From Marsupella aquatica (lineage: Eukaryota > Plantae > Marchantiophyta): a DNA stretch of 64,000 nucleotides. Of this stretch, positions 1-64,000 are shown in pieces. Numbering within the stretch: position 1 is the stretch's first letter; every line of letters begins with the position of its first letter. A program made the translations under genes and the position numbers. The notes beneath the pieces were generated by a model that saw only the letters and a list, made by a program, of their open reading frames with translations, was not told the DNA's origin and searched no databases. Location of the stretch: NCBI GenBank assembly GCA_973895155.1, contig OZ316891.1, positions 23,869,899 through 23,933,898 of the forward strand. Reading direction: 5' to 3'.

Positions 1-2476
1 CGCCCTGGCTAAGGAAAAGGATTTACCAGGAGGAGATTGGCCGGAGGACATCAGGCGGCTAGCCGAAAAAGGAAGCAAACCTCTAGCCACGATTGAAGAG
101 ATCCACAGGACGGCTTGGGAGCAGAGGCCATGATGGGCGATGCCGATCACTTCTACTTACTCCACCTACGCTAAGAATAGAGCCATGGAGTATGGTGAGA
201 TGTGTGGGGAACTTGCGCTCGGCATCTTTGGAGAGGAGTTGGAGGTAGGACCCTTTTTCCATAGGGAGCAGTTGGAGAAGCACCAATTAGAAGAAGCGGT
301 GGCTTTAGAGAGAAGCAAGAAGGACGAGGTCATTCGGCGGCTTAGGAGGATGGAAGCCGAGATTGAAGATCTAAGGGCGGCCAAGAAAGCCCAAGATGAA
401 CTGCGGATTAAACGACATGAGCTGAACATCATGCAGGGGCAGTTGGACACCGCGCAGGCTGATAATCAGAATATCAAGGATAAACTAACTCAGACGCAGG
501 GAGAGTTGGCCGACACGATCAAAGAGAGGGAGAAGTGGAAGCAAGAGCTGAAGAATACAGAGGAGGCCCACATAACAGCCAACAGCCGGGCCATGGCGGA
601 GACCCAAAGAAAGGAATGGGCGTTGAAAGGGGAGCTCGAGAAAATCCGCGGAGCCCTTGAGCAGAAGGAGGTCGAGTTAGGGAAATCCTATCAAGGGATT
701 ATGGCGCTACAGCAGGAGCTTGCGTCCCTGACGGCCAGCTTCAAGGCCGACCTAAGGGAGAAGGACGAGATGCTCGAACAGACTTACGCCAAGATGAACC
801 AGATGGAGTCTGTCATCATTGCAGAGCTCGACAAGGAGCTAAGAGCAACCCAGGAGGAGAGGGCTACCTTGAAGAAGGAATTGGAGGAAGCCCACAGGGA
901 GCAGGAGGAGGCCAAAAACGAGCTGGAGGGGGCACGTAAGGACCTGGATGAAACCCAAGAGGAGTTGGAGGAAATCACGAGGAAGATGGAGAACCTACAG
1001 CGGCGGGCCGACAACCAAACAGAGCGGCTGAAGAAACAAGCCGCAGTATTTAAATGCTTAGCTGCAGCAGGTCCATCTCCCGTTGGGACAAACCAGTTAC
1101 CAGGGGTGGTAATTGCCGAAGGACAAGCCGCGCCAACTGCACCAGTGCCGGAAGTAAGTGGGAAGGGGAAGGGACCAGCTGCCGAGCCACCAACGAAGAA
1201 GAAGCGGAAACCTTCAGGGTCAAGGAGTAATACGACTTCACAGGCCGTGGTGATCAAGGAGGTAGACCCAGCACCGACCCCAGACAGGGTCACGGCTAAG
1301 GATCCAACTACCCTAGGGGAAGGGGAGGCCAAAGCCGAGGGAGTGGCTGAAGCCGAAGCCGTGGGAGTGGCTGAGGCCAAAGCCGTGGGTATTGCCGAGG
1401 CCGGTGTCGAGGCTGAAGCCGAAGGTGGACCCAGTCAGGCCGATGGAGAGTTGACTCAGTCAAGGGCAGGTAATCTGTCAGAGAATGAACCTACGGCAGT
1501 GGCTGAGGAGGAAGCGTTGGGGGCGTCCATTAAGGATCCACCACCGGTGTCATGACAGTGCAAGGGCGCCGTTCCTTTTAGGGAGGGCGGACGTGGAGGG
1601 AGGAGGCGTGAGTGGGCAGGGCGGGCGCGGATCTCCACGTTTAGGATTAGGATCAGAACCAGGAGCGGCCCTGACACTTAGCTTAGTGGGATTGCGGTCC
1701 CACTGGTAGGAGCAACACTTGTGCTCCTGCCTTGCTGTACATAGGTAGATTCGGGCAAGTAGATTACTGTTAAGTAGATTAGGCTTACGATGCAAAGAAT
1801 GGCGGATCCACTACCAGGATAAGTACCTGGGCAGCGGGGAGCTCAGGGCCTCTTCTTTAGCAAGTTTTTAGTTTGCACCAGCCGGGCTGGGATCAAGTAG
1901 TACGAGAAGCTCTCGGTTAGTCATACAGTGACTCTTGTGTATATTCATGTTTCCTCATGCCTAAGAGCTGAATAGAGTTGGCCTCACGGCTTAGTTCGCA
2001 GAACTTGTGTATGAGATGTACTGTTTGTATGGCAAGTGCATGGTATGACTCAGTCAGAATGAGTCATTTTGCTATTTGTGTGTCGCATTAACTTGTGTGA
2101 AGAGTGCCCACATCAACAGAAGGAAGGAAAGTAAGCAGGGGAGTGAGAGTTGGATGTGTCGAGCTGAGAGAGGTCTTAGCGGCTTAACCAAGCCTATTGG
2201 GGATCATTCCGGCGGCGGAATCCAAACATACCTAACAAGACGGAGGGGAAGACAGGGGAAGACAGGGGAAGGCCTATATTAGGCCGGCTACGTATCTCAT
2301 GACCCGATGAAGGATCTGTCCAGTATATGTGTGTAAAATGTTAATAGTAGTAGTAGAAGGTTAGCAGCGTCCCATGCCGCTAAGCCGTGGAAACGGCCTC
2401 GCCAAGCACGAAACCTGCGGGAATCGGCTTGAGCTGGGGGGTTTCTTGGGTTTAGGGAGCCATGGGACGCACCACA
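1..2476 (+). repeat. LTR1 of family A (5' part outside window)
   Basis: Near-identical to 10885-13360. Ends ...GGGACGCACCACA immediately before the PBS. Confidence 0.9.
140..1555 (+). pseudogene. C-terminal coiled-coil part of the LTR-encoded ORF, cut by premature TGA at 131-133
   Basis: Matches the C-terminal ~475 aa of the intact ORF 19700-23335, where the codon is CGA. Confidence 0.85.
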
Positions 2477-2480
2477 TTTT

Positions 2481-2498
2481 TGGCGCTAGATGGAGGGG
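2481..2498 (+). other. Primer binding site TGGCGCTAGATGGAGGGG
   Basis: TGG-starting motif 4 nt after the LTR end. Cognate tRNA not identified. Confidence 0.8.
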
Positions 2499-2545
2499 GC
2501 ATTTCTTAAGCCGTGAGATATGAAGTTAGAACGGAAGCGTAGGTA

Positions 2546-5539
2546 ATGACTGACCTTACGCCGAGGGAAGAAAGAGTGATTCAACGGGAGAGAGCTCGAC
2601 TGCAGCAGCTCGTCGGGTGGCATGATACACAGCGACTGAGAGGGGCAGAAAGAGCTGGTAGCTCCGAAACTGGAAGTGGCGTCGAAGAAGACATACCAGA
2701 AGAAGAGTCGGTAAGGAGAAGTGAGTCTACAACCGACATGGGGGAACCAGAGGCACGGCCAGACGAGAGGTCAGGGACCAGATTGAGCCAGCGGTTGCGC
2801 ATACATTACAAGGCATTTCATGGGAGAGGAGATGAGGATCCGGACGAATGGTTGGATGATTTCGAGGGAACCGCTGCAGCAAATGGAGAATCGGCCATCA
2901 AGATGCAGATTCTTCCCGGCCTGTTCAAGGGTGAGGCTAGGCCTTGGTATAGAGCATTAGATGTGGAAGATCAAGCCATCTGGGATATCTTCAAAACACT
3001 CTTTGTTAAGGAGTTTCGACCCATTGGAACTTCAGAACTAGCAGTGCTGAAGTTGGGACAACTTCGGTTCAAGGAGAACAAATCCTTCAGGAAGTTCTTG
3101 CAACGCTTTCAGAAACTGGTAAGACGTACAAAGACCAATGCATCTGAAGGTATGCAACTTCAATGGTTGGTGAATGCTTTGCCACAGAAGATGAGTTTTG
3201 CAATTAGGAAGGAGAACCCGGAGACTTTAGCCGAAGCAATTAAGGATATTCAATTATACATTAATGCAGATATCACAAGCCGGAAGAAACAGCTTAAGTC
3301 TGAGAGTTCCTCATCAGAGGAGGGATCACCCCATAAGAAAAAAGATAAGAAGAAGAAACATCCCAAGAAGTCTAGAAGTGATAAGTCAAGCTCGGATAGT
3401 GGGAGTAGCAAGAGTGAGTCATCTTCTAGTTCTGAAGAAGAAAAAACTAGGAAAAGGAAGGGCAGAAGGAGAGGGAAGACGAAAGTCAAGATGGAGGCTA
3501 AGCCACCAGATAACATCGTAGCCCTTACCGAGCAACTTAAGGCTATCATTGCAGAGGTAAAACCAAAGAAGAAGGTAGTACAGGAGGATAGCTCTGTATG
3601 GTGTGCCTTATGTTATAAAACCGGACACCATAAAGATGCTTGTCCTAAGCTTAATACTAATCATGTTCGGCATGTGGCCGAGATCAGACCATGTCAGGGA
3701 GAAGTAGAGTACTTTTTGGGAGATGCCGCTGATAGTGTTTTCGGCATCAGTGAGACTGGAGCACGAGACCTATCCAACAGACCTGCATCTCTGTGGTCAG
3801 GGTTAAGGAACAATCCAGGAGAGATGTATCCTCGGATTATTCAGAACCCGTCAGTACCTCCTAGGCCGAATGTGCAAAGATTTGCGGCGTGCTATAATTG
3901 TGGTCAACCTGGCCATTTTGCTAGAGAATGCCCGAATGCACGCAAACAGGGTGATGGACAACCAGCTCAGCTATGTATGGGATGCCGACAGGAAGGTCAT
4001 ATGCTAGGGCAATGTCCTACTTGGTTGGCAGGCCTGGCCGCAAATCATAAGCTTTTGCCGATCAAGATCTTACCGCCAGGTACTACCCCCGGAGGAGTTC
4101 AAATCAACCACATCAAACTAGGATGGCAAGAGGATGCCGAGGCAGAGTTCGTACCATCTGATGATGAGGCCGAAGCCCTATCAACCTTCTCAGAGGAGGA
4201 TTTAGATCATGATTGCTACCGGGTCTCTACTCGATCTACCAGAAGGAAGGAAAGGTGGGATGGGCTGGCCAAAAATAAAGGGAAGGTTACGGAGGAAAGG
4301 ATCGACTCTTCGTCAACATCAACAGAAGGAGAAGGGAGGGCTCCGGCAATACAGGTAAGCCATGAGCCCACCAGTGAAACCAATCCTTCACAAGATAGCG
4401 ACTTCAATCGAGATCATCCTAAGTTGTTCTACCCCTCTGTTACGGCTAGTGTTAAGGAACAACTAAGAGAATTAGAAACCCTGGAGAATACCGAAGCCAT
4501 TGCCAAGGATGTAAAACGAGCAAAAGCATTGTTTGCTTCGGAAGACCCAACAGCTGTGGAGACTAGCGTGGCAAAACTGGCCGAATCCAAGACGGAAACA
4601 CCACCAGAAGAGAAGCCGATTGTTCCCTATGACCTGGCTAAAGATGTACTAGAATCTAGAGTCTCGGCAACAGTAGGTCAACTATTGAAAAATAGCCCGT
4701 ACTTCCGGAAGCAATTAAGGAAGGCTATTCTTGGCAAGCCGAGATTACCCAAGGTAGCAACCAGATCTGACGTACTAATGATAGAAGAAGATCAAGGAGC
4801 CCCAGCATTACCATTAATGATTCAAGGAGAATTATTACTACGGGTACCCATCGATGGAGGATCAGGGGTATGTATTATGATTGATTCAACAGCAAAAGGG
4901 TGGGGTCTAACACCGGAGATGACTGGAAGAGTGTTGAACATGGCCAATGGATATCAGGTCATTCCGACGGGAGTGTTAACCGGCATCAAGACAGAGATAG
5001 GAGGTATCTTCTTTAGCATTAACTATGTAGTAATGAAGCCGGTAAATCCTACGTCATTCCGGCTATTGATTGGTAGGCCATGGCTGTACCTAGCCGAGGT
5101 AATAGAAGATTGGGGTAAAAAGCAGTTCACTTTCGGGACCCCCTCTATCACAGTATCCTGGGACACTAAGGATGACCGTAGGAAAAGCATAAGGGAAGTA
5201 GATGGGTACGACAGTGGACTGGAGTCAGCCGATGAAGTACGTTGGTTAGAATGCCTCACTAACCTAACCGAAGAAGGTGTCTTTGGACCAGAGGTACCCC
5301 CCAGCGGATTATGGCAAGAACCAATGGAAGGTGACTTGGAAGAAGAAGACGAAGAGGTCGAGGACTGCTTTACAATAGAATCCACCTTTTTAGCTGCAAT
5401 TCCGGAGGAAGTAAAGGATGTAGACCAATTGGATGAAACGGCTAAGTGGGGAGCAATAGCAGGGACAGTGGATTTTTTGCAGGCGTTGTGGCAGAGCCGA
5501 CGGGGTCCACAACGCCATCGATCATCGGCAAGGAATTAA
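2546..5539 (+). CDS. gag: Gag-protease polyprotein (997 aa)
   Basis: Retrotransposon gag core (DPDEWL...GEARPWY). Three CCHC knuckles (CALCYKTGHHKDAC, CYNCGQPGHFAREC, CMGCRQEGHMLGQC). Aspartic protease motifs IDGGSG and LLIGRPWL. Confidence 0.92.
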   Translation: MTDLTPREERVIQRERARLQQLVGWHDTQRLRGAERAGSSETGSGVEEDIPEEESVRRSESTTDMGEPEARPDERSGTRLSQRLRIHYKAFHGRGDEDPDEWLDDFEGTAAANGESAIKMQILPGLFKGEARPWYRALDVEDQAIWDIFKTLFVKEFRPIGTSELAVLKLGQLRFKENKSFRKFLQRFQKLVRRTKTNASEGMQLQWLVNALPQKMSFAIRKENPETLAEAIKDIQLYINADITSRKKQLKSESSSSEEGSPHKKKDKKKKHPKKSRSDKSSSDSGSSKSESSSSSEEEKTRKRKGRRRGKTKVKMEAKPPDNIVALTEQLKAIIAEVKPKKKVVQEDSSVWCALCYKTGHHKDACPKLNTNHVRHVAEIRPCQGEVEYFLGDAADSVFGISETGARDLSNRPASLWSGLRNNPGEMYPRIIQNPSVPPRPNVQRFAACYNCGQPGHFARECPNARKQGDGQPAQLCMGCRQEGHMLGQCPTWLAGLAANHKLLPIKILPPGTTPGGVQINHIKLGWQEDAEAEFVPSDDEAEALSTFSEEDLDHDCYRVSTRSTRRKERWDGLAKNKGKVTEERIDSSSTSTEGEGRAPAIQVSHEPTSETNPSQDSDFNRDHPKLFYPSVTASVKEQLRELETLENTEAIAKDVKRAKALFASEDPTAVETSVAKLAESKTETPPEEKPIVPYDLAKDVLESRVSATVGQLLKNSPYFRKQLRKAILGKPRLPKVATRSDVLMIEEDQGAPALPLMIQGELLLRVPIDGGSGVCIMIDSTAKGWGLTPEMTGRVLNMANGYQVIPTGVLTGIKTEIGGIFFSINYVVMKPVNPTSFRLLIGRPWLYLAEVIEDWGKKQFTFGTPSITVSWDTKDDRRKSIREVDGYDSGLESADEVRWLECLTNLTEEGVFGPEVPPSGLWQEPMEGDLEEEDEEVEDCFTIESTFLAAIPEEVKDVDQLDETAKWGAIAGTVDFLQALWQSRRGPQRHRSSARN
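5470..5529 (+). promoter_or_regulatory. Putative -1 programmed ribosomal frameshift signal (G GAT TTT plus stem-loop/pseudoknot)
   Basis: Slippery heptamer 5470-5476 in the gag frame, 5-nt spacer, perfect 10-bp stem GGCGTTGTGG (5482-5491) / CCACAACGCC (5507-5516). Loop GCCGA can pair with TCGGC (5525-5529). pol is in the -1 frame. Confidence 0.8.
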
Positions 5540-8500
5540 ATACCAAGGGATCGGCATACAAGCCGATTACGAGGGCAGAACAAATTGAGGCCCTATTAGA
5601 AGCCGAGAGAGCACAGCGGCCTAACTCTCAGGAGCAAGAAGTGGATGAGATGGACAGACACGATCCAGAGCCAAGGCAGGAAGGGGAGCCGACCACTAAT
5701 TCAAAACCGAATAGACCGGTAAGGGGACAATCTATGGACACCAAGGAAGGGACCAACTCGGCTAGTCCAGCCGAGATCCCAGTTTATGGAGGTATGAGAT
5801 TAGAGAGACTGGAAGCCGAACTGGACCCGAATTTGAAGAAGCAGATTAATATGATCCAAGCACGGCAATATCGGAAGCTCGACTTAGGAGAGGGAAGAGA
5901 ACTGAACTTAGGGAGAAACCTAGCACCTGAGCTCGAGAAAGAGATCAGTGACTTATTGATTGAATTTCAGGATGTGTTTGCATGGAGTCACCAAGATCTA
6001 AAGGGAGTAGATCCAACACTAGGGGAACATCGAATTGATCTCATGTTAGGAGCCAAATCATTTCGACAACCAATTCGAAGGATGAACCCGAAGTATTCCC
6101 TGCTGGTCAAAACAGAAATCGACAAACTAGTGGAAGCTGGATTCATCACTCCAGTCCTGCATTCAGACTGGGTGTCTCCAATTGTGATAGTTCCCAAGAA
6201 AGCTAGACCCGATGGTAAACCCAAGATCCGGGTTTGTCAGGATTACAGGAAGCTGAATGAAGCAACATTAAAAGACCATTTTCCTTTACCGTTTACTGAT
6301 ATGGTACTAGACATGGTAGCCAGTCATGAACTATATTCATTCATGGATGGATACTCTGGTTATAACCAAATCAGGATTCGGCAGGAAGACCAAATCAAGA
6401 CGGCCTTCATCACGGAATGGGGGATCTATGTCTTCAATCGTATGCCGTTTGGACTCTGCAACGCACCAGCTATGTTCCAACGATTAATGGTGAACATTTT
6501 TCATGATTACTTGAGAAAGTTCATGGAAATCTTCATTGATGACTTTGCAGTATTCGGGAAGGCATCGAAACATGCTAAATACCTCAGGAAAACCTTCATG
6601 AGATGTAGAGAGGTGGGTCTCAAGTTACACCCAGATAAATGTTTTTTTGCAGTAACCGAGGGGGTGCTACTAGGTCACAAGGTATCAAGGAAGGGCATTG
6701 AGATTGACAAAGGTAAGCTAGCAATATGGCTAGATATCATGCAACCTAAGAACATAAAGGATGTAAGATCCTTCTTGGGATGCATTGGTTACTATCGCCG
6801 GTTCATCAAGGATTTTGCCAAGCTGGCTTTACCATTAACCAATATGCTCAAGGCAGGAGCAGACTTCGAACCCACACCCGAACGAGTCACAGCGGTGGTA
6901 GAATTGAAGCAGATGTTAGTAGAGGCCCCAGTCATGATAGCACCGGACTGGAACAAAGATTTTCATGTTTTTGTAGATGTCTCGGGCTTCTGTATTGGCT
7001 CAGTACTAAGTCAGTTGGATGAGAAAGGAAGGGACCATCCCATATACTTTGCAAGCCGTCAGCTTGCCGATGCCGAACGGAACTACTCTACCACGGAAAG
7101 AGAAGCATTAGGAGTCATTTATTCTTGTAAAAAGTTTAGGCATTATTTACTAGGGTACAAGGTAATCTTTCATACTGATCATGAAAGTTTGAAGTACCTA
7201 GTCAATAAGCCGGACCTTATAGGCAGAGTAGCAAGATGGATTTTGCTATTACAGGAGTTTGACTATGAGCTGAGGATCAAGCCGGGAAAGTTACATGCCA
7301 ATGCCGACTTCTTTTCAAGGATCACAGGTAAACCTGCCACGGATTGCATCGATGATCGATTCCCCGACGAGGAGCTATTTGTTGTGGAAATAGCTGGTAC
7401 ATGGTACCCTGAGATTTTACAATTTCTCAGCACTTCCAGATTACAGCCAGGATTAAGCCGAGAGCAAGCCGCAGTCTTTGTGCGGAAGGTCAGACAGTAT
7501 CAGTGCATTAAAGGCATACTGCACAAGCATGGAATCAACGGCACGATTCAAAGATGTTTGGAAAAGAGAGAGGTAAAATGAGTCCTACGGGCCATGCATG
7601 GAGAGGAGGCCGGAGGACATTTTGCCCCAGTAACCACGTCTAAGAAGATATTAAATGCCGGTTACTGGTGGCCCACCTTGCACAAAGATGTCTATCAGTT
7701 TATCAAACAATGCGATCCTTGTCAACGAGCGGGAGGACCAAGGGCGTCCACCAGGCATCCATTGCACCCTATTCTACCTCTGGCACCATTCGAGAAGTGG
7801 GGTATTGATTACATTGGACCTCTGAAACCACTGACCCACCCTCGACGGAACAAGTACATAATCCTGGCTACGGATTATGCAACTAAATGGGTAGAGGCCA
7901 GACCAACAACGAAGGATGATGCAATTACTACGGCTAGATTCATGTATGAGCAGATCTTCACCAGGTATGGAGCACCCCTAGAATTAGTTAGTGATAGAGG
8001 AACCCATTTTTTGAATGATATAATTAGTCGTTTAAATGAGCAGTATTTAGTTAAACATAGGCCTACTACTCCCTACCATCCAAAGGCAAACGGGTTGACA
8101 GAACGAGCAAACGGAATCATAGGAAAGATATTGAACAAGACAGTAGCTCAGAACAAACTCGATTGGGATGATAAATTGTTTGCTGCTGTTTTTGCTTACA
8201 ATCTTGCCTATAAATCCACTACCGGTCATACACCCTTCTTCTTAACCTTTGGACAAGAAGCCCTGGTACCCATGCAACTTGAGATACCGACATTTCAAGT
8301 TACAATTGAGGAAAGAGCCTCAGCGGAGGAGAGCCTAAAGGAGCGAGAATATAGGTTAGAAGCTTTAGAGGAAGCGAGAATGATTTCAGCCGAGAGAGTA
8401 GAATATAGACAGAATATCATGAAGCAGCAGTATGATAAAAGGTTAAAAGTAGTTAGTATTCATACCGGTGATCTTGTGCTACTTTATGACAGTAGGTATA

Positions 8501-8687
8501 GTAGGTTTCCAGGAAAGCTTTACACTCGCTGGTTAGGACCCTTTAGAGTAACCATGATGTTCCCCAATGGCTCCGTACAATTGGCCAACATTACGGGAGA
8601 GGTATATCCAGTTCGCATCTATTATGACCGCCTCAAGAAATACTATATGGACGAAGATGAAGTTGTTCGCGAGGACGCTTCACAATT

Positions 8688-8697
8688 AAGTGGGGAG
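8688..8697 (+). other. Polypurine tract AAGTGGGGAG
   Basis: Lies 3 nt before TGTGATGCC. The same context is conserved in family B at 25295-25304. Confidence 0.8.
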
Positions 8698-8700
8698 CTA

Positions 8701-11700
8701 TGTGATGCCTAGACAGGAATCACTCGGCCGGTTAAGTGGGTAAAGCAGGAAGGCACCCTAGGAACACCTTAGTATAGGGACAAAACAAGGAAAATATAAA
8801 CAATTAGGGGCAACCATGGAACCCGGGCAGAGGCCGGAGGTAAGGCTGAGGGTGAAAACCCAATTAGGGTTAGGGCGCGTTAAGCGTCGGCGGCTAGGAA
8901 GGATCAACGGGAAGAAGGACCGGCAGAGGAGAGGGGTAAGGAGCGCTTGCAGGAGATGGTGGCTCATTTGCGAGCACGAACTAGGCAGACGACTACGGGA
9001 GGCCAACTACTGTCAGCTGCTTAGGCAAGCACTCGGGGAGAGAGTAGATACCGACGATCGACCTAAGGAGGGTATGAGCAACGTCAATCAAGCGGCACAT
9101 TTCTGGGGATGCCTGTTCGAACGGGCAACTGAGTACATCAAGACTTACGAGGACGAGGAGTCAGAAAGGGCAGCTCGAGAACGGCAGGAGCTCGCTCGAT
9201 TGTGGGAGCTGCAGAAGACGGCTTTCTTAGGAGGCAAACTCATCAAGGACGAGTTCCTGTGGACGCCTACTTCCAATCAACTCGACGATCTTCTGTTTTG
9301 CAAAGACAGCGTCGTCGGCATCCGAGAGGCCATCAAGAACTGCAATGACATACACTGGGAATTAAAGGGTAGCACGGAAAGGTGGACCCAGGCAACGGTG
9401 CTAGGAGAAACCTCCACGGCAGTAGAGATGAAGAGGAAGGGGGCCGTCAACGATGAAGCCACCCCGGCAAAAAGAACGAGGTCGGCGGCACCAAAGAGGC
9501 CAGCCGAGCAGCAGAGCAGGAGGCAGGGAGAAGCCGAAGAGGAGGAGGTCGATCCCATCAAGGCCATTCCAACCAGGGATGACACCTGGAAGGGCTGGGC
9601 GGCAACCCTACCGGTGGAGGTGCAACTACATTTTGCACGGGAGGAGGATGCATGCTTTACGGCCATGCAGACCAAGAAGTACCAAGGCTTCATGGCCGGA
9701 TCCGGCTTGGAGGCCTTTGTAAGATTACCATGGCTGAAGCCGGAGGTACCGGAGTCAGACCTATTAGAATTCGTGGGGTCATGGGAACCCGAGACCAATT
9801 GCACGAGGATATATGGGAAGGATTTCTATCTTACTCCCAAGGTAATTGCCGAAGTGTTTGGCTTGCCGATAGGCAATAAGACCAAAGTTGATACCAGGAA
9901 GACCCTGCCTGACAAGGAGTTCCGGTCGTTCCCCGGGCCATCAACGAAGAATGGCTTCTTCCGGAACACCTGCACCAACCCGCACATAGGAGAGATGATC
10001 GACTTCTTGCGGGTGACCATGCATTGTAACTTGCCGAGGGCAGAGATCGGCAAGGCACAGGTCTATCTGGCATAAAGGCCAGACCCAAGCCGGGACTACA
10101 ACGGGTACCTCCTCAACCAATTGAAGAAGATCTTAAAGGAGGAGCAGCAGGTAATCGGCATGGGGAGCGTGTCGCGGCTTGGCTATCACATGCCGCTGTT
10201 ATGCCGGTATGCCAAAGGTCAGACTTTTGCCCCGGTACTTCCCCTGCAGGTAAGGGCACCCGAGGAAGCTCCAACGCCGAGGCCGTTGGCTGAAAAGCCT
10301 CAACCACCTGTTAGTCCTACGATCGAGCAGGTGTTTAGGCCCAGGAAGGAAGACTTGCCGATGCAGCAACCAGGCATGCAGAGTCTGCTGAAACTACTGG
10401 AGAAAGAAAAGAAATCGGCATCGGCAACAACAACGGCAACGGCAACAATGCAGGACACTACTACAGAGGTAGGCCTACACCGGCTCACAAGAGAAAACCC
10501 CTTTGCTGGAGACAAGGAGAGAATCAGGCCGGAATCCAAGCCAGGTGTTCGAATGTACGTGGGAACCTCAAGCTCTGAATCTGAGGCAGAATTGCCTGAA
10601 GCTCCTACCGACGAAGAGGAGAGGGAGAAGCCGGACGTCCAAGAGGTAGAGGAGGCAGTGGAGGACTGCAGCCATGATAATTCCGGCTATGGGTCGGACC
10701 ATCACGTTCCAGGAGTAAGGACCTGTGGCCGGTTTGTCCCCACACTTCCAAGGGTAGTGCGAGGGGACCCCAACCAGCAGAGTAGCCCTGAGTCTCCCCC
10801 ACCAGATGTTGCTCCCCCGAGCTTTGACGGCATAAAACAGACGGTGCAGGAATTTCCGGAGCGAATCAAGCAGGAGGAAGAGGCCGCCCTGGCTAAGGAA
10901 AAGGATTTACCAGGAGGAGATTGGCCGGAGGACATCAGGCGGCTAGCCGAAAAAGGAAGCAAACCTCTAGCCACGATTGAAGAGATCCACAGGACGGCTT
11001 GGGAGCAGAGGCCATGATGGGCGATGCCGATCACTTCTACTTACTCCACCTACGCTAAGAATAGAGCCATGGAGTATGGTGAGATGTGTGGGGAACTTGC
11101 GCTCGGCATCTTTGGAGAGGAGTTGGAGGTAGGACCCTTTTTCCATAGGGAGCAGTTGGAGAAGCACCAATTAGAAGAAGCGGTGGCTTTAGAGAGAAGC
11201 AAGAAGGACGAGGTCATTCGGCGGCTTAGGAGGATGGAAGCCGAGATTGAAGATCTAAGGGCGGCCAAGAAAGCCCAAGATGAACTGCGGATTAAACCAC
11301 ATGAGCTGAACATCATGCAGGGGCAGTTGGACACCGCGCAGGCTGATAATCAGAATATCAAGGATAAACTAACTCAGACGCAGGGAGAGTTGGCCGACAC
11401 GATCAAAGAGAGGGAGAAGTGGAAGCAAGAGCTGAAGAATACAGAGGAGGCCCACATAACAGCCAACAGCCGGGCCATGGCGGAGACCCAAAGAAAGGAA
11501 TGGGCGTTGAAAGGGGAGCTCGAGAAAATCCGCGGAGCCCTTGAGCAGAAGGAGGTCGAGTTAGGGAAATCCTATCAAGGGATTATGGCGCTACAGCAGG
11601 AGCTTGCGTCCCTGACGGCCAGCTTCAAGGCCGACCTAAGGGAGAAGGACGAGATGCTCGAACAGACTTACGCCAAGATGAACCAGATGGAGTCTGTCAT

Positions 11701-13360
11701 CATTGCAGAGCTCGACAAGGAGCTAAGAGCAACCCAGGAGGAGAGGGCTACCTTGAAGAAGGAATTGGAGGAAGCCCACAGGGAGCAGGAGGAGGCCAAA
11801 AACGAGCTGGAGGGGGCACGTAAGGACCTGGATGAAACCCAAGAGGAGTTGGAGGAAATCACGAGGAAGATGGAGAACCTACAGCGGCGGGCCGACAACC
11901 AAACAGAGCGGCTGAAGAAACAAGCCGCAGTATTTAAATGCTTAGCTGCAGCAGGTCCATCTCCCGTTGGGACAAACCAGTTACCAGGGGTGGTAATTGC
12001 CGAAGGACAAGCCGCGCCAACTGCACCAGTGCCGGAAGTAAGTGGGAAGGGGAAGGGACCAGCTGCCGAGCCACCAACGAAGAAGAAGCGGAAACCTTCA
12101 GGGTCAAGGAGTAATACGACTTCACAGGCCGTGGTGATCAAGGAGGTAGACCCAGCACCGACCCCAGACAGGGTCACGGCTAAGGATCCAACTACCCTAG
12201 GGGAAGGGGAGGCCAAAGCCGAGGGAGTGGCTGAAGCCGAAGCCGTGGGAGTGGCTGAGGCCAAAGCCGTGGGTATTGCCGAGGCCGGTGTCGAGGCTGA
12301 AGCCGAAGGTGGACCCAGTCAGGCCGATGGAGAGTTGACTCAGTCAAGGGCAGGTAATCTGTCAGAGAATGAACCTACGGCAGTGGCTGAGGAGGAAGCG
12401 TTGGGGGCGTCCATTAAGGATCCACCACCGGTGTCATGACAGTGCAAGGGCGCCGTTCCTTTTAGGGAGGGCGGACGTGGAGGGAGGAGGCGTGAGTGGG
12501 CAGGGCGGGCGCGGATCTCCACGTTTAGGATTAGGATCAGAACCAGGAGCGGCCCTGACACTTAGCTTAGTGGGATTGCGGTCCCACTGGTAGGAGCAAC
12601 ACTTGTGCTCCTGCCTTGCTGTACATAGGTAGATTCGGGCAAGTAGATTACTGTTAAGTAGATTAGGCTTACGATGCAAAGAATGGCGGATCCACTACCA
12701 GGATAAGTACCTGGGCAGCGGGGAGCTCAGGGCCTCTTCTTTAGCAAGTTTTTAGTTTGCACCAGCCGGGCTGGGATCAAGTAGTACGAGAAGCTCTCGG
12801 TTAGTCATACAGTGACTCTTGTGTATATTCATGTTTCCTCATGCCTAAGAGCTGAATAGAGTTGGCCTCACGGCTTAGTTCGCAGAACTTGTGTATGAGA
12901 TGTACTGTTTGTATGGCAAGTGCATGGTATGACTCAGTCAGAATGAGTCATTTTGCTATTTGTGTGTCGCATTAACTTGTGTGAAGAGTGCCCACATCAA
13001 CAGAAGGAAGGAAAGTAAGCAGGGGAGTGAGAGTTGGATGTGTCGAGCTGAGAGAGGTCTTAGCGGCTTAACCAAGCCTATTGGGGATCATTCCGGCGGC
13101 GGAATCCAAACATACCTAACAAGACGGAGGGGAAGACAGGGGAAGACAGGGGAAGGCCTATATTAGGCCGGCTACGTATCTCATGACCCGATGAAGGATC
13201 TGTCCAGTATATGTGTGTAAAATGTTAATAGTAGTAGTAGAAGGTTAGCAGCGTCCCATGCCGCTAAGCCGCGGAAACGGCCTCGCCAAGCACGAAACCT
13301 GCGGGAATCGGCTTGAGCTGGGGGGTTTCTTGGGTTTAGGGAGCCATGGGACGCACCACA
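8701..13360 (+). repeat. LTR2 of family A (4660 bp), shared between tandem units
   Basis: TGTGATGC...GCACCACA imperfect inverted termini. PPT upstream, PBS downstream. Confidence 0.88.
8816..12439 (+). pseudogene. LTR-encoded ORF interrupted by stops at 10073-10075 and 11015-11017
   Basis: Three in-frame pieces collinear with intact 19700-23335. Confidence 0.88.
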
Positions 13361-13364
13361 TTTT

Positions 13365-13382
13365 TGGCGCTAGATGGAGGGG
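13365..13382 (+). other. Primer binding site, copy 2
   Basis: Identical to 2481-2498. Confidence 0.8.
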
Positions 13383-13429
13383 GCATTTCTTAAGCCGTGA
13401 GATATGAAGTTAGAACGGAAGCGTAGGTA

Positions 13430-16423
13430 ATGACTGACCTTACGCCGAGGGAAGAAAGAGTGATTCAACGGGAGAGAGCTCGACTGCAGCAGCTCGTCGG
13501 GTGGCATGATACACAGCGACTGAGAGGGGCAGAAAGAGCTGGTAGCTCCGAAACTGGAAGTGGCGTCGAAGAAGACATACCAGAAGAAGAGTCGGTAAGG
13601 AGAAGTGAGTCTACAACCGACATGGGGGAACCAGAGGCACGGCCAGACGAGAGGTCAGGGACCAGATTGAGCCAGCGGTTGCGCATACATTACAAGGCAT
13701 TTCATGGGAGAGGAGATGAGGATCCGGACGAATGGTTGGATGATTTCGAGGGAACCGCTGCAGCAAATGGAGAATCGGCCATCAAGATGCAGATTCTTCC
13801 CGGCCTGTTCAAGGGTGAGGCTAGGCCTTGGTATAGAGCATTAGATGTGGAAGATCAAGCCATCTGGGATATCTTCAAAACACTCTTTGTTAAGGAGTTT
13901 CGACCCATTGGAACTTCAGAACTAGCAGTGCTGAAGTTGGGACAACTTCGGTTCAAGGAGAACAAATCCTTCAGGAAGTTCTTGCAACGCTTTCAGAAAC
14001 TGGTAAGACGTACAAAGACCAATGCATCTGAAGGTATGCAACTTCAATGGTTGGTGAATGCTTTGCCACAGAAGATGAGTTTTGCAATTAGGAAGGAGAA
14101 CCCGGAGACTTTAGCCGAAGCAATTAAGGATATTCAATTATACATTAATGCAGATATCACAAGCCGGAAGAAACAGCTTAAGTCTGAGAGTTCCTCATCA
14201 GAGGAGGGATCACCCCATAAGAAAAAAGATAAGAAGAAGAAACATCCCAAGAAGTCTAGAAGTGATAAGTCAAGCTCGGATAGTGGGAGTAGCAAGAGTG
14301 AGTCATCTTCTAGTTCTGAAGAAGAAAAAACTAGGAAAAGGAAGGGCAGAAGGAGAGGGAAGACGAAAGTCAAGATGGAGGCTAAGCCACCAGATAACAT
14401 CGTAGCCCTTACCGAGCAACTTAAGGCTATCATTGCAGAGGTAAAACCAAAGAAGAAGGTAGTACAGGAGGATAGCTCTGTATGGTGTGCCTTATGTTAT
14501 AAAACCGGACACCATAAAGATGCTTGTCCTAAGCTTAATACTAATCATGTTCGGCATGTGGCCGAGATCAGACCATGTCAGGGAGAAGTAGAGTACTTTT
14601 TGGGAGATGCCGCTGATAGTGTTTTCGGCATCAGTGAGACTGGAGCACGAGACCTATCCAACAGACCTGCATCTCTGTGGTCAGGGTTAAGGAACAATCC
14701 AGGAGAGATGTATCCTCGGATTATTCAGAACCCGTCAGTACCTCCTAGGCCGAATGTGCAAAGATTTGCGGCGTGCTATAATTGTGGTCAACCTGGCCAT
14801 TTTGCTAGAGAATGCCCGAATGCACGCAAACAGGGTGATGGACAACCAGCTCAGCTATGTATGGGATGCCGACAGGAAGGTCATATGCTAGGGCAATGTC
14901 CTACTTGGTTGGCAGGCCTGGCCGCAAATCATAAGCTTTTGCCGATCAAGATCTTACCGCCAGGTACTACCCCCGGAGGAGTTCAAATCAACCACATCAA
15001 ACTAGGATGGCAAGAGGATGCCGAGGCAGAGTTCGTACCATCTGATGATGAGGCCGAAGCCCTATCAACCTTCTCAGAGGAGGATTTAGATCATGATTGC
15101 TACCGGGTCTCTACTCGATCTACCAGAAGGAAGGAAAGGTGGGATGGGCTGGCCAAAAATAAAGGGAAGGTTACGGAGGAAAGGATCGACTCTTCGTCAA
15201 CATCAACAGAAGGAGAAGGGAGGGCTCCGGCAATACAGGTAAGCCATGAGCCCACCAGTGAAACCAATCCTTCACAAGATAGCGACTTCAATCGAGATCA
15301 TCCTAAGTTGTTCTACCCCTCTGTTACGGCTAGTGTTAAGGAACAACTAAGAGAATTAGAAACCCTGGAGAATACCGAAGCCATTGCCAAGGATGTAAAA
15401 CGAGCAAAAGCATTGTTTGCTTCGGAAGACCCAACAGCTGTGGAGACTAGCGTGGCAAAACTGGCCGAATCCAAGACGGAAACACCACCAGAAGAGAAGC
15501 CGATTGTTCCCTATGACCTGGCTAAAGATGTACTAGAATCTAGAGTCTCGGCAACAGTAGGTCAACTATTGAAAAATAGCCCGTACTTCCGGAAGCAATT
15601 AAGGAAGGCTATTCTTGGCAAGCCGAGATTACCCAAGGTAGCAACCAGATCTGACGTACTAATGATAGAAGAAGATCAAGGAGCCCCAGCATTACCATTA
15701 ATGATTCAAGGAGAATTATTACTACGGGTACCCATCGATGGAGGATCAGGGGTATGTATTATGATTGATTCAACAGCAAAAGGGTGGGGTCTAACACCGG
15801 AGATGACTGGAAGAGTGTTGAACATGGCCAATGGATATCAGGTCATTCCGACGGGAGTGTTAACCGGCATCAAGACAGAGATAGGAGGTATCTTCTTTAG
15901 CATTAACTATGTAGTAATGAAGCCGGTAAATCCTACGTCATTCCGGCTATTGATTGGTAGGCCATGGCTGTACCTAGCCGAGGTAATAGAAGATTGGGGT
16001 AAAAAGCAGTTCACTTTCGGGACCCCCTCTATCACAGTATCCTGGGACACTAAGGATGACCGTAGGAAAAGCATAAGGGAAGTAGATGGGTACGACAGTG
16101 GACTGGAGTCAGCCGATGAAGTACGTTGGTTAGAATGCCTCACTAACCTAACCGAAGAAGGTGTCTTTGGACCAGAGGTACCCCCCAGCGGATTATGGCA
16201 AGAACCAATGGAAGGTGACTTGGAAGAAGAAGACGAAGAGGTCGAGGACTGCTTTACAATAGAATCCACCTTTTTAGCTGCAATTCCGGAGGAAGTAAAG
16301 GATGTAGACCAATTGGATGAAACGGCTAAGTGGGGAGCAATAGCAGGGACAGTGGATTTTTTGCAGGCGTTGTGGCAGAGCCGACGGGGTCCACAACGCC
16401 ATCGATCATCGGCAAGGAATTAA
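13430..16423 (+). CDS. gag: Gag-protease polyprotein, copy 2
   Basis: Same translation as 2546-5539. Confidence 0.92.
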   Translation: MTDLTPREERVIQRERARLQQLVGWHDTQRLRGAERAGSSETGSGVEEDIPEEESVRRSESTTDMGEPEARPDERSGTRLSQRLRIHYKAFHGRGDEDPDEWLDDFEGTAAANGESAIKMQILPGLFKGEARPWYRALDVEDQAIWDIFKTLFVKEFRPIGTSELAVLKLGQLRFKENKSFRKFLQRFQKLVRRTKTNASEGMQLQWLVNALPQKMSFAIRKENPETLAEAIKDIQLYINADITSRKKQLKSESSSSEEGSPHKKKDKKKKHPKKSRSDKSSSDSGSSKSESSSSSEEEKTRKRKGRRRGKTKVKMEAKPPDNIVALTEQLKAIIAEVKPKKKVVQEDSSVWCALCYKTGHHKDACPKLNTNHVRHVAEIRPCQGEVEYFLGDAADSVFGISETGARDLSNRPASLWSGLRNNPGEMYPRIIQNPSVPPRPNVQRFAACYNCGQPGHFARECPNARKQGDGQPAQLCMGCRQEGHMLGQCPTWLAGLAANHKLLPIKILPPGTTPGGVQINHIKLGWQEDAEAEFVPSDDEAEALSTFSEEDLDHDCYRVSTRSTRRKERWDGLAKNKGKVTEERIDSSSTSTEGEGRAPAIQVSHEPTSETNPSQDSDFNRDHPKLFYPSVTASVKEQLRELETLENTEAIAKDVKRAKALFASEDPTAVETSVAKLAESKTETPPEEKPIVPYDLAKDVLESRVSATVGQLLKNSPYFRKQLRKAILGKPRLPKVATRSDVLMIEEDQGAPALPLMIQGELLLRVPIDGGSGVCIMIDSTAKGWGLTPEMTGRVLNMANGYQVIPTGVLTGIKTEIGGIFFSINYVVMKPVNPTSFRLLIGRPWLYLAEVIEDWGKKQFTFGTPSITVSWDTKDDRRKSIREVDGYDSGLESADEVRWLECLTNLTEEGVFGPEVPPSGLWQEPMEGDLEEEDEEVEDCFTIESTFLAAIPEEVKDVDQLDETAKWGAIAGTVDFLQALWQSRRGPQRHRSSARN
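16354..16413 (+). promoter_or_regulatory. Putative -1 frameshift signal, copy 2
   Basis: Identical to 5470-5529. Confidence 0.8.
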
Positions 16424-19400
16424 ATACCAAGGGATCGGCATACAAGCCGATTACGAGGGCAGAACAAATTGAGGCCCTATTAGAAGCCGAGAGAGCACAG
16501 CGGCCTAACTCTCAGGAGCAAGAAGTGGATGAGATGGACAGACACGATCCAGAGCCAAGGCAGGAAGGGGAGCCGACCACTAATTCAAAACCGAATAGAC
16601 CGGTAAGGGGACAATCTATGGACACCAAGGAAGGGACCAACTCGGCTAGTCCAGCCGAGATCCCAGTTTATGGAGGTATGAGATTAGAGAGACTGGAAGC
16701 CGAACTGGACCCGAATTTGAAGAAGCAGATTAATATGATCCAAGCACGGCAATATCGGAAGCTCGACTTAGGAGAGGGAAGAGAACTGAACTTAGGGAGA
16801 AACCTAGCACCTGAGCTCGAGAAAGAGATCAGTGACTTATTGATTGAATTTCAGGATGTGTTTGCATGGAGTCACCAAGATCTAAAGGGAGTAGATCCAA
16901 CACTAGGGGAACATCGAATTGATCTCATGTTAGGAGCCAAATCATTTCGACAACCAATTCGAAGGATGAACCCGAAGTATTCCCTGCTGGTCAAAACAGA
17001 AATCGACAAACTAGTGGAAGCTGGATTCATCACTCCAGTCCTGCATTCAGACTGGGTGTCTCCAATTGTGATAGTTCCCAAGAAAGCTAGACCCGATGGT
17101 AAACCCAAGATCCGGGTTTGTCAGGATTACAGGAAGCTGAATGAAGCAACATTAAAAGACCATTTTCCTTTACCGTTTACTGATATGGTACTAGACATGG
17201 TAGCCAGTCATGAACTATATTCATTCATGGATGGATACTCTGGTTATAACCAAATCAGGATTCGGCAGGAAGACCAAATCAAGACGGCCTTCATCACGGA
17301 ATGGGGGATCTATGTCTTCAATCGTATGCCGTTTGGACTCTGCAACGCACCAGCTATGTTCCAACGATTAATGGTGAACATTTTTCATGATTACTTGAGA
17401 AAGTTCATGGAAATCTTCATTGATGACTTTGCAGTATTCGGGAAGGCATCGAAACATGCTAAATACCTCAGGAAAACCTTCATGAGATGTAGAGAGGTGG
17501 GTCTCAAGTTACACCCAGATAAATGTTTTTTTGCAGTAACCGAGGGGGTGCTACTAGGTCACAAGGTATCAAGGAAGGGCATTGAGATTGACAAAGGTAA
17601 GCTAGCAATATGGCTAGATATCATGCAACCTAAGAACATAAAGGATGTAAGATCCTTCTTGGGATGCATTGGTTACTATCGCCGGTTCATCAAGGATTTT
17701 GCCAAGCTGGCTTTACCATTAACCAATATGCTCAAGGCAGGAGCAGACTTCGAACCCACACCCGAACGAGTCACAGCGGTGGTAGAATTGAAGCAGATGT
17801 TAGTAGAGGCCCCAGTCATGATAGCACCGGACTGGAACAAAGATTTTCATGTTTTTGTAGATGTCTCGGGCTTCTGTATTGGCTCAGTACTAAGTCAGTT
17901 GGATGAGAAAGGAAGGGACCATCCCATATACTTTGCAAGCCGTCAGCTTGCCGATGCCGAACGGAACTACTCTACCACGGAAAGAGAAGCATTAGGAGTC
18001 ATTTATTCTTGTAAAAAGTTTAGGCATTATTTACTAGGGTACAAGGTAATCTTTCATACTGATCATGAAAGTTTGAAGTACCTAGTCAATAAGCCGGACC
18101 TTATAGGCAGAGTAGCAAGATGGATTTTGCTATTACAGGAGTTTGACTATGAGCTGAGGATCAAGCCGGGAAAGTTACATGCCAATGCCGACTTCTTTTC
18201 AAGGATCACAGGTAAACCTGCCACGGATTGCATCGATGATCGATTCCCCGACGAGGAGCTATTTGTTGTGGAAATAGCTGGTACATGGTACCCTGAGATT
18301 TTACAATTTCTCAGCACTTCCAGATTACAGCCAGGATTAAGCCGAGAGCAAGCCGCAGTCTTTGTGCGGAAGGTCAGACAGTATCAGTGCATTAAAGGCA
18401 TACTGCACAAGCATGGAATCAACGGCACGATTCAAAGATGTTTGGAAAAGAGAGAGGTAAAATGAGTCCTACGGGCCATGCATGGAGAGGAGGCCGGAGG
18501 ACATTTTGCCCCAGTAACCACGTCTAAGAAGATATTAAATGCCGGTTACTGGTGGCCCACCTTGCACAAAGATGTCTATCAGTTTATCAAACAATGCGAT
18601 CCTTGTCAACGAGCGGGAGGACCAAGGGCGTCCACCAGGCATCCATTGCACCCTATTCTACCTCTGGCACCATTCGAGAAGTGGGGTATTGATTACATTG
18701 GACCTCTGAAACCACTGACCCACCCTCGACGGAACAAGTACATAATCCTGGCTACGGATTATGCAACTAAATGGGTAGAGGCCAGACCAACAACGAAGGA
18801 TGATGCAATTACTACGGCTAGATTCATGTATGAGCAGATCTTCACCAGGTATGGAGCACCCCTAGAATTAGTTAGTGATAGAGGAACCCATTTTTTGAAT
18901 GATATAATTAGTCGTTTAAATGAGCAGTATTTAGTTAAACATAGGCCTACTACTCCCTACCATCCAAAGGCAAACGGGTTGACAGAACGAGCAAACGGAA
19001 TCATAGGAAAGATATTGAACAAGACAGTAGCTCAGAACAAACTCGATTGGGATGATAAATTGTTTGCTGCTGTTTTTGCTTACAATCTTGCCTATAAATC
19101 CACTACCGGTCATACACCCTTCTTCTTAACCTTTGGACAAGAAGCCCTGGTACCCATGCAACTTGAGATACCGACATTTCAAGTTACAATTGAGGAAAGA
19201 GCCTCAGCGGAGGAGAGCCTAAAGGAGCGAGAATATAGGTTAGAAGCTTTAGAGGAAGCGAGAATGATTTCAGCCGAGAGAGTAGAATATAGACAGAATA
19301 TCATGAAGCAGCAGTATGATAAAAGGTTAAAAGTAGTTAGTATTCATACCGGTGATCTTGTGCTACTTTATGACAGTAGGTATAGTAGGTTTCCAGGAAA

Positions 19401-19571
19401 GCTTTACACTCGCTGGTTAGGACCCTTTAGAGTAACCATGATGTTCCCCAATGGCTCCGTACAATTGGCCAACATTACGGGAGAGGTATATCCAGTTCGC
19501 ATCTATTATGACCGCCTCAAGAAATACTATATGGACGAAGATGAAGTTGTTCGCGAGGACGCTTCACAATT

Positions 19572-19581
19572 AAGTGGGGAG
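19572..19581 (+). other. Polypurine tract, copy 2
   Basis: Identical to 8688-8697. Confidence 0.8.
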
Positions 19582-19584
19582 CTA

Positions 19585-22500
19585 TGTGATGCCTAGACAG
19601 GAATCACTCGGCCGGTTAAGTGGGTAAAGCAGGAAGGCACCCTAGGAACACCTTAGTATAGGGACAAAACAAGGAAAATATAAACAATTAGGGGCAACCA
19701 TGGAACCCGGGCAGAGGCCGGAGGTAAGGCTGAGGGTGAAAACCCAATTAGGGTTAGGGCGCGTTAAGCGTCGGCGGCTAGGAAGGATCAACGGGAAGAA
19801 GGACCGGCAGAGGAGAGGGGTAAGGAGCGCTTGCAGGAGATGGTGGCTCATTTGCGAGCACGAACTAGGCAGACGACTACGGGAGGCCAACTACTGTCAG
19901 CTGCTTAGGCAAGCACTCGGGGAGAGAGTAGATACCGACGATCGACCTAAGGAGGGTATGAGCAACGTCAATCAAGCGGCACATTTCTGGGGATGCCTGT
20001 TCGAACGGGCAACTGAGTACATCAAGACTTACGAGGACGAGGAGTCAGAAAGGGCAGCTCGAGAACGGCAGGAGCTCGCTCGATTGTGGGAGCTGCAGAA
20101 GACGGCTTTCTTAGGAGGCAAACTCATCAAGGACGAGTTCCTGTGGACGCCTACTTCCAATCAACTCGACGATCTTCTGTTTTGCAAAGACAGCGTCATC
20201 GGCATCCGAGAGGCCATCAAGAACTGCAACGACATACACTGGGAATTAAAGGGTAGCACGGAAAGGTGGACCCAGGCAACGGTGCTAGGAGAAACCTCCA
20301 CGGCAGTAGAGATGAAGAGGAAGGGGGCCGTCAACGATGAAGCCACCCCGGCAAAAAGAACGAGGTCGGCGGCACCAAAGAGGCCAGCCGAGCAGCAAAG
20401 CAGGAGGCAGGGAGAAGCCAAAGAGGAGGAGGTCGATCCCATCAAGGCCATTCCAACCAGGGATGACACCTGGAAGGGCTGGGCGGCAACCCTACCGGTG
20501 GAGGTGCAACTACATTTTGCACGGGAGGAGGATGCATGCTTTACGGCCATGCAGACCAAGAAGTACCAAGGCTTCATGGCCGGATCCGGCTTGGAGGCCT
20601 TTGTAAGATTACCATGGCTGAAGCCGGAGGTACCGGAGTCAGACCTATTAGAATTCGTGGGGTCATGGGAACCCGAGACCAATTGCACGAGGATATATGG
20701 GAAGGATTTCTATCTTACTCCCAAGGTAATTGCCGAAGTGTTTGGCTTGCCGATAGGCAATAAGACCAAAGTTGATACCAGGAAGACCCTGCCTGACAAG
20801 GAGTTCTGGTCGTTCCCCGGGCCATCAACGAAGAATGGCTTCTTCCGGAACACCTGCACCAACCCGCACATAGGAGAGATGATCGACTTCTTGCGGGTGA
20901 CCATGCATTGTAACTTGCCGATGGCAGAGATCGGCAAGGCACAGGTCTATCTGGCAGAAAGGCCAGACCCAAGCCGGGACTACAACGGGTACCTCCTCAA
21001 CCAATTGAAGAAGATCTTAAAGGAGGAGCAGCAGGTAATCGGCATGGGGAGCGTGTCGCGGCTTGGCTATCACATGCCGCTGTTGTGCCGGTATGCCAGA
21101 GGTCAGACTTTTGCCCCGGTACTTCCCCTGCAGGTAAGGGCACCCGAGGAAGCTCCAACGCCGAGGCCGTTGGCTGAAAAGCCTCAACCACCTGTTAGTC
21201 CTACGATCGAGCAGGTGTTTAGGCCCAGGAAGGAAGACTTGCCGATGCAGCAACCAGGCATGCAGAGTCTGCTGAAACTACTGGAGAAAGAAAAGAAATC
21301 GGCATCGGCAACAACAACGGCAACGGCAACAATGCAGGACACTACTACAGAGGTAGGCCTACACCGGCTCACAAGAGAAAACCCCTTTGCTGGAGACAAG
21401 GAGAGAATCAGGCCGGAATCCAAGCCAGGTGTTCGAATGTACGTGGGAACCTCAAGCTCCGAATCTGAGGCAGAATTGCCTGAAGCTCCTACCGATGAAG
21501 AGGAGAGGGAGAAGCCGGACGTCCAAGAGGTAGAGGAGGCAGTGGAGGACTGCAGCCATGATAATTCCGGCTATGGGTTGGACCATCACGTTCCAGGAGT
21601 AAGGACCTGTGGCCGGTTTGTCCCCACACTTCCAAGGGTAGTGCGAGGGGACCCCAACCAGCAGAGTAGCCCTGAGTCTCCCCCACCAGATGTTGCTCCC
21701 CCGAGCTTCGACGGCATAAAACAGACGGTGCAGGAATTTCCGGAGCGAATCAAGCAGGAGGAAGAGGCCGCCCTGGCTAAGGAAAAGGATTTACCAGGAG
21801 GAGATTGGCCGGAGGACATCAGGCGGCTAGCCGAAAAAGGAAGCAAACCTCTAGCCACGATTGAAGAGATCCACAGGACGGCTTGGGAGCAGAGGCCACG
21901 ATGGGCGATGCCGATCACTTCTACTTACTCCACCTACGCTAAGAATAGAGCCATGGAGTATGGTGAGATGTGTGGGGAACTTGCGCTCGGCATCTTTGGA
22001 GAGGAGTTGGAGGTAGGACCCTTTTTCCATAGGGAGCAGTTGGAGAAGCACCAATTAGAAGAAGCGGTGGCTTTAGAGAGAAGCAAGAAGGACGAGGTCA
22101 TTCGGCGGCTTAGGAGGATGGAAGCCGAGATTGAAGATCTAAGGGCGGCCAAGAAAGCCCAAGATGAACTGCGGATTAAACGACATGAGCTGAACATCAT
22201 GCAGGGGCAGTTGGACACCGCGCAGGCTGATAATCAGAATATCAAGGATAAACTAACTCAGACGCAGGGAGAGTTGGCCGACACGATCAAAGAGAGGGAG
22301 AAGTGGAAGCAAGAGCTGAAGAATACAGAGGAGGCCCACATAACAGCCAACAGCCGGGCCATGGCGGAGACCCAAAGAAAGGAATGGGCGTTGAAAGGGG
22401 AGCTCGAGAAAATCCGCGGAGCCCTTGAGCAGAAGGAGGTCGAGTTAGGGAAATCCTATCAAGGGATTATGGCGCTACAGCAGGAGCTTGCGTCCCTGAC

Positions 22501-24256
22501 GGCCAGCTTCAAGGCCGACCTAAGGGAGAAGGACGAGATGCTCGAACAGACTTACGCCAAGATGAACCAGATGGAGTCTGTCATCATTGCAGAGCTCGAC
22601 AAGGAGCTAAGAGCAACCCAGGAGGAGAGGGCTACCTTGAAGAAGGAATTGGAGGAAGCCCACAGGGAGCAGGAGGAGGCCAAAAACGAGCTGGAGGGGG
22701 CACGTAAGGACCTGGATGAAACCCAAGAGGAGTTGGAGGAAATCACGAGGAAGATGGAGAACCTACAGCGGCGGGCCGACAACCAAACAGAGCGGCTGAA
22801 GAAACAAGCCGCAGTATTTAAATGCTTAGCTGCAGCAGGTCCATCTCCCGTTGGGACAAACCAGTTACCAGGGGTGGTAATTGCCGAAGGACAAGCCGCG
22901 CCAACTGCACCAGTGCCGGAAGTAAGTGGGAAGGGGAAGGGACCAGCTGCCGAGCCACCAACGAAGAAGAAGCGGAAACCTTCAGGGTCAAGGAGTAATA
23001 CGACTTCACAGGCCGTGGTGATCAAGGAGGTAGACCCAGCACCGACCCCAGACAGGGTCACGGCTAAGGATCCAACTACCCTAGGGGAAGGGGAGGCCGA
23101 AGCCGTGGGGTTGGCTGAGGCCGAAGCCGTGGGGTTGGCTGAAGCCGAAGCCGTGGGGGTGGCTGAAGCCGAAGCCGTGGGAGTTGTCGAGGCTGAAGCC
23201 GAAGGTGGACCCAGTCAGGCCGATGGAGAGTTGACTCGGTCAAGGGCAGGTAATCTGTTAGTAGGCGGGCCAACGGCAGTGGCTGAGGAGGAAGTGTTGG
23301 GGGCGTCCATTGAGGATCCACCACCGGTGTCGTGACGGTGCAAGGGCACCGTTCCTTTTAGGGAGGGCGGACGTGGAGGGAGGAGGCGTGAGTGGGCAGG
23401 GCGGGCACGGATCTCCACGTTTAGGATTAGGATCAGAACCAGGAGCGGCCCTGACACTTAGCTTAGTGGGATTGCGGTCCCACTGGTAGGAGCAACACTT
23501 GTGCTCCTGCCTTGCTGTACATAGGTAGATTCGGGCAAGTAGATTACTGTTAAGTAGATTAGGCTTACGATGCAAAGAATGGCGGATCCACTACCAGGAT
23601 AAGTACCTGGGCAGCGGGGAGCTCAGGGCCTCTTCTTTAGCAAGTTTTTAGTTTGCACCAGCCGGGCTGGGATCAAGTAGTACGAGAAGCTCTCGGTTAG
23701 TCATACAGTGACCCTTGTGTATATTCATGTTTCCTCATGCCTAAGAGCTGAATAGAGTTGGCCTCACGGCTTAGTTCGCAGAACTTGTGTATGAGATGTA
23801 CTGTTTGTATGGCAAGTGCATGGTATGACTCAGTCAGAATGAGTCATTTTGCTATTTGTGTGTCGCATTAACTTGTGTGAAGAGTGCCCACATCAACAGA
23901 AGGAAGGAAAGTAAGCAGGGGAGTGAGAGTTGGATGTGTCGAGCTGAGAGAGGTCTTAGCGGCTTAACCAAGCCTATTGGGGATCATTCCGGCGGCGGAA
24001 TCCAAACATACCTAACAAGACGGAGGGGAAGACAGGGGAAGACAGGGGAAGGCCTATATTAGGCCGGCTACGTATCTCATGACCCGATGAAGGATCTGTC
24101 CAGTATATGTGTGTAAAATGTTAATAGTAGTAGTAGAAGGTTAGCAGCGTCCCATGCCGCTAAGCCGCGGAAACGGCCTCGCCAAGCACGAAACCTGCGG
24201 GACTCGGCTTGAGCTGGGGGGTTTCTTGGGTTTAGGGAGCCATGGGACGCACCACA
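19585..24256 (+). repeat. LTR3 (3' LTR) of family A, 4672 bp
   Basis: Starts TGTGATGCC after the PPT and ends ACCACA. Followed by unrelated integrase sequence CGGGA (candidate TSD) instead of a PBS. Confidence 0.9.
19700..23335 (+). CDS. Intact LTR-encoded 1211-aa accessory protein: PMD/ATHILA-ORF-like domain, acidic linker, long coiled coil, basic NLS-like patch, AEAEAVG repeats
   Basis: Uninterrupted ORF. LEFVGSWEPETNC..YGKDFYLTPKVIAEVFGLPIG resembles the W.PET / I...LGLP..G signature of plant mobile domain and plant transposon ORFs. Contains PTKKKRKP. Confidence 0.8.
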   Translation: MEPGQRPEVRLRVKTQLGLGRVKRRRLGRINGKKDRQRRGVRSACRRWWLICEHELGRRLREANYCQLLRQALGERVDTDDRPKEGMSNVNQAAHFWGCLFERATEYIKTYEDEESERAARERQELARLWELQKTAFLGGKLIKDEFLWTPTSNQLDDLLFCKDSVIGIREAIKNCNDIHWELKGSTERWTQATVLGETSTAVEMKRKGAVNDEATPAKRTRSAAPKRPAEQQSRRQGEAKEEEVDPIKAIPTRDDTWKGWAATLPVEVQLHFAREEDACFTAMQTKKYQGFMAGSGLEAFVRLPWLKPEVPESDLLEFVGSWEPETNCTRIYGKDFYLTPKVIAEVFGLPIGNKTKVDTRKTLPDKEFWSFPGPSTKNGFFRNTCTNPHIGEMIDFLRVTMHCNLPMAEIGKAQVYLAERPDPSRDYNGYLLNQLKKILKEEQQVIGMGSVSRLGYHMPLLCRYARGQTFAPVLPLQVRAPEEAPTPRPLAEKPQPPVSPTIEQVFRPRKEDLPMQQPGMQSLLKLLEKEKKSASATTTATATMQDTTTEVGLHRLTRENPFAGDKERIRPESKPGVRMYVGTSSSESEAELPEAPTDEEEREKPDVQEVEEAVEDCSHDNSGYGLDHHVPGVRTCGRFVPTLPRVVRGDPNQQSSPESPPPDVAPPSFDGIKQTVQEFPERIKQEEEAALAKEKDLPGGDWPEDIRRLAEKGSKPLATIEEIHRTAWEQRPRWAMPITSTYSTYAKNRAMEYGEMCGELALGIFGEELEVGPFFHREQLEKHQLEEAVALERSKKDEVIRRLRRMEAEIEDLRAAKKAQDELRIKRHELNIMQGQLDTAQADNQNIKDKLTQTQGELADTIKEREKWKQELKNTEEAHITANSRAMAETQRKEWALKGELEKIRGALEQKEVELGKSYQGIMALQQELASLTASFKADLREKDEMLEQTYAKMNQMESVIIAELDKELRATQEERATLKKELEEAHREQEEAKNELEGARKDLDETQEELEEITRKMENLQRRADNQTERLKKQAAVFKCLAAAGPSPVGTNQLPGVVIAEGQAAPTAPVPEVSGKGKGPAAEPPTKKKRKPSGSRSNTTSQAVVIKEVDPAPTPDRVTAKDPTTLGEGEAEAVGLAEAEAVGLAEAEAVGVAEAEAVGVVEAEAEGGPSQADGELTRSRAGNLLVGGPTAVAEEEVLGASIEDPPPVS

Positions 24257-25340
24257 CGGGATACTGGTGGCCTATGTTGCATCGGGATGTACAACGCTTC
24301 ATCAAAGGCTGTGACCTTTGTCAGCGGGCTGGGGCCCCGAGACGAGCTCATCATCACCCTCTCACGTCCGTGCTTCCATTAGCACCATTCGAAAAGTGGG
24401 GTATTGATTATATCGGGCCGTTTACTCCCGTTACCCAAAGGCGAAGATGCAGGTACATCTTGCTAGCTATAGATTACTCCACAAGTGGGTAGAAGCACGG
24501 GCTATGGTGAAGGACGACGCCACAACCAGCGCCAGGTTCTTATATGAACAGATTTTCACCCGGTTTGGACCGCCCTTAGAGTTGGTAAGCGACCGTGGAA
24601 CACACTTCCTCAATGACACTGTAGCCCAGCTTACGGATCGTTACCTAGTCAAGCACCGCAAGACTACCCCGTATCATCCTAAAGCCAACGGGATGGTAGA
24701 GAGAGCCAATGGTATCATTGGGAAGATCCTCAACAAAACTGTAGCTGCGCACAAAATGGATTGGGATGATAAGTTGTACGCGGCGGTGTACTTGTATAAT
24801 CTAGCTTACAAAACTATTACGAGTCACAGCCCGTACTTTCTCATGTTCGGCCAACATTTGTTGGTACCCATCGAGTTTGAACTACACACTCCACGGGTCA
24901 GCATTTGGGAGCGCTTACCTGAATCTGAAAGTTCGTCAGACCAAGCTTATCAGATTGAAGCCTTAGAAGAGACACGGCTACTAGCAGCTCGACATGCCGT
25001 AATGAAGCAAGCAACTTCCAAGAAACAACACGACAAAGGACTACGGAAGGTCGACGTCGTGACAGGCAATCTAGTCCTTCTGTATGATAGTAGGTACATG
25101 CAGTTTCCAGGGAAGCTTCATACCCGTTGGTTAGGGCCCTTCCTAGTCAATCAGATCTACCCTAACGGATCTTTGGAGCTTGCAACGTACGCCAGCGATT
25201 TACTCCCCACGCGAGTCAGTTACGATCGTGTAAAGAGGTACCACCATCAAGACGATGACGCCAAGAGTGATGTTTGCAAGGACGCTTCACAATTAAGCAG
25301 GGAGCTATGTGATGCCGCCGGTACGGCAAGTAATGAGTAA
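24257..25340 (+). pseudogene. pol: Integrase 3' part of related gypsy family B (frameshift near 24478), interrupted by family A at the GYWWP motif
   Basis: GYWWP, CDLCQ, WGIDYIGP, SDRGTHF, ERANG, WLGPF. Clearly homologous to but diverged from family A. Confidence 0.9.
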
Positions 25341-28300
25341 TTTAGTCTAAACTGTGCTTAGCACGCACGTTAGGGGTATCTTAAGCTGCTATGATTAGCA
25401 TAACAACAATATTTAGGTAGCCATTATGAGTAGGAAATCATTAGTCAATAAGGGGAATTCATGTTTCGGCTGGCGGCGCATCGCCATTCGCACGCCCAGG
25501 TTACGAACGTTGAGGGGCCCCTCCCTCCGGTCCGTATAACAAACTTCGGGAGGCATCCACTGACACGCGGTGACTCAGACTGGCGGAGTGGCCGGTACAC
25601 TACAAGCGTGAATGGTTCAGCCTATAGGCAGCGAGGAGATATCGGGGGAGCGACAAGCCCTCAAGGTATAAAAAGGGAGCCGACTCTTTGTAGTGCACTA
25701 GTCCATCAGTGCGCGCGCCAGCTTTGACCCCAGCTCTCTCGTTCACTCTTACTTGCCACTACTATCTCCTCTGAATGTCGCACATGATCCTCTCTAGTTT
25801 GGCCATTCGATTCTGGACGTAGTTCCTATCTACCGGAAGACACTTGGCCGACTCGTTAAAACACGCCAACCCGCGCCGATACAAAATCAAACGCGAGTAT
25901 GAGAGAGCCATCCGCCTAGAAGGATGACACCGCTATATCCTTAACTTTGACTACCCATCTCAGAGCGAGCTCTACCGACCAGCAGAGGTATCTGGGTACT
26001 TCTTCAACGGAGACAAATATATCAGTTTCTGGGAAGCATTGCTTTGGCTCCCGAATGAGGTCTTCAATATCCCGGGTACGATCGACTTGCAACGACATCA
26101 CTTCGACCACATCCCTGCTCAGGTTCAGGCTATCATCAACAGCGAGTCCAGTACTAACCGTTCGACAAGGTCGTCCGCACTTGCTTCGGAGAACTTCTAC
26201 CAGCACCTGCAGAGCTTCATGGGAACTCGACCATCAACCAACATGACCAACTCAGTCAAACCCGTACCCGTACCCGTACCCATGCAACCTCAGGCTCAAC
26301 CTCAGGCTCAGCTTCAGCTTCAGCCTCAGCCGTAGCCTAGCCAAACCCCACCACCGATTGCCCAGCCAGCACAAATACGCTCCGTCATCAACGCTGTGGA
26401 TCTTAGCGATGACGACGAGGCTACCCCACCCTTGACCAGGCGGCCCAGAGGAACAAGCGCTCAGGGGACTGCTATATCCTTAACTTTGACTACCCATCTC
26501 AGAGCGAGCTCTACCGACCAGCAGAGGTATCTGGGTACTTCTTCAACGGAGACAAATATATCGGTTTCTGGGAAGCATTGCTTTGGCTCCCGGATGAGGT
26601 CTTCAATATCCCGGGTACGATCGACTTGCAACAACATCACTTCGACCACATCCCTGCTCAGGTTCAGGCTATCATCAACTGCGAGTCCAGTGCTACCCGT
26701 CTGACAAGGACATCTGCACTTGCTTCGGAGAACTTCTGCCAACACCTGAAAAGCTTCATGGGAACTAGACCCTCAACCGCCGGCGCCGGCCCAGTCGACC
26801 CCATACCCGTACCCGCACCAACTTAGGCTCAGCCTCAACCTCAACCTCAGCCTCACCCTAGCCAAACCCAACCGCCGATTGCCCCGCCAGTACAAGTATG
26901 CTCCGTCATCGACGCTGTGGACCTTAGCGACGATGACAAGGCTACCCCACCCTTGCTCAGGCAGCCCAGAAGAGCAAACACTCAAGGGGCCGACACTATA
27001 TCGTCCCCTCCCCATGCTCGGATCCAAGGAGCGGCTCCAGCAAACAACACGGTGACCGTGGCCGCCACGGGCCCATTACTAACGGCGGTGGTACTACCTT
27101 TGCCCGATAGAGAGGATGGGGAGGTGTCACCCTCCCCGAGCCAGTCACAAGGGAAGAAGAGGAAGGAACCCACCACTGTATCCGGGTTACCATTGGCCAC
27201 GGTAGCCGTGGCCAAGGTGACAATGCACCGCATGGGGGAAAACATGCATAAAAACATCCTCCATTCCAAGCATGCGGTGTACCTGAAGACTCAAGGATTC
27301 GAGCACCTCGCCTCTCTCCCCTGGAACACTTGCAGGTACTACAAGGAGGACATGACGGAATTCATCAAGAATTATGATGACGCACGTCAACAAACTTGGC
27401 TGCGGGGAAGGAATATGTCCCTCATGGAAGAACGGCTCAAGATGATCTTCGGGTTACCCGAAGGGGACCACCAAGTCGAATCACGGGCCCCCGGGGGCAA
27501 GGGAGCCAAGTACCAATCCTAGAGTTTTCCCTCAGAGGGAGCAGTGGACAATGGGTTTGTGATGAGGACCTGCCTCATCCCCGAGATAGCTGAGCGACTG
27601 GAGTTCCAAAGGTACGCCCTCCACATGATGGAACCCCGGGGGGAGATCTCTGCCGCCCAGGTTATCCAGGTCGAGAACTATCGACCTAGGAAGTGGGCGT
27701 CGTACTTCGTTAAGAAATTCCATGAAGAGATGGAGCGGCAAAGGAAGACGCTGTACATTGGAGGGAAGGCGTATTTTGCTAGCCACATCGAGATCATTCT
27801 TGAGTGGTACACTCGGTTTGATCAACAAACCCTTCCCCGTGTCAACGTTACAAGGCTGGTCCCAACTAGGTGGGTTTTCCCGGCCTTGGAGAGACGGCCC
27901 CAACCTGAGGCCCAAAGTCCAGTGGACACGCAGGCTTCACCCACCCCACCCCCACAAGTAGCTGTAGTCGTGACCGAGGAGGTACCGGGTGGGTCGGTTA
28001 TCGTAACCATCGATGCGATCCAATAGGCCGGGCTAGGTACAGAAGTCGGTACAGCGGAGATCTTACTCGAGCCCGGGCCCCCCAATGACCCGCCGGTGGC
28101 TATTCCGGAGAACCAGACATCACAGTAGCAGGACACTCCAGCCCTTTCCAACACGTCCCCAGGGCTGGATGTCACTGCCTTGGCCCCCGCGCGTGTTGAC
28201 GTCTGCCCATGCCCAACTCCGGAGAGGCACAACCTGGACCACCCGGAACTCTTTGTACCGGGTACCTTTCTGAATGGGCTTCTGGGAGATTTTTCTCATC

Positions 28301-29718
28301 AAATTGCCCGGGATACCGGGGAGTTCATGGCCCGGAAGGTCGCCTGTTTCTTCAATCGGAGTTGGTTGCCGCAATAAAAGCAGGTCGGGCCCAGTCATAA
28401 GCCCTTCAAAGGATAGAGCGATACCGGGAGGAGTCCGTATACTTAAAGAACGAGGTTGCGGCTCAAGAGGCTGAGCTTCTGCAACTACGACCCAAAGTTG
28501 CAGCCGCCGATAAGTCATTAGCAAAGGCGCACGCCCTTACCGCCCTAGCCGAGTAGGCCAAAGCTGGGAACAAGGCCGAGATTTCACGGCTCCGATCCCA
28601 GATTGACAGTTTGAAGAATCAAACTGTCATCTGGCAGAAAGACTTGGAGGAGGCCGAAGAACGGGCCCAACGGGACACTGCGGAGATAGCCACGCTACAA
28701 GCCGAAGTAGCGCGGCTTCAGACCAAAGCCGAGAAGCAGGACCAGGTGGTGGGCAAGCTGACGAGCAATGCCCAGCAGCTAGAAGAGGCATGCCAGGAGG
28801 CAGCGGAGGAGACGGACGCGGCAAAGTGAGAGAACGAATCTCTGCTAGACCAAGCCGAGCTCCTCAAGTCAGACAACGCCAGACTGTGCAAGCAGCGGGA
28901 TGACCGTTCCCACTCGGACGGCTTTGGCAAGCGTGCCAGACATTAGCGGCAAAGTTTTTTGGCCTGACAGTCAGCTTAGTTAGGACCTTAGTCAGCGAAT
29001 CTTCGGGCGGGAGGACACTCTGTTCCTCGGCCCTTAGTATATAGTGCACCCCTCGGTAGAAGCCAGGGGGGTTTTTAGTCTCAGAGTTGGACATCCGTGG
29101 TATATGCGGGGAGTCCCGACCTCTGGGAGTGAAAGAGTACCAAGGGGAGGGGGGTAGAACTAAGCTTGTCGGGCGAGTGCGGAGCCAGGCTCCGTTGTAG
29201 TGTACACCCTCGGCCTTGAACCTGTTCATTCCGGAGCTGTCGGGTCAACCAAGTGTACACTTATGTCCCCTATGTAGTAAAATCCTTTCCCATTATTTCC
29301 TTCGTGTAAATCGAGATTGTATGCTTGTGTGCGTGTATGCGTGTATGAATCTCGTGTATAGGTGACAACGTCGGGCCGAACGCACTACTCAAGTCGTGCA
29401 CGAGGTGCAGCTTGCGGGTATGTGGTTGTGAGCACGGGTTGAGGACCTGTATCATTGAATCCGGATCGAAGGCGGACAACACGAAGGTTTAGAAGTCCTT
29501 AGGCCGGGGTCGATCCTGCTATCGACTAAGGTACATTCCGGCGGCGGAACACAAACCATACCTAGGAGGTGTCCGTATCTAACAGTATGCGCACTTAGCG
29601 CTAGTTTACGTGAATTAGGTGCATTACGTTCTTCCCTCCCTGCCCACCCTCATATTTATGAAGGATGTGCCCGTTTAAAGCTGAAACCCGAGTTAAGGCC
29701 AAGGCTGATGACGTGACA
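25308..29718 (+). repeat. 3' LTR of family B (4411 bp, with internal 539-bp duplication) carrying decayed accessory ORF
   Basis: TGTGATGCC after PPT AAGCAGGGAG, ends GACGTGACA. Collinear with 29990-33942. Confidence 0.85.
25932..26990 (+). repeat. Diverged tandem duplication (offset 539 bp) inside family B LTR
   Basis: GCTATATCCTTAACTTTGACTACC starts at 25932 and 26471. Single copy in the solo LTR. Confidence 0.85.
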
Positions 29719-29989
29719 GCTCCTCCTCTCCTGATTTCTCTATTCAACCATTTGCTGCGTGGATAGCAGCGTTGGAAGCGGCTTGAGCTCCTCTTTCCAA
29801 CGAGGTCAATTATAGCCGATTTGGTCAAATACACAGAAAGTTATGCCCCCGTAATCGAGAGGGGGTACTCACTGCTATGCTAACCCGAGTTACATAGCTA
29901 ACCCGAGTTTGGCTAACCTAGCTATCCTATCTAACCCGAGTAGAGCTAACCCGTGATCTCGGGTTAGGCCGCTACCCGCTTTCCGCTAA

Positions 29990-32900
29990 TGTGACGCCAC
30001 CGGTACGGCAAGTAATGAGTAATTAGTCTAGACCGCGCTTAGCACGCGCGTTAGGGGTATCTTAGGCCGCTATTATTAGCATAACGATAGTATTTAGGTA
30101 ACCATTATGAGTAGGAAATCATTAGTCAATAAGGGGAATTCACGTTTGGACTGGTGGCGTGTTGCCACTCGCACGCCCGGGTTGCGAGCGTGCAAAGGCC
30201 TCTCCCTCAGGTCCGTATAACAAACTTAGGAAAGCGGCCACTGACACGCGCTGATTCAGACCGGCGGAGTGGCCGGTACACTACAAGCGTGAACGGTTCA
30301 GCCTATAGGCAACGAGGAGACGTTGGGCGATCGACAAGCCCTCAAGGTATAAAAAGGGAGCCGACCCTTTGTAGTGCACCAGTCCATCAGTCCACGCGCC
30401 AGCTTCGACCCCAGCTCTGACGTTCTCTCTTAGTTGCCACTGCTATCTCCTTTGAATGTCGCACACGATTCTCTCCAGTTCGGCCATTCGATTCTGGACT
30501 CAGTTCCTATCTATCAAAAGACATTTGGCTGACTCATTGAAACACGCCAACCCGCGCCGATACAAAATTGAACGCGAGTACAAGAGAGCCATTCGCCTAG
30601 CAGGGCGACACCACTATATCCTTAACTTTGACTACCCGTCTTAGAGCAAGCTCTACCGTCCATCAGAGGTATCTAGGTACTTCTTCAATGGAGACAAATA
30701 TATCGGTTTCTGGGAAGCATTGCTTCGGCTCCCGGATGAGGTCTTCGATATCTCGGGTACGATCAACTTGCAACGACATCACTTTGATCACATCCCTGCT
30801 CAGGTTTGGGCTATCATCAACAGCGAGTCCAGCACTACCCGTTCAACAAGGCCATCTACACTTGCTTCGGAGAACTTCTACCAGCACCTGCAGAGCTTCA
30901 TGGGAACTAGACCCTCAACCGTCGGCGCCGGCCCAGTCGACCCCATACTCATACCCGCACCAATGCAGACTCAGCCTCAGCTTCAGCTTCAGCCTCAGCC
31001 TCAGCCTAGCCAACCCCCACCGCCGATCGCCCCGCCAGTACAAGTATGCTCCGTCATCAACGCTGTGGACCTTAGCGACGACGATGAGGCTACCCCACCC
31101 TTGCTCAGGCGGCCCAGAGGAGCAAACACTCAGGGGGCCGACACTACATTGTCCCCTCCCAATGCTCGGACCCAAGGAGCGGCTCCAGCAGACAAAACAG
31201 TGACCATGGCCGCCTCGGGCCCAATACTAACGGTGGTAGCACTACCTATGCCCGATCAAGAGGATGGGGAGGTGTCACCCTCCCTGAGCTAGTCACGGGG
31301 GAAGAAGAGGAAGGAACCCGCCGCTGCATCCGGGTTACCATTGGCCACGGTAGCCGCGGCCAAGGTGACAATGCACCAAATGGGGGAAAATGTGCATAAA
31401 AACATCCTCCATCCCAAGCATGCAATGTACCTTAAGACTCAGGGATTTGAGCACCTCGCTTCTCTCCCCTGGAACACTTGCAGGTACTACGGGGAGGACA
31501 TGACGGAATTCGTCAAGAATTATGATGACGCACGTCAACATACTTGGCTGTGGGGAAGGAATATGTCCCTCGCGGAAGAACGGCTCAAGATGATCTTCGG
31601 GTTACCCGAAGGTGACCACCAAAACAAAGCACGGGCTCCCGGAGGCAAGGGAGCCAAGTACCAATCCTTGAGTTTTCCCTCCGAGGGAGCAATGGACAAC
31701 GGGTTCGTGATGAGGACCTGCCTCATCCCCAAGATAGCTGAACAATTGGAGTTCCAAAGATACGCCCTCCACATGATGAAACCCCAAAGGGCAGATCTCC
31801 GCTGCCCAGGTTATCCAGGTCGAGAACTATCGACCTAGGAAGTGGGCGTTGTACTTTGCTAAGAAATTCCATGAAGAGATGGAGCGGCGAAGAAATATGC
31901 TATACATTGGCGGGAAGGCGTATTTTGCTAGCCACATCAAGATCATTCTTGAGTGGTACGCTCGGTTTGATCGACAAACCCTTCCCCGTGTCAACGTTAC
32001 AAAGCTGGTCCCAGCTAGGTGGGTTTTCCCGGCCTTGGAGAGACGGCCCCAACCCAAGGCCCGAAGTCCAGCGGACATGCAGGCTTCACCCACCCCACCT
32101 CCACAAGTAGCTGTAGTTGTGACCAAGGAGGTACCGGATGGGTCGGTAATCGCAACTATAGATGCGATCCAACAGGCCGGGCCAAGTATAGAAGTCGGTA
32201 CAACGGAGGCCTTACTCGAGCCCGGGTCTCCCAAAGACCCACCGGTGGCTATTTCGGAGAACCGGACATTGTTGCAGGAGGACACTCCAACCCCTTCCAA
32301 CACTACGTCCCCAGGGTTGGATGTCACCGCCCCGGCCCCCGCGCGTGTTGATGTCTGCCCATGCCCAACTCCGGACAGGCACAACCTGGACCACCTGGAA
32401 CTCTTCGTACCGGGCACATTTCTGAACGGGCTTCTCCCGGAAGGTAGCCTGTTTCTTCAATCAAGAGTTGGTTGTCGTAGTAAAGGCAGGTCGGGCCCAG
32501 TCAGAGGCCCTTCAGAGGATAGATCGGTACCGGGTGGAGTCCATATACTTAAAGAACAAAGTTGCAGCTCAAGAGGCTGAGCTTCTGCAACTACGACCCA
32601 AAGTTGCAGCCGCCAATGAGTTGTTAGCGAAGGCGCATGACCTTACTGCCCTAGCCAAACAGGCCAAAGCTGGGAACGAAGCCAAGATTGCACGACTCCG
32701 GACCCAGATTGACAGTTTGAAGAATCAAACTGTCATCTGGCAGAAAGACCTGGAGGAGGCCGAAGAACGGGCCCAGGGGGACACTATGGAGATAGCCACG
32801 CTACAGGCCAAAGTGGCGCGGCTCCAAACCGAAGCCAAAAAGCAGGACCAGCTGGCGGGCAAGCTAACGAGCGACGCCCAGCAGCTGGAGGAGGCATGCC

Positions 32901-33942
32901 AGGAGGCAGCGGAGGAGACGGACACGGCAAAGCGAGAGAACAAATCTCTGCTAGACCAGTTCCAGCTCCTCAAGGCGAACAACGACAGACTTCGTAAGCA
33001 GCGGGATGACCGCTCCCACTCGGGCGGCTCTGGCAAGCGTGCCAGGCATTAGCGGCGTAGTAGGAATAGAATAGGGTTAGGAATATCTAAATCAGGCTAT
33101 GGGGACAGGAACCTGCCCTAGTTAGAGCAGCACCGCCATGCTGTCCAGCCTATGTAGGTTAGGATCTTCTAATAAGACACAGCCATTTTTTGGCCTGACA
33201 GTCAGATTAGTTAAGACCTAAGTCAGCAAATCTTTGGGCGGGAGGACACTCCGTTCCTTGGCCCTTAGTATTTAGTGCACCCCTCGGTAGAGGCAGGGGG
33301 TTTTTAGTCTCAGAGTCGGACATCCGTGGTATGTGCGGGGAGTCCCGACCTCTGGGAATGAAAGAGCACCAAGGGGAGGGGGTAGGACTAAGCTCGTCGG
33401 GCGAGTGCGGAGCCGGGCTCCGTTGTAGTGTACACCCTCGGCCTTGAACCTGTTCATTCTGGAGCTGTCGGCTCAACCAAGTGTACGCATATGTCCCCTG
33501 TGCAGTAAAATCCTTTCCCATTATTTCCTTCGTGTAAATCAAGATTGTATGCTTGTGCACGTGTATGTGAAGCTCGTGTATAGGTGACAACGCCGGGCCG
33601 AACGCACTACCCGAGTCATGCACGGGGTGCCGCTTGCGGGTATGTGGTTGTGAGCACGGGTTGAGGACCTGTATCATTGAATCCGGATCGAGGGCGGACA
33701 GCACGAAGGCTTAGAAGTCCTTAAGCCGGGGTCGATCCTGCTATCGACTAAGGTACGTTCCGGTGGCGGAACACAAACCATACCTAGGAGGTGTCCGTAT
33801 CTCACAGTAGGCGCACTTAGCGCTAGTTTACGTGAATTAGGTGCATTACGTTCTTTCCTCCCTGCCTGAACCCTCATATTTACAAAGGATGTGCCCATTT
33901 AAAGCTGAAGCCCGAGTTAAGGCCAAGGCTGATGACGTGACA
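29990..33942 (+). mobile_element. Solo LTR of family B (3953 bp) with 5-bp TSD GCTAA/ACTAA
   Basis: TGTGACGCCA...TGACGTGACA. GCTAA at 29985-29989, ACTAA at 33943-33947, and GCTAA at the equivalent position in array copies (36659, 39375, 42091). Confidence 0.88.
30456..33052 (+). pseudogene. Decayed LTR-encoded accessory ORF of family B, homologous to the family A LTR ORF
   Basis: Pieces at 30456, 30720 and 31341 are in frame, then frameshifts. GFEHLASLPW / IFGLPEG / DNGF align with family A GLEAFVRLPW / VFGLPIG / KNGF. C-terminal coiled coil. Confidence 0.8.
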
Positions 33943-34221
33943 ACTAACCTAGGCTAAGCTGAGCCCGAACCCGAACTTACCTATGCTAACCCGAGTTCAG
34001 TCTAACCCGGGATCAATCTAATTTGAACCCGGGTTAAGCCTAAGCTGAAGCTGTGCTAACCTGAGCTAAGCTGAAGCCGTGCTTACCTGAGCTAAGCTAA
34101 AGCCGTGCTTACATGAGCTAAGCTGAAGCCGTGCTTACATGAGCTAAGCCGTGGCCGAGCTTAGGTTAACCCGAAACCGAAGCCGAATCCGCTAATTCTG
34201 GCCACAAGTTAACCCGTCACA

Positions 34222-35154
34222 CTAATCAGGGAGGTATTCTATGTTGCGAGCAAACAGGAGATTTTGATAGCAAGTAGATTTTGATAGCGAGACAATAATG
34301 GTTCCAAATTTCAGTTGCTTTTTGGTGCCCTTTACATTTTTTGTGTTTTTTTAAGGATTCCAGATTGCTAGCGAGCTTGCTAGCAAAAAGGGAGTCCCCA
34401 ACAGGGATGTTACCAACCAGGTAGTTGATAGCGAGGCAGTTACATGTAGAAAAATAGGGGTCATGCAGGAAATGTTTTTGCTCGTGCGAGTAAAATTTTT
34501 ACTGTTTGCTTGCACGTTACAATTACCCCTAATCAGGCCATATCTTCCTTAATACACCTCCGTTTCCCAAGTGTTATATATCAATTTTACTCGTCTTGAC
34601 CAGATCTTTCCAATGCTCTTTACAGATCCGGATTTGGTGACGTATTGAAAGAGATATGGTTGCCAACCACCCGCAACATAGCTTTTATTTCCCTAACATT
34701 CTAAGACTAGACTATGAACCACTAACCCAAATAACAAAATGAAGCTACACACCCAAGACATTTAGATTTCATCTTGAGCACAATCACCATACCCCACAGC
34801 TTCATATTCAGCTATGGAGACTCGCTTCCTTGAATTACCACGCCTACCTCCGTATCGGCGTCTTGAAGAGCCTCCATGCTCCATCTTGCTTGTCAAGAAG
34901 ATGGTATGCTTGAAGAGCTGAATCCTCTCTTCCCCAGTTTCTCCTTTGTGGCCTTGACAATGACTACCTCAACTATGTTTGCCTTGGTTGCGCAATCTTC
35001 AAGCTGAAATACCTTTATCCCTACTCTTAACGCCATGATTGCCCTTATTCTTGCCAGCTTGCTAATTGTTATGTGGTATCAATAACTACTCCTTGCATAT
35101 ATAGCAACCTAGTTACTCAGATTATAGAACAAGGACCATGTCATCGGCGTCACA
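34222..35154 (-). repeat. Probable 5' LTR fragment of a further family (starts TGTGACGCC at 35154), hosts the MITE
   Basis: TGTGACGCC terminus sits exactly where family A-like homology stops. Confidence 0.5.
34231..34529. mobile_element. MITE (~300 bp) with ~30-bp imperfect TIRs and 8-9-bp TSD (C)TAATCAGG; copies at 36947, 39663, 42379
   Basis: GAGGTATTCTATGTTGCGAGCAAACAG versus CTGTTTGCTTGCACGTTACAATTACCCC. CTAATCAGG at 34222-34230 and 34529-34537. Confidence 0.75.
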
Positions 35155-35254
35155 TCTTCCAAGCCGGATCCGGCCATGAAGCCTTGGTACTTCCGAGTCT
35201 GCATAGCCGTAAAGCATGCATCCTCTTCACGTGCAAAGTGTAATTGCACTTCCA
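35155..35254 (-). repeat. Fragment of inverted family A-like LTR ORF (repeated in each array unit)
   Basis: EVQLHFAREEDACFTAMQTRKYQGFMAGSGLE matches the family A LTR ORF. Confidence 0.85.
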
Positions 35255-36658
35255 GTTGCAGCTCAAGAGGCTGAGCTTCTGCAACTACGACCCAAAGTTG
35301 CAGCCGCCAATAAGTTGTTAGCAAAGGCGCACGCCCTTACCGCCCTAGCCGAGTAGGCCAAAGCTGGGAACAAGGCCGAGATTTCATGGCTCCGGTCCCA
35401 GATTGACAGTTTGAAGAATCAAACTGTCATCTGGCAGAAAGACTTGGAGGAGGCCGAAGAATGGGCCCAGCGGGACACTACGGAGATAGCCATGCTACAA
35501 GCCGAAGTAGCGCGGCTTCAGACCAAAGCTGAGAAGCAGGACCAGTTGGTGGGCAAGCTGACAAGCAACGCCCAGCAGTTGGAGGAGGCATGCCAGGAGG
35601 CAGTGGAGGAGACGGACGCAGCGAAGTGAGAGAACGAATCTCTGCTAGACCAAGTCAAGCTCCTCAAGTCGAGCTCCTCAAGTCGGACAACGATAGACTT
35701 TGCAGGCAGCGGGAGGACCGCTCCCACTCGGGCGGCTCTGGCAAGCGTGCCAGATATTAGCGGTGGAGTAGGAATGGAATAGGGTTAGGAATAGCTAAGT
35801 CAAGCTATTGGGACAGGCACCTGCCTTAGTTACAGCAGCACTGCCATGCTGTCCAGCCTGCGTAGATTAGGATCTTCTAATAAGACAGCCATTTTTTGGC
35901 CTGACAGTCAGCTTAGTTAGGACCTTAGTCAGCAAATCTTTGGGCGGGAGGACACTCCATTCCTCGACCCTTAGTATTTAGTGCACCCCTCGGTAGAGGC
36001 AAGGGGGGGTTTTTAGTCTCAGAGTTGGACATCGGTGGTAGATGCGGGGAGTCCTGACCTCTGGGAGTGAAAGAGTACCAAGGGGAGGGGGGTAGGACTA
36101 ACCTCGCCGGGCGAGTGCGGAGCCGGGCTCCATTGTAGTGTACACCCTCGGCCTTGAACCTGTTCATTCCGGAGCTGTCGGGTCAACCAAGTGTACACTT
36201 ATGTCCCCTATGTAGTAAAATCCTTTCCCATTATTTCCTTCGTGTAAATCGAGATTGTATGCTTGTGCGCGTGTATGTGTGTGTGAATCTCGTGTATAGG
36301 TGACAACGCCGGGCCGAACGCACTACCCAAATCGTGCACGGGGTGCAGCTTGCGGGTATGTGGTTGCGAGCACGGGTTGAGGACCTGTATCATCGCATCC
36401 GAATCGAGGGCGGACAACATGAAGGCTTAGAAGTCCTTAAGCCGGGGTCGATCCTGCTATCGACTAAGGTACGTTCCGGCGGCGGAACACAAACCATACC
36501 TAGGAGGTGTCCGTATCTCACAGTAGGCGCACTTAGCGCTAGTTTACGTGAATTAGGTGCATTACGTTCTTTCCTCCCTGCCTGAACCCTCATATTTACA
36601 AAGGATGTGCCCATTTAAAGCTGAAGCCCGAGTTAAGGCCAAGGCTGATGACGTGACA
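35254..36658 (+). repeat. 5'-truncated family B LTR (3' 1.4 kb), repeated in each array unit
   Basis: Collinear with 32560-33942, ends GACGTGACA. Confidence 0.88.
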
Positions 36659-39600
36659 GCTAACCTAGGCTAAGCTGAGCCCGAACCCGAACTTACCTAT
36701 GCTAACCCGAGTTCAGTCTAACCCGGGATCAATCTAATTTGAACCCGGGTTAAGCCTAAGCTGAAGCTGTGCTAACCTGAGCTAAGCTGAAGCCGTGCTT
36801 ACCTGAGCTAAGCTAAAGCCGTGCTTACATGAGCTAAGCTGAAGCCGTGCTTACATGAGCTAAGCCGTGGCCGAGCTTAGGTTAACCCGAAACCGAAGCC
36901 GAATCCGCTAATTCTGGCCACAAGTTAACCCGTCACACTAATCAGGGAGGTATTCTATGTTGCGAGCAAACAGGAGATTTTGATAGCAAGTAGATTTTGA
37001 TAGCGAGACAATAATGGTTCCAAATTTCAGTTGCTTTTTGGTGCCCTTTACATTTTTTGTGTTTTTTTAAGGATTCCAGATTGCTAGCGAGCTTGCTAGC
37101 AAAAAGGGAGTCCCCAACAGGGATGTTACCAACCAGGTAGTTGATAGCGAGGCAGTTACATGTAGAAAAATAGGGGTCATGCAGGAAATGTTTTTGCTCG
37201 TGCGAGTAAAATTTTTACTGTTTGCTTGCACGTTACAATTACCCCTAATCAGGCCATATCTTCCTTAATACACCTCCGTTTCCCAAGTGTTATATATCAA
37301 TTTTACTCGTCTTGACCAGATCTTTCCAATGCTCTTTACAGATCCGGATTTGGTGACGTATTGAAAGAGATATGGTTGCCGACCACCCGCAACATAGCTT
37401 TTATTTCCCTAACATTCTAAGACTAGACTATGAACCACTAACCCAAATAACAAAATGAAGCTACACACCCAAGACATTTAGATTTCATCTTGAGCACAAT
37501 CACCATACCCCACAGCTTCATATTCAGCTATGGAGACTCGCTTCCTTGAATTACCACGCCTACCTCCGTATCGGCGTCTTGAAGAGCCTCCATGCTCCAT
37601 CTTGCTTGTCAAGAAGATGGTATGCTTGAAGAGCTGAATCCTCTCTTCCCCAGTTTCTCCTTTGTGGCCTTGACAATGACTACCTCAACTATGTTTGCCT
37701 TGGTTGCGCAATCTTCAAGCTGAAATACCTTTATCCCTACTCTTAACGCCATGATTGCCCTTATTCTTGCCAGCTTGCTAATTGTTATGTGGTATCAATA
37801 ACTACTCCTTGCATATATAGCAACCTAGTTACTCAGATTATAGAACAAGGACCATGTCATCGGCGTCACATCTTCCAAGCCGGATCCGGCCATGAAGCCT
37901 TGGTACTTCCGAGTCTGCATAGCCGTAAAGCATGCATCCTCTTCACGTGCAAAGTGTAATTGCACTTCCAGTTGCAGCTCAAGAGGCTGAGCTTCTGCAA
38001 CTACGACCCAAAGTTGCAGCCGCCAATAAGTTGTTAGCAAAGGCGCACGCCCTTACCGCCCTAGCCGAGTAGGCCAAAGCTGGGAACAAGGCCGAGATTT
38101 CATGGCTCCGGTCCCAGATTGACAGTTTGAAGAATCAAACTGTCATCTGGCAGAAAGACTTGGAGGAGGCCGAAGAATGGGCCCAGCGGGACACTACGGA
38201 GATAGCCATGCTACAAGCCGAAGTAGCGCGGCTTCAGACCAAAGCTGAGAAGCAGGACCAGTTGGTGGGCAAGCTGACAAGCAACGCCCAGCAGTTGGAG
38301 GAGGCATGCCAGGAGGCAGTGGAGGAGACGGACGCAGCGAAGTGAGAGAACGAATCTCTGCTAGACCAAGTCAAGCTCCTCAAGTCGAGCTCCTCAAGTC
38401 GGACAACGATAGACTTTGCAGGCAGCGGGAGGACCGCTCCCACTCGGGCGGCTCTGGCAAGCGTGCCAGATATTAGCGGTGGAGTAGGAATGGAATAGGG
38501 TTAGGAATAGCTAAGTCAAGCTATTGGGACAGGCACCTGCCTTAGTTACAGCAGCACTGCCATGCTGTCCAGCCTGCGTAGATTAGGATCTTCTAATAAG
38601 ACAGCCATTTTTTGGCCTGACAGTCAGCTTAGTTAGGACCTTAGTCAGCAAATCTTTGGGCGGGAGGACACTCCATTCCTCGACCCTTAGTATTTAGTGC
38701 ACCCCTCGGTAGAGGCAAGGGGGGGTTTTTAGTCTCAGAGTTGGACATCGGTGGTAGATGCGGGGAGTCCTGACCTCTGGGAGTGAAAGAGTACCAAGGG
38801 GAGGGGGGTAGGACTAACCTCGCCGGGCGAGTGCGGAGCCGGGCTCCATTGTAGTGTACACCCTCGGCCTTGAACCTGTTCATTCCGGAGCTGTCGGGTC
38901 AACCAAGTGTACACTTATGTCCCCTATGTAGTAAAATCCTTTCCCATTATTTCCTTCGTGTAAATCGAGATTGTATGCTTGTGCGCGTGTATGTGTGTGT
39001 GAATCTCGTGTATAGGTGACAACGCCGGGCCGAACGCACTACCCAAATCGTGCACGGGGTGCAGCTTGCGGGTATGTGGTTGCGAGCACGGGTTGAGGAC
39101 CTGTATCATCGCATCCGAATCGAGGGCGGACAACATGAAGGCTTAGAAGTCCTTAAGCCGGGGTCGATCCTGCTATCGACTAAGGTACGTTCCGGCGGCG
39201 GAACACAAACCATACCTAGGAGGTGTCCGTATCTCACAGTAGGCGCACTTAGCGCTAGTTTACGTGAATTAGGTGCATTACGTTCTTTCCTCCCTGCCTG
39301 AACCCTCATATTTACAAAGGATGTGCCCATTTAAAGCTGAAGCCCGAGTTAAGGCCAAGGCTGATGACGTGACAGCTAACCTAGGCTAAGCTGAGCCCGA
39401 ACCCGAACTTACCTATGCTAACCCGAGTTCAGTCTAACCCGGGATCAATCTAATTTGAACCCGGGTTAAGCCTAAGCTGAAGCTGTGCTAACCTGAGCTA
39501 AGCTGAAGCCGTGCTTACCTGAGCTAAGCTAAAGCCGTGCTTACATGAGCTAAGCTGAAGCCGTGCTTACATGAGCTAAGCCGTGGCCGAGCTTAGGTTA

Positions 39601-42600
39601 ACCCGAAACCGAAGCCGAATCCGCTAATTCTGGCCACAAGTTAACCCGTCACACTAATCAGGGAGGTATTCTATGTTGCGAGCAAACAGGAGATTTTGAT
39701 AGCAAGTAGATTTTGATAGCGAGACAATAATGGTTCCAAATTTCAGTTGCTTTTTGGTGCCCTTTACATTTTTTGTGTTTTTTTAAGGATTCCAGATTGC
39801 TAGCGAGCTTGCTAGCAAAAAGGGAGTCCCCAACAGGGATGTTACCAACCAGGTAGTTGATAGCGAGGCAGTTACATGTAGAAAAATAGGGGTCATGCAG
39901 GAAATGTTTTTGCTCGTGCGAGTAAAATTTTTACTGTTTGCTTGCACGTTACAATTACCCCTAATCAGGCCATATCTTCCTTAATACACCTCCGTTTCCC
40001 AAGTGTTATATATCAATTTTACTCGTCTTGACCAGATCTTTCCAATGCTCTTTACAGATCCGGATTTGGTGACGTATTGAAAGAGATATGGTTGCCGACC
40101 ACCCGCAACATAGCTTTTATTTCCCTAACATTCTAAGACTAGACTATGAACCACTAACCCAAATAACAAAATGAAGCTACACACCCAAGACATTTAGATT
40201 TCATCTTGAGCACAATCACCATACCCCACAGCTTCATATTCAGCTATGGAGACTCGCTTCCTTGAATTACCACGCCTACCTCCGTATCGGCGTCTTGAAG
40301 AGCCTCCATGCTCCATCTTGCTTGTCAAGAAGATGGTATGCTTGAAGAGCTGAATCCTCTCTTCCCCAGTTTCTCCTTTGTGGCCTTGACAATGACTACC
40401 TCAACTATGTTTGCCTTGGTTGCGCAATCTTCAAGCTGAAATACCTTTATCCCTACTCTTAACGCCATGATTGCCCTTATTCTTGCCAGCTTGCTAATTG
40501 TTATGTGGTATCAATAACTACTCCTTGCATATATAGCAACCTAGTTACTCAGATTATAGAACAAGGACCATGTCATCGGCGTCACATCTTCCAAGCCGGA
40601 TCCGGCCATGAAGCCTTGGTACTTCCGAGTCTGCATAGCCGTAAAGCATGCATCCTCTTCACGTGCAAAGTGTAATTGCACTTCCAGTTGCAGCTCAAGA
40701 GGCTGAGCTTCTGCAACTACGACCCAAAGTTGCAGCCGCCAATAAGTTGTTAGCAAAGGCGCACGCCCTTACCGCCCTAGCCGAGTAGGCCAAAGCTGGG
40801 AACAAGGCCGAGATTTCATGGCTCCGGTCCCAGATTGACAGTTTGAAGAATCAAACTGTCATCTGGCAGAAAGACTTGGAGGAGGCCGAAGAATGGGCCC
40901 AGCGGGACACTACGGAGATAGCCATGCTACAAGCCGAAGTAGCGCGGCTTCAGACCAAAGCTGAGAAGCAGGACCAGTTGGTGGGCAAGCTGACAAGCAA
41001 CGCCCAGCAGTTGGAGGAGGCATGCCAGGAGGCAGTGGAGGAGACGGACGCAGCGAAGTGAGAGAACGAATCTCTGCTAGACCAAGTCAAGCTCCTCAAG
41101 TCGAGCTCCTCAAGTCGGACAACGATAGACTTTGCAGGCAGCGGGAGGACCGCTCCCACTCGGGCGGCTCTGGCAAGCGTGCCAGATATTAGCGGTGGAG
41201 TAGGAATGGAATAGGGTTAGGAATAGCTAAGTCAAGCTATTGGGACAGGCACCTGCCTTAGTTACAGCAGCACTGCCATGCTGTCCAGCCTGCGTAGATT
41301 AGGATCTTCTAATAAGACAGCCATTTTTTGGCCTGACAGTCAGCTTAGTTAGGACCTTAGTCAGCAAATCTTTGGGCGGGAGGACACTCCATTCCTCGAC
41401 CCTTAGTATTTAGTGCACCCCTCGGTAGAGGCAAGGGGGGGTTTTTAGTCTCAGAGTTGGACATCGGTGGTAGATGCGGGGAGTCCTGACCTCTGGGAGT
41501 GAAAGAGTACCAAGGGGAGGGGGGTAGGACTAACCTCGCCGGGCGAGTGCGGAGCCGGGCTCCATTGTAGTGTACACCCTCGGCCTTGAACCTGTTCATT
41601 CCGGAGCTGTCGGGTCAACCAAGTGTACACTTATGTCCCCTATGTAGTAAAATCCTTTCCCATTATTTCCTTCGTGTAAATCGAGATTGTATGCTTGTGC
41701 GCGTGTATGTGTGTGTGAATCTCGTGTATAGGTGACAACGCCGGGCCGAACGCACTACCCAAATCGTGCACGGGGTGCAGCTTGCGGGTATGTGGTTGCG
41801 AGCACGGGTTGAGGACCTGTATCATCGCATCCGAATCGAGGGCGGACAACATGAAGGCTTAGAAGTCCTTAAGCCGGGGTCGATCCTGCTATCGACTAAG
41901 GTACGTTCCGGCGGCGGAACACAAACCATACCTAGGAGGTGTCCGTATCTCACAGTAGGCGCACTTAGCGCTAGTTTACGTGAATTAGGTGCATTACGTT
42001 CTTTCCTCCCTGCCTGAACCCTCATATTTACAAAGGATGTGCCCATTTAAAGCTGAAGCCCGAGTTAAGGCCAAGGCTGATGACGTGACAGCTAACCTAG
42101 GCTAAGCTGAGCCCGAACCCGAACTTACCTATGCTAACCCGAGTTCAGTCTAACCCGGGATCAATCTAATTTGAACCCGGGTTAAGCCTAAGCTGAAGCT
42201 GTGCTAACCTGAGCTAAGCTGAAGCCGTGCTTACCTGAGCTAAGCTAAAGCCGTGCTTACATGAGCTAAGCTGAAGCCGTGCTTACATGAGCTAAGCCGT
42301 GGCCGAGCTTAGGTTAACCCGAAACCGAAGCCGAATCCGCTAATTCTGGCCACAAGTTAACCCGTCACACTAATCAGGGAGGTATTCTATGTTGCGAGCA
42401 AACAGGAGATTTTGATAGCAAGTAGATTTTGATAGCGAGACAATAATGGTTCCAAATTTCAGTTGCTTTTTGGTGCCCTTTACATTTTTTGTGTTTTTTT
42501 AAGGATTCCAGATTGCTAGCGAGCTTGCTAGCAAAAAGGGAGTCCCCAACAGGGATGTTACCAACCAGGTAGTTGATAGCGAGGCAGTTACATGTAGAAA

Positions 42601-44806
42601 AATAGGGGTCATGCAGGAAATGTTTTTGCTCGTGCGAGTAAAATTTTTACTGTTTGCTTGCACGTTACAATTACCCCTAATCAGGCCATATCTTCCTTAA
42701 TACACCTCCGTTTCCCAAGTGTTATATATCAATTTTACTCGTCTTGACCAGATCTTTCCAATGCTCTTTACAGATCCGGATTTGGTGACGTATTGAAAGA
42801 GATATGGTTGCCGACCACCCGCAACATAGCTTTTATTTCCCTAACATTCTAAGACTAGACTATGAACCACTAACCCAAATAACAAAATGAAGCTACACAC
42901 CCAAGACATTTAGATTTCATCTTGAGCACAATCACCATACCCCACAGCTTCATATTCAGCTATGGAGACTCGCTTCCTTGAATTACCACGCCTACCTCCG
43001 TATCGGCGTCTTGAAGAGCCTCCATGCTCCATCTTGCTTGTCAAGAAGATGGTATGCTTGAAGAGCTGAATCCTCTCTTCCCCAGTTTCTCCTTTGTGGC
43101 CTTGACAATGACTACCTCAACTATGTTTGCCTTGGTTGCGCAATCTTCAAGCTGAAATACCTTTATCCCTACTCTTAACGCCATGATTGCCCTTATTCTT
43201 GCCAGCTTGCTAATTGTTATGTGGTATCAATAACTACTCCTTGCATATATAGCAACCTAGTTACTCAGATTATAGAACAAGGACCATGTCATCGGCGTCA
43301 CATCTTCCAAGCCGGATCCGGCCATGAAGCCTTGGTACTTCCGAGTCTGCATAGCCGTAAAGCATGCATCCTCTTCACGTGCAAAGTGTAATTGCACTTC
43401 CAGTTGCAGCTCAAGAGGCTGAGCTTCTGCAACTACGACCCAAAGTTGCAGCCGCCAATAAGTTGTTAGCAAAGGCGCACGCCCTTACCGCCCTAGCCGA
43501 GTAGGCCAAAGCTGGGAACAAGGCCGAGATTTCATGGCTCCGGTCCCAGATTGACAGTTTGAAGAATCAAACTGTCATCTGGCAGAAAGACTTGGAGGAG
43601 GCCGAAGAATGGGCCCAGCGGGACACTACGGAGATAGCCATGCTACAAGCCGAAGTAGCGCGGCTTCAGACCAAAGCTGAGAAGCAGGACCAGTTGGTGG
43701 GCAAGCTGACAAGCAACGCCCAGCAGTTGGAGGAGGCATGCCAGGAGGCAGTGGAGGAGACGGACGCAGCGAAGTGAGAGAACGAATCTCTGCTAGACCA
43801 AGTCAAGCTCCTCAAGTCGAGCTCCTCAAGTCGGACAACGATAGACTTTGCAGGCAGCGGGAGGACCGCTCCCACTCGGGCGGCTCTGGCAAGCGTGCCA
43901 GATATTAGCGGTGGAGTAGGAATGGAATAGGGTTAGGAATAGCTAAGTCAAGCTATTGGGACAGGCACCTGCCTTAGTTACAGCAGCACTGCCATGCTGT
44001 CCAGCCTGCGTAGATTAGGATCTTCTAATAAGACAGCCATTTTTTGGCCTGACAGTCAGCTTAGTTAGGACCTTAGTCAGCAAATCTTTGGGCGGGAGGA
44101 CACTCCATTCCTCGACCCTTAGTATTTAGTGCACCCCTCGGTAGAGGCAAGGGGGGGTTTTTAGTCTCAGAGTTGGACATCGGTGGTAGATGCGGGGAGT
44201 CCTGACCTCTGGGAGTGAAAGAGTACCAAGGGGAGGGGGGTAGGACTAACCTCGCCGGGCGAGTGCGGAGCCGGGCTCCATTGTAGTGTACACCCTCGGC
44301 CTTGAACCTGTTCATTCCGGAGCTGTCGGGTCAACCAAGTGTACACTTATGTCCCCTATGTAGTAAAATCCTTTCCCATTATTTCCTTCGTGTAAATCGA
44401 GATTGTATGCTTGTGCGCGTGTATGTGTGTGTGAATCTCGTGTATAGGTGACAACGCCGGGCCGAACGCACTACCCAAATCGTGCACGGGGTGCAGCTTG
44501 CGGGTATGTGGTTGCGAGCACGGGTTGAGGACCTGTATCATCGCATCCGAATCAAGGGCGGACAACATGAAGGCTTAGAAGTCCTTAAGCCGGGGTCGAT
44601 CCTGCTATCGACTAAGGTACGTTCCGGCGGCGGAACACAAACCATACCTAGGAGATGTCCGTATCTAACAGTAGGCGCACTTAGCGCTAGTTTACGTGAA
44701 TTGGGTGCATTACATTTGTCCCTCCCTGCCCGAACCCTCATATTTACGAAGGATGTGCCCGTTTAAAGCTGAAGCCCAAGTTAAGGCCAAGGCTGATGAC
44801 GTGACA

Positions 44807-45427
44807 GTTCTTACAAAATAGAAGATCGCCGAGTTTGTCGGTAGTAGGTATCCACATGAATTCAGCCATGATGAGTTCTCCTCCTAAGAAGGCAAACTTT
44901 TGCAGCTCCCACAGTTGAGCGAGCTCCTGCCGTTCCCGAGCGGCTCTCTCCGATTCTTCATCCTCGTAGGTCCCAATGTCCTCAGTTGCCCGTTCTAACA
45001 GGGATCCCCAAAAATGAGCCGCTTGATTGATGTTGCTCATACCCTCCTTGAGTTGATTGTCGGTACCTGCTCCCGCCCAGAGTGCTTGCCTAAGCAGCTG
45101 ACAGTAGTTGGCCTCCCGTAGTTGGCTGCTTAGTTCGTGCTTGCAAATGAGCCATCATTCCTTGCAATCGATCCTTACCCCCCCCGATTGGTCTTCCTTC
45201 CCGTTAGTTACCCATAGCCGTCGGCACTTAGCGCGCCCTAACCCTAATCGTGTTCCCTCCCCCGGTGTCCTTACTTCCGGCCTCGGCTTGGGTTCCATAG
45301 CCACCCTTAATTGTTTATATTTTCCATCTTTTTGCTACTATACTAATGTGTTTCCAGGTTCTACTCCTTATTTTATCATTTAAACTAGCCTAGTGACGGG
45401 CCTAGTGATTCTTGGCTAGGCATCATA
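44807..45427 (-). repeat. 5' end of an inverted, diverged family A-like LTR
   Basis: MSNINQAAHFW...LLFCK homology. Ends at TATGATGCCTAG, equivalent to LTR start TGTGATGCCTAG. Confidence 0.85.
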
Positions 45428-47358
45428 GTCTCCCCCTGAGACAATTCTTGAGTTTCAGCTTCATTTGAATCTCCAAGCCTCATTGTGCCTTCATTGATCA
45501 GATTGGTTGAAGAAAGATGACGTATCAACCCTTGCTCCTTCCATTTGCTCCATCTGTCCTCCCGGCGTTGTTGGATTGGGATCATCCTTGTCCAAGTTAT
45601 CATCAACTTGGACTTCATTGGGCCCCGGAGGGATGTCATCAAATCAAAACAAATGAACGGTTTGGTGCAAGTCCAATATCATCATCTACATCGTAAGGCT
45701 CATCTTGACCAACACGGTCATCCAAATTCTTGACATATGCCCCCTCTGATGCCTCTACGCCTTCAGCCACTTTGTTAGCAACATCTTGAGACTCAGAACC
45801 ATCAGATTCAACAGTGACAGCTACAACCACAACAGTGGTAGCCCATTGTTGAGAATTTTCAGCAAGTGATTCACAATGGGCTTTAAGTGAGGGAACTCTC
45901 TTGCAAAGGTAGGAAGCAAAAGCTCCACAAAATGCCTCTCGGACTGAGAGTCACAATAAACAAAGCATTCCCTATCATAAAAAAATGATGTCTTCATGAC
46001 TTGGCACCGAGAGAAAATCTAGAACCGAATCTCCCGGTTGTGACAAGGATTCAATAATCCTTTGGATCATCCGTGTGGGTTTGGCATGAGGATTAACCCA
46101 CCCTCCGCGACTGCCAACTATCTCAAATCGAGGGGCCATATTCATAATCTTGACGGCCTCTTTCGGGTCCAAAACTACTTTAAGGTTGTTGTGTTGTGTC
46201 CCCTCATCTGATTCCTTAGCCTTCCCCTTTCCCTTGTCGATCTTGCATACTTTGTAATCAACATCCTTTGAAGTATACAAGAATTTGGGCTTTGGATTGT
46301 TGGGCTTGAAAACTTCATTACAATTGACATCTTCATCTCGAGAAATCCCCGCAAAGATAACTTCTTCAATCCCCCCACCCCAACATGAGTCATGAGGGTG
46401 CGGTTGATCATCTCGGGAATAACTCCCATACTCAATGTGAATGGTCAAAGATTTCTCTTGTCCCAATTTACAAAGGGCACCATGGACATTCAGTGCAAGT
46501 TGTCTAGGATGAACTGTTATCGTCACAACGGGCATCACAACAATCGTTGGATTTTGTGGAAGCTCCACAATGTATTCAAAGAGAACAAGAATCTCTGCTT
46601 CAGTCCACTGTTTTTGCTGAAGCCGGCTAAAATCAACAATGGCAAGAGGGCAGGTCGGAGGAGCTTCTTGCAATGAATGACTCTGGATCAATGGTCTTCA
46701 TGAGATTGTCGCTAAAAAATGTAACCCATGGTAGGGTCCGAGAACGAGATCCTCCACCAAATTTTTGGCAGTATATATCATCTAGGTGGAATGCCAATGC
46801 CGTCGGCAAGATTGCGCTCTCCCGCGTATGATTTGGCTTTAAAAGGTTGGCAAGATAGACCTCGCCAGCGGCTCTTCGACACCTGCTGAACTCTGAATCA
46901 ATTGCTAGCGTAGGAAGAACCTCAACTACTTTCCCCCAATTAGTATTTGCCGGGAAATTCACCGCATCCTTGGTGCAATAGTAGTCTTCAATAAGGGACT
47001 TCAGTTTCCGCACGATCTTCACATCTTTGGCCAACTCCTCTATAGATGGCATGTCTGATTTATTAGAGGCATCTTTCTTTAGCAATACCTTTCCTGACTT
47101 CACCCGTGTCAGTATTCTTGTGATGTCTCTTGGTGAGATCAACTCACCATCAAAACAACGAAACATGGCAACAGTAATTGCTTTTTCAGACTTCTCATTT
47201 CCTTCTACCCCAGCTCCATCGGGAAGTTTTCCATCCAACCACAACTGGCATACCAAACTCCATAACTTAAAAAGAGCATTGTCCGCAAAAAGTAACCAGT
47301 ATTTAACATTTCAACAATCTTTCCTTTCCATGGTCATTCTTGCAAGAGCCAACCAATC
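45428..47358 (-). pseudogene. Decayed last exon of ParB/methyltransferase-like paralogue (outer DNA element)
   Basis: Frameshifted pieces homologous to 50724-53096 (TVAMFRCFDGE, CPLAIVDFSRLQQ, NPHAKPTRMIQ, PGDSVLDF). Acceptor TGTAG|GAT at 47359/47358. Confidence 0.85.
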
Positions 47359-47419
47359 CTACAATTGCAAAGGAAAGTTTGTTAGTTCTCCATAATAGTC
47401 ACGAAACTTGACTACCTTA

Positions 47420-48870
47420 ACACTTAGCTCCGGCGTCGTTGACTCCGACGCTGAGCTCCCTTATGGTCCAGGCCCAGATAGGCCATTCGGGGAGGACTTA
47501 GCATGGGGAGACTTGTGGGCATTGGGAAGTGGCACTGGCGAAGGCAAGGCGCCAAGCTGGTGACACTCACTAAGGACCTTGGCTAGCTGGGAGCTGGTCG
47601 GGTCACGGGGGATATGAGCTGGGCTCAAGGTCGACCATCCGGACCCCCGGACGGACTTTGAGTTCTGAGGGCTTGAGTGTGAGCTCCGCGTGGGCCCAAG
47701 GCCAATGGAGTTGACTCCATGGGCAACGGACACTTGGGGCGCAAGTTATGGCTCGATCCGGGTTGGGCCGATCGGGGCCCTGAGCGGCGATGAGACCTGA
47801 GGACCTAGGCATGAGCACTGGGTCGGCCCGGTCACAACGGGCTAAGGCACTCCATTTGCGGATGCCTAACAAGAGAGTTATAGGCGTTGCCAGTTCATGG
47901 CGCGCCCGTTATGCGAAATAGGATTCTAGTTGTATGCCAAATATTGAGGACCAAAGCTGGTCCGGGGGTGGCAGGTCTCCAGAAGCATATATGAGAGGAG
48001 TGGTGTCTCCCTGGGGGCCAAGGGCGAGCCCAAGTCGTGAGCCGCGGTGGTCGCGACACCAAGGGAAGACGCCAAACAAAAATGACGATATCTTCCCGTT
48101 GGAGGACTTCTTGGGTGCGTTGGAAAGCTCTCGAGGAGGGCTACGTCCTCCTGAGCTCAGCTGGGTCTGGAGGTGCCATGGTTTCTCGTGGGAAGTGGGT
48201 GTTAGCTCGCCCACTTGCCAAATCCCGTCGAACAGCAGCCAAGCCGCGTTCAGTCTCCCAAGGGAGCTTGCGTTGGGGAGGCAAGGCCAAGTAGGTGGGA
48301 GGGTGAGTCCCAAGGGTGCTTGGCCCTAGACCATCAATGGGGCGAACCGGGAGTTGGTTGCTAGAGCCGGGGCCATTCTGGTCCCGGCATATTGAGACAA
48401 GCTTTGGGGACAAGCTACGCTTATTTGGGGGCCATGAGCATGTCTTGAGGTCAAGGCGGTCAGTTGGTGATGGATAAGTACGAGGGGGAACCCGGGCCGC
48501 GCCCAAGGAAGGAGTTGTTCTGGACAAAAAATGGGCGTGGGTTCTGGTTCCGGCTTATGGCGTCGGGAGGACCTATCGCTGACCTATTACCAACGTCTGT
48601 TGAGCTTGAGTTAGGATGCTAGACTTGGCGAGTTCTAGATCCTGAGGGGTTACTTACCGAGGTGCTTGGTTGCTTGTGCAGATTGTGAGGACCGTTGAGT
48701 AACGGTTGTGTTAGAGAGACCAAGTGCGGCTTTGTATGGGAGGGGCCGCTGGTGGTGCAAAGAGCACTACTTAGGTGCTTGCTCGTGGTATTCCGTGGAG
48801 GCGTTCGGGCACCAGAGGCACTTAGGTGTGGGTGCCGGGATTGGTGAGGGCGTTGGGTGGCAAGGTCCAC
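47420..48870 (-). mobile_element. GC-rich insertion, possibly a heavily decayed tyrosine-recombinase (DIRS-like) remnant
   Basis: AAWLLFDGIWQVGELTP resembles YR box I (F.GFLR.GEL). FRITGA near 47900-47920 resembles HSFRIGA. Boundaries approximate. Confidence 0.3.
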
Positions 48871-48904
48871 CACTATAACTCATTTGTTTGAAGGCACTCA
48901 GGTG

Positions 48905-49029
48905 CGGACTGGGACCATCCCAGTCCAAAACAAAACTAGACAATATGAGTGGAAATATTCTACTGAATGTGCATGAATCCATTTGGACTCAGACCATCCC
49001 AGTCCAACACAAAACTAGACAATATCAGT
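48905..49029. repeat. ~77-bp intronic minisatellite of the outer element, continues at 62290-62430
   Basis: GGACTGGGACCATCCCAGTCCAACACAAAACTAGAC.ATATCAGTGGAAATATTCTACTGAATGTGCATG units on both sides of the insertion. Confidence 0.85.
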
Positions 49030-49080
49030 ATCAGCCTATTTATTAAAAGTGTATTTTCTTTTGTTCACAAATCAGTCTTG

Positions 49081-49170
49081 AAATGTACACTTTCATGTCC
49101 CCAAATGTACACTTTAAGAAACCCAAATGTACACTTTTTGGTCCCTAAATGTACACTTTTTAGGCCAAAT
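49081..49170. repeat. Left subterminal AAATGTACACTTT repeats (4 copies)
   Basis: Direct repeats at ~22-bp spacing. Confidence 0.85.
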
Positions 49171-49434
49171 CATATTAGTATTATATTAATAAATAATACA
49201 TATTATATCATTTATTGATTCACAAAGAATAATAGGATAGAGATCATTATTTATTAATTCACAAAGAATAGTAGGATAGAGATCATACTTATAAAAACAT
49301 TTCGGCACAAAGAAACCCTTGAATATGTGTGAACAAAATGACATAACTCCAAATAGATTATAAAATAATATACAATTATCTCCAAATTTACAATGTCTTT
49401 CTTCTATCTAAGGGGCTTAACATGAGTTAGATCT

Positions 49435-50600
49435 CTAAACAAAGTGCTCCTTACAATGTGTATTTGAGCACGTGCCCCTGTCTCCTTTACTATCTACCCT
49501 AGTGTCACGGTTGCAAGTCCCTTTATCTTTAGGGAGCTGAAACTTGGTGGTGTTGTTCCTAATGGCTATAATCTCCCGCAAAAAGTGTATGGGATTTTCT
49601 CTATGTGGACCTGAATAGTCCCTTCCTACAAATGCTTTAGCAAGTGACGTGACAAGTGCATCATCAAGTTCTGCCTCAGGACGTAAACTACATATACGAT
49701 GCTTCACGTTCCAAGGAATCTCATTGCTATTGAGGTCCAACACACTATGCATAAACTGTGACTTCCAAATTTTTGTTGCACATCTCTTACTAAGTTGATC
49801 ATAAGTAATTTCATTTTTTACCTTGTCTCTCTTTATGTGCAATAGAGACCACAGTGGAGAGTTAAGAAGAAGATAACATCTAATGTCACTTGCATGGGAT
49901 AGTTTCTCAAGACAAGGCCAAAGAATTGTTAGAAGAAAATTATCTCCACCATTGGCATGCGTGTAGGGCACTGGAAATAGTCCGGTCATGCTTGGGTTGG
50001 CAAATGCCTTAAGGGGGGAGTCATCCACAAGGAGGGTGTTGGTTTCATCATATAGATTTCCAAATCCACTCCATACCACCCGAAAATCCTTCAGTAGCAC
50101 ATTTGCCTTTCCGTTTGTAATGTCACGCCTTTGAATGCCTGTGTCAAAGGCTTCCACCTGTGTGAATACAAACTTAAGTTTCAACCGCTCCTCAGCAGTG
50201 AACATCATGTTCAGCATTTTCACTGTTCGATGTACCCCAGCACATGTCCAAATTGCAACGTCAAATCGGTCAAAAACTAACTTTAGAAACTCATGGAGCC
50301 CTGGCCTTTCTGTGTACATGCGACTAATTCCATTTTTTCTATCCCAATGCACTCCAGTTGGGGTCACAACATTTCTGGATTTGCCCTTGCTTTGGAATTC
50401 AACTGAATCCCAAAGTATTTTGTTAAGATCCAAAATCAGCAATTTGCGCTTGATGGAACAAAGTCTTGGTTCTGCAAGTGCAACAAATACCAATCTTAGA
50501 GAAAAAACCACATTTGAAGTTTGGATAGAGATCATCTCTGTCAACCCAACACAAGTGGCCAACCACAAAGAAAATATATCTGCATACTGATCGTATTCAT
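49435..50600 (-). CDS. FCP1/NIF-like HAD phosphatase-family protein (~349 aa if intron 50472-50587 is spliced)
   Basis: LLILDLNKIL, RPGLHEFL, VAIWT, LLKDF, NTLLVDDSPLKA motifs. Phase-compatible GT/AG with a 13-nt first exon (tentative). Confidence 0.8.
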
Positions 50601-50723
50601 TGAGAAACCGTAAAGAGGAGATGGATATTGATACTGATGCTCTAATTGTTAAACTTGAAGTATAATTATACAGACTATATTATATCAAATTGATAAGGTC
50701 ACATCGCTCAATCTAGACCTTGG

Positions 50724-53700
50724 CTAACAATGCGATCCATATTCATCAATCAAGATATCATCACCGAGCTCTTGTTGGATCTCATAATTGACATCGGAGG
50801 TACTCTCCTCTATCCAATAAGGTGCAGACCAAACCGGAGTTATCAATCCCAATTCTCCACTTCTATAAGTTGGATCTTTCTTGTGCTTTTTGTACGAGTC
50901 ATTGTTCAAAATTGATTGAGCAGCATCCAATGCAACTTCAGTTCCTACATCGGGTCCACTTTTCCACACGTAACATCGACAATCATATTCAAGTGACTTA
51001 TATCCAGTTGATCCTACTCTCTTCCCTTTCTTTTTTGAGAGGGGGAGGATAACGGGACTTCTTGATTGTGATCGAACAAACACCAATTTGTCATCAGAAG
51101 TGGAAAAGAGTGTATCGGGACAAATTGAAGCACCTGCCTGGTTGTCAGCAGTCGTGGATGCACTTGCTTCATTCACGGGAATGTCAGCTATTTGGATGGG
51201 CTGCGGTCTCAATCCCAATTTGTCGAGTTCATTGGACTCACCATGCCTCTCCGCACCTTGATTGAGAAGGTTGTTTGAAGACAGTTTTTCAAATGTATCA
51301 GCTTCCATCTCTTGTCCAGGCAATTGTGGATGGAGACCATCTCTATCCAAGTTATCATCATACTGGCCCTCGTTGGGTCCCATGGGGGCAACATCTGTAA
51401 TTGGTGAACTGCAAGGTGCAGATCCAACAATCATATCGTCTTCCACAAGGTCAATATTTTCACCCTCGCCAACTCGGTCATCCAAATTCTTCACGTATGC
51501 CTCCTCCGATGGCCCATCGTCTTTGACTGATTGGTCAGCTCCATCTTCTTGATCACCATCTGATTCATCATCAATAGCAACAGCGGCAGAAGAGGGTTCC
51601 CAATGTCTAGAACTTCCACCGACATAGCGATCATAACGATCTTTGATGGTGGGAACCTTCTCACAAAGGAACGAAGCATATGCTTCCACAAAATGTCTCT
51701 CATGTTGAGAGTCACAATAAACAAAACATTCACGTTGAGAAAAAAGGGATGCCTTCATCACTTGACCGCCAGAGAAAAAGTCAAGAATCAAATCCCCCGG
51801 CTCGGACAGTGTTTGGATGATCTTTTGGATCATCCGTGTGGGTTTGGCGTGAGGATTCACCCACCCACCCCGAGCGCCGACCGTCTCAAATCGAGGTGCC
51901 ATGTGCAGAAGTATTGCCGCCTCTTCTGGGGTCATCATATTTCTTAGATCTTCATGTAATGACTCCTCGTCCGCGCCCTTTGCCTTTCCCTTTCCCTTGA
52001 CCTTCTCAACCACAAAATCAGTATCCTTTTCACCGTACACCCATTTTGGCTTCATCTGGTTGGGCTTGAACACTTCATCCCAGCTGACGTTCTCTTCGCG
52101 AGAAATTCCCGTAAAGATAACTTCTTCTATTCCTCCCTTCCAACATGAGTCGTGAGGGTGAGGTTGATCATCTCGGTAATAACTCCCATACTCAATGTGA
52201 ATAGTCAGAGTTTTTGAATGTCCTAATTTACGAAGAGCGCTTAGGACATTCAGTACAAGGTAACCCGGATGGACAGTTATCATCACAACAATGGTGGGAT
52301 TCCGTGGTAGCTCTACTATGTATTGGAAGAGTACCAAAATCTCTGCTTCGGTCCACTCCTTCTGTTGAAGTCGGCTGAAATCAACAATTGCAAGAGGGCA
52401 TGTTGGAGATTGTTCTTCCAACGACTCCGGATCGACTGTCTTCATTAGGTTGTTACTAAAAAATGTGACCCACGGTTGGGTCCGAGAACTTGTCCCCCCG
52501 CCAAACTTCTGATAGTAAATATCATCTAGACGCATCACCAATGTCATTGGCAATATCTCACTCTCCTTTGTATGATTAGACTTCAATAAATTTGTCAACC
52601 ATACTTCACCAGCCGCTCTTCGGCACCTGTTCAACTCCGACTTGGCACCTAACAATGGGAGGACCTCAATTACTTTAACCCAATCACTATCTGCTGGGAA
52701 GTTTTTCGGATCCTTCTTGAAGTAGTAATCTCCAATAAGAGACTTCAGTTTGATCAATATCTTCACCTCCTTTGCAAAGTCCTCCATTGCTGGAACATCT
52801 GACTTATTTGTCGGATCCTTCTTCAATAAAACCTGACCTGACTTCACCTTGTTCAAAATTCTGGTCAAATCTCTACTTGATATTTCACCATCAAAACAAC
52901 GAAACATTGCGACCGTTATACCCTTTTCGGACCTTTTGTTTCCCTGTGTACCAGCTCCATCAGGAAGATGTCCATCAATCCACATCTGGCACACTAACCG
53001 CCAGAGCTCGAAAAGATCATTCTCGGCAAAGAGCAACCAATATACATTTTTCAAGTCTTTTCTCCCCATGGTCATCCTTGCCAATGCCAAATAATCCTAC
53101 AGTCAAAATTAGGGGAAAATAAGTTATCTACAATCAATGAGATTTGACAACAAACTATCACTTGCTTGTTGGACAGAGACCATCTCCATCCAAGTCATAA
53201 CTAAAAGTAAAAGGAAGAGAAATCTCTGGAATGGACGATGACACTCTTGGACAGAGATCATCTCCATCCAAGTCATAACCAAAAGTAAAAGGAAGAGAAA
53301 TCTTTGGAATGGACGATGACACTCTTGGACAGAGATCATCTCCATCCAAGTCATAACCAAAAGTAGAAGGAAGAGAAATCTCTAGAATGGACGATCACAC
53401 TCTTGGACAGAGACCATCTCCATCCAAGTCATAACCAAAAGTAGAAGGAAGAGAAATCTCTAGAATGGACGATCATACTCTTGGACAGAGACAATCTCCA
53501 TCCAAGTCATAACCAGAAATATATTGAGCTAAAATCAATGTAACGGACGGTCACACTCTTGGACAGAGACCATCTCTGTCCAAACAAGAAAAGTGTTTCT
53601 CACCTGAAATTTTTGATTCTCTTGGGCGTTTGACTTGTTGTCCCCGTGCTTTGGCTTTCTTGGTCCTCCGCATTCAAGGAATTGTTTCCTTGCATGAACA

Positions 53701-55984
53701 ATTGTATCTTTGAAGCACGATTGAAACACCATCGTCGAATTGATGGCATTTGATCTCATTGAGTGCTCAACCAATATAGCCGATGGTGTAAGGTCTGACA
53801 ATAATCTAGACTTCCTGTATTTTAACTTTTTTGCCAACACTGTGAGCTTGGCATCAGTTTTGGCCCATTCGAGAACCCACTTGGCCGCCCTAGCCGAATG
53901 TTGCCCACTGATGGCAAAGAAACCAATCTCGCCTTTCTTCACTCCTGCAAGAAAGTCTTTGCGGTCGTTCTCCGTGCTGTCAAAATGGAGCAACTTTCTA
54001 AGCTTCAGACTATAAGGAAGCAGGTCCGCGACGTGAGGTTCATGTCCGGGGTTTTTGACCATGGATTCGGCTATGTGCTTCACATGGGTACTACTGAGCA
54101 TCTTGTAACATAATCTTGCAGGTGCAGGCACAATTTTCTCCACTGGAATAGAAAACAGTTCATTTATCCCAAAAGTATAGTACTGCTCTATTCTCTGGAG
54201 AACATCATTTCCTTCTAAGACCTTCTTCTCCTTAGGGGCATCAAGTTTGTCTCCCTCATCTTCTGGGAGCATCTGTACGTCCGCAGGGGTTGACCACAAA
54301 AGAGACTTGTCAGTTTTCTGTTTCTTCGCTACTGGCTTCTTCTCGGGTTCCTTCGGCAATGTCTCAATTTTCTCGCGACCCTTCCTCTCTCTTAGTCTTC
54401 GCTTCCCTACCACTTGTTTGGTGCTTGTCCCAGCCGTTGTTCCTGCAGTCCCTGTTGTTGTCTCCTGAGATATTTTTCTAGGTTTGGGAACTTCTTTGGG
54501 AACTTCTTTGTTAACAACTACTGGAAGCTCGTTCACCACTACTAGTGCAACATTTGTAGGCTTGGGTAATGATTCTACCCACTTTTTTGCATTGTCCATC
54601 GCAAACTCCTCTGCAAATGCAATTTGCTTGTCAAGGCAAACACCTGATTCCGAAGATAGGAATCCTGCCTTGTCAAGCAAATTATTTAAAATCCATGTCA
54701 CCGGAAATGTATAATTCCCTTGGTGTTTATGGATATTCAGCTTCACATATTGGAACCCATACATGATGTCAAGTGGGAGAATCCCCTTCACTCCAGCAAT
54801 CACCTTTTGAGTTGAATACGACTTAGGGAAAAAGCCCATTGCCATCACGCCAAGTTCTCCAGCAGCAGACCACTCTACATTGAACTCTGAAGAATACGCC
54901 TTTGATGGTAGATGTAGCTTAACCCATCGTATCCTTTCATGGAGCTCAAGAATGATGGAAACAAACCCTCTTCCTTCAATTCCAATGAAGACTACAGGTC
55001 CGAGTACAAGAGTCTCTTGATCTTCTGTTCTGACCTTTATGCACAAAATGGGATCCCGTCTCTCTGACGTGCTAAGGAAATCAAAATCAACTCTAGAGAA
55101 CTCAAGGCCCCAACGAAAATCTGGTTTTCCCTGCTCCAACAAGACTCCCTCGGAGCAATCTGATTCTGAAATTGCTGGTTTCAATCCATTTAGATCGCTC
55201 CCTACAATAGTCCCATCCATGCATATTAGTTTGGAAAATCATAATTTGTAATCGACAAAGATGAGGTTCTCTCACAGTTTGGACAGAGATGATCCCTATC
55301 CAATTGGACAGGGATGATCTCTATCCTCTACTTGGATAGGGATGATCTCTGTCCAATTCGTAACAAAGATAATCTTTGTTCGATCAAAGGATTCTGACAA
55401 TCTTTATTAGGAATTGGACAGGGATGATCTCTATCCTCTACTTGGATAGGGATGATCTCTATCCTCTACTTGGATAGAGATGATCTCTGTCCAATTCCTA
55501 ATAAAGATCATCTTTGTTCGATCAGAGGATACTGACGATCTTTATTAGGAATTGGACAGGGATCATCTCTATCCTCTACTTGGATAGGGATCATCTCTAT
55601 CTAATTCCAAATAAAGATCCTCAGCATCCTCTGATAGAACAGTTTCGATGCTTTGGTTGGACATCCTCTATCGTCATTTTGGAAATAGATGATTCCTATC
55701 CAATTGGACAGGGATGATCTCTGTCCTCAGTTTGGACATAGATCATCTCTATCCAATTCCTAATAATGATCACTATCTTCTACTTGGACTCTACTTGGAC
55801 AGGGATGATCTCTGTCCACTGCACAAATATTCAACTTGTTACCAAGATACTTACTTGGATTGAGCAATTGGAAGGCTCTAGAATCCTCGAGGGCCGTGTC
55901 TACCACATCCTCAATGGAGGAGAGGTCTATCTCCTCTGTTGGCTCAACGACCAAAGACACATGAATAGGTCTAGATGGATCCAT
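50724..55984 (-). CDS. Three-exon ~1366-aa protein with ParB/Srx-like domain and C-terminal DNA N4/N6-methyltransferase-like domain (exons 55984-55855, 55201-53604, 53096-50724)
   Basis: Donors GTAAGT and GTGAGA, acceptors TGTAG, all phase-compatible. ParB-like IPVEKI...HVKHIAESM...FFAISGQHS. MTase-like HAKPTRMIQKIIQTLSEPGDLILDFFSGG. Confidence 0.75.
53165..53583. repeat. 78-bp intronic minisatellite (~5 units), each with the TTGGACAGAGA-NNN-TCTC..TCCAA palindrome
   Basis: Period 78 (53241 to 53319). Perfect 11-bp arms at 53559-53583. Confidence 0.9.
55279..55820. repeat. Intronic cluster of the same ~25-bp palindrome
   Basis: More than ten TTGGA(C/T)AG(A/G)GATGATCTCT(G/A)TCC copies. Confidence 0.9.
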
Positions 55985-56866
55985 CTTGTGACACGTGGTC
56001 GTATGGACACGTGGAGGATCACAGAGCGTTAGATCTAGGGCAATTAACGTGGCAGCTAGGGCAGAAACTCTAGTGTGAAGGCGGAGGTGGAGTGGAGACT
56101 GGAAGCGAATGAGGCGGAGGAGCGGAGGAGCGGAGGTGCAGGAGCGGAGGAGCGAAGAAGAGGAGGAGGGAAGAAGAATGAGGCCCAAGTGGGACCTCTT
56201 GCCTCCTTTACCCCCCCCACACCAAGGCGAGGCAAGGCCGACTCAACACGTGGGAGGCCGAGCTGCAAACCCTAAATGCAAGGCTGCGTAAATTGTGCCG
56301 CCCGACTTGGTTGTGTGGCGTGGGTGACCTAATCCACTCGACCCTAAACTCCGCCGCTGCTTAAGGCTGATCACGCATCGCCTTATCCGTAAGAGCGATC
56401 TTGAATGGTATAAGATACTTGGGCTGCTCCGGCTGGTCCTCATTTGGTATTTTCATGTCTAGATTTTCATTCAGTGTCTCAACCAGGTCCGTTCATTACA
56501 GAGCCCCATTGAGCCACTCTTGTTTTCTAGACAGAACATCTAGTTTTAATTTCTTCCACACCCCTGAAGCATTTAGTTTACCAGCTTACTGAGAACTACC
56601 CCTTCAACAAAGTATTTTATTACTTGGTTTGACAACATAAACTAAGTGAGTTTTGTGTTCAAGAATCATTTCCATTACAGGTAACTTTCAACTTAATTAT
56701 AGAATATTCCATTGGTATCAAATTTAGGAATTGTATATCTAAGTTACTTAAGGTTGGGGTATCCAGCCCAACTCACGATTGGGATCATCTCAATCGAACC
56801 TTTCTTTGGTCAAACATTAAATTAGTGTGTAGAGGTTAATTGTCCGTACAAGGGTCTGTCCACCGT

Positions 56867-57810
56867 TTGGATAGGGATGACCTCTGTGCACCGTTTGGAT
56901 GGGGATGATCCCTGTCCAAAGTTTGGATGGGGACATCTGATCTCTGTCCACCGTTTGGATGGGGATGATCACTGTCCGGCTTTTGGATAGAGATGATCCC
57001 TGTCCACCATTTGGATAGGGATGATCCCTGTCCACCATTTGGATAGGGATGATCCTTGTCTGCCAATTGGATAGAGATGATCCCTGTCCACCATTTGGAT
57101 AGAGATGATCCCTGTCCACCATTTGGATAGGGATGATCCCTGTCCGCCATTTGGATAGAGATGATCCCTGTCCACCGTTTGGATAGCGATGATCCCTGTC
57201 CACCATTTGGATGGGGATGATCCCTGCCCGCCATTTGGATAGAGATGATCCCTGTCCACCGTTTGGATGGGGATGATCCTGTCCGGCTTTTGGATAGAGA
57301 TGATCCCTGTCCACCATTTGGATGGGGATGATCCCTGTCCGCCATTGGATAGGGATGATCCTTGTCCGTCGTTTGAGGTATTTGCTTTATGGGACCCCAA
57401 TATGAAAGGTTTTACTTTCAGATAGGACCGCTGAGTGATCCTAAGTGATCCGGACCTTGAATCATCCATGTCTATTGTTTGGACAGTGATAGACCCTATC
57501 CGCCATTTGGACAGGGATCAGCTGTGTCCGCCATTTGGACAATGACAGACCCTATCCACCGTTCTGATAGGGATCATCCCTGTCCGGATTTTGGATAGGG
57601 ATGATCCCTGTCCACCGTTTATAGGGATCATCTATGTCCATTGTTTGGACAGTGATAGAACCTATCTGCCGTCTGGACAGGGATCATCCCTACCGAACGT
57701 CTAAATAGGGATCAGAGATCAGGGATCTTAGGGCTAGATAAGGATTGTTTAGGGACCTATTATTTTGCTTGATGGGGATGATCCCTATTTGCGCACTGTC
57801 CTTGGATGGG
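56867..57810. repeat. 28-bp tandem palindrome array (~18 copies to 57370, more degenerate beyond)
   Basis: Unit TTGGATAGGGATGATCCCTGTCCACCAT. Lies between candidate donor CAG|GTAACT (56681) and acceptor TGCAG| (57877). Confidence 0.92.
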
Positions 57811-57894
57811 GTTCACACCTATCTGCTTCCTAGTTGGGACCATTGTTAACTAATACCTTACATTTCAAATTGTGCAGGTGAACACGTTGTAGGA

Positions 57895-60800
57895 ATGACC
57901 GGAATATTTTTGAGAGGAGACAATGTGATATTGACAATTGGTGGTTACGATGTTGCAAGCGGGACAGTTCAAAAAATCAACCCGCAAGATAGTGTTCAAA
58001 AGATATTGTTGAGAGAGAATCGAATGGGCGTTCTCATTGAGAAAGTTTTTGACCGAACCACAAAACTACCATTTCCAATGCCTCGGGCAGAAAACCTTTT
58101 TGATGCCATTGATTCTTGCGTTATTTGGGATTTGTCTTGCGCATATCTATCAACGATAACAAATTCTCAAAAACGCATTAGTGTAGGTAGTTGTTCAAAT
58201 CGACCGGAGAGTAATTTGGAAAAAAATCCAATTGTAGAGGAGGACTCATCGACCACTCTAAGGCAAGGGGATGAGGTTGAAATGTTCATCTTTGGGTGTT
58301 GTGTAGCCCTTGGAGTTGTTTTCAATACAAATCCAATGGAAAGATGTCACAACATTTTACTTGGTGAATCACGGATCAGTGTGAGGGTCACTGATGTCAT
58401 TCATGGGAGTAGGGTTTTACCTTACAAACACAGCGGGGCTGAAACAATTGACGAAGCAAAAGACTCATGGGTTCTCTGGGATGTGGCAGATGTCCGAAGT
58501 AGAAAGAGTTTCTCAAAGAAGGATGCGGGCGATGATATCAACATAGAGCGGAGTTTTGTTGCGGAGTCTCCCTCAGCTGAAATTTCTAAAACTAATTGTG
58601 ACTATTTCCAACGGTCAAATTGGATGTTAGAGTTGGTCGAACTATACATCGGTTCAGATCGAACCAATAGGGTTGCCACGGGGACCATCACTGTGCCTCA
58701 AGAAACGGCGGTGGTTGACGATGAAATCCTTGGTGAGGACCATGTAGGGATTGCTGTGAAAGATGTGGTGGAATCACAATACTTTCCCAATTTCCATAGG
58801 GGAGTAATTACTTTGGTTCGGTGGCGGATTGATTCAACAAAACTACTTGCAAACGGGAAATTTTTGTCGGACATTTTGGTTGAAGGTTCAGAGAGGATGG
58901 AGACGGTGGATAGGGATGATCTCTATCCAAATGTAAATGATAGGGGAATGCCGCGCACAAGGCCATACAATTTCAACAAGAGGACTCATGTAGATCCGAT
59001 TGAAAGAAGAGAAGGTTGTTGGAAACCAAAGCAGTTTCAAAAACAACGGAAGCTTCGATTGATGAAATTAAAAGAGAGAATTGTTGCAAGCAGAAATGTT
59101 GTCTGACTATGCCAAGAGAAGACATAGAAGATATCCGGATAGAATTTCACGGGATGTCTAGCGAGTCAAAAACATCACACATTTTCAACCTCTTCCACTA
59201 CAGAGAAGATGATGTTCGTGATAAGGGGCACCATGTTCTCAAGGGTATGATCGTATGTAGACATGCATTTGCAATCATCCATGGCTTTAGTCACACGAAA
59301 TATTATGATTACAAAAGGAGATATGTGGAGGGTTGCAAAATTGGGTTCCATGGAAACACGGGCTCCATGAAAACAAGGTCAAATACCTTGCATGCACGAG
59401 CTCTGTTGGAGGATTTTTTGACTCAAAATGCAGAGCCCATGCCTCATATACCTTATGCTGGGGCTCATGGGACAGACTCCATTGAGTATCGTCTTCCAGC
59501 ATGTTATAAGAAGTTGGAGATTTTGGAAGATGTGAGAACAAAGATGAAGGAAGAGGGGCTTCCTCCAGTTACAGAGAATACTCTGTACAAGATTTGGAGC
59601 AAATCATTCGCAAACTTCAGTTTCCATAAAGATGGTGCATTTGCCAAGTGTACTCTTTGTTGTGAATACAAAGATAGTTTGATGCGAGAAAGAAGGAAAA
59701 AAGAGCGTGCTGAAATTGAAGAAAAACGAGTGCAACATCTTCGTGAGCAGATGTCACGTAGATATGTTTACTATGCTCATCGAGTGATGGCTAAGCAACA
59801 TCCAGGGGAATATCTTTGCATCATTCACGACAAGATGGATCAAGCAAAGACATGGATTCCAAAAATGGTCAGTACTCCTAAATCGCTTTCGGGTCATGGG
59901 ATGCCACTACCTATTGCTCTCACAGGGATGTTGACCCACGGAAGGGATCCAGGAGTCTATGCACACTTTAGTGTCATTGGCCTTTGGCCAGGAGATGCTG
60001 ATTTCACGGTGACATCCTTGGCTAAGTGTCTTCGAGACCTTGAAGAGTACAATGGAGACAAGACAGGTGACATGTTGGATGGCCTTTATTTGGAACCTCA
60101 TAGACCTTTCTTTCAAGCCCTTCTTGACTTTGATGCATTTTTTAAGGGATATTTGGAACCAAAGAGTATTCCAATGAATAGGTATATTGGTTCTGAAGAT
60201 GCAGCCGAGAGTCAGACGGAGACGGTCTCCACCCAACATGGTGAGGATCAAGGAGGGGACATGCATGGGGAACAAGGCAGTCCATCTTTCAAGCCCTTGC
60301 CAAGGCACCTAACACTGCAAATGGATAACTCAGCAAAGGATAACAAAAACCAGACTGTCATGGCATTTTGTAGTGAGCTTGTGAGTAGAGGAGTATTTGA
60401 AACTGTTCAAATGTCTTTTCTAATGGTTGGTCATACACACAAAGATGTTGATGCACTCTTTTCGAAGGTATCATATCAAGTTCAGCACAAGGAAGTTGCA
60501 ACTCTCCTTGCTCTTATGGTAGAGGTTTGGGAATGTGAGAGCATTCATCCAGTTCCCAGATTGATACAAGAAGTTGCATCTTACAAAGAATATCTTCAAA
60601 CTTTCAAAGTTAAAGATATTCAAGGTCACTCAAAACCCGTATCATTTCTTTTCTCTATGAGAGATAATGTACCAATATTTCAGTATAAGTCCCATGTAAA
60701 GCAAGCTTGGGCTCCAGTTGGAGGAAGGTGCATTTGGGCAATAGATCTGACAACAAATTCTCTTCTTTTACCTAGTGGAGAGCCCTTAGCTAAATTCATT

Positions 60801-61637
60801 GGAGAGATACACAAAAAATCTGAAGAGATTATCCCATTTCTTAACAAGTACCTTGATTTTTTGAGAAGGAGTTGCACTGATGAGACATCTATAGCATATA
60901 AGGAAAGATTTCCTCTTGTGAAATATTGGGAGAGAATTGTGGAGTTGTTGACAAATGGGCTTGCACTAGAAGGGGAGGGAAGTACTCAATTTCCCTTGAA
61001 AAATGGATTTTGGCCTAAGACTAACCACGGCACTGGTTACAAGGTCAACCAACCGGAACAAAGTGGTCCTCCAAGTGAAGATGAGAAGAATGCGGAGATG
61101 ACGGCTCTTCAAAATGAGGTCTTGGAAGAGATGGAAGATCAAGCAGCACCATTTGTTGGATCTCGAGCTGAGAGAGAACAAGGACGGTGGATTCCCCTAC
61201 AGGATATTCGTGAAGGGAACTTTGTATTTCTTCGACCTGAGGATGACTGGGAGAATAAAAATGGTGGAGGTCATTTTTGGTTGGTGAGAGCTTTGGGTTC
61301 GGTGGACCCTAAGCATGAAGTCCCAACTACATCTCCAACAAACCCTCCTATGCCTCACCAATATGCTCCAATGTTTCCAGTTGAATGGTGGAGGCCTAAA
61401 CACTCTAAACTTGATGTGACTGAGAGTGCACGGTATCTAAACTGCTTCATGTCCACTAAGACATGGGAACGAGATCCAGGGTTTGGTGAGAACGCTCAAC
61501 ATTGGCAATATGCAAATTCTGCAATGTATGGTTTTAAATCTGGCATGAAAGAAGAAAACATGGCGGGTAGAGGTTTGAAGATTCCTCGAAGTGTTCTACA
61601 AACTGTCCAAAGTTATCTCCAAAGGATGGACAAGTAG
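57895..61637 (+). CDS. Sola-like DDD transposase, split by a frame change near 59005-59020; N-terminal part has three repeated small domains
   Basis: CCKQKC, VCRHAF, KCTLC, IIHDKMDQAK, LQMDNSAKDNKN, FLMVGHTHKDVDALFS motifs. N-terminal VAxGxV..L....V....LP...A...V.W repeats resemble En/Spm Tnp1-associated domains. Confidence 0.8.
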
Positions 61638-61924
61638 ACTTAGTTGTTACTTGCGAAGCTATAATAATTAAATTAATTTAGATAGTTACTTACCTAGTTT
61701 TTATGTAAATAGTCGACACTCATTCAAACATACTAACTTACGTACTAGTTATTTACTATTCTAATAGTTTTAATGTGAGACCATGTCATTGAGTGTTAGT
61801 TATACTATCTCCTCATTTTCTAAACTTTTGATCATTATGAATATGAATGTTTGCTTTTTTGCATAATTAAAAATATTTTTCTATTCATTCCTTTCTTTTA
61901 AATGATTATAATAAGATTTGGTAG

Positions 61925-62252
61925 GAAAATATACACTTTTTAGGCCAAATGTACACTTTGTTGCACTCAAAGTTACACTTTCTAGACCAACTGCACTTAA
62001 ATGTACACTTTTTAAGCCAAATGTATGTTTCTTTCACTCAAATGTACACTTTCTAGGCCAAATGTACTCAAATGTACACTTTTAGAGCCAAATGTACCTA
62101 TTTTGATGTTCAAATATACACTTTTTATTGTCCAAATGTACACTCTTTAGGCCAATTGTACACTTTTCTATCCCCAAATGTACACTTTTCATTGGCCAAA
62201 TGTACACTTTTCCTCGCCCAAAAGTACACTTTTCATTGCCCAAATGTACATA
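61925..62252. repeat. Right subterminal AAATGTACACTTT repeats (>12 copies)
   Basis: Direct repeats at ~21-23-bp spacing next to the TIR. Confidence 0.88.
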
Positions 62253-62502
62253 AATCAAATAATAATACACTTTTAATGAATAGGCTGATCAGTGGAAATA
62301 GTCTATTGAATGTGCATGAATCCATTTGGACTGGGACCATCCCAGTCCAACACAAAACTAGACGATATCAGTGGAAATATTCTACTGAATGTGCATGTAT
62401 CCATTTGGACCATCTCAATCCAAACCAAACTTGAAGCTTTGTGTTCAAAGACTACCATGAGAGTCTACGGTATTGTACCCATCAAGCAGTAACACTTCGT
62501 AC

Positions 62503-64000
62503 CTGAAATTTTTGATTGTCTTGAGCATTTGTTTTGTTGTCCCCATGTTTTGGCTGGCTAGGTCTTCCACATTCCACAAATTCTCGCCTAGCATGAATGA
62601 CTGTATCTTTGAAGCATGACTGAAACACCATCGTGCTATTGATAGCATTAGATTGCATTGAATGCTCAACTAATATTGACGATGGTGTTCGATGAGATAA
62701 TATTCTTGACTTTTGAAATTCCAGCTTTTTTGCCAATGTTGTTAGCTTGGCGTCCTTCTTTGCCCATTCTCGAATCCATCTGGTTGCTCTGGCCGAATGT
62801 TGATTGCTAATGGCAAGGAATTGAACCTCGCCCTTTTTCACGGCTGCTACAAAGTCCCTCCTATCTGATTCCGTGTTGTCATACTGCATTAGGTTTCTAT
62901 GTTTTGCAGTGTAAGGAATCAAGTCTACTATGTGTGGTTCATGCCCCGGATTTCTTATCATGGAATTGGCCACATCCCTTACATGGTCTGCATTCAACAT
63001 TCTGTAACAGAGTCTTGCCGACACAGGGAAAATACTCTCTACGGGAATAGAAAATATCGAATTGATCCCAAACGTATAATATTGTTCCATTTGTTGCAGT
63101 ACCTCATTACCTTCTAAGACCTTCTTCTCCTCAGGAGCATCCAACTGCTCGTCCACATCTTGTGAATGCATTGTCTGGTTTTTTGTAGTGTCATCCATGA
63201 TGGCACTGTTAATTTTCTGTTTCTTCTTCTGTCTTGGCCTCTTTTCACTTGCACTCGGTTTCTCAACCGGATGTTTCTTCTCAACCGGCTTCTCAACTTG
63301 GCTTCTTGTGCTCGGCTTCTTGTACTCGGCTTCTCGTACTTGGCTTCTCGTACTCGGCTTCTCAACCGGCTTCTCCACTGCAAGTTTCTTCTCAACCATA
63401 AGTTTCCTTTGGCTTTGTTTTTGTTTTCCCATTGCTCTTTGAGAGGTCGCTGCTGTAGTTCCCGCGGTCTCAGTTGTAGGTTCTGGAGCTTTCTCTGGCG
63501 CTTGCTTAGGCTCAGGGTTTGTATTCACCGCTGGAAGCTTTCTCGCCTTGGACAAAGATTCTATCCATTGCTTTGCTTTGACTGAATCAAACTTGGAAGC
63601 AAATGAAACATCCTTATCAATTAAAACACCAGGCTCCTCCAAATCCAACAATAACAATCCAGCTTTCTCAAGTAAATTGCTTAACGTCCAGGTAGTTGGA
63701 AAAGAGAAATTGCCTTGGTGCTTCATCATGTTGAGTTTCAAATATTGAAAATTAACCCATACATAATGTCGACTAGAAGCATACCAGTTACCCCGTCGAC
63801 CAACTTCTTTGTGTCATAGGTCTTTGGAAAAAATCCCATTGACAAAACGCTCAATTCCCCATTTGTGTGCCATTCGACATTGAATTCAAAGGAGTATGCC
63901 TTTGACACAAGGTTAACTTTAACCCAACAGGACCTATTGTGCATCTCCAGAATGACCAATTTCATCCCTCTCCCCCCAATGCCAACAGAGACCACAGGTC
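62503..64000 (-). pseudogene. ParB-like exon of the outer element's paralogue (frameshift near 63745; continues beyond window)
   Basis: Homologous to 53604-55201 (EQYYTFGIN, ARLCY, AISNQHSAR, NQKFQ). Donor CAG|GTACGA at 62503/62502. Confidence 0.85.

Follow-up and report, generated by a model that had tools for sequence, protein, structure and literature searches.

A Sola-like liverwort transposon with a divergent gene of predicted ParB and methylase folds and a candidate set of cognate 25-bp palindromes

Does a eukaryotic DNA transposon encode a DNA-binding protein together with the sites that the protein reads? The question is raised by a 64,000-nucleotide stretch of the Marsupella aquatica genome (contig OZ316891.1, positions 23,869,899 to 23,933,898), referred to below as the window. 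The preliminary description proposed that a protein resembling bacterial ParB and amino-methyltransferases binds palindromes of its own element to mark, protect or reactivate it. The reading that we prefer, tentatively and at somewhat less than an even chance, is that a Sola-like transposon carries a divergent helper of ParB fold and methylase fold in which both standard enzyme motifs have been lost, and that this helper would bind the element's own 25-bp palindromes, keeping the element transcribable.

The sequence at 49030–62289 is a complete cut-and-paste DNA transposon, Sola-like and about 13.3 kb long. The claim of a transposon was borne out by terminal inverted repeats (TIRs), a CAGT duplication and a DUF7869 transposase; TIRs accompanied by a 4-bp target-site duplication are features of Sola (Sola1) elements. 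DUF7869 is, we assume, linked to Sola transposons, and three candidate acidic motifs were found in the transposase. The features of this layout are as follows.

49026–49029, plus strand: left target-site duplication CAGT, with the identical four bases at 62290–62293
49030–49055, plus strand: left TIR of 26 bp, 25 of 26 bases matching the right end (one mismatch)
49081–49159, plus strand: four subterminal repeats AAATGTACACTTT, probably transposase sites
55985–56500, unstranded: GC-richer interval between the divergent genes, a likely shared promoter
57895–61637, plus strand: transposase gene (Pfam DUF7869, E = 9e-43), with three N-terminal repeats followed by the DUF7869 catalytic region
61927–62232, plus strand: twelve subterminal repeats AAATGTACACTTT at the right end of the element
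62264–62289, minus strand: right TIR, pairing with the left 26-bp TIR

The subterminal AAATGTACACTTT repeats are likely to be a separate motif serving the transposase. Many diverged copies extending along the whole element are present in all four DNA runs (two organisms), and positions 1–45384 of the window contain retrotransposon arrays. In the interval 56000–56499, GC is 0.55 and CpG observed/expected 0.75, against 0.34–0.42 in the flanking array bins; across the inner element copy CpG observed/expected ranges from 0.06 to 0.85, and an escape from methylation is not clearly visible from CpG content.

The divergent gene had been put at about 1366 amino acids, a length recovered here from three predicted exons that are separated by GT..AG introns, run opposite to the transposase gene and join into one 1366-residue open frame.

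55855–55984, minus strand: predicted accessory exon 1, 130 bp from the ATG
55202–55854, minus strand: predicted intron 1
53604–55201, minus strand: accessory exon 2, encoding an N-terminal domain of unknown family, a linker and the ParB/Srx-like domain
about 53670–54230, minus strand: ParB/Srx-like domain, with SGQHS at 53895–53909
53097–53603, minus strand: predicted intron 2
50724–53096, minus strand: accessory exon 3, encoding a helical region (possible helix-turn-helix), the methyltransferase-like domain, a disordered linker and a small C-terminal domain
about 51627–52454, minus strand: beta-class methyltransferase-like domain, with motif IV DFSR at 52371–52382
49435–50471, minus strand: FCP1/NIF-like (HAD) phosphatase exon (Pfam NIF, E = 2.5e-15; TIGR02245, E = 7.9e-14)

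The splicing is predicted from the sequence. All nine homologues recovered with a ParB-exon profile end or diverge at one common intron position, which coincides with the predicted intron. The ParB-like and methylase-like parts are joined in several Riccia gene models, and homologue P0174 has both in a single unspliced frame. The named homologues are all from liverworts, Calypogeia fissa (44–57% identity) and Riccia sorocarpa; the others among the 30 homologous proteins that were looked up come from metagenome or run assemblies. A profile search of 1.84 billion proteins gave 189 at E ≤ 0.001, the best 150 of which were listed. As for the FCP1/NIF-like exon, its DxDxT motif reads DLNKI, its candidate upstream partners are a micro-exon of its own at 50588–50600 or an alternative donor near 51133, and in two Riccia gene models NIF is joined to the methylase-like domain.

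The proposed ParB and amino-methyltransferase folds were both encountered by structure search, Foldseek included, using a model of the unspliced homologue P0174 (695 residues, 82 aligned rows, mean pLDDT 93), which stood in for the window's own spliced protein. The methylase fold is strongly supported by this model. In its C-terminal domain P0174 resembles beta-class amino-methylases, CcrM among them with Z 17.7, rmsd 3.6 over 217 aligned residues and a Foldseek E of 5e-7; against CcrM, RsrI, PvuII and MboIIA, Z values of 14–18 accompany a permuted Rossmann fold in which the motif order IV...X, I is present. The 10 best matches in an atlas search are all in the beta-class amino-methylase family, with scores under 0.9, and the window's methylase-like domain itself matches Pfam N6_N4_Mtase (E = 9.5e-6).

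The ParB/Srx fold is moderately supported by the same model. Structural ranks 21–27, following 20 methylase rows, are PadC, KorB, SerK, a plasmid ParB-N domain, sulfiredoxin, SbnI and Atu1540, all of which we take to be ParB/Srx-fold proteins. They score Z 7.5 to 5.3, which the tool terms middling, and all fall on the N-terminal domain of P0174, residues about 5–197; PadC aligns over 99 residues with Z 7.5 and rmsd 3.7. KorB (Z 6.9, 144 aligned) reaches model residue 321 and thereby the helices at 206–250, with an rmsd as high as 12.5, and it is from this single high-rmsd alignment that we call a helix-turn-helix possible in the helices that follow the ParB domain. Phage ParB proteins match P0174 at E 2e-8 to 1e-3, the top viral match being a 494-residue phage ParB/Sulfiredoxin protein with 709 columns aligned (E = 2e-8). 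Several other searches were negative within their scope. Pfam returned no ParB match among 25 proteins, and DndB in just one of the 25 (E = 0.052); the ParB exon folded alone (four sequences) gave a pLDDT of 48 and no meaningful structural match; a further structural search had methylases alone among the matches listed; the ParB part gave no relevant match to solved structures by sequence and nothing relevant against plasmids or NCBIfam; and comparison with a plasmid ParB profile set, too low in diversity, did not recover even the ParB domain. Fimbrial matches of the ParB part were rejected as repeat artefacts.

Neither domain has kept its textbook enzyme motif. The catalytic (D/N/S)PP(Y/F/W) of motif IV is absent from 56 of 56 family proteins that span it, none of which has a proline there, and the window reads DFSR; a bacterial enzyme among the matches, P0159, was left out of this count. 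At the position of the ParB GxxR arginine, assigned from the motif pattern and the fold, arginine is found in none of 20 aligned rows and serine in 19, the motif being of the type SGQHS. That arginine was required for nucleotide binding in the ParB-fold proteins tested, according to the available text of 10.1101/2025.10.10.680097. As both motifs are lost, DNA marking by methylation and CTP-driven spreading of the parS type are unlikely in textbook form. The protein domains are nevertheless under purifying selection: between the inner and the outer element (see below), dN/dS is 0.12 for the ParB, 0.10 for the helical and 0.20 for the methylase region.

The palindromes are as plentiful as had been stated. 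The original pattern, allowed up to three mismatches, occurs 39 times in the window, 36 of them within the element, whereas 100 shuffles averaged 0.00; a slightly looser pattern with up to four mismatches finds 48 in the window and 44 in the element, and none in 1–45384. The 44 comprise six in intron 2, 12 in intron 1, 22 in the 5′-UTR intron of the transposase gene, one before the NIF exon and three in coding sequence. The arrays do lie in predicted introns, as had been claimed; the three coding-sequence sites do not fit that description.

50521–50545, unstranded: lone palindrome, located in the predicted intron that precedes the NIF exon
51326–51350, unstranded: palindrome inside exon 3 (linker), with a homologue in the outer element at 45571
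53169–53583, unstranded: six palindromes with a 78-bp period, accessory intron 2
55279–55819, unstranded: 12 palindromes, accessory intron 1
56867–57697, unstranded: 22 palindromes, mostly with a 28-bp period, in the predicted 5′-UTR intron (56681–57877) of the transposase gene
58906–58930, unstranded: palindrome in the transposase frame
60212–60236, unstranded: degenerate palindrome in the transposase frame

The coding-sequence palindromes number three against 0.025 expected, with a pattern that had been tuned on these very sites. Many palindromes have GATC at their centre. Arm position 6 is C or T about equally and, when C, is mostly in a CAG or CTG context; as a speculation, this would fit the decay of a methylated CHG, or else a 5mC-tolerant reader. 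A scan of viral sequences for the palindrome gave 0 stretches, and no related loci were found in metagenome contigs by ParB alignment or in viral contigs by methylase alignment. Among the carriers listed for the family there was no RNA data set. Three single palindrome matches in metagenomes, being without homology to the element, were taken as chance.

The site has a history that can be followed across the insertion. The inner element is inserted into the intron-2 palindrome array of an older, related outer element (dS 0.9–1.8), and its empty site is one unit of that array.

45549–47363, minus strand: outer element exon 3, decayed, 72% DNA identity
48904–49007, unstranded: outer intron-2 palindromes of the TTGGACTGGGA arm variant, left of the insertion
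62326–62350, unstranded: outer intron-2 palindrome, right of the insertion
62482–64000, minus strand: outer element exon 2 (ParB-like), continuing past the window end

Palindromes are conserved between these old subfamilies and differ by subfamily variants, and the expectation that they vary between subfamilies was thus upheld, in the inner/outer comparison and at 50521. Inner and outer intron-2 palindromes agree at 19–20 of 25 bases, as against 24–25 of 52 in the spacer (Fisher p about 0.01), and among the places where they differ, 7/19 and 9/17 have changed as pairs. Such paired changes can also come from arm-to-arm correction, so that two elements are no proof of co-evolution with the protein. 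At the 50521 site, diverged copies in three of the four runs carry arm variants, and the flanks cease to align. Five of 25 places are substituted there, a rate not below that of the flanks (10 of 49, 50472–50520); what is informative at this site is only that substitutions fall at degenerate bases, together with the loose contig ends. Tandem non-coding motifs that differ between families, a trait of VANC-type targets, were found in two full elements and in contig fragments.

How might protein and palindromes act together? The accessory gene would descend from a phage-type ParB–methylase fusion, and a dimer would recognise the symmetric palindrome, probably using the helical region that follows the ParB domain. 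Bacterial ParB carries a helix-turn-helix in the region after its ParB domain. If bound to the sites that flank the shared promoter and are spread over the element, the protein could shield the element from host silencing. It would do so by occupancy or by recruitment of host factors, and not as a writer of 4mC or 6mA, on the analogy of VANC for VANDAL and of VirB against H-NS. Subfamilies would keep separate protein-site codes, and the transposase would use the different, subterminal repeats. A bolder version, which we regard as doubtful, is that liverwort transposons have made out of a phage-derived ParB–methylase fusion an anti-silencer that is catalytically dead and sequence-programmable, a eukaryotic counterpart of VirB. 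It would read 25-bp palindromes by subfamily-specific codes, tolerating C/T (perhaps 5mC) at the arm CHG position, and its FCP1-like partner would act on the machinery of transcription. If true, VANC-like anti-silencing would have arisen a second time, independently.

Other readings of the palindromes have to be weighed against a protective helper. They could be the sites of the transposase gene product, bound through its three N-terminal repeats in the manner of TnpA of En/Spm, leaving the ParB–methylase-like protein some other role. These repeats weakly resemble the En/Spm TnpA-type family (Transposase_23, E 0.002–0.07, below the cut-off), the largest palindrome array occupies the predicted intron of the transposase gene itself, and transposases can be sequence-specific activators, as the available text of 10.64898/2026.08.24.746577 describes. 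We nevertheless judge this rather unlikely, for the transposon ends bear another repeated motif, AAATGTACACTTT, and in red algae inverted-repeat arrays adjoin the ParB-like gene across families (10.1101/2025.02.11.637652, available text).

The accessory protein might instead bind the palindromes as a repressor or copy-number brake, with KorB-like autoregulation, or as a scaffold for pairing the ends. KorB and PadC are the nearest ParB-type structural matches and ParB relatives such as KorB can repress; moreover, the arrays flank the shared promoter and the enzyme motifs are gone. Set against this are the very many diverged copies in all four runs and the build-up of tandem intronic arrays, which resembles that of VANC targets (PMC5735166, available text); neither point is decisive against repression, a role that we consider unlikely.

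Methylation by a non-standard active site of the methylase-like domain, with 4mC or 6mA written at the palindromes or close to them, appears to us quite improbable. The full beta-class fold is there, with an invariant motif IV aspartate (43 of 43 rows), an intact motif I (DFFSGG), a conserved motif X lysine and the selective constraint noted above; the aspartate and motif I would be compatible with non-standard catalysis, and 4mC is in use in liverworts (10.1101/2021.02.12.428880, available text). However, the catalytic-motif prolines are missing throughout the family, whereas active Marchantia enzymes carry TSPPY (same source), and the central GATC is missing from the intron-2 and outer palindrome variants.

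It is likewise quite improbable that the palindromes are RNA hairpins of the pre-mRNA, acting in splicing or processing, or are functionless beyond tandem amplification and arm-to-arm correction. In favour of this reading, every array falls inside a predicted intron, many of them no more than 80 nt from a splice site, intron 2 has a folding z of −8.3, and unpaired positions read on the sense strand are G-U more often than A-C in intron 2 (10 versus 0) and the transposase intron (37 versus 14). Against it, in intron 1 the bias is reversed (7 versus 12), array copies are not independent, palindromes occur in genes of both strands and in coding sequence, and most arm positions keep base identity, and not pairing alone, across a dS above 1.

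A ParB-type accessory protein binding its own element, as in our preferred reading, has already been published as a hypothesis for algal transposons (PMC12477816 and 10.1101/2025.02.11.637652, available texts). Sola1-1_Ec32 of Ectocarpus carries on the opposite strand a gene for a 1104-residue ParB and N4C/N6A methylase protein, for which self-binding and self-modification were proposed (PMC12477816). In the text available, it shares with the liverwort element a large DDE design, a 4-bp target duplication and an accessory gene of ParB-like and methylase domains opposite the transposase strand. It is 21.5 kb long with a 282-bp TIR, as against 13.3 kb and 26 bp in the land-plant element; the liverwort family lacks the methylase catalytic motif and has an additional FCP1-like exon, and the likeness is drawn from the description of the Ectocarpus element. 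The main text of PMC12477816 nowhere uses 'palindrom'.

In Bostrychia, the Plavaka gene PAG3 is a ParB-like accessory gene beside tandem inverted-repeat arrays, for which the VANDAL analogy has been drawn (10.1101/2025.02.11.637652, available text). The liverwort transposon likewise unites a ParB-like accessory protein and tandem inverted-repeat arrays, but the PAG3 system has an EnSpm/Plavaka transposase, a ParB domain fused to a 2OG oxygenase, a methylase on a separate gene and arrays adjacent to the gene. VANDAL elements of Arabidopsis also combine an accessory gene, VANC, with family-specific motifs amplified in tandem in introns and non-coding parts (PMC5735166, available text). In that source the VANC motifs are 8–9 bp and non-palindromic, the element is of Mutator type and the function of VANC is shown, whereas that of the liverwort protein would follow by analogy; a Pfam search matched no VANC-related family.

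The order ParB, helical region, beta-class methylase and the use of palindromic sites recall phage and plasmid ParB–N6/N4-methylase fusions. Unlike these fusions, and unlike ParB, KorB and VirB, the liverwort protein has lost the GxxR arginine and the DPPY-type motif, and its gene has eukaryotic introns; its site is 25 bp with a 3-bp spacer, parS 16 bp. VirB is a ParB-family anti-silencer (PMC10676424, available text), and different clades of ParB-linked methylases are described in the available part of Iyer 2016. Beta-class amino-methylase folds of bacterial origin are also present in eukaryotes as MpDN4MT1 of Marchantia and N4CMT of rotifers; these retain SPPY and are active host enzymes, and we saw no sign that the liverwort accessory gene descends from them.

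New here are the land-plant lineage, the family-wide loss of both motifs, the intronic sites with subfamily variants and the extra FCP1-like gene. A literature search, whose reach excluded most subscription papers and bioRxiv supplements, returned no paper on such elements in liverworts, and in the literature searched there was no test of the role proposed for the algal ParB-type accessory genes. Our argument for the liverwort branch is that the standard form of the published 'self-methylation' model is untenable there. With this family come one defined protein, one long and well-defined palindrome and variant pairs made by nature, and its hosts belong to a group in which Marchantia is a genetic model. 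Were a protein able to open chromatin at a site of 25 bp, epigenome work would gain a precise tool. Lastly, the inner element's transposase has a frameshift near 59002, a feature that, like the outer element, the FCP1/NIF-like exon, the three coding-sequence palindromes and both motif losses, the preliminary description had passed over; copies in three of the four DNA runs have one more base at that place.

The 49030-62289 element, a cut-and-paste transposon with a DUF7869 transposase, sits within a palindrome array belonging to a related transposon, the older outer element that surrounds it, with junctions of the insertion at 49026-49030 and 62289-62293. Features of the two elements, in window coordinates, are as follows.

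47420-48895: GC-rich insertion of 1.5 kb within intron 2 of the outer element
49435-50471: FCP1/NIF-like phosphatase exon carried by the transposon, its motif having the unusual form DLNKI
50724-51133: small domain at the C-terminus of the accessory protein, which in many homologues ends with a conserved motif resembling 'DEYGS'
54560-55200: N-terminal domain of the same protein, conserved and about 200 residues long

The GC-rich insertion has no counterpart elsewhere in the window and contains no palindromes.

The transposase of the window copy, in which a frameshift near 59002 is the first sign of damage, differs from nearly all other copies compared at base 60441. This position falls in the third acidic motif of the enzyme, and the difference is a second sign of damage.

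The terminal domains of the accessory protein, the predicted ParB-like and methylase-like product of the minus-strand gene, were compared with known families. The N-terminal domain had no match in Pfam, and the family search with the C-terminal domain returned nothing except a weak match to Integrase_p58_C. The FCP1/NIF-like exon may belong to a separate gene, with a first exon of 13 bp, or may be used through alternative splicing; two gene models from Riccia join an FCP1/NIF-like domain to the methylase-like domain.

Window positions 1-24000 are a head-to-tail retrotransposon array, in which nearly identical copies of a 10,884-bp unit lie in tandem. The unit has the coding frames expected of an LTR retrotransposon (gag/protease, RT-RNaseH, integrase) together with a long coiled-coil open reading frame of up to 1229 residues. 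Portions of six related units at 28400-45200 resemble this 10.9-kb unit in inverted orientation. Five of the six recur with a period of 2716 bp, each of the six contains an internal 26-bp tandem repeat, and the region looks heterochromatic or centromere-like.
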